Positions 1 through 32,000 are shown, counted from the stretch's first letter. The stretch is DNA of 32,000 bases from Myxococcales bacterium (GCA_016712525.1 JADJQX010000008.1:856958-888957); one strand, 5' to 3'. Numbers and translations: made by a program. Notes: generated by a model from the sequence alone, not told the origin.

Positions 1-171
1 CGCGAGGGTCGAGGTGTGCGCGAGCGTCTTGCCCGTGACGTCGTCGATCGCCTGGGCGTAGATGTGCTTCAGGCTGCGGAAGACGGTGACACGCGGGCGC
101 TCCGCGGTTCCGCTGATCTTGCGACGAATACGGAGCTTGCGGCGCTCCCGACCGACAACTTGCATGGCCAT
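1..171 (-). CDS. rplR: 50S ribosomal protein L18, N-terminal part (gene continues past the left window edge)
   Basis: Hand translation of the minus strand from ATG at 171 gives [57 protein letters not shown], the canonical L18 N-terminus (PR..VFRS.KHIYAQ.ID). AAGGA lies ~9 nt upstream. It sits in the expected position after rplF. It is absent from the ORF track because it is truncated. Confidence 0.9.
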
Positions 172-337
172 GACGATGATTCCTTTTGCGCTTCCCGGGG
201 ACGCACGGCGTTCCCCGAGGTTCTCGCTACGTTGGATGAGCCTCGGAGGGTGAGGCTCGGAGAGGGAGAGCCGGGGCCCTCGAGCGGCGCGGAGTCACTA
301 CCCCTACGCCGCCCGGAGCGCAACCGGCTCGTGAGCC

Positions 338-932
338 TTACTTGCCCTTGCCGCCGGCCTTGCCCGCCTTTTCGCGGACCTTCTCGCCGCGGTAGCGGAC
401 GCCCTTGCCGGCCGTAGGGGCTGGGGGGGCGGAAGCCACGGATGGTGGCGGCCGTCTGGCCCATGACCTCTTTGTCGGCGCCTTCGAGCTGGATGACCGT
501 TCCCTTGCTGTCGCCGGGGATGGTCACCTTGATGCCCTGGGGCACGGGGAAGTTGACGGGGTGCGAGAGGCCGAGCGAGAGGTTCAGGATCGCGCCCTTG
601 AGCTCGGCGCGGTAGCCGGTGCCCTGGAGCTCGAGGACCTTCGTGTAGCCTTCGGCGCAGCCCGTGACCATGCTCTGGAGGAGCGCGCGGGCGAGGCCTT
701 GGAAGCGGGCGCCGTCGCGACCGGAGACGGTCGGCTTGACGGTGACGCTCGGGCCGTCGACGGTGATGTCGACGTTCGGGGTGATGGCGCGCGAGAGCTC
801 GCCCTTCGGCCCCTTGACCGACATTTTGCCGTTCGCGATCGAGAGGGTGACGCCCTTGGGGATCGTCACCGGGCGCTTGCCCACGCGGGACTGACGGATC
901 TTCTCTTCCGTCTGCGTTGCGGGAGTCGTCAT
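338..932 (-). CDS. rplF: 50S ribosomal protein L6, with an apparent 1-nt frameshift near the 3' end (around 408-413)
   Basis: From ATG at 932: MTTPATQTEEKIRQSRVGKRPVTIPKGV...GYRAELKG..LNLSLGLSHPV...IRGFRPPSPY is collinear with L6. After ...PPSPY the conserved ending AGKGVRYRGEKVREKAGKAGGKGK* is found only in the adjacent frame, with stop TAA at 338-340. The same-frame continuation to 69 is an Arg/Pro/Gly-rich tail that overlaps rplR. Confidence 0.9.
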
Positions 933-936
933 GGGA

Positions 937-1332
937 TCACCAAACCTCGCAAAGGAGCTCACCGCCGACGCGCTGAGTCCGTGCATCCTTGTCGGTCATG
1001 ACTCCGCGGCTCGTCGAGAGGATGGAGATGCCCATCCCCGAGCGGACCCGCGGAATGCGGTCGAAGCGCACGTAGACGCGGCGGCCGGGCGTCGAGACGC
1101 GACGGATACCGTCGATCGCGCTCTCGCGGCCCTTGCCGTAGCGGAGGACGAGCACGAGCTTCTTCGGGCCTTCGCCCTCCGAGGTGCGCACGTCGTCGAG
1201 GAAACCCTCGCGCTTGAGCACGTGCGCCACGTGCTCTTTGAGGTTCGAGTGGGGCATCTCCGCGCGGTCGTGGCGGGCAAGGCCCGCGTTGCGGATACGC
1301 GTCAGCATGTCGGAAATGGGATCGGTCATCAT
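937..1332 (-). CDS. rpsH: 30S ribosomal protein S8
   Basis: MMTDPISDMLTRIRNA...SILSTSRGVMTDKDAR..VGGELLCEVW is the classic S8 sequence. Position in the spc-type order fits. Confidence 0.97.
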   Translation of the reverse strand: MMTDPISDMLTRIRNAGLARHDRAEMPHSNLKEHVAHVLKREGFLDDVRTSEGEGPKKLVLVLRYGKGRESAIDGIRRVSTPGRRVYVRFDRIPRVRSGMGISILSTSRGVMTDKDARTQRVGGELLCEVW

Positions 1333-1336
1333 GGCT

Positions 1337-1522
1337 TCACCAGCTCGCCTTGATCACGCCGGGGATTTCACCGCGGAGGGAGAACATGCGAAGGCAGACC
1401 CTGCAGAGCTCGAATTTGCGGTAGTAACCGCGAGCGCGGCCGCAGACCTTGCAACGGTTACGGTGCCGCACCTCGAACTTCGGGGGGCGATTGAGCTTCG
1501 CAAACTGAGATGCACGCGCCAT
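1337..1522 (-). CDS. rpsN: 30S ribosomal protein S14, short zinc-binding type Z
   Basis: 61 aa with CKVCGR...CRVC (two CxxC pairs) and the ending [11 protein letters not shown]. Position between rplE and rpsH fits. Confidence 0.95.
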
Positions 1523-1588
1523 CTGTTCCTCTGTGTCTCGCTACTTCGGTGAGAATCTTAAAGCTTGTTTAAAGTGCCTTCGCCCAGC

Positions 1589-2221
1589 TCACGCCTGGCG
1601 GAACGGCATTCCGAGGTGCTGGAGGAGAGCGCGCCCCTCTTCGTCCGTCTTGGCCGTCGTCACGAAGCTGATGTTCAGCCCCTTGATGACGTCGATACGG
1701 TCGTAGTTGATCTCGGGGAAGATGATTTGCTCCTTGAGGCCGAGGGTGTAGTTCCCCTTGCCGTCGAAGGCGCGACGGGAGACGCCGCGGAAGTCACGGG
1801 TGCGCGGGAGCGCGAGCGTGACGAGGCGGTCCAAGAACTCCCACATGTGGTTCTTGCGGAGGGTCACCATCGCGCCGATGGGGAGGTTCGCGCGGAGCTT
1901 GAAGCTCGCGATCGCCTTCTTCGAGCGCGTGACGACCGGCTTCTGGCCGGCGATGGCGCGAAGCTCCTCGACGGCGGCGTCGATGATCTTCGGGTTGGTC
2001 ACGGCGGCGCCGAGGCCCATGTTCAGAACGATCTTCTGAAGCTTGGGCACCTGCATCGGGTTCTTGTACCCGAACTGCTTCTTGAGCGCGGGAACGACCT
2101 CGTCCGAGTACTTCTTGATGAAGCGCGGAGCGACGGCCTCGGCCGTGGAGACGACCTTGGCGGCGGGGGCTTTCTTCTCGCCCTCGGGCTTGCCCTTCTT
2201 CTGCTTCTTCTCGTCGGCCAT
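1589..2221 (-). CDS. rplE: 50S ribosomal protein L5 with a ~30-aa Lys-rich N-terminal extension
   Basis: 210 aa. The core ...[18 protein letters not shown]...KAIASFKLR...PIG..VTLR...MWEFLDRL...LPR.RDFRG... is L5. ATG at 2221. Confidence 0.97.
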
Positions 2222-2227
2222 GACTTA

Positions 2228-2575
2228 TTACTCCGCCTTCGCTTCCGCCTTCGCGGGCGTCGGGATGGTCTTGCCGCTCTTCACGGCGACGCGGGTCTTT
2301 GCACCCTTTTCGTCCTTGCCCGCGCGAACGCGGGTGCCCTTGCCCGTCTCCGGGTCGACGGGCATCACCTTCGAGGCGAACATGGGAGCCTCGCGCTCGA
2401 CGATGCCGCCCTGCTGGTTCTTGGGGTTCGGGCGCGTGTGGCGCTTGATCATGTTGATCCCCTCGACGACGACCTTGCCGTCCTCCTCGAGGATGCGAGC
2501 GACCTTGCCCTGCTTGCCCTTGTCCTTGCCACTGATGACGACGACGGTGTCGCCCTTACGAAGACGCGCGGCCAT
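2228..2575 (-). CDS. rplX: 50S ribosomal protein L24
   Basis: [25 protein letters not shown] is the KOW motif typical of L24. ATG at 2575 overlaps the rplN stop (TGATG). The GTG at 2578 offered by the track is an alternative start. Confidence 0.95.
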   Translation of the reverse strand: MAARLRKGDTVVVISGKDKGKQGKVARILEEDGKVVVEGINMIKRHTRPNPKNQQGGIVEREAPMFASKVMPVDPETGKGTRVRAGKDEKGAKTRVAVKSGKTIPTPAKAEAKAE

Positions 2576-2943
2576 CACAGAACCTCGGGCGCGAGAGAGA
2601 TGATTTTCATGAACTTCTTGCCGCGGAGCTCGCGCGCCACCGGCCCGAAGATACGGGTGCCGATCGGCTCGAGCTGGGCGTTGATGAGGACGGCCGAGTT
2701 CTCGTCGAACTTGATGTAGCTGCCGTCGGGGCGCGACTGCTCGCGGCGGGTGCGGACGACGACGGCCTTGGCCGTGTCACCCTTCTTCACCTTCGCGCCG
2801 GCGACCGCCTCCTGGATGGAGACGACGATCACGTCACCGATGCTGGCGTAACGACGACGCGAGCCGCCGAGCACCTTGATGCATTGTACACGCTTCGCGC
2901 CGGAGTTGTCCGCGACGTCGAGATTGGAGCGCATCTGAATCAT
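2575..2943 (-). CDS. rplN: 50S ribosomal protein L14
   Basis: [43 protein letters not shown]...[20 protein letters not shown] is the canonical L14 sequence. Confidence 0.97.
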
Positions 2944-2980
2944 GGCTGTTTCCTATTGCCTTCTTCGGAGGAGCTTCCGC

Positions 2981-3277
2981 TCATTCCTCGACGAACTTCT
3001 TGACGAGGCGGACCACGGTGAAGCGCTTGTCCTTCGAGATGGGGCGGTGCTCCTGGATCTCGACCTCGTCGCCGACCTTGTACTCGTTCTTCTCGTCGTG
3101 CGCCTTGTAGCGGGCGCGCGTACGGACGTACTTTCCGTAGAGCGCATCGCGGCGAGCCGAGACGGTCTCGACCACGACGGTCTTGTTCATCTTGTCCTTG
3201 ATGACCTTGCCGACCATCTTGCGGCGGAAGCCGTGGGCTTCGTTCGTCTGGGCGGGGGTGTTGGTTTGGTCGGACAT
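2981..3277 (-). CDS. rpsQ: 30S ribosomal protein S17
   Basis: 98 aa. ...KMVGKVIKDKMNKTVVVE...YGKYV....KYKAHDE.NE.KVGD.V.I.E.RPISK.KRF matches S17. Confidence 0.95.
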   Translation of the reverse strand: MSDQTNTPAQTNEAHGFRRKMVGKVIKDKMNKTVVVETVSARRDALYGKYVRTRARYKAHDEKNEYKVGDEVEIQEHRPISKDKRFTVVRLVKKFVEE

Positions 3278-3279
3278 GA

Positions 3280-3477
3280 CTACTTCGCCTCGCTCTTCTT
3301 CTCGGTCATCACGGTCTTCACGCGCGCGATGTCACGGCGGGCCTGCTTGAGGGCCGCGGTGTTGTCGAGGCGGTTCGTGAAGTTCTTGAAGCGGTTCTGA
3401 AAACGCTCACGGGTGAGGGTCTTCTCGAGCTCGGCGAGCTCTTCCGCGGTGCGCTCACGCAGATCCTTGGCCTTCAT
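3280..3477 (-). CDS. rpmC: 50S ribosomal protein L29
   Basis: 65 aa. [28 protein letters not shown]....[21 protein letters not shown] is L29-like. ATGA overlap with the rplP stop. Confidence 0.93.
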
Positions 3478-3890
3478 TGAATCACTCCACGAACGAGGAA
3501 CTTGTAGCCGAGGGGGAGCTTGTGGCCGGCGAGGCGGAAGGCCTCACGCGCGACGCTCTCGTCGATGCCCGAGATCTCGTACATGACGCGACCGGGCTGG
3601 ATGTCGGCAGCCCACTCTTCCACGCCGCCTTTGCCTCCACCCATGCGGACTTCCAAGGGCTTCTTGGTGACCGGGCGGTGGGGGAAGATGCGGATCCAGA
3701 GCTTGCCGGCGCGCTTCACGTGGCGGGTGATCGCCATACGAGCGGCTTCGATCTGACGAGCCGTGAGGCGGCCGGGCTCGGTCGCCTGCATGCCGAAGTC
3801 CCCGAACGAGACGTCACTGCCGCGCGCGGCAATGCCCTTGTTCGAGCCCTTCATCATCTTGCGGAACTTGGTGCGCTTGGGGGAAAGCAT
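3474..3890 (-). CDS. rplP: 50S ribosomal protein L16
   Basis: [13 protein letters not shown]...[45 protein letters not shown] is the canonical L16 pattern. Confidence 0.97.
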
Positions 3891-3920
3891 CGTTTTCTCC
3901 TAAGATTCCGGGAGGTTCGC

Positions 3921-4619
3921 TCAGACGCCCGTGATGGGGCGGCGAACACGGCGGGGGAGGACCTCGCCCTTGAAGATCCAGCACTTGACGCCGATGATGC
4001 CGTACTTGGTCTTGGCTTCGGCCGTGCCGAACTCGATGTCCGCGCGGAGGGTGTGGAGCGGGACGCGGCCTTCGCGGTACGTCTCCACGCGGCTCATCTC
4101 ACTGCCGCCGAGGCGACCCGAGCAGCGGATACGGATGCCCTTGGCGCCGAACTTCATGGCGGTCGAGAGGGCCTTCTTCATGGCGCGGCGGAACGCGACG
4201 CGGCGCTCGAGCTGGGTGGCGACGTTCTCGGCCACGAGCTGGGCCGACGTCTCCATCTTCCGGATCTCTTGGACGTCGATGAAGACTTCGTTGTCCGTGA
4301 AGGACTGGACGCCGGGGAACACGGTCTCGCCCTTGGCGGCGGTGCCCACGTTGCCGGTCTTGAGGGTCTCGATGCCCTTGCCGCCCTTACCGATGACCAT
4401 GCCGGGGCGCGCGGTGAAGACGATGACCTTCGCCTTGTTCGCGGCGCGCTCGACCTCGATGCCCGCGATGTTCGCGTTCATGAGGTACTCTTTGACGGCC
4501 CGCTTGATGCGGATGTCCTCGTGGAGCCACTTCGCGTACGCCTTGTCCTCGAACCACTTGGAGTTCCAGGTCTTGATGACGCCGAGGCGGAAGCCGTACG
4601 GATGAACTTTCTGACCCAT
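3921..4619 (-). CDS. rpsC: 30S ribosomal protein S3 (with a ~12-aa lineage-specific insertion relative to E. coli S3)
   Basis: [23 protein letters not shown]...[15 protein letters not shown]...[52 protein letters not shown] is the canonical S3 pattern. Confidence 0.97.
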
Positions 4620-4663
4620 GTTCTTGCTCGCTCTTGGTCTTCTTAGAAAAGCCTCAGGGCCGC

Positions 4664-5008
4664 TCAGTCGCGGACGCCGAGCTCCACGGTGATGTGGCTC
4701 ATGCCCTTTTGAACGCGGGTCGCACGACCCTGGGCGCGGGGGCGCCAGCGGCGCATGTGCTTGTTGGGAGCCTTGTCGACGAACGCCGTCTCGACGAACA
4801 ACGCGTCGAGATCGACCCCGGGGCTCTGGGTGCGGGCGTTCGCCACGGCACTCTCGATGATCTTCTTGAGGACCGGAGCGCCTGATTTCGCCGTGAACTC
4901 GAGGAGCTGGAGAGCTTCTCCGGCCTGACGGCCGCGAACGAGATCCACCACGACCCGGGCCTTTCGCGGGCTCAACCGCGCGAAGCGGGCAATCGCCTTG
5001 CTGACCAT
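4664..5008 (-). CDS. rplV: 50S ribosomal protein L22
   Basis: [37 protein letters not shown]...K...SA.ANA...VDKAP...R..PRA.GRA.R..K..SHITV is L22. ATG at 5008 has GAAGG ~9 nt upstream. The track's GTG at 5038 adds 10 non-conserved residues and is less likely. Confidence 0.93.
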
Positions 5009-5557
5009 TTGAGAACCTTCTGGCCCCGTCGTACCCACGCTCGAGAACGATTTCTTCGATCGCGTGGGCCGTTACGGCTGCCCAATCAGAGAGAGAGGAC
5101 TTCCCGTACCCTTCCGGGAGACGGGAGCGCGCACTCTACGCAGAACGTCCATCTTCGCAAGCAGAAACGATCCTTTGGCGCCGCTTTTCTGCCGGGATGG
5201 CCTTTCCATGGCGTCCATGGCCCCGCCGCGGGCGGCGCGAGGGTCGCCCGCGGTACGCGAAGGCGCCACGACTCCCGTCGCCTCCTCGAGGAAGGCGAAG
5301 CGGGCTCGGCGGGTGCCTTAGGGCGCCTCGGCTTTCCCGTTCGAGCCCACGCGAGCTTTCGCTCGGGGTCGCCCATCCGGGAAAATAGAATCGGCGCCAC
5401 GTCAACCGGCTGGGGGGGGGGACGGCCAGGTCAACGTAGCGCCGGTTACGCCTATTGCGACCGGCGTGCCAGGCGCTGGGTACGTACTTTCAGACAGTTA
5501 CCCGTCGTTTTGGGGCACCCATTTTTCATTTTTGCAGCGCGCATTGCGAAAGTGGTG

Positions 5558-5578
5558 AAAAAGCCTGCGGATGCAGGC
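5558..5578 (-). terminator. Terminator-like hairpin on the minus strand (GCCTGC-atcc-GCAGGC followed by TTTTTC) with no annotated upstream gene to terminate
   Basis: Plus strand reads aaaaaGCCTGCggatGCAGGC. On the minus strand this is a 6-bp GC stem with a 4-nt loop followed by a T5 run. Confidence 0.35.
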
Positions 5579-5662
5579 GTGACGCGGGCGAGGTTTTGAC
5601 GCGGTTCGTCGGAGACGCAACGGCGATGGAAGGGCGCGTGGAACGGCGTTAGAAGGCCGCGC

Positions 5663-7183
5663 ATGGCCGACATCCACGACACCCTCGATCGCGTGACCCG
5701 AGGCGGGGCGCCCAAGTACCACCAGAAGAACGCGGAGACCGGGAAGCTCTTCGCGCGCGAGCGCATCACGAAGCTCGTCGATGCCGGCTCGTTCCAGGAG
5801 GACGGGGCCCTCGCCAACGTCGTCGACGCCGAGCTCCCTGCGGACGGCGTCATCTGCGGCACCGCGACGATCGACGGCCGTCCCGTCGCCCTGATGGCGA
5901 ACGACTCGACCGTGAAGGCGGGCTCGTGGGGGAAGCGCACCGTCGAGAAGATCCTCCGCATCCAAGAGACGGCCGCGAAGCTGCGTGTCCCGATGCTCTA
6001 CCTCGTCGACTCGGCCGGCGCGCGCATCACCGATCAGATCGAGATGTTCCCTGGCAAACGCGGCGCGGGGCGCATCTTCTTCAACCAGGTGAACATGAGC
6101 GGCGCCGTGCCGCAGGTGTGCCTTCTCTTCGGGCCGAGCGCGGCCGGCGGGGCCTATATTCCTGCGTTCTGCGACCTCGTCGTGATGGTCGAGGGGAACG
6201 CGAGCATGTACCTCGGGAGCCCCCGCATGGCCGAGATGGTCATCGGCGAGAAGGTCTCACTCGAGGACCTCGGCGGCGCGAAGATGCACTGCTCGGTGTC
6301 GGGCTGCGGCGATGTGCTCGTGAAGACGGAGGAAGAGGCGATCGACTTCTGCAAGCGGTACCTGTCGTACCTCCCGCAGAGCTGCGACGACGAGCCCGAG
6401 ATGGTCGCCTCGAAGGCGGCGAAGGCGGGCAAGCCGATCGAGGAGATCGTGCCGAAGGAAGAAGGAAAGTCCTTCGACATCGTGCACGTGATCGAGTCCA
6501 TCGTGGACGAAGGCAGCTTCCTCGAGATCAAGAAGCTCTTCGCTCGCGAGCTCGTCACGGGCTTCGCTCGCATCGAGGGGCGCGTGGTCGGCATCGTCGC
6601 GAACCAGCCGAAATGGCTCGGGGGGATGTTGCTCGTCGACTCGGCCGACAAGGCCGCCCGCTTCATCTGGCTCTGCGACGCCTTCAACGTGCCGCTGCTC
6701 TACCTGGCCGACGTGCCCGGGTTCATGATCGGCACGAAGGTCGAGCGGCAAGGCATCATCCGCGCGGGCGCGAAGATGATCGCGGCCGTCAGCGAGGCCA
6801 CCGTACCGAAGCTCTGCGTGGTCGTGCGCAAGGCGTACGGCGCCGGACTCTACGCCATGTGCGGCCCGGCCTTCGAGCCCGAGGCGACGATCGCCCTCCC
6901 CGGCGCGTCGATCGCCGTGATGGGCCCGGCCCCGGCCGTGAACGCCGTTTATTACAACAAGATCCAGGAGATCCCCGCGGGTCCCGAGCGCGACAAATTC
7001 GTGGCCGAGAAGCAGGCCGAGTACCGCGCCGACATCGACCTCATGAAGCTCGCGAGCGACCTCGTCATCGACGCCGTCGTGCCGGGAGACCGGCTCCGCG
7101 CCGAGATCTCGCGCAGGTTCGAGCGCGCCGAGGGCAAGGAGGAGCTCCGGCTCGCGAAGAAGCACATGGTCCCGCCGGTCTGA
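5663..7183 (+). CDS. Acyl-CoA carboxylase carboxyltransferase (beta) subunit, PccB/AccD5/MccB-like. Substrate is not assignable from sequence alone.
   Basis: 506 aa. ...KLFARERITKLVD.GSF.E...DGVI.G.ATIDGRPVALMANDSTVKAGSWG..T.EKI.R.QE.A.....P...LVDS.GAR...Q...F...GRIF......SG.VPQ......GPSAAGGAYIPA..D...MV is typical of the carboxyltransferase family. GAAGG lies 8 nt before the ATG. Third-codon-position GC is high. Confidence 0.9.
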   Translation: MADIHDTLDRVTRGGAPKYHQKNAETGKLFARERITKLVDAGSFQEDGALANVVDAELPADGVICGTATIDGRPVALMANDSTVKAGSWGKRTVEKILRIQETAAKLRVPMLYLVDSAGARITDQIEMFPGKRGAGRIFFNQVNMSGAVPQVCLLFGPSAAGGAYIPAFCDLVVMVEGNASMYLGSPRMAEMVIGEKVSLEDLGGAKMHCSVSGCGDVLVKTEEEAIDFCKRYLSYLPQSCDDEPEMVASKAAKAGKPIEEIVPKEEGKSFDIVHVIESIVDEGSFLEIKKLFARELVTGFARIEGRVVGIVANQPKWLGGMLLVDSADKAARFIWLCDAFNVPLLYLADVPGFMIGTKVERQGIIRAGAKMIAAVSEATVPKLCVVVRKAYGAGLYAMCGPAFEPEATIALPGASIAVMGPAPAVNAVYYNKIQEIPAGPERDKFVAEKQAEYRADIDLMKLASDLVIDAVVPGDRLRAEISRRFERAEGKEELRLAKKHMVPPV

Positions 7184-7213
7184 CGACCGACACCACGCGC
7201 CCCGGTACGAACC

Positions 7214-7258
7214 GACGCGGCGAGGCAGCCCAAGAAGGCGCCCGCCGCGTCCTTTTTT
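7214..7258 (+). terminator. Rho-independent terminator downstream of the carboxyltransferase gene
   Basis: GACGCGGCG (7214-7222) pairs perfectly with CGCCGCGTC (7243-7251), with an extra GGC/GCC extension. It is followed by C and T6 (7253-7258), 31 nt after the stop codon. Confidence 0.75.
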
Positions 7259-7325
7259 GCGCGGATGTTCCGCGTCGACGGCGCGTGGCTCGCCCTACCC
7301 TGCCCCCCGCGCTACGCTCTCCGCC

Positions 7326-7781
7326 ATGATTCCTGTCGCGCTCGTCGTCGTGCTGGTGCTCCTCTTCGTGTGGCTCAGGTTCAAGGGCGCGCCCGTCCCC
7401 CGCACCAAGCCGAGCGCGCCGACGTCGACGCCGGTCGACACGTTCGTGGCCGAGGCGCTCGCCCTCGAGCTTCGCAAGGTGAAGGGGCTCGACACGGAGG
7501 CGATTCGTCGCAAGCTCGTGGGCACCCTCGCCGGGGAGCCCGACCCGGACGTGGTCTCCGCGATCTCGCACGACGTGAAGGACGTGGAGCTCGAGTTCAC
7601 CAAGCTCTCCCACGAGACCGACGCCGAGCTCGCCGTAGTCGTGCGCTACGAGGACGGCCGCGAGGGCCGCGTGGCGAAGCGTATCGGCCTCGGGGATCTG
7701 CCGAAGGACGTGGTCGACGAGCTCACGAAGCGCGCCGTGACCCGCGTGTACCGCCCGTGGTCGTTCTCCTGGGAGCGCTGA
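7326..7781 (+). CDS. Hypothetical small protein with one N-terminal transmembrane helix (151 aa)
   Basis: ATG at 7326 gives MIPVALVVVLVLLFVWLRFKG..., a hydrophobic anchor followed by basic residues and then an acidic soluble part. Third-position GC is high. No recognisable RBS (ctctccgccATG), so the start is uncertain. The track start at 7257 lies inside the upstream terminator and was rejected. Confidence 0.6.
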   Translation: MIPVALVVVLVLLFVWLRFKGAPVPRTKPSAPTSTPVDTFVAEALALELRKVKGLDTEAIRRKLVGTLAGEPDPDVVSAISHDVKDVELEFTKLSHETDAELAVVVRYEDGREGRVAKRIGLGDLPKDVVDELTKRAVTRVYRPWSFSWER

Positions 7782-7853
7782 GGACCGCATCGTCGGGCCT
7801 GTCGGCAGAGCCGTCCGGCATCCGCGGGAACAAAAGGGCGCGACCTCCCGTCC

Positions 7854-10205
7854 ATGCGGCCCGTGAGCTCGCTCTCGCCGCTCGTCGTGCACGGAAAGCT
7901 CCTGTGGGAATCGGTCGTGGCGCTCGCCTGCGTCGCGGGGATCGTGGCCGCGTGGCTGCTTCCGCGGCGCGCCCGGCGCCGGAGGGCCGCGGCGATCCGT
8001 GCGGGCCTCGGCGGGGGGACGTCGAGCCTGGCGCCTCCGTCGCCCGAGAAGCTCGTCGTGGTGTCGGGAAAGGTAGTCAAAGCATCGGGCTCACCCGAGA
8101 AGAAGCTCGCCGCCGCGACCCTCGTCCCGGCGGCGATGGCGTTCGCCGAAGAGGGCTCGAAGAGCGCCCATACCGCCACGGCGGCCGGTGAGCCGCTCGT
8201 CTTGGAGGTGGGCGGCGCGCACGTCGCGCTCCACGGGGACGTGCAAATCCTCGTGGGCTCACGCGAGTCCGGCCGAGGCCTCGCGCGACGACGAGCGCAC
8301 CGCGCCCTCGAGGACCTCGCGAGCCAGCTCGAAGGCAAGACCCGGGACGGGCTCGCGCTGCGCACGCTCCACACGGGCGACCTCGTCAGAGCTCAAGGAA
8401 TCCTCCGGCACACCCCGAGCGAGACGGGCGCCGAGTCCTACCGGGTCGCCGCGTCCGCGTACACGTTGAGCCCGAGCGAGGAGGGCAACCACCCCGGCAT
8501 CGTCCCCGTCGCGTTCGAAGGCGCCCCGTCGCCGCTCGAACAATCGCGGCCCGAGGTCGTAGGGCGCGTGCTCGCCTTCCCGGCCCTCGCGTTCGTCGCC
8601 CTCGCCGCCGTCGGGGAGCTCGCGATGCACTCGGCGCCGTCGAGCCCGGGGGTCGCGACGATCGCCGCCGCGACCCCGCTCCGAAGGTTCGAAGCCCTCG
8701 CCGCGCTGCGCGCCCAGACGAGCCTCTCCGCTTCCCCGAGCGATGCGACCTTGAGGGACCAAGCCTCTCTCGACACCCTCCGAGGCTTCTACGGCATGGC
8801 CTCGGACGACTACGCGCGCGCGAACCGACCCGACGAGGCCGCAAAGATCGCAGCGCACTACGGAGATCCCTTTCGTGTGGCGCGCGCGCGCTTCGTGAAC
8901 GGAGAGATCTCCGAGTCGGCCCGTGCCTTCGCGAGCGCCCGCGCGCGTGATCCCAAGCTCCCCATCACGATCTCCGAGGTGACAGCGTACGTTCTCACCG
9001 ACGATTTCGAGCGCGCAGCGACGGGTGCGCACGCGCTGCTCGCCAACTGGGACGGCCCCAAGGGCTCGCAAGACGAGCTCCAGTGCATCGTCGACGCGAT
9101 CGACCACCGCGCCGGAGGCAGCCACGACACGGGCGCGCTCGAACGCCACGCGCGCGAGGGAGCGACGCGGGTCCCCTGCACGCTGCTCATGCTCGATCTC
9201 CGCGATGGGACCGAGGGCGCATCCGGCGACGACACGCTGTCGGAGCTCCGCTCGGACCCCCGCGTTCGGAGGTACCTCGAGCCACTCACCCCTGGCAGGT
9301 TCGGCAGTTGCACCTTCCCTGCGAGCGACATCTTGGGCTGCTGGGACGCGAGCGACGCCTTCGGGCCGGGCATGATCACCGATCCGAAAGCGATCGCCTT
9401 CTACCTTCCGCAGGCGCTCGCGCTCCAGGCCTTCCAGCACACACTCTCGGAGGTATCGAGTCACGGTTGGCTGGGCGCGGACATGGCGTTGGCCGCCTCC
9501 TTGTACGCCGCCACGCGCACCTTCCTCGGTGACGTCGAGGGCGCACTGACCATCCTCGACGTGGCGGGCCGCGCCTTCGCGCCCCTTGCAAGACGTGCAG
9601 AGCTGGAAGAGCGCCGCCGCGCTTCGCTCGACCCGCCCCAGGATCCACACTTCCCTCACGATCCGCGCGACGGCCTCGACCTGATTCGGAGCACACGGGC
9701 CGCGGTTCTGCTTCGAAGCGGTCGAGCTCGGGACGCGCTCCGTTTGCAGCCTTCCGGAATGGCCGCAAGGTTCTCGACCCTCGCGCACGTCATGGGGGCC
9801 TACGACCCGAGCGAGCAACGTGAGCTGGCCGAACGCGACGACCGCGAGCTCAACGCCAAGCTCTGGAACGCCGCCTACACGGGAGACGGGACCGTTCTCG
9901 TAGACGCCCTTCGGGCAGGCGAGGGCGACGGACGGGGCGTGGTGGACGTGGTGGCGTGGCACATCCCGAGCGGGCGCGCGGCCCTCGCGTCGTGGGTTCG
10001 GTATGAGTACCCCGCGCCCTGCTCGACGTGTGGTCTCTATCCCCTCATGAACAGCCTCGGCTCACGCCTCGACGCCGCGCACGCGACCGGCGACGAGGCC
10101 ACCGTGCGCGAGCTCGACGCCGTCCGGGTGCGCCTCGACCCGTACCTCGCGCGCCGCCAGGACGCGCTGCTCGTCCACTTCTTGAGCCTCCTTTCGCCAC
10201 CCTAA
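7854..10205 (+). CDS. Large membrane protein of unknown function, paralog A (783 aa). Layout: TM1, ~200-aa beta-rich module, TM2, ~520-aa helical Cys-containing domain.
   Basis: Long ORF with high third-position GC. Hydrophobic segments are WESVVALACVAGIVAAWLL (followed by RRARRRR) and VLAFPALAFVALAAVGELAM. Conserved as a second copy 2590 bp downstream. No family recognised by eye. Confidence 0.8.
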   Translation: MRPVSSLSPLVVHGKLLWESVVALACVAGIVAAWLLPRRARRRRAAAIRAGLGGGTSSLAPPSPEKLVVVSGKVVKASGSPEKKLAAATLVPAAMAFAEEGSKSAHTATAAGEPLVLEVGGAHVALHGDVQILVGSRESGRGLARRRAHRALEDLASQLEGKTRDGLALRTLHTGDLVRAQGILRHTPSETGAESYRVAASAYTLSPSEEGNHPGIVPVAFEGAPSPLEQSRPEVVGRVLAFPALAFVALAAVGELAMHSAPSSPGVATIAAATPLRRFEALAALRAQTSLSASPSDATLRDQASLDTLRGFYGMASDDYARANRPDEAAKIAAHYGDPFRVARARFVNGEISESARAFASARARDPKLPITISEVTAYVLTDDFERAATGAHALLANWDGPKGSQDELQCIVDAIDHRAGGSHDTGALERHAREGATRVPCTLLMLDLRDGTEGASGDDTLSELRSDPRVRRYLEPLTPGRFGSCTFPASDILGCWDASDAFGPGMITDPKAIAFYLPQALALQAFQHTLSEVSSHGWLGADMALAASLYAATRTFLGDVEGALTILDVAGRAFAPLARRAELEERRRASLDPPQDPHFPHDPRDGLDLIRSTRAAVLLRSGRARDALRLQPSGMAARFSTLAHVMGAYDPSEQRELAERDDRELNAKLWNAAYTGDGTVLVDALRAGEGDGRGVVDVVAWHIPSGRAALASWVRYEYPAPCSTCGLYPLMNSLGSRLDAAHATGDEATVRELDAVRVRLDPYLARRQDALLVHFLSLLSPP
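8403..9178 (+). repeat. Near-identical core of the tandem duplication (copy 1). It matches 10993-11768 at roughly 98% with perfect runs of ~212, ~147 and ~191 bp.
   Basis: Base-by-base comparison at a fixed offset of 2590 bp. Only scattered single mismatches were found (e.g. 8615, 8653, 8801, 8987, 9179), plus a small cluster around 8810-8920. Confidence 0.9.
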
Positions 10206-10269
10206 GGCTCTCCCAACCATTAGATATCAACACACATTCTGCACCTTCATCGAGCGCGGCACGTGGGTC

Positions 10270-10400
10270 GTCCCTGCCGGCACGGTCTCCTCGAGGCGCG
10301 CGCTAGAGTCGAGACAGAGGCCCTCTCGGGCATCTCGAACCACGTGTCGGCCATCGAGCTCGAGCTCTCGAAGCTCGCCCACGAGACCCACGCGGCGTCG
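10270..10400 (+). pseudogene. Decayed internal fragment of a second copy of the small gene at 7326-7781
   Basis: 10331-10393 aligns to 7562-7624 at ~79% nt identity and in frame (GISNHVSAIELELSKLAHETHAA vs AISHDVKDVELEFTKLSHETDAE). Upstream, LLEARARVETEAL aligns with LELRKVKGLDTEAI. The TM-encoding 5' end and ~180 bp of the 3' end are missing. The conserved GGGAACAAAAGG box follows in both copies. Confidence 0.55.
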
Positions 10401-10443
10401 CGGTGGTGGCGCTCCGGGAACAAAAGGTCTGCGCCGGGCGTCG

Positions 10444-12906
10444 ATGGGCCCCATGGGCTCACTCTCGCCGCTCGTGGTTCACGGAAAGCTCGTGTGGGAA
10501 TCGGTCGTGGCGCTCGCGTGCGTCGCGGGGATCCTGGCGGCCTGGCTCCTTCCGCGTCGCGCCTTTCGCCGGCGGGCCGAGGCGATCCGCGCGAGCCTCG
10601 GAGAGCCCACGTCGAGCCTCGCACCATCGTCGGCTGAGAAGCTCGTCGTGGTGTCGGGTAAGGTAGTCAAGGTCTCCGGATCACCCGACGAAAAGCTCGC
10701 CGCCGCGACCCTCGTCCCGGCGGCGATGGCGTTCGCGGAGGAGGGCTCGAAGCGCGCGCGCACGGCCACGGCGGCCGGCGAGCCGCTCGTCCTCGATGTC
10801 GGGGGTGCGCACGTCGCGCTCCACGGGAACGTGCAAGTTCTCGTGGGCTCGCGCGAGTCCGGGAAGGGGGTCGAGAAACGCCGCGCGCACGTCGCGCTGT
10901 GGGAGCTCGCGAGCCAGCTCGAAGGCAAGACCGAGGACGGCCTCGCGCTACGGACGCTCCACGCCGGCGATCTCGTCAGGGCGCAGGGCGTGCTCCGGCA
11001 CACCCCGAGCGAGACGGGCGCCGAGTCCTACCGGGTCGCCGCGTCCGCGTACACGTTGAGCCCGAGCGAGGAGGGCAACCACCCCGGCATCGTCCCCGTC
11101 GCGTTCGAAGGCGCCCCGTCGCCGCTCGAACAATCGCGGCCCGAGGTCGTAGGGCGCGTGCTCGCCTTCCCGGCCCTCGCGTTCGTCGCCCTCGCCGCCG
11201 TCGGCGAGCTCGCGATGCACTCTGCGCCATCGAGCCCGGGGGCCGCGACGATCGCCGCCGCGACCCCGCTCCGAAGGTTCGAAGCCCTCGCCGCGCTGCG
11301 CGCCCAGACGAGCCTCTCCGCTTCCCCGAGCGATGCGACCTTGAGGGACCAAGCCTCTCTCGACACCCTCCGAGGCTTCTACGGCATGGCTTCGGACGAC
11401 TACGCGCTCGCGAACCGGCCCGACGAGGCCGCAAAGATCGCCGCGCGCTACGGGGACTCGTTCCGCGTGGCGCGCGCGCGCTTCGTGAACGGCGAGATCG
11501 CCGAGTCGGCCCGTGCCTTCGCGAGCGCCCGCGCGCGTGATCCCAAGCTCCCCATCACGATCTCCGAGGTGACAGCCTACGTTCTCACCGACGATTTCGA
11601 GCGCGCAGCGACGGGTGCGCACGCGCTGCTCGCCAACTGGGACGGCCCCAAGGGCTCGCAAGACGAGCTCCAGTGCATCGTCGACGCGATCGACCACCGC
11701 GCCGGAGGCAGCCACGACACGGGCGCGCTCGAACGCCACGCGCGCGAGGGAGCGACGCGGGTCCCCTGTACGTTGCTCGAGCTCGACCTCCGCGACGGGA
11801 CGCGAAAGGCCGGAGAGGGCACCACCTTGGACCTGCACGTGCTCGGGCTGGGCCCGGACGAGAGGGTGCGGCGGTACCTCCCCGCGCTCGACAGAAAGCA
11901 GGCCTCCAAGGGGTGCGCCTACGGGCACTGCTTCCTCGAGTCGAACGCGAGCGCGTTCTTCACCGATCCGAGGCGAGCGGCGTTCGAGCTCCCACAACCG
12001 TTGAGCCTCGAGCTCTACCGCGAGGCCCGGAAGGACGCCGCCTCGGGGGAAGCGAAGCAGCTCGCCGAGCTCTCCGCCGCTGCGACGACCTACGCCGCCG
12101 CGCGTGCGTTCGTCGGGGACGTCGACGGCGCGCTCGGCATCCTCGACGAGACCGAGCGGATCCTCGCGCCGCGCGCGAAGCGGTCGTACACCGACGACCA
12201 GCGCGCCGAGTGGGAGTCCCGCATGTGGCGCGTGGGCACGAGCGACGACTGGGACGTCCGTCAGCGCCAGATCGAGGCCGAAGAGGCGCGCCTCCGCAAG
12301 ACCTACGACCCCGACCGCGACGCCGCCGAGCGCGCCGCCGAGGTGCACCTTCGGCAGGCTCGTGCGGCACGCGCCGGCGTCTTGCTCCGACGAGGCCGCG
12401 CGGTCGAGGCCCTCGCCGCGCACCCGAAGTACGAGACCAGCCTTCGAGCCTCCGAACCGACCGACGCCCTCTTCGGCACGTTCGCGAGGGCCGTCGGCGC
12501 CTTCGACCCTTCGTCGCAACGTCAGCTCGCCGCGGACGACGGCCGCGAGCTCAACACGAAGCTCTGGAACGCCGCCTACACGGGAGACGGGGCCGTCCTC
12601 GTGGACGCGCTCCGGGCGAGCGAGGGGGACGGACGAGGCATCGTCGACGTCGTCGGGTGGAACATGCCACGCGGGCGCGAGGCCCTCGCCACGTGGGTTC
12701 GGTACGAGTACCCGGCCCCCTGCTCGACGTGCGGCCTCTACCCCCTCATGAACAGCCTCGGCTCACGCCTCGACGCCGCGCACGCGACCGGCGACGAGGC
12801 CACCGCGCGCGATCTCGACGCCGTCCGTGCCCGCCTCGACCCGTACCTCGCTCGGCGCGACGACGCGCTGCTCGTGCACTTCTTGAGCCTCCTCTCGCCC
12901 CCTTAA
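10444..12906 (+). CDS. Large membrane protein of unknown function, paralog B (820 aa), tandem duplicate of 7854-10205
   Basis: Same architecture and start context as paralog A. N-terminal 445 aa and C-terminal ~120 aa are highly similar. The middle ~250-280 aa is strongly diverged and 37 aa longer. Confidence 0.8.
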   Translation: MGPMGSLSPLVVHGKLVWESVVALACVAGILAAWLLPRRAFRRRAEAIRASLGEPTSSLAPSSAEKLVVVSGKVVKVSGSPDEKLAAATLVPAAMAFAEEGSKRARTATAAGEPLVLDVGGAHVALHGNVQVLVGSRESGKGVEKRRAHVALWELASQLEGKTEDGLALRTLHAGDLVRAQGVLRHTPSETGAESYRVAASAYTLSPSEEGNHPGIVPVAFEGAPSPLEQSRPEVVGRVLAFPALAFVALAAVGELAMHSAPSSPGAATIAAATPLRRFEALAALRAQTSLSASPSDATLRDQASLDTLRGFYGMASDDYALANRPDEAAKIAARYGDSFRVARARFVNGEIAESARAFASARARDPKLPITISEVTAYVLTDDFERAATGAHALLANWDGPKGSQDELQCIVDAIDHRAGGSHDTGALERHAREGATRVPCTLLELDLRDGTRKAGEGTTLDLHVLGLGPDERVRRYLPALDRKQASKGCAYGHCFLESNASAFFTDPRRAAFELPQPLSLELYREARKDAASGEAKQLAELSAAATTYAAARAFVGDVDGALGILDETERILAPRAKRSYTDDQRAEWESRMWRVGTSDDWDVRQRQIEAEEARLRKTYDPDRDAAERAAEVHLRQARAARAGVLLRRGRAVEALAAHPKYETSLRASEPTDALFGTFARAVGAFDPSSQRQLAADDGRELNTKLWNAAYTGDGAVLVDALRASEGDGRGIVDVVGWNMPRGREALATWVRYEYPAPCSTCGLYPLMNSLGSRLDAAHATGDEATARDLDAVRARLDPYLARRDDALLVHFLSLLSPP
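10993..11768 (+). repeat. Near-identical core of the tandem duplication (copy 2), matching 8403-9178
   Basis: See copy 1. The offset is exactly 2590 bp. Confidence 0.9.
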
Positions 12907-13011
12907 GGATGCTCGCAAATACATGATTTAATTCGTACTTATCCCATTGCGAGAACACTCGACGCGACGCGTTGGGTTGCCCTCCGAGCCGAGATTCGAT
13001 AACCCGCGGCG

Positions 13012-14550
13012 ATGCTCCACGTACCCGAGACCTCGAGCTGGTCCAACGTCGCCGTCCGCGCCCGCGCCCTCTGCCCCGAGGCGTTCCAAGGCGAGCGGCT
13101 GCTCAACCTCATCGACGGCGCGTGGGGGCACCCGGGCAGCCCGAGCCGCTTCTTCTCCCCGAACGACGGCACCGAGCTCTACGCCCTCCCGATGATCGAC
13201 CTCGCGACGGCCTCGGCGGCCGTGAAGTCGGCGCACAAGGAGCAATCGGCCTGGGGCGAGCTCCCGTACCACGAGCGGCGGCGCAGGGTCGAGGCGGTGC
13301 TCGCGGATCTCCAGCAGAACCGAGAGCTGCTCGCCCTCACGCTCGCGTGGGAGATCGGCAAGCCGATGCGCCTCGCCGAGAGCGACGTCGACCGCTGCAT
13401 CGACGGCGTGCGGTGGTACCTCGACGAGGCCGAGGTCATGAGCGCCGGCCGAGCACCCCTCGGGCTCATCTCGAACATCGCGTCGTGGAACTACCCGATG
13501 AGCGTGCTCATGCACGCGGTGCTGGTTCAGGTGCTCGTGGGCAACGCCGCCATCGCCAAGACCCCCACGGACGGCGGCGCGTTCACGCTCACGATCGCGT
13601 TCGCGCTCGCGCGGCGCCACGGGCTCCCGGTCTCGCTCGTGAGCGGGAGCGGGGGTCGGCTCTCGGAGGCCCTCGTGCGCCACGAGTCGATCGAGTGCCT
13701 CGCGTTCGTCGGCGGCAAGGCCAGCGGGCGCGACATCGCGACGAGCCTCGTCGATCGCGGCAAGCGCCACATGCTCGAGATGGAGGGCCTCAACGCCTGG
13801 GGCATCTGGGACTACACCGACTGGCCCGCGCTCATGAAGATCCTGAAGAAGGGCTTCGAGTACGGGAAGCAGCGCTGCACCGCGTACCCGCGGATCGTGA
13901 TCGAGCGCCGCCTCTTCCCGCGGTTCCTCGAGCACTACCTCCCGATGCTCGCGAGCCTCAAGTTCGGGCACCCGCTCGCCGTCGAGAAGGCCGGCGACCC
14001 GTACCCCGATCTCGACTTCGGCCCGCTCATCAACGCGAAGAAGGTCGAGGAGCTGCTCGCCCTCACGTCGTCGGCGATCTCGGGCGGCGCCGTCGCCCTC
14101 TTCGAGGGGCGCATCGACTCGGCGCGCCTCCTCTCGGGCCAAGATACGTCGTCGTACTTCGCGCCGGTCTCGCTGCTCGGCGTGCCCCGCGGCAACGCCC
14201 TCTACCACGCCGAGGCGTTCGGCCCGATCGACAGCCTCGTGCCGGTGACCACGAAGGACGAGCTCGTCGCCGAGATGAACGTGTCGAACGGCTCGCTCGT
14301 CGCCAGCATCGCCTCGGACGACGACGCCGTCGCCAAGCGCCTCGCCTCGCAGGTGCGCGGGTTCAAGGTCGGCGTGAACAAAATCCGCAGCCGAGGAGAC
14401 CGCGACGAGGCCTTCGGTGGCATCGGCGAGTCGTGGCGCGGCTCGTTCGTCGGCGGCAAGTACCTCGTGCTCGCCGTCACCGTCGGAGAGAAGGACGAGC
14501 GCCTCTTCGGAAACTTCGACGACTACACCCAGCTCCCTTCGGTTCGCTGA
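13012..14550 (+). CDS. Aldehyde dehydrogenase family protein (divergent member)
   Basis: 512 aa. WNYP (NAD-binding region), AFVGGKASGRDI (like F.TGST.VG), LEMEGLNA at the catalytic-Glu position, GKQRCTA (catalytic Cys), EAFGPI, and AFGGIGESWRGSFVG (like PFGG.K.SG.G) all follow the ALDH superfamily order. Confidence 0.88.
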   Translation: MLHVPETSSWSNVAVRARALCPEAFQGERLLNLIDGAWGHPGSPSRFFSPNDGTELYALPMIDLATASAAVKSAHKEQSAWGELPYHERRRRVEAVLADLQQNRELLALTLAWEIGKPMRLAESDVDRCIDGVRWYLDEAEVMSAGRAPLGLISNIASWNYPMSVLMHAVLVQVLVGNAAIAKTPTDGGAFTLTIAFALARRHGLPVSLVSGSGGRLSEALVRHESIECLAFVGGKASGRDIATSLVDRGKRHMLEMEGLNAWGIWDYTDWPALMKILKKGFEYGKQRCTAYPRIVIERRLFPRFLEHYLPMLASLKFGHPLAVEKAGDPYPDLDFGPLINAKKVEELLALTSSAISGGAVALFEGRIDSARLLSGQDTSSYFAPVSLLGVPRGNALYHAEAFGPIDSLVPVTTKDELVAEMNVSNGSLVASIASDDDAVAKRLASQVRGFKVGVNKIRSRGDRDEAFGGIGESWRGSFVGGKYLVLAVTVGEKDERLFGNFDDYTQLPSVR

Positions 14551-14608
14551 GCGCGGGCGGCTCGGGCGCGAACGAGGCTGGCAACGATCCGGCGTCACGC
14601 CCCCCGCG

Positions 14609-14631
14609 CCCTCGGCTCACCTCGCCGAGGG
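14609..14631 (+). terminator. GC hairpin downstream of the aldehyde dehydrogenase gene (possible terminator, no U-tract)
   Basis: CCCTCGGC (14609-14616), loop tcacctc, GCCGAGGG (14624-14631): a perfect 8-bp stem ~60 nt after the stop codon. No T-run follows. Confidence 0.3.
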
Positions 14632-14819
14632 ACGGCGCGCGTCGTGGCGCCCCCACCTGGAGAGAAGACTACTCCTTTCGGCCACTTGCGCGTGCGTCGT
14701 GACGTCCGATCGACCTCAGCCGTTGAACCGGATCGGGGAGTACCCAGGTCGGCCGATAATTCGCACGCCCCGACCCGAGCCCGCTACCATCGTTCGAGAA
14801 GGCCCTCGCTCGTTCTCCC

Positions 14820-16214
<1,395 letters not shown>

Positions 16215-16304
16215 GGGCGGCATCGGTCCTCGCACGCACGACCGACCGCTGGACGAACGATCCTGTTGCGGATCCGTGCGCGGCCATCTACGGAGGGCAT
16301 ACCC

Positions 16305-17621
16305 TTGGAGACCGAGACACGCGCCCCGAAAGACGTCTTGCTCGCTTTGGCCCGGCAAAAACCGGCACTCGAGCTCGGGTCGACCGACGTCGTCTTCCTC
16401 GCGGCGCTGCACCTCCGCGGGTCTCGTTCGGCGCTCGCGTCGTTCGACGAGCCCACCCTCGTCGACGTGTTCGAAGAGGTGATGACCTTCGTCGACGAGG
16501 GCAAGAGCAGGCGCCGCGCGACGCACGCGATCCGCAGGCTGCGCGACCAACGCACGCTCTCGCGCGTCGATCACGCGGGGGTCGTCCGGCGCGGCGAGTT
16601 CGCCCTCACGCGCCTCGGCACCGCCATCGCCGAGTTCTTCCTCGACGAGGACGCCCTCACCCGAGAGGCGCTCACGTTGCTCATGCGTACCTTGCTGACG
16701 AGCCTCGGCGGGATCGTGGCCCAAGGGGCCGCGCTCGTGCACACCCCGGAGGCCTTCCGCGACGCGGTAGAAGCGCCGCTCCGGGTGACGGTGCGTGACC
16801 TCGTGTCGGGCATACAGCGCCGGCAGAGGGGGTTCGACCTCCAACAAGAAGAGCTGCGGCACGAGGTCGGTGAGCTCTTGCGCGCCGATTGGTTCGGGGC
16901 GGTCGAGCGGTGCCAAGAGCTCCTCGACGCGACCGGACGCACCCTGCGCGAGCTGGGCGAGGTCATCTTGCGCGACACGCACGCGGCGCAGGGCCTCTTG
17001 CAGGACGTGCAAGACCTCGCGGCCTCGGCGGGCTCCGAGCCGTCGGTCGACGCCGCGCGCGCGGTCATGGAGCAGGTCGACCGTGTAGCGGCCTGGGGCA
17101 CCGCGAGGCAGCGCGCCTTCTCCGAGTACTACCAGTACGTACATAGGTTCCTCCGCGACGTGGTGCGGCTCGACCCGTCCCGAGCGCTCACGCAGCGGCT
17201 CCGCGACCAGCTCGGCGGCGCGGTGGGGCGGAAGTTCTCGCTGGTGGTCGCGGGCGAGGCGCCGCCGTGGCTCCTCCGAGACGGCCCTCCCCCACGCGAC
17301 GACGGGCCCCCGGTGAAGCGCCCCAAGAAGCCTCGTGAGCCCGAGCTCGAGACGACCGACGAAGGCCCCGACCCACGCGAAGTGCTCGAGGCGGCCGTGA
17401 CGGCGGCGCTCACCGAGGGCGTCCCCACGTTGAGCGCGCTCACCGAGAGGACGACCCGAGACACCCCGGCAGAGGCGCGGTTCGTCGCGGCGGGCCGGGT
17501 GGCCGAGATCGCGGGCAAGCTCGTGCGCCCACTCGCCCGCGCCGAGCGCGCCTGGATCCCGACGGGAGACGGCTACGAGCTCGAGGAGTGGACGCTGCCA
17601 CGAAAGGGCGTAGCGCTGTGA
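16305..17621 (+). CDS. mukF: MukF-like kleisin subunit of a MukBEF/MksBEF-type condensin
   Basis: Collinear with E. coli MukF as I recall it: LLRADWFGAVERCQELLDATGRTLRELG vs [28 protein letters not shown], and YYQYVHRFLRDVVRLDPSRALTQRLRDQL vs [29 protein letters not shown]. TTG at 16305 is preceded by GGAGGG with a 7-8 nt spacer and gives 438 aa (MukF is 440). The track start TTG at 16266 is less likely. Confidence 0.85.
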   Translation: METETRAPKDVLLALARQKPALELGSTDVVFLAALHLRGSRSALASFDEPTLVDVFEEVMTFVDEGKSRRRATHAIRRLRDQRTLSRVDHAGVVRRGEFALTRLGTAIAEFFLDEDALTREALTLLMRTLLTSLGGIVAQGAALVHTPEAFRDAVEAPLRVTVRDLVSGIQRRQRGFDLQQEELRHEVGELLRADWFGAVERCQELLDATGRTLRELGEVILRDTHAAQGLLQDVQDLAASAGSEPSVDAARAVMEQVDRVAAWGTARQRAFSEYYQYVHRFLRDVVRLDPSRALTQRLRDQLGGAVGRKFSLVVAGEAPPWLLRDGPPPRDDGPPVKRPKKPREPELETTDEGPDPREVLEAAVTAALTEGVPTLSALTERTTRDTPAEARFVAAGRVAEIAGKLVRPLARAERAWIPTGDGYELEEWTLPRKGVAL

Positions 17622-18448
17622 GCTCTCCCCGCTTCGTACGGCTCGAGGACGTGGTGGCCGATCCGCTCTTCCCGGACGCCGACCTCGCGCTCCGTCGCGG
17701 CCGTCACGTCGACGCCGACGACCTCGCCCTGTACACGTTCCTCACCGAGGCGAGGCCCTACCTCGAGGCCTTCTACGAGCGGTTCGGGGCCGAGCTCGTC
17801 CACAAGCCCGACGGCTATTTTTACCTTCTCCCCACGTCGGACAAGCTGGGAAAACGGTACCTCCGCCCCATCGAGATGCTGGTCGGTCAGGCGATGGCGC
17901 TGCTCTACCTCGACCCTCGGACGGTGGAGCACGGGGGCACGGTCACGCGTGACGACGTGCTCGGGCAGCTCGCCTCGGTGCTCGGCACGGACGACCTCGT
18001 TCGAGCGTTTTTCCCTGGGAAGAAGAAGATCGACGAGCGCGTCGCGCAGGAGGGCGTGCGCGCGCGCGTGAACGACGCCATGAAGAAGCTCGCATCGCTC
18101 GGGTTCGCGGCGACGGACCGCGAAGGTCGCACCAAGCTCGGCCCCGCGCTCCTACGGTTCGCCGAACCGGCGCGCCTCTCCGAGCCGAGCGAGGCCGTGC
18201 TCGCCCGCCTCGCGGCCGAGGGTGAGCTGCTCGTCACGGGCGACGAGCACACGTTCGACGACGACGACGACCACGACCACGACGCCCTCGACGACGATGG
18301 CGCGGCCGACGCGACGAGCCCCACGAGCGACCCTCCCGAGGCGACCCGCGCGGAGCACGAGGCCGAGCCCCGAGCCGACGAGGACGCTCCCACCGAAGAC
18401 CCGCCCGTCGATCACGATCTCCCCGGGGCCCCGTCGGACGAGCCATGA
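17618..18448 (+). CDS. mukE: MukE-like subunit of a MukBEF/MksBEF-type condensin, with a long acidic/His-rich C-terminal tail
   Basis: DPLFPDADLALRRGRHVDADDL...YLEAFYERFGAELVHKPDGYFYLLP vs E. coli MukE [22 protein letters not shown]...[25 protein letters not shown]. GTG at 17618 overlaps the mukF stop (GTGA) and has AAAGGG 9 nt upstream. The track start at 17588 has its GAGGAG box too close. Confidence 0.85.
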   Translation: MSSPRFVRLEDVVADPLFPDADLALRRGRHVDADDLALYTFLTEARPYLEAFYERFGAELVHKPDGYFYLLPTSDKLGKRYLRPIEMLVGQAMALLYLDPRTVEHGGTVTRDDVLGQLASVLGTDDLVRAFFPGKKKIDERVAQEGVRARVNDAMKKLASLGFAATDREGRTKLGPALLRFAEPARLSEPSEAVLARLAAEGELLVTGDEHTFDDDDDHDHDALDDDGAADATSPTSDPPEATRAEHEAEPRADEDAPTEDPPVDHDLPGAPSDEP

Positions 18449-21400
18449 ACCGAGCGAAGGCGACCGCGCTCGCGCTCGTGAACTGGAAGGGCGTGTTCTA
18501 CGAGCGCTACCTCCTCGATCGCAGCGTGACCGCGCTCGAGGGCGCGAACGGCGCCGGCAAGACCACCGTGATGGTGGCCGCGTACGTCGTGCTCATGCCC
18601 GACATGACGCGCCTCCGCTTCTCCAACGTCGGAGAAGGGAGCGGCGCGACCTCGGCCGACAAGGGCGTCTACGGGCGCCTCGGTGAGCCGGGGAGGCCCT
18701 CGTACGCCGCCATCGAGGTCGACGTGGGGACCGAGCGGCTCGTCATGGGCGTGTGCCTCGTGCGAAAGACCGAGCCTCAGGTGGAGCTGTCGCCGTTCCT
18801 CGTGCGTCGGCTCGACCTCGACGGGAGCTTGAAGGGGATCTTGCTCTCGAGCGACGGCGGCGAGGACGTCGTGCCCAAGCTCGACGACGTCGTCGCGGCG
18901 GTCCGCGCGAGAGGTGGCACGATCGACCTATTTTCCTCGGCTCGCGACTACTTCACGGCCCTCTTCGACCTCGGCATCACGCCGCTCCGGCTCGCGTCGG
19001 ACGAAGATCGCACCAAGCTGAACGAGATGCTCCGCACGAGCATGACCGGCGGGATCTCGAAGGCCATCACGGGGGAGCTGCGCTCGTTCTTGCTGCGGGA
19101 GGAGCCCGGCCTCTCCGAGACCCTCACCCACATGCGCGCGAACCTCGACGCGTGCCACAGGACGCGCACCGAGGTGGCCGAGGCGCGTGTGCTCGAGCGC
19201 GAGCTCTCCGCGGTGCACGACGCCGCGCGGGCCACGGTCGCGTCCGCGCTGGGGGCGGCCTTCGCGATCGACCGGGAGCTCGCCACGCGACGACGCGAGG
19301 CCGAAGCAGCCCGAGACGCGGCGCGGGCCGTGGTCGCCGAGCTCGCGTCGGAGCTCGCGGTCGCCCGCGACGAGAAACGTGCGCTCGCGAACGAGCAGGA
19401 CCGCGCCCGGACCCGCCTCGAAGAACGACGCGCCGACGTCGAAGCCACGCTCGCGGCGCGGGCGCTCGAGAAGCGGCTCGACGAAGAGCGACGTCACGCA
19501 CAAGACCTCACGCGCACCTACACGGAGCGTGCGGCGGAGCGCGACCTCGCCGTCGCCCACCGCGACGAACGACGCGTGGCGAGGGACCGCGCGCGCGATG
19601 CCTACGATCGTGCGGCCCGCGGCCTCGCCGACGTGCAGTCCGGGCTCGACGACTTGCACACGAGCGCCGCGGCCTCCCGGAGGCTACGGGCGGCCCTGGG
19701 AGATGCCGGGACCCACCTCGGACGCCTCGTGCCTCTCGACCCGAGCTCCGTCGCGATCGAGCTCCGCGACGCGCGCGCGGCGCTCGGGCTCGCCGATCAG
19801 AGGCTCACCAAGCTCGAGAGGGACCTCGCGACGAGCGACGTGCGACGGGCCGAACGGTCAGAGGCGCTCGGTGCGCTCGCGCGCCTCACGGGCGCCGAGG
19901 CCCCCCACGCCGAGGTGAGCCCCAAGCCCGTGCTCGCCGAGGGCGCGCGCCTCGAGGCGGAGGCGAACAAAGTGGAGGGGCTCCGGCGCGAGCTCGCGGA
20001 AGCCCGTGCCCTCGCGCGGCGCCAACGTGACCTCGCGGAGAGCGCGCGGGGCTTGGGCTTCGACGCCCCCGGGGCGGGCTGTCACGCGACGGTGGCCCAA
20101 GCCGTCGCGACCGCCGATCGCCGCCTCGGGGATCTCTCGCTGCTCACCGAGCGGCTCGCGGCGAAGGCCGCCTCGAGCACCGCCGCCCGCGACGCAGCAA
20201 AAGAGCGTGTCCTCGCGCTGACCGCCGTGGTCACGAGGTACTCGGCTGCCGCATCCATGGCCGAGCGGCTCGCCGGCGTGCTCGGCCTCCCCGCGGGCTC
20301 GAGGCTCGACCCCCACGCCGCGCGCGCTCGCCTCGACGATCTGCGGCAATCGTCCCGGGACAGGCTCCGCGACCTCGAAGCCCGGGCCACCTCCATCGCC
20401 GACGAGGTCGAGCGGCTCGAACGCCCCGGCCCCTCGTTCGACCGGGAGATCCTGCGCCTCCGGGACGAGCTCGACGGGGAGCTCTTCTCCCTTCGGTTCG
20501 AGGACCTCGACGTCGACGACGCCGCGCGGAAAGAGGCCGCCTTGGGCGAGCTCGTCGCGGGCATCGTCGTCGAGTCGCCGGAGGCGGCGCTACGCGACGT
20601 CGTCGGCAAAGCGCGCGACGTCGACACCGTGCTGCTCGTTCGGCCGGACGCCGAAGCCACGACCGGCACCATCGTCGGCGAGGCGGGAGGCGACGTCGTC
20701 GTCGCCGAGCCCTTCGGCCTAAGGGTCACGCGCCTGCCGAAGGAGCCGTCGCTCGGCGCGAGCGCTCGACGAAGCCGCGCAGTCAGGCTCCGTGAGGACG
20801 CGGCGATGCTCCGGAAGGGTATCGACGAAGAGCGAACGAACGCGGCCCGCCTCGACGAGGCCCACCGCTCCCTCGACACGCTCTTCGTCGACTTCGTGAT
20901 CCTCGAGGCCGGAGATCCTTCGCCTGCGCTCGCGGCGGCGCGGGCCGACATAGCCCGCCTCGACGAGGAGGCCGAGGTCGCCGCTCGAGACCTCGGAGCG
21001 GCGCGCGGGGAGGCGGCCGGCCTTCGACAAAAATCCGAACCGTTACGAGCACTTCTAAGCGAAGGCCACCTGCTCGAGCTCCCGGACCACACCGAGCGCG
21101 AGCGAGGGCTCGAGGCCGCCCTCGCGAAGGCCGAAGAATGCGCTCGGGAGCTCGCCGAGAAGGCCGCCGACTACGCGACCCTCTCGCGCCTCGCGCACGC
21201 GCTCGCAGGAGAGCCGCCGAACGACGAGACGACACGCGCGACGAGAGACACGTGCGCCCGCGAACGCGACGCCCTCTACCGGGCCGTGGTCGCCCTCGAG
21301 GACGCCGAGACGGCCGCGGGCGCCATCGTCCACCGCGACGCCGAGCGCCTCCTCGCCGAGCGCGCGACCGTCGTGCCCGCCCTCGAGGAGGCGCACGTGC

Positions 21401-22917
21401 AGGCACGCGCGGAGGCCGAGGCCCTCGAGAAGACCGTGGCCGAAGCGGACGCCACCTGGGAGCGAGCGTCGCGTGCGGCGTACGAGGCCGAGCTGGCGCT
21501 CGCGGCGTGCCGGTCCGAGATCGAGCGACTCGAGGGCGAGCTCCGCGAGGGTGGCCGTGAGGCGACCACCGAGGACGACGTGAAGGCCGCGGAGCTTTGC
21601 GCCGCCGAGGCAGCGCTCGCGGTCACGGCGGCCGCGCGCGCGCTCGACGGCATGTCCGTCACGCTGGCCGTCCTCGAGGAGCGCCACGCGAACGCCGAGC
21701 GAGCCTTGGAGGAGGCCCTCCGCGCGGTCGCCGAGCGCGCGGCCGAGCACGAGCCGTGGATCGGGCTCGTCGAAGGGCTCCGCGAAGGGGTACGCGTGGC
21801 CGAGGTCCCGGTCCCTCTGCCGGACGAGGGCGAGCCTGCCTCGTTCGAGAAGGCCCGCGCGATGGGCGAGGTCCTGGGAGAGAGGCTCGCGAGAGCGCGG
21901 GGTGGCGCCGAGCTCGCCGAGGTCGTGAGGCCGCGCGCGACCCTCGTCGGAGACCGGGCCCTCGCGGAGGCCGCGCTGACGGTCTGGACCGACGTGACCG
22001 AGTGGCTGAGGCGACGCTTGCCGGTCGCCATCGCGTCGCTCCCCGATCCCTCGACGGCGCTCCTGCGCCTGCGGGACGATCTCGCGTCGCTCGAGACGCG
22101 GCTCGCGCATCAAGAGACCGGCCTGCGGGGCACGTCGGAGGACGTCGCCCGAGGCATCGACGTCCAGCTCCGGCGCGCGAAGGCGCAAGTGCGTCGCTTG
22201 AACCAGAGCCTTTCGGGGATCCGCTTCGGCAGCATCGGCGGCATCCGCATCCAGATGGCGCGCGAGCCCCGCATGGACCAGGTGTTGAACGCGCTCCGCG
22301 ACGGCACGTCCCAGGAGCTCCTCTTCGATCCGCGCCTGGCCGTGGAAGACGCCCTCGCCGAAATCCTGAAGAGATACGCGGGTGGGAGAGCCGGTGGACA
22401 GCGCGTCCTCGACTACCGCGAGTACCTGCTCCTCTCGGTCGACATCCAGCGCGCCGGCAAGAGCGACTGGGAGCAAGCGTCCCCCGCGAAGCTCTCCACG
22501 GGCGAGGGCATCGGGGTCGGCGCGGCGATCTTGATGGTCATCCTGACCGAGTGGGAGCGCGACGGGAACCTGCTCCGCACGCGCCGCCCGATCGGCTCGA
22601 TGCGGTTTCTCTTCCTCGACGAGGCGAACCGCCTCTCGCAAGACAACTTGGCGACGCTCTTCGACCTCTGCCAGTCGCTCGATCTCCAGCTCCTCGTGGC
22701 GGCCCCGGAGGTCGCGCGGGCCGAAGGGGCCACGACCTACAGGCTCGTCCGGCGCACCGACGACGCCGGGCGCGAAGAGGTGGTCGTGAGCGGGCGCCGC
22801 GCGCTGCGCGAGGCTTCGGAAGGTCTCACGGACGACGCGATCTCGGGCGCTCCGGGCTCACCGGACGAAAATGGGGCCCGCCCCGACGAAGGAGCGAGCC
22901 CCACGTTGTTCGACTGA
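18445..22917 (+). CDS. mukB: MukB-like SMC-type ATPase subunit of the condensin (1490 aa)
   Basis: N-terminus LVNWKGVFYERYLLDRSVTALEGANGAGKTT (Walker A) vs MukB [30 protein letters not shown]. Long Ala/Arg/Glu coiled-coil middle. C-terminus LSTGEGIGVGAAILMVILTEWE...RFLFLDEANRLS...LQLLVAAPE...TTYRLVRR vs MukB LSTGEAIG...LLFLDEAARLD...QLIIAAPE...TTYKLVRK. ATGA overlap with the mukE stop. Confidence 0.93.
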   Translation: MNRAKATALALVNWKGVFYERYLLDRSVTALEGANGAGKTTVMVAAYVVLMPDMTRLRFSNVGEGSGATSADKGVYGRLGEPGRPSYAAIEVDVGTERLVMGVCLVRKTEPQVELSPFLVRRLDLDGSLKGILLSSDGGEDVVPKLDDVVAAVRARGGTIDLFSSARDYFTALFDLGITPLRLASDEDRTKLNEMLRTSMTGGISKAITGELRSFLLREEPGLSETLTHMRANLDACHRTRTEVAEARVLERELSAVHDAARATVASALGAAFAIDRELATRRREAEAARDAARAVVAELASELAVARDEKRALANEQDRARTRLEERRADVEATLAARALEKRLDEERRHAQDLTRTYTERAAERDLAVAHRDERRVARDRARDAYDRAARGLADVQSGLDDLHTSAAASRRLRAALGDAGTHLGRLVPLDPSSVAIELRDARAALGLADQRLTKLERDLATSDVRRAERSEALGALARLTGAEAPHAEVSPKPVLAEGARLEAEANKVEGLRRELAEARALARRQRDLAESARGLGFDAPGAGCHATVAQAVATADRRLGDLSLLTERLAAKAASSTAARDAAKERVLALTAVVTRYSAAASMAERLAGVLGLPAGSRLDPHAARARLDDLRQSSRDRLRDLEARATSIADEVERLERPGPSFDREILRLRDELDGELFSLRFEDLDVDDAARKEAALGELVAGIVVESPEAALRDVVGKARDVDTVLLVRPDAEATTGTIVGEAGGDVVVAEPFGLRVTRLPKEPSLGASARRSRAVRLREDAAMLRKGIDEERTNAARLDEAHRSLDTLFVDFVILEAGDPSPALAAARADIARLDEEAEVAARDLGAARGEAAGLRQKSEPLRALLSEGHLLELPDHTERERGLEAALAKAEECARELAEKAADYATLSRLAHALAGEPPNDETTRATRDTCARERDALYRAVVALEDAETAAGAIVHRDAERLLAERATVVPALEEAHVQARAEAEALEKTVAEADATWERASRAAYEAELALAACRSEIERLEGELREGGREATTEDDVKAAELCAAEAALAVTAAARALDGMSVTLAVLEERHANAERALEEALRAVAERAAEHEPWIGLVEGLREGVRVAEVPVPLPDEGEPASFEKARAMGEVLGERLARARGGAELAEVVRPRATLVGDRALAEAALTVWTDVTEWLRRRLPVAIASLPDPSTALLRLRDDLASLETRLAHQETGLRGTSEDVARGIDVQLRRAKAQVRRLNQSLSGIRFGSIGGIRIQMAREPRMDQVLNALRDGTSQELLFDPRLAVEDALAEILKRYAGGRAGGQRVLDYREYLLLSVDIQRAGKSDWEQASPAKLSTGEGIGVGAAILMVILTEWERDGNLLRTRRPIGSMRFLFLDEANRLSQDNLATLFDLCQSLDLQLLVAAPEVARAEGATTYRLVRRTDDAGREEVVVSGRRALREASEGLTDDAISGAPGSPDENGARPDEGASPTLFD

Positions 22918-22924
22918 GGGTCGG

Positions 22925-23467
22925 TCAGTCCCGGGTGGCGTCGAAGCCGCCGTCGAGGAGGCCCGTGGGCACGCACTCGGCCGCACACTTGTCCTGGATG
23001 CAGCCCGCGATCGCAAGGCCGTTCGTCTGGACGCTCTGGGGCGCCGTGGCGAGACCCGAGGCGCAGAGGAGCAACGTCTGCTGCGACACGCCGCCCGAGC
23101 CGGGCTTGAGCACGCACTCGAGGACCGCGATGATCGGCTCCTGGCAGGTGCAGTCCTTCATGCAGGTGTCGACCTCGGCCTTGCACTTCGACTTCACGCA
23201 GCCCGCGCAGAGGCCGGTCGTGAGCCCCGAGTCGCCGACCGATGCATCTTGCACGTTCTTGAACGGGTCGATGTTCGGATCGCACGCCGGCGCCGTATCC
23301 TTCCCGGCGTCCTTCGGGACCGACGTGTCCGGCACCGACGTGTCCGGCACCGACGTGTCGGCCGCCGCGTCGGCGACCTCTTCCGTGCCACCACACCCTT
23401 GCGCCGTCATCATGCCGACCGCGAGGGCCGACGCCACCACCACGAGACCGATACGTACCCGCTTCAT
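22925..23467 (-). CDS. Secreted or lipid-anchored Cys-rich protein (180 aa) with a (DTSVP)3 repeat
   Basis: ATG at 23467 is preceded by GGAGGAG. MKRVRIGLVVVASALAVGMMTAQGC is a signal peptide with a lipobox-like Cys. The mature part has 12 further Cys in clusters (CAGCVKSKCKAEVDTCMKDCTC, CIQDKCAAEC). The track's 251-aa version starts in the intergenic region and is not supported. Confidence 0.7.
   Translation of the reverse strand: MKRVRIGLVVVASALAVGMMTAQGCGGTEEVADAAADTSVPDTSVPDTSVPKDAGKDTAPACDPNIDPFKNVQDASVGDSGLTTGLCAGCVKSKCKAEVDTCMKDCTCQEPIIAVLECVLKPGSGGVSQQTLLLCASGLATAPQSVQTNGLAIAGCIQDKCAAECVPTGLLDGGFDATRD
23321..23362. repeat. 15-bp tandem repeat, ~2.8 copies (cgacgtgtccggcac), encoding DTSVP DTSVP DTSVP on the minus strand
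   Basis: Units at 23321-23335 and 23336-23350 are identical. The third unit, from 23351, diverges after 10 nt. Confidence 0.9.
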
Positions 23468-23485
23468 CACGCTCCTCCGATCCGA

Positions 23486-23617
23486 GGCGAACGCCCCGTG
23501 GGCCCGAGCGGACGATGCCACCTTTCCCGCCGTGTGGCCAGAAGACACATGGACACACATCCTCCCACGTCGCTCGGGCACGGGCGAACGGCGATTCGGG
23601 CGAACGGCCGGCGAACG
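23486..23617. promoter_or_regulatory. Cluster of four direct GGCGAACG octamers in the divergent intergenic region (candidate operator sites)
   Basis: Exact copies at 23486-23493, 23583-23590, 23599-23606 and 23610-23617. Two of them extend to GGGCGAACGGC. They lie between the divergently transcribed genes starting at 23467 (minus) and 23777 (plus). Confidence 0.4.
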
Positions 23618-23776
23618 TCCAGCGAAGGCCCCGTAGCCGCGCTGCGGCAAAGCACTTCGTGTGCGGAAGCCTGCGGCCAAGCCGAGAGCCGGGTGCTACG
23701 CCATAGTGAGGCGCGATCTTTTCGGTTCGTGTCTTTCGGCTCTCCTCTCGATCGAAGACCTCAACGTCGGAGTGGC

Positions 23777-24772
23777 ATGCAGACGGTCCCGTCCAGCCTG
23801 CGGTTCGAGCTCTCGGCTCCCCACACGAGCGGCCGTAAGGATCGGTCGAAGGCGCTGGCGTCCGTGTCCGCGCTCGCGGCCTTTGGCGTGGGGCTCGCGT
23901 TCACCCGCGTCGTGTGGCTGGAGCTCGCCAGCGCGGCGCTCTTCGTGGTCGCGTTCGTGCTCGTCGGGCGTGCGCTGCGCCGGCCACCGGCGCGAGGCCA
24001 CCTTGAGCTGCGCGGCGAGCGGCTCGTGCGGGTCCTCGACGGTCGAGAGGTCACTCTCCTCGCCACGACCGAGCCCTTCGGCGTCACGGTGCTCGCCAAC
24101 CGCAGGCGTACGCGGGTGCTGCTCGCGTTCACCACCCGCGAAGCCACGCGCTTCGTCCCCGTGTTCCTCGATGGCGCAGACGAAGCGTGCCGCGCCGAGC
24201 TCGTCGCCCTGGCGTCCACGGTCCCGGAGGGGGACGCGCTCGACGTCGACGGGAGCTCGGGTGGGCTCGACGCCGAGGACGCGCTCTCGCTCGTGAGGGC
24301 CCTCGAACGCACGTCCCCGGCGGCCCTCTCGTCCCTGTATTTGTCGACGTCCCGGGGCGATCCGCTCGTGCTCGAGGGCAGCGAAATCCAGCTCGGGGAG
24401 CGCTCTTTCGACCTCCGCTCCCCGCTCGATTGGCGCCCGTTCGTGTTCCACGAGTCGGCGGGGGCCGTGAGCACGCTCTACCAGGCCACGTGGATCAAGC
24501 AGCGGGGCCACGAGCTCGTGCTCGTCGCGCCCATGCCGCTCGACGTGATCCCGCGCAGCGCCAAGTCCCTCGGCGGGCGCTCTTCGGAGATTCGCATCCT
24601 CGCGCAGACGAGCGAGACCCCACCCCCGAGGGAGCTTCGCGTCGCGATCGATCGCATGTTCATGCTGCCGTTGCGCCGCGCGCTCGACATGGCGCCGGCG
24701 CCGAAGCGGGCCCCCACCGCCCCTCCGCACGGCCAAGGCAAGGCGGCCCGCAGCTCGACGTCCGATTCGTGA
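23777..24772 (+). CDS. Hypothetical membrane protein (331 aa) with an N-terminal 2-TM hairpin and a soluble C-terminal region
   Basis: ATG at 23777 is preceded by GGAG. Hydrophobic segments are ALASVSALAAFGVGLAFTRVVWL and LASAALFVVAFVLVG. Third-position GC is high. It ends 14 nt before metG. The 633-aa track ORF from 22871 overlaps mukB and the antisense Cys-rich gene and was rejected. Confidence 0.65.
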   Translation: MQTVPSSLRFELSAPHTSGRKDRSKALASVSALAAFGVGLAFTRVVWLELASAALFVVAFVLVGRALRRPPARGHLELRGERLVRVLDGREVTLLATTEPFGVTVLANRRRTRVLLAFTTREATRFVPVFLDGADEACRAELVALASTVPEGDALDVDGSSGGLDAEDALSLVRALERTSPAALSSLYLSTSRGDPLVLEGSEIQLGERSFDLRSPLDWRPFVFHESAGAVSTLYQATWIKQRGHELVLVAPMPLDVIPRSAKSLGGRSSEIRILAQTSETPPPRELRVAIDRMFMLPLRRALDMAPAPKRAPTAPPHGQGKAARSSTSDS

Positions 24773-24785
24773 TAGAGGCGGCCTC

Positions 24786-26783
24786 ATGAGCCGCTTCGCC
24801 GTCACGACCCCCATCTACTACGTGAACGACGTGCCGCACCTCGGCACGGCCTACACCACGGTATGCGCCGACGCCCTCCGGCGCGTGCACGCGCTCATGG
24901 GCGACGAGACGTTCTTCCTCACCGGCACCGACGAGCACGGCCTCAAGATCGAGCGTCAGGCGGTGGCCATGGGCATGAGCCCTCAAGCCTTCGTCGACGG
25001 CACCAGCGCCGCGTTCCGCGCCGCCTGGCCGAAGCTCCTCGTCGAGCCGGATCATTTCGTTCGCACGACCGACGCGTCCCACAAGGCCTTCGTCGCGGAG
25101 CTCTGGAAGAAGATCGAGGCGCGCGGCGACCTCTACGAAGGTCAGTACGAGGACTGGTACTGCGTCGGGTGCGAGTCCTTCAAGACCGAGAAGGAGCTCG
25201 AGCAACCCGGGAACCTCTGCCCGCTCCACAAGAAGCCCGTCGAGCGCGTGAAGGAGAGCACGTTCTTCTTCCGGCTCTCGAAGTTCCAAGATCGCCTGCT
25301 CGCCCTCTACGAGTCGCACCCCGACTTCATCCGCCCTCGGGAGCGCAAGAACGAGGTCGTCGCCTTCGTCAAAGAGGGGCTCCGCGATCTCTCGGTCTCG
25401 CGCACGAGCTTCACGTGGGGCATCCCGGTGCCCGGACACGACGGCCACGTGATGTACGTCTGGTTCGACGCCCTCACGAACTACATGAGCGCGCTCGCGT
25501 CGAAGGGCGTGCTCGACACGTTCTGGCCGAAGGCAGGCCGCGACGCGCGGGTCGTGCACCTCGTCGGGAAGGACATCCTACGTTTCCACACCGTGTATTG
25601 GCCCGCGTTCCTGATGGCGGCGGGCTACGGCGAGGACGAGCTGCCGAGCACCGTGTTCGCGCACGGGTTCTTGACGGTCGACGGCCAGAAGATGTCGAAG
25701 AGCCTCCGCAACGCGGTCGATCCGCTGCGCCTCGCCGAGAGGCTCGGGCCCGACGTGATCCGGTACCAGCTCCTCCGCGGCGTCGCGTTCGGGCAGGACG
25801 GCGACTTCGACCACGCGGCGATGATCGAGCGCTACAACGCCGACCTCGGGAAGAACCTCGGCAACCTGCTCCAGCGAACGCTCGGCCTCGTCGCGAAGCT
25901 GCCCACGGGGAAGCGCCCCACCTACGGGACACCCACGGAGCTCGAGCTCGAGCTCGTGCGTGACGTCGAGGCGAAGCTCGCCGAGGCCCGCACCGCATGG
26001 GAAAACCTCGAGATCAACCGCGCCATCGAGCTCACGTGGGAGGTGTCGTCGCGCGCGAACCAGTACGTCGATCGCGCGGCTCCCTGGGTGCTCGTCAAGC
26101 AGCCCGACACGGCGCGCGCCGAGACCGTGCTCGCGGCGTTGCTCGAGGTGCTCCGGCTCATGGGCCAAGCGATTTGGCCCGTGATGCCCGAGAAGAGCGC
26201 GGCCCTGCTCGCCCAGCTCGGCCTCCCGAAGCTCGCCCCAGGGCCCGGGCTCGATCTCTTCCCGAAGACCTTCGCCCCGGTCCCCGGCGGCACCGATCTC
26301 CCACCTGCGACACCGCTCTTCCCCACCTACGACAAAGACCAGACCAAGGCGCTCCTCGACGAGCTCGTCCCCAAGATGGAATCCCAAGAAAAAGCCCCCG
26401 AAGCCCCCGCCCCCGGAAAGCCCGCCGACGCCCCGAGCGAAGAGGCCAAGGCCGCACCGATCACCTACGCCGACTTCGAGAAGGTCGACCTGCGCGTCGG
26501 CCTCGTGACGGCGTGCGAGAAGGTGCCCAAGAAGGACAAGCTGCTCAAGCTCACGGTCGACCTCGGCGAAGAGGCCCCTAGGACGATCATCGCCGGCCTC
26601 GCGCTCACGTTCGCCCCCGAGGCGCTCACGGGCCGCCGCGTCGTCGTCGTCGCGAACCTCGCCCCGCGTGACTTCGGCAAGGGCCTCGTGTCGCACGGCA
26701 TGGTGCTCGCGACGGGCCCCTCCGAGAAGCTCTCGCTCGCCACCGCGCCCGACGACGTGGCCCCCGGCGCGCGCCTCAAGTGA
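24786..26783 (+). CDS. metG: Methionine--tRNA ligase with a C-terminal tRNA-binding (Trbp111/EMAP-like) domain
   Basis: TTPIYYVNDVPHLGTAYT (HIGH region), CVGCESF...CPLHKKP zinc knuckle, QKMSKSLRN (KMSKS). C-terminus DFEKVDLRVGLV..CEKV.K.DKLLKL.VDLGEE.PRTI.AG matches the tRNA-binding fold. Confidence 0.97.
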   Translation: MSRFAVTTPIYYVNDVPHLGTAYTTVCADALRRVHALMGDETFFLTGTDEHGLKIERQAVAMGMSPQAFVDGTSAAFRAAWPKLLVEPDHFVRTTDASHKAFVAELWKKIEARGDLYEGQYEDWYCVGCESFKTEKELEQPGNLCPLHKKPVERVKESTFFFRLSKFQDRLLALYESHPDFIRPRERKNEVVAFVKEGLRDLSVSRTSFTWGIPVPGHDGHVMYVWFDALTNYMSALASKGVLDTFWPKAGRDARVVHLVGKDILRFHTVYWPAFLMAAGYGEDELPSTVFAHGFLTVDGQKMSKSLRNAVDPLRLAERLGPDVIRYQLLRGVAFGQDGDFDHAAMIERYNADLGKNLGNLLQRTLGLVAKLPTGKRPTYGTPTELELELVRDVEAKLAEARTAWENLEINRAIELTWEVSSRANQYVDRAAPWVLVKQPDTARAETVLAALLEVLRLMGQAIWPVMPEKSAALLAQLGLPKLAPGPGLDLFPKTFAPVPGGTDLPPATPLFPTYDKDQTKALLDELVPKMESQEKAPEAPAPGKPADAPSEEAKAAPITYADFEKVDLRVGLVTACEKVPKKDKLLKLTVDLGEEAPRTIIAGLALTFAPEALTGRRVVVVANLAPRDFGKGLVSHGMVLATGPSEKLSLATAPDDVAPGARLK

Positions 26784-26789
26784 GCCGGA

Positions 26790-26820
26790 CGTGCCCGTGG
26801 CGATCGGCGTCGCGGGCACG
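26790..26820. terminator. GC hairpin between the convergent metG and OMP genes (possible bidirectional terminator)
   Basis: CGTGCCCG (26790-26797) pairs with CGGGCACG (26813-26820): an 8-bp stem with a 15-nt loop, located between stop codons at 26783 and 26835. There is no clear U-tract on either side. Confidence 0.45.
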
Positions 26821-26834
26821 CCATAGGCGCCTCT

Positions 26835-27737
26835 TCAGTAGGTGAACCCTACACCGATGCGGAAGAAGAAGCCGCTCACGGAGAGCGAGCCCGTCGACGC
26901 GCCCAGCTCTTTCCCGAGGACGTCGTCGCGCGAGTCGGGCGTGAGCGAGGGTGTCGCGCGTGTGGTGAGGCCGTAACCGACCTCGGGCGTCGCCCAGAAC
27001 CTCACGCCTTTGCGGTCCGCCGGGCCATGCCCACCGAGAAGAAACGACGCCCCGGCGCTCCCGTCGACCGAGAACATCGCGTTCACGTCGGACAGGTGGG
27101 AAGGCGCGCTCGGGTCCTCCACGTGCACGTCGAGGATGGCCGCGCCCGGGGCCACACGCGCGAAGCCGTAGAGCCACGACGTGAGGTGATACCGGCCCTC
27201 GACGGGCACCGAGAGCCTGTGGAGGGCAAGGCCCGACGCGGGGCCTCGGGCGGTCGTGCGCTTCATGCCGACGTCCCACCCGAGCCCGAGCGCGAGCGCG
27301 AGCTTCCCCGAGGTGGCGAGCGTTCGAGAGACCTCGAGGCTCGCTTGGCCGATAGCGTCGCCCTCGGAGAAGGGGTCGAGGCCCGCGCTCGGCGCGTACA
27401 TGACACGAATGCCGAGGCCGAACCGTATGTAACTATTCGGTTTTCCTCGCGGGTACGAGGGGGCGGTCTCGGCGGCCACGGGCGCCGGGGGTGCCGGCGT
27501 CGATCGAGGTGCGACCATCGGAGCGGCAGGTGGTGCTGCCGCGACGTCGATCGTCTCGCGCGGGCCGGCGAGCGTCGGCGCGGGGGTGGCGCTCGGCGCG
27601 GGAGCCGGAGGGCCCGGGATCGGCTCGGGCTTCGGCAGCTCGGGAGGGGGGAGCTCGTCGGCGTACGCGAGCGCAGGTCCGGCGACGGCGACGAACATGG
27701 CCGCCGTGGCGGCGGTGAGACGACGAAGGAAGCTCAC
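26835..27737 (-). CDS. Putative outer-membrane beta-barrel protein with a Pro-rich N-terminal linker
   Basis: Signal peptide MSFLRRLTAATAAMFVAVAGPALAYA. Next comes a ~70-aa Pro/Ala-rich region, then alternating hydrophobic beta-strand-like segments ending in FFFRIGVGFTY (aromatic C-terminus typical of OMPs). The GTG start overlaps the upstream stop (GTGA). Confidence 0.65.
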   Translation of the reverse strand: MSFLRRLTAATAAMFVAVAGPALAYADELPPPELPKPEPIPGPPAPAPSATPAPTLAGPRETIDVAAAPPAAPMVAPRSTPAPPAPVAAETAPSYPRGKPNSYIRFGLGIRVMYAPSAGLDPFSEGDAIGQASLEVSRTLATSGKLALALGLGWDVGMKRTTARGPASGLALHRLSVPVEGRYHLTSWLYGFARVAPGAAILDVHVEDPSAPSHLSDVNAMFSVDGSAGASFLLGGHGPADRKGVRFWATPEVGYGLTTRATPSLTPDSRDDVLGKELGASTGSLSVSGFFFRIGVGFTY

Positions 27738-29338
27738 GGCAGACCCTCCAGCAAGAGGCCGAAGTACGTGCGCGACGCGATCGAGTCGACCGCGGTCGCG
27801 TCCATGACGGTGGCCGAGACGGTGCCGCGAACGTCGATGGCGACGACCGACGCGCCCCCCGCCGAGCTCGTGACGTCGAAGACGTCGTTCACCGAGCGAT
27901 CGACGGGCAGAGAGACCGGGTGCAACGTCGGGAGCTCGACGCGCGAGATCACGCTGCCGCCTTGTGGGAACGCCCAGAGCCGCTGGCCGTCGGGCGCGAT
28001 CGAGAGCTTGGGTCGCGTGATCGTCGTGAGCGGCGAGGCCGTCCGCGACGCGAGATCGAGCACGAAGAACCCCGTCCCGGAGGCGCTCTCGAGGACCTTC
28101 AGCTCCCCCCGCGGGGCCGGCACGTCGAGCACGGTGCTCACGCCGGTGCCGAGAGGCACGCTCTCGAGGCTTCGGTACGGCTGCCCGGCCGTCTTGCCGA
28201 GCGACCAGAACGCGACCCCTTGGGTGCTGGTGCTCGCAGCGCCGTAGAGGAGCGCCACGTCCGAGCTCCCGGTCGGCGCGCCGATGTCGCGTGTGACGAG
28301 CGCGATGCGCGAGTAGGCCTCGGGGAGATCGACCTTCTGCGTGAGGCCCGTCGCCGGCTCCACCAACACGGCCGACCGAATACCCGGCACGAGGGCCGCG
28401 AGCCTCGGACCGCCGTCGGTGCGGACGAACGCGATGTCTTGTGCGACGCCGCCCACGTCGGTGAGGTTCACGGTAGGGAAGAAGTCGTTCGGGGATCCTG
28501 GCGGAGCCGCGCCGAGCGTCAAGAGGACGAGGCTCGAGTCGTTCGCGGCTCGAATGGCGATGCGCGTGTCCTCGGCCGACGTGGGCTCGCCATCGTCGAT
28601 AGCGATGCCCGCGGGGGAGAGCGGCTTCGCGTTCGCTCCCGAGCCGAGGCGAACGGTGATCTCGGGTCGCTCGGGCACGTCGTGGATGCGATCGAGATCG
28701 AGCAGGGTGACGTCCTGTTCGGTCTCGACGACGAGGAGGCGCCGAGGGCCACCGGGCAGGTTCACGACGGGCGAGAAGCTCACACGTCGAGGCTTGCCCC
28801 CGAAGCTTCGGATCGAACGCGGCACCACGGCCTCTTTCCCGGGGGGAGCTTCGAGATCTACGATGATGATCTCATTCGGATTTTCGACGAAGCTCGCGGG
28901 CGCCTTCCGGGCCCCCTGCGCCGCCGCGAAGATCGCGAGGTAGCGGCCCTCCGGATCTGCCACGAGCCCACCGTGCGCCGACGAGAGCTCGAGCCGTCGG
29001 GTGCCGTCACGCGCGATCACCGTGAGGCTCGGGCGTTCGTCCTCGGCGTCGCGGCGAGGCACGTCGCCGTACGAGAGCACGAAGAGCTTGTCACGAGCGC
29101 GCGAGGGGACGACGCTGGCGACGTTGGCGCCGACCGCGATGCGCGTGCGCTCGAGCTCCTGATCGCGACCGGGGCGGAGCGAGATCACGCTCTTCGCCGA
29201 GTCGTCGACCACGACGACCCGGTCCGTGAGACCGACGGCCTCGATGCCGGTGGGTACCGTGTCCCAGACCTCTTCGCGGTCGACGCACGCGCCGAGGACG
29301 GGCACGAGCGCGAGGGCGATGACCGAGCGAATCTTCAT
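27734..29338 (-). CDS. Putative lipoprotein, beta-rich (propeller-like) repeat protein, 534 aa
   Basis: MKIRSVIALALVPVLGAC has a good lipobox (LGAC). The remainder is rich in short beta-strand/turn repeats (...VVVVDD.AKSVISL..., ...LVADPEGRYLAIF..., ...IAPDGQRLWAF...). ATGA overlap with the upstream gene. Confidence 0.7.
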   Translation of the reverse strand: MKIRSVIALALVPVLGACVDREEVWDTVPTGIEAVGLTDRVVVVDDSAKSVISLRPGRDQELERTRIAVGANVASVVPSRARDKLFVLSYGDVPRRDAEDERPSLTVIARDGTRRLELSSAHGGLVADPEGRYLAIFAAAQGARKAPASFVENPNEIIIVDLEAPPGKEAVVPRSIRSFGGKPRRVSFSPVVNLPGGPRRLLVVETEQDVTLLDLDRIHDVPERPEITVRLGSGANAKPLSPAGIAIDDGEPTSAEDTRIAIRAANDSSLVLLTLGAAPPGSPNDFFPTVNLTDVGGVAQDIAFVRTDGGPRLAALVPGIRSAVLVEPATGLTQKVDLPEAYSRIALVTRDIGAPTGSSDVALLYGAASTSTQGVAFWSLGKTAGQPYRSLESVPLGTGVSTVLDVPAPRGELKVLESASGTGFFVLDLASRTASPLTTITRPKLSIAPDGQRLWAFPQGGSVISRVELPTLHPVSLPVDRSVNDVFDVTSSAGGASVVAIDVRGTVSATVMDATAVDSIASRTYFGLLLEGLP

Positions 29339-30909
29339 GGCTTGCTCCCATCGACCACGCGCGAGGCGAGCTCGAAGCCCGTGAGCGTGCGCGCGAGGCC
29401 CGTGTCGAGATCGAGGAACGTGATGCGCCCCTCGGGGTGTTGTTGGGCGACGAACCCTCGTTTCGCCGCAGGCACGATGCCGACGGCGATCGGGGGGCTC
29501 GCGAGGGCGAAGCGCTCGACCTGGAAGCTCGGGAGCTTCGCGAGGTACGCGCCGTAAATCTTCTGGGCGTCGCCCCGCTCGGACACGAGCGCCGTGTCGG
29601 CGGTCATGGCGACGTGGGCGGGTTTGGCCGTCATGGCCACGATCTTGGCGGGGAGATCGGTCGCGAGCGGGACGAGCGAGAAGGCCCCGTCTTGCGTCTT
29701 GATGTCGTGGAGGATCGTGGCGTGTTTCGCGTCCGGCGACGCGAACGCCGCGAGGACCGGCGAGTACAGGCGCACGACGCGGTAGGTCGGGTCCGGCGTG
29801 GCCGAGAGGCTCATGACGGTCACCCGCTCGGTCTGGCTCGCGTTCGTGTAGAGCATGGCCGTGTTGCCGTCGGCCGAGAGCACCACGGAGCCGATGGTCT
29901 CGCCCGTGACCGTGACCGACTTCACCTGCGTGGGCTGCGTGAGCACCTGAGGGATCGGGAGGATCGAGACGGTCGACGTCGAGCGCACCACGGCGACCGC
30001 GCGATCGCCGGCCTCGGTGAGATCGAGGTCGGTCACGGGCCCGTTCAACGTGACCTCGACACGTTGCCCCGTCTCGAGGCTCACGGCGGTGACGGCGTTC
30101 GAGCCGTCTCGGCGCACGAGCGCGAGCTTGCCGTCGGGGGTCACGGCGACGTCACGCGTGCCGGGATCTTCGGTGGGCGTCGCGCTGATGGCGACGTTCT
30201 TGACGAGCCGCGGAGGGCTCGTGGAGAGGTCGACGATCGCCACGCCGTCTTGGGTCACCGCGTGCGCGAGCGGCGCCGACTTCGAGAACCCGACGAGCAC
30301 CGGCCGGTACCCGACCGCGAGCACCGTGGGCGGCGTCGCCCCCGTGAGATCGATGACCGTGAGATCTTGGAAGCCCTGGGTCTTCGGCGCGGCCGGGCTC
30401 TTCTTCGCGTCGGCCCAGGCGATCGCGTAGCGGCCGTCGGCCGAAAAAGCCCATGAATTCGCGCCATTGGCGACCTTCACGGTCTTCACGTCGATGCCCG
30501 TGGGCGAGGCGCGGAGCACCGTGGCGTCGCGCGAGAGGACGTTCAACACCACGGTCGTGTCGACCTGCGCGCCCGGCACCGCGGCGAGGTACGTGGGGCC
30601 GTTGCCGGCCTCGACCGTCTTCACCGCGAGCGAACGAACGTCGATGTACGCGACGCGGCCGCTCTTCGGGTTCGTGACCCAGACGTAGCTGCCGGTCGCG
30701 ACGGGCGCCTCGAACGAGCTCTCGACCTCTCGCTCGGGTGGTGGAGGGGACGCGGCGTCCCCGAAGAACCCGCCGGCGTCGGAGGCGGCGCCGGGGCTCT
30801 TGGGGGACGCCGGGGCGCCGTCCGAGGACTCGGAGCTCGTGGCTTCGGCGCCGCACGCCACGGCCGATAGGACGATGATGATGGCGGGGAATTTCCCGCG
30901 TCGAGCCAT
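29335..30909 (-). CDS. Putative lipoprotein with YVTN-like beta-propeller repeats, 524 aa
   Basis: ATG at 30909 is preceded by GGAGG at 13 nt. MARRGKFPAIIIVLSAVAC is a signal peptide plus lipobox-like Cys. Repeats such as SYVWVTNPKSGRVAYIDVRSLAVKTVEAGNGPTYLAAVPG and DVAVTPDGKLALVRRDGSNAVTAVSLETGQ are present. The track's extra 47 N-terminal residues are Arg-rich and unsupported. Confidence 0.7.
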   Translation of the reverse strand: MARRGKFPAIIIVLSAVACGAEATSSESSDGAPASPKSPGAASDAGGFFGDAASPPPPEREVESSFEAPVATGSYVWVTNPKSGRVAYIDVRSLAVKTVEAGNGPTYLAAVPGAQVDTTVVLNVLSRDATVLRASPTGIDVKTVKVANGANSWAFSADGRYAIAWADAKKSPAAPKTQGFQDLTVIDLTGATPPTVLAVGYRPVLVGFSKSAPLAHAVTQDGVAIVDLSTSPPRLVKNVAISATPTEDPGTRDVAVTPDGKLALVRRDGSNAVTAVSLETGQRVEVTLNGPVTDLDLTEAGDRAVAVVRSTSTVSILPIPQVLTQPTQVKSVTVTGETIGSVVLSADGNTAMLYTNASQTERVTVMSLSATPDPTYRVVRLYSPVLAAFASPDAKHATILHDIKTQDGAFSLVPLATDLPAKIVAMTAKPAHVAMTADTALVSERGDAQKIYGAYLAKLPSFQVERFALASPPIAVGIVPAAKRGFVAQQHPEGRITFLDLDTGLARTLTGFELASRVVDGSKP

Positions 30910-31131
30910 GCGAAGCACGCGACCTCCATCCACCCGCGAGGGGCTCTCGCTCGGGCGGAAGCGCTTCAGCAACGCACGTGCCACGCTCACGAGCGCTCGC
31001 TGCGCACGCGTTTTCGCGGAGCATCGGGCTTCGCGCGCGGCCCCGCCCATGACAGCGAGGTCGCGCGGTCGGAGGCCCGAAAGGCGATCCGCGCCCGACG
31101 AGCGTGGCCTACACGAGGCGCGCGCGGGGCC

Positions 31132-32000
31132 TTACTCGACGCGCCCGACGACGAGCGGGCGCGCCGTGGGAGCCGCGTCTCCGACGGAAAACGCGCCGCG
31201 AACACGCTCGACGAGCGCGCCTTCGGCCTGCCCTTCGCGGAGGTGGAGCGTCGCCAAGGGCTCCCCTTCGGCGACCTGCTCGCCCGGCTTCTTCGCGAGT
31301 GTGATCCCCACGCCCGGGTCGACGGCCTGATCGGCGCGGGTACGCCCCGCCCCCATGGCGACCCCTGCGAGCCCCACCGCGAGCGCGTCGATGTCCGTGA
31401 CGAAGCCCGCTCGAGGCGAGAGGACCTGCACCTTCTGCGGCGCGAGCGCAAGGAGCGACGGGGTCGCGACCACCCGCGCGTCTCCCCCTTGGGCCTCCAC
31501 CATACGCTCCATCGTGCGCACGGCGTCGCCGCTCGCGATGGCACGATCGAGCTTGTCGTCGGCCTCCGAAGCGCTCTTCGCGACCCCACCGAGGAGGAGC
31601 ATCTCGCGGGCGAGCACGCGTGTACACTGCACGAGATCGTCGGGCCCCTTGCCATGGAGAACCATGAGCGCCTCGGCCGTCTCGTTGGCGTTGCCGACCT
31701 CGAGCCCGAGCGGCGCGTCCATGCGCGTGAGCACGGCCACGACCTTCTTCTTCGCGCCCGTGCCGACCCTCACGAGGGCCTCGGCGAGGGCGCGGGCTCG
31801 TGCCTCGTCTTTCATGAAGGCGCCCTTCCCCACCTTCACGTCGAGCACGAGCCCGTCGATGCCCTCGGCGAGCTTCTTCGAGAGGATCGACGCCACGATG
31901 AGCGGGATGCACTCGACCGTCGCGGTGACGTCGCGGAGGGCGTAGATGCGCTTGTCGGCCGGCGCGATGTCCTTCGTCTGGCCGATCATGCACGTGCCCA
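31132..32000 (-). CDS. deoA: Thymidine (pyrimidine-nucleoside) phosphorylase, C-terminal ~289 aa (5' end lies beyond the right window edge)
   Basis: GQTKDIAPADKRIYALRDVTATVECIPLIVASILSKKLAEGIDGLVLDVKVGKGAFM matches E. coli DeoA [57 protein letters not shown]. The frame stays open upstream of the track's Met to position 32000. Confidence 0.92.
   Translation of the reverse strand, partial: GTCMIGQTKDIAPADKRIYALRDVTATVECIPLIVASILSKKLAEGIDGLVLDVKVGKGAFMKDEARARALAEALVRVGTGAKKKVVAVLTRMDAPLGLEVGNANETAEALMVLHGKGPDDLVQCTRVLAREMLLLGGVAKSASEADDKLDRAIASGDAVRTMERMVEAQGGDARVVATPSLLALAPQKVQVLSPRAGFVTDIDALAVGLAGVAMGAGRTRADQAVDPGVGITLAKKPGEQVAEGEPLATLHLREGQAEGALVERVRGAFSVGDAAPTARPLVVGRVE

Follow-up and report, generated by a model that had tools for sequence, protein, structure and literature searches.

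Two adjacent genes for large membrane proteins, found in a 32,000-nt stretch of a Myxococcales genome (the window, with positions counted from its first base), are best explained by an old tandem duplication with later interlocus gene conversion, an account that we place at a probability of roughly 0.8. The original prediction had likewise read the pair as a tandem duplication with gene conversion over a central tract, and both parts were retained with refinements. Conversion is backed by silent sites, trees, and a run-length test, and appears to have run in both directions around an unconverted island; the duplication is backed by a junction recovered in an independent contig (L006) and is itself old rather than recent.

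The source is an uncultured soil or sludge myxobacterium, represented by a metagenome-assembled genome in which the locus lies on a 1.75-Mb contig. Copy 1 (c1; nt. 7854-10205, 783 a.a, MBK8218627.1, locus tag IPK71_33265) and copy 2 (c2; nt. 10444-12906, 820 a.a, MBK8218628.1, locus tag IPK71_33270) are both encoded on the + strand, as are all features described below, and begin exactly 2590 bp apart, as had been noted. By the 3′ end the offset has grown to 2701 bp, as the divergent part of the gene is 111 bases longer in copy 2. The NCBI calls and the family profile both start at M-[SG]-SLSPL, and the start codons are probably GTG at 7863 in copy 1 (780 a.a) and ATG at 10453 in copy 2 (817 a.a), again 2590 bp apart. 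Directly upstream lies a partner gene (nt. 7326-7781) encoding a 151-a.a protein with one N-terminal membrane helix by hydropathy and no match in Pfam, NCBIfam, or any known family. This small gene is kept beside the large gene in relatives down to ~57–59% identity (L001–L008, L012, and L015 among the homologous loci compared). The tandem unit is neighbored by genes for a carboxyl transferase, the 151-a.a protein, an aldehyde dehydrogenase, and a Ser/Thr kinase. The flanking genes include no transposase or integrase, in agreement with the original prediction, and just one weak inverted repeat was seen; a duplication mediated by a mobile element, marked by a transposase, an integrase, or terminal repeats at the borders, was rejected. 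The sole terminator-like site in our promoter and terminator scan lies at 7237-7251, upstream of the small gene, and an Rfam scan of 7000-13200 returned nothing.

Of the upstream context described earlier as shared by the two genes, the GGGAACAAAAGG box held up, being present in the window at 7826 and 10416 only (0.04 occurrences expected), and the start codons, probably at the positions given above, keep the same spacing. The box is part of a GGAAC-N17-CGTC motif, located by motif scanning and conservation at 7827-7852 for copy 1 and 10417-10442 for copy 2. Its count in the window (2 vs. 0.88 expected) is not significant; the same motif sits directly upstream of the large gene in L001–L009, all of the homologs fetched, down to 38% identity. 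Promoters of ECF sigma factors have been described as a -35 GGAAC and a -10 CGTC element ~16–17 nt apart (PMC3397946), a pattern which the window motifs fit, including conservation upstream of orthologs, and we regard each as a candidate ECF-sigma promoter. A sigma-70 promoter scan found none, and we identified no gene for a sigma factor in the window or its neighborhood.

Identity between the two copies changes in blocks, much as predicted. Compared in ungapped register, the first 549 bp of copy 1 (nt. 7854-8402) are 83.4% identical to copy 2 (~85% had been proposed), followed by the conversion tract (nt. 8403-9178 in copy 1, nt. 10993-11768 in copy 2), whose 776 bp contain 18 mismatches (97.7% identity) and encode the last beta strands, the second membrane helix, and the first helical repeats (a.a 184–442). 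The perfect runs reported at 212 bp (8403-8614), 147 bp (8654-8800), and 191 bp (8988-9178) proved exact, and we noted a further run of 76 bp (8911-8986). Thirteen of the 18 tract mismatches fall within a 110-bp island (8801-8910), and a cluster of four lies at 8615-8653. The anticipated collapse at 9179/11769 is real, with identity falling to ~51% in the same register (~55% DNA identity to copy 2 for 9179-9790). The recovery described as ~90% over the last ~370 bp was roughly right; we measured 85.5% over the final 415 bp, with 91–95% within 9971-10120. In a Sawyer-type permutation test (109 mismatches over 1325 bp), a 212-bp run arose in 0 of 20,000 permutations, the longest permuted run being 152 bp.

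Silent sites follow the same blocks. The comparison of dS and dN, proposed as a check, was non-uniform, with Nei–Gojobori dS between the copies of 0.47, 0.07, 1.17, and 0.40 in the N-terminal (N), central, divergent, and C-terminal (C) blocks, respectively. Four-fold sites differ at 35/116 (0.30), 10/163 (0.06), 33/57 (0.58), and 25/78 (0.32) in the same order, and at 24/41 (~0.59) in the well-aligned divergent blocks (Fisher p = 1e-9 for central vs. flanks; p = 0.002 for the well-aligned divergent blocks vs. the N region). Bootstrapped neighbor-joining trees of the N region group each copy with its ortholog (100%), and those of the central tract pair the two window copies (94%, rising to 100% for 8911-9178 alone). 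In line with this, the informative sites of the N region (81/81) split the copies almost cleanly, and at 28 of the 31 informative sites of the central tract both copies agree, with the same B/A/B patchwork. Over this tract, the copies are closer to each other (97.7%) than to orthologs (94.1–95.7%), and each is less like its own ortholog (94.6–95.7%) than it is in the N region (97.3–98.5%). The tract of copy 2 is 93–96% identical to L015, vs. 98–100% in the adjacent 5′ region, and has RRFEALAAL, as in c1 types, in place of the RRY[ED]AIAAL of five other c2-type alleles.

From these data, the central tract appears to be the product of recent interlocus gene conversion in both directions. Over most of the tract both copies have copy-2-type bases, which argues for transfer from copy 2 to copy 1; at ~8685-8717 both carry copy-1-type bases, which argues for transfer from copy 1 to copy 2. 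These directions rest on 31 informative sites, and conversion by their own copy 2, the central part of which is absent from the contigs, may also have altered L006/L007, which served as the c1-type reference. In the proposed course of events, the paralogs would have exchanged the 776 bp by homologous, non-reciprocal recombination, likely dependent on RecA, leaving the 110-bp island unconverted, with c1-type bases in copy 1 and c2-type bases in copy 2. The tract would stop abruptly at 9179/11769 because homology ends there.

The spacer between the copies records the duplication itself. The ~50 bp that follow the copy-1 stop codon (nt. 10206-10255), with the AT-rich GATATCAA..CATT among them, have their homolog past the stop of copy 2 and of the single-copy gene and mark the right end of the duplicated unit. 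Downstream, nt. 10309-10411 form a decayed remnant of the middle of the 151-a.a gene, matching 7540-7643 at 72–76% identity and retaining in frame ETEALSGISNHVSAIELELSKLAHETHA, equivalent to residues 73–101 of the small protein; the remnant is followed by a ~190-bp deletion that reaches the copy-2 promoter-like motif. The two head-to-tail copies are thus joined at a novel junction of post-gene to upstream-gene sequence, as is diagnostic of a tandem duplication. A head-to-tail duplication copied the stretch from within the 151-a.a gene to ~50 bp beyond the large-gene stop, giving two complete paralogs, each with a GGAAC-N17-CGTC motif of its own. Decay of the second, partial small gene and the loss of ~190 bp then led to the present 2590-bp period. 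Given a silent divergence of at least 0.3 and a junction remnant decayed by 24–28%, the duplication is old. Copy 2 is of the ancestral type and orthologous to the single gene of related strains; copy 1, judged by its longer branch to the outgroups, is the derived, faster-evolving copy (dN/dS of 0.19–0.73 against its ortholog).

Copy number varies among related strains. The metagenome contig L006, from another sample and another assembler, holds the 3′ end of copy 1, the same junction at 93% identity with the same remnant and deletion, and the 5′ end of a second copy, and in L007 copy 1 directly follows the small gene. Six conspecific assemblies carry one copy (L001–L004, L008, and L015, the last a 2.43-Mb contig 97.5% identical to the window over 11.9 kb). 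More distant relatives also have one copy, with the same neighbors in L005 and L012 and beside the same aldehyde dehydrogenase in L014 (proteins 45–50% identical in all three), or in a different neighborhood in L009 (38%). The single copy is, by this distribution, the ancestral state, and the tandem state is a 2.63-kb insertion/deletion (presence/absence) polymorphism within one species-level population. The idea that single-copy strains lost a copy from a tandem like that of the window was considered and rejected: recombination of the small gene with the truncated remnant could not yield the intact small gene and c2-type spacer found in those strains. A candidate tandem paralog in a distant relative (a Minicystis bin) was also discarded, the 761-a.a neighbor being unrelated and the promoter-like motif absent. 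Exact-sequence look-ups of the two window proteins gave no further contigs, protein-pattern scans of genome and metagenome contigs gave no relatives, and a DNA-pattern scan gave nothing in metagenome contigs and two distant loci in genome contigs.

The segment absent from single-copy haplotypes, delimited by haplotype comparison and upstream alignment, spans nt. 7782-10411 (2.63 kb) and takes in copy 1 with the spacer before it, the segment after the gene, the junction, and the remnant. At sites that differ between haplotypes, the window follows L008 as far as ~7748 and then from 10437 onward, and L006/L007 between these points, placing the breakpoints at ~7749-7784 and 10411-10437. The derived 'SA' residues of the remnant are shared with the L007 small-gene allele only. 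These patterns suggest that the extra copy entered an L008/L015-like backbone from an L006/L007-like lineage via homologous recombination. The flanking stretches that bear on this import are short, and the difference in dS is modest (0.05–0.17 between copy 1 and copy 1 of L006/L007 vs. 0.26–0.29 in the flanking genes). Inter-strain recombination is pervasive at the locus. Copy 2 is a mosaic of L001-like and L008-like blocks, with dS over the four blocks of 0.08, 0.19, 0.05, and 0.15 against L001 and of 0.04, 0.18, 0.22, and 0.07 against L008, and sliding pS shows the same patchiness between strains.

Beyond the tract boundary, the copies differ in a variable segment of ~600–720 bp that is saturated at silent sites. 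In copy 1, the divergent region, defined by identity, dS, and four-fold sites (nt. 9179-9790, a.a 443–646), contains a Cys-x9-Cys loop and 37 fewer codons than copy 2. The copy-2 counterpart, defined by strain comparison and the family alignment, spans nt. 11769-12491; its first part, ~11750-12075 (a.a ~435–545, with a Cys-x4-Cys loop), is a hypervariable stretch in comparisons of single-copy strains as well, and low-pLDDT loops lie at residues 453–460 and 492–500. Family-wide, positions 446–683 are the least conserved and most gap-rich, and dN/dS is highest there (0.5–0.7).

This last property is what would be expected of a duplication of one age whose blocks reflect protein constraint alone, with no recombination. 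However, synonymous and four-fold-site divergence varies about ten-fold between blocks, tree topology differs between them, and the central tract does not evolve slowly by nature, with orthologs more diverged over it than over the N region. Silent-site divergence at three distinct levels (0.06, 0.30, and 0.59) is a pattern that differing protein constraint cannot produce; the silent-site and tree data refute this reading, to which we give next to no credence. An error of assembly or polishing, in which a strain variant was wrongly joined in as the second copy or consensus polishing of pooled reads homogenized the tract, deserves mention given that the genome is metagenome-assembled and that close single-copy strains occur in similar samples. 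We consider it very unlikely, since the junction, remnant, and deletion recur in L006, L007 places copy 1 right after the small gene, and the junction consists of old, decayed sequence rather than a clean join of strains. The 110-bp island and the four-mismatch cluster, moreover, indicate that the assembly kept the copies apart within the tract, and the expected divergence of 4–6% suffices for reads to map to the right copy. The mosaicism between strains raises the further idea that each copy independently acquired similar DNA from the population, all alleles of which lie within ~4–7% of each other in the central tract. This seems unlikely, as no sampled allele is nearer to either copy than its sister (97.7% vs. 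95.7% at best), the perfect runs of 147–212 bp are found solely between the two copies, and the shared, alternating c1/c2-type patchwork fits exchange between neighbors and would otherwise need two identical imports. Some shared patches could nevertheless come from outside rather than from the neighboring copy.

The strongest competitor concerns the divergent block, which may be a cassette acquired by copy 1 (9179-9790) from a distant, unsampled relative, in which case the duplication would date back no further than the N and C blocks (silent divergence ~0.3). The silent divergence of this block (0.58–0.59) equals saturation against the species-level outgroup (0.51–0.61) and is double the value in the N and C blocks, and its left boundary at 9179 is abrupt. 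The same boundary opens the hypervariable segment, where L008/L015 differ from copy 2 by 16–28% between flanks that are 98–100% identical, so cassette-like replacement does occur there. Against it, a donor search with the copy-1 divergent block alone returned just another c1-type fragment and no donor, and the protein tree places the c1 block, on a long branch, as sister to the c2 block rather than to the outgroups (96% bootstrap). An older duplication with later-homogenized flanks gives the same numbers without any donor. We therefore hold cassette acquisition to be possible but clearly less probable than the preferred account, an old duplication whose copies were later converted.

The two proteins belong, by sequence and structure prediction, to an unnamed family of the Polyangia with two membrane helices, an OB-like barrel, and a TPR-like solenoid. 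The family holds ~211 representative sequences, and members of known source come from Myxococcota/Polyangia metagenome bins. An AF2 model of the 820-residue protein (pLDDT 84.7) shows a helix at 14–52, a beta domain at 67–221, a second helix at 232–260, and an all-alpha region at 265–820. In structure searches, the barrel matched OB folds and the helical domain TPR/PPR folds; the Foldseek matches of the latter were solely TPR/PPR solenoids and weak (E of at least 0.007, TM ~0.15–0.2). Weak TPR matches also appeared in a few of 21 relatives: three matched TPR_2 (best E 0.0023), and four further TPR models each matched one relative (best E 0.0007). Neither c1 nor c2 had a match in Pfam or NCBIfam, nor did the N- or C-terminal halves alone with E values up to 10; PADLOC models of anti-phage defense did not match c1, c2, or the 151-a.a protein, and no PDB sequence scored below E 0.06 in a profile search. 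The OB-like domain is likely cytoplasmic and the helical domain periplasmic.

A rather speculative and, in our estimation, doubtful reading is that the locus serves as a population-level diversification module of an envelope sensor or receptor, with the tandem state providing two specificities per cell. The Cys-bracketed loops of the periplasmic helical domain would then be kept as distinct allele classes, and the highly conserved tract 5′ of the variable segment would offer recombination a landing pad. The compatibility of the membrane-anchor and scaffold parts would be maintained by conversion and the difference between the variable parts by selection, with specificities concerning, e.g., phage or kin recognition or ECF-linked envelope signaling. 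At least three classes can be counted, namely c1, the type of window copy 2 and L001, and the type of L008 and L015.

The locus is a new example of a known process, a clean but ordinary case of gene conversion between duplicates, of which a survey in prokaryotic paralogs is available (PMC6053082), and general understanding is unchanged by it. Its value lies in what can be read from it directly: donor and recipient directions, an unconverted island, a sharp, homology-limited boundary, and the coexistence of single-copy and tandem haplotypes in one species-level population. It also flags an unnamed family, whose hypervariable segment and, in closer members (at least 38% identity), upstream motif offer a start for functional work.

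At the protein level, the nearest comparison is DdvA of Myxococcus xanthus, a transmembrane anti-sigma factor with a periplasmic TPR-CHAT domain (PDB 8rw5; PMC11506125). Like DdvA, the window proteins are large myxobacterial inner-membrane proteins with a long TPR-like domain, the ECF link here being the promoter-like motif only; Foldseek matched the structures weakly (E 0.024, TM 0.14). Unlike DdvA, they have two membrane helices with the OB-like barrel between them and lack a CHAT domain. A DdvA-like anti-sigma role was considered and rejected, with ~13 residues before the first membrane helix, no zinc-binding anti-sigma domain, and no adjacent sigma gene.

For the exchange itself, the classic bacterial case is tufA/tufB of Salmonella and E. 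coli, in which RecA-dependent gene conversion drives the concerted evolution of paralogs. As in tuf, the window copies resemble each other over the tract more than they resemble their orthologs, exchange would be non-reciprocal and homology-dependent, and the tract ends where identity drops. The tuf copies, however, are dispersed and homogenized over nearly the whole gene, whereas the window copies are adjacent direct repeats homogenized over ~1/3 of the gene, were converted both ways, and stem from a duplication that is polymorphic within the species. Cassette-type variation of surface proteins by gene conversion is known from pilE/pilS and opa of Neisseria. There, as here, conserved segments flank a hypervariable one, conversion between linked copies covers part of the gene, and allele classes differ mainly in the variable segment. 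In Neisseria, however, the donors are promoterless and silent and the variable part is what moves; both window copies are complete, each with a promoter-like motif, and the variable part is exactly what was not exchanged. No evidence of programmed switching was found at the window locus. A close parallel in pattern is HMA4 of Arabidopsis halleri, where interlocus gene conversion has produced mosaic divergence of tandem paralogs (PMC3749932; bioRxiv 10.1101/2025.10.29.685298). In both cases, tandem copies alternate between near-identical and divergent blocks, combining conversion with divergence of one copy; HMA4, however, is a eukaryotic, meiotic system, whereas the window presents such a mosaic on a bacterial chromosome with inter-strain recombination superimposed.

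The paralog pair was recovered in the window with every feature of the original prediction. Its two large ORFs, the NCBI proteins MBK8218627.1 (IPK71_33265) and MBK8218628.1 (IPK71_33270) from a metagenome-assembled 'Myxococcales bacterium' (contig of 1.75 Mb; a near-identical strain carries the label Polyangiaceae), are direct repeats at nt. 7854–10205 (copy 1, 783 aa) and nt. 10444–12906 (copy 2, 820 aa), offset by the claimed 2590 bp at their 5′ ends and by 2701 bp at their 3′ ends. Identity changes in blocks, as had been described: the 5′ block (nt. 7854–8402) is 83.4% identical in register, the central tract (nt. 8403–9178, equivalent to nt. 10993–11768 in copy 2) reaches 97.7% and includes uninterrupted matches of exactly 212, 147, 76, and 191 bp, identity then collapses at nt. 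9179 to about 50–55% with indels, and it recovers to 85.5% across the last 415 bp. A perfect run of 212 bp was reached in 0 of 20,000 permutations, and 13 of the 18 central-tract mismatches are confined to an island at nt. 8801–8910.

The same blocks are apparent at silent sites. Nei–Gojobori dS between the copies was 0.47 in the 5′ block, 0.07 in the central tract, 1.17 in the divergent block (nt. 9179–9790), and 0.40 in the 3′ block, with dN/dS of 0.22, 0.12, 0.55, and 0.24, respectively. Counting four-fold sites only in codons with a conserved amino acid and conserved first two bases, we noted differences at 35/116, 10/163, 33/57, and 25/78 sites in the same order (24/41 when the divergent block is restricted to its well-aligned stretches). 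The central tract differs from its flanks (p = 1e-9) and the divergent block from the 5′ block (p = 0.002), the value in the divergent block (0.58–0.59) being at the saturation level seen against the species-level outgroup (0.51–0.61). As had been argued from identity, the duplicate cannot have aged uniformly, whatever the variation in protein constraint; the blocks mirror age rather than constraint, and three ages can be told apart statistically along the pair.

The tandem is genuine and old, and it is polymorphic. Homology of the repeated unit extends ~50 bp beyond the stop codon, after which the junction carries a 103-bp in-frame remnant (nt. 10309–10411) from the middle of the upstream 151-aa gene (72–76% identical to it), and ~190 bp are absent between this remnant and the promoter-like motif of copy 2. 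The claim of a genuine tandem duplication is upheld by L006, a 2.4-kb contig assembled independently from a different metagenome and 93% identical overall. It runs from the last part of a copy-1-type gene across the same junction, with remnant and deletion both present, into the 5′ part of a second copy. In another contig of this tandem type (L007), copy 1 lies directly downstream of the small gene; the L006/L007 population is represented by JGI samples 3300042879 and 3300044622. Six conspecific loci (L001–L004, L008, and L015) carry one copy in the same context, including L015, a 2.43-Mb contig 97.5% identical to the window across 11.9 kb. Three more distant loci, with proteins 45–50% identical (L005, L012, and L014), also have one copy, of the copy-2 type with a longer divergent region; two of these (L005 and L012) keep the order small gene, large gene, aldehyde dehydrogenase, while in L014 the large gene adjoins the aldehyde dehydrogenase. 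The still more distant L009 (38% identity) has one copy in a different neighborhood. Given the single copy in conspecific strains as well as in more distant relatives, the ancestral state is a single copy. We also noted an AT-rich, GATATCAAMACRCATT-like element after the stop codon of the large gene (nt. 10224–10245 and 12925–12950; nt. 12470–12495 in L001), duplicated together with the gene in a host genome of 70% G+C, which could serve as a terminator substitute or as the promoter of the aldehyde dehydrogenase gene.

The original reading of the central tract as gene conversion holds on trees, silent sites, run-length permutation, and a shared patchwork of bases. In bootstrapped neighbor-joining trees built on DNA block by block, the 5′ block of copy 1 groups with the copy-1-type gene of L007 (100%) and that of copy 2 with its counterparts in the single-copy strains L001 and L008 (100%). 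In the central tract the two window copies instead cluster together (94%; 100% for the 3′ part, nt. 8911–9178), and in the island they do not. Each copy is correspondingly less like its own ortholog in the central tract (94.6–95.7%) than in the 5′ block (97.3–98.5%), and copy 2 compared with L015 shows 93–96% versus 98–100%. At informative sites, defined as positions where the copy-1-type references (L006 and L007) differ from the copy-2-type references (L001 and L008), the 81 sites of the 5′ block tell the window copies apart with almost no exceptions. Across the central tract the copies are alike at 28 such sites, being copy-2-type at nt. 8450–8657, copy-1-type at nt. 8685–8717, and copy-2-type again at nt. 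8759–8760 and 8916–9154; only within the island does each copy retain bases of its own type. This shared alternation points to two-way transfer or to patchwise repair of a heteroduplex. Independent support for a patch from copy 1 to copy 2 comes from the protein sequence, where copy 2 reads RRFEALAAL as in all copy-1 types and five other copy-2-type alleles read RRY[ED]AIAAL. Homogenization of the central tract during consensus building is unlikely, as both the junction found again in L006 and the survival of the island speak against it. The pair represents interlocus gene conversion between tandem paralogs of textbook quality.

Regarding the origin of copy 1 in this strain, at sites that distinguish L008 from L007 or L006, the window matches L008 up to ~nt. 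7748 and from nt. 10437 on, and matches L007 and L006 in between. The dS between copy 1 and its counterparts in L006 and L007 is 0.05–0.17; that of the flanking genes is 0.26–0.29. The remnant encodes 'HVSAIELEL' and the functional small gene of L007 reads 'DVSAVELEF' (~nt. 2100–2130), the derived 'SA' being common to these two only (KD in other strains, RK or KK in outgroups); either the L007 lineage is where the duplication arose, or sequence was exchanged between remnant and gene. A derivation of the single-copy strains from a window-like tandem via recombination between small gene and remnant was rejected because in these strains the small gene is intact and the spacer is of the copy-2 type. 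In the simplest reading, which is plausible and which we infer from short flanks, a 2.63-kb segment (nt. 7782–10411) would have been transferred from a lineage with the tandem into a backbone like that of L008 and L015 through homologous recombination, and conversion with the resident copy 2 would have come after its entry.

The second copy in L006 (nt. 2045–2369, equivalent to nt. 10453–10777 in the window) belongs to a third type in its 5′ region (dS of 0.65 to copy 2 and 0.67 to copy 1), its identity to the window falling sharply at ~nt. 10460–10520. The copy-1-type gene of L007 is frameshifted near the island, with ~85–100 bp missing (~nt. 3395–3480, equivalent to ~nt. 8864–8964 in the window), at a position where L006, otherwise 99.9% identical, is intact; this may be an assembly error at the repeat or a pseudogene variant.

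The divergent block of copy 1 may be a stretch that escaped conversion after a duplication of greater age than the 5′ and 3′ blocks suggest, or it may be an imported cassette. Its silent-site difference from copy 2 is as large as that of outgroups, and in a protein tree it is sister to the copy 2 block (96% bootstrap) on a branch ~3 times longer. A search with this block alone returned nothing beyond another copy-1 fragment. On its left, the block begins at the same point as a segment that is also hypervariable among single-copy strains (nt. 11750–12075, aa ~435–545 of copy 2); within that segment, copy 2 is 72–84% identical to L008 and L015, with flanks at 98–100%. Between single-copy strains this segment shows pS of 0.35–0.49 and pN of 0.11–0.40, with the window and L001 forming one allele class and L008, L015, and P0003 another. 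Across the family, aa 446–683 are the least conserved and most gap-rich part, and hold the low-confidence loops of the structural model and a Cys pair with copy-specific spacing.

The upstream box reported as shared by the two genes, GGGAACAAAAGG, indeed sits within a GGAAC-N17-CGTC motif at nt. 7827–7852 and 10417–10442. The motif count within the window is not significant (2 found, 0.88 expected). It lies directly upstream of the start codon in every homolog fetched, down to 38% identity (e.g., nt. 2196–2221 in L005, 2918–2943 in L009, and 9974–9999 in L001), and is absent from a Minicystis relative (24% identical). Promoters of ECF sigma factors, including CarQ of Myxococcus xanthus, carry GGAAC at −35 and CGTC at −10 (PMC3397946). 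With 1–10 nt between CGTC and the candidate start codons, the motif resembles an ECF-sigma promoter whose leader is very short or missing, and given its conserved position upstream of the homologs, each copy probably has its own promoter.

The proteins had no match in Pfam, NCBIfam, PADLOC, or PDB sequences. An exhaustive profile search returned 211 representatives (E ≤0.001), mostly of 700–830 aa; all named ones are 'hypothetical', and those of known source are from Myxococcales or Polyangiaceae bins and a Minicystis bin. AlphaFold2 (pLDDT 84.7, pTM 0.75) predicted a long helix with a membrane segment (aa 14–52), a ten-strand beta domain (aa 67–221), a second membrane helix (aa 232–260), and an all-helical repeat domain (aa 265–820). 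Foldseek against the PDB matched the beta domain to OB folds (AspRS anticodon-binding domain, OBody, SSB, and MCM; E 0.003 or worse) and the helical domain to generic TPR/PPR solenoids (E 0.007 or worse), including the myxobacterial anti-sigma factor DdvA (E 0.024). Unlike DdvA, the window proteins have no N-terminal anti-sigma domain, and with no sigma gene nearby, membership of that class was rejected. Five arginines follow the first membrane helix and, by the positive-inside rule, the OB-like domain is predicted to be cytoplasmic and the helical domain, in which Cys411 and Cys442 (numbering of the 820-aa ORF) are invariant, periplasmic.

The surroundings of the tandem genes (window G+C of 69.5%) are core chromosome, comprising a ribosomal-protein operon on the minus strand, a carboxyl transferase (nt. 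5663–7183), the 151-aa membrane-anchored protein (nt. 7326–7781), an aldehyde dehydrogenase (nt. 13012–14550) with a Ser/Thr kinase gene near it, a methionyl-tRNA synthetase, and a complete MukF/MukE/MukB-like condensin operon (nt. 16266–22917; Pfam MukB_N 6e-69, MukB_hinge, MukE/MksE, and MukF_M), which in this Polyangia genome adjoins the Ser/Thr kinase gene. Five further long ORFs at nt. 22871–24772 (+) and 26835–31993 (−), of 633, 300, 534, 571, and 294 aa, had no Pfam match at E ≤1e-4. L001 is 100% identical to the window over the ribosomal operon, yet only 30–75% identical at nt. 5100–5500, 14389–14700, and 18085–18400; two of these short patches fall between genes, and the third is at the mukE/mukB border and the beginning of the mukB-like gene, which suggests local replacement by recombination elsewhere in the region.

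Interlocus gene conversion is well known in bacteria, and the pair is a new example of a known process. To this it adds presence/absence polymorphism within a species, two-way conversion with an unconverted island, three distinct ages, and an uncharacterized envelope-protein family with a hypervariable segment.
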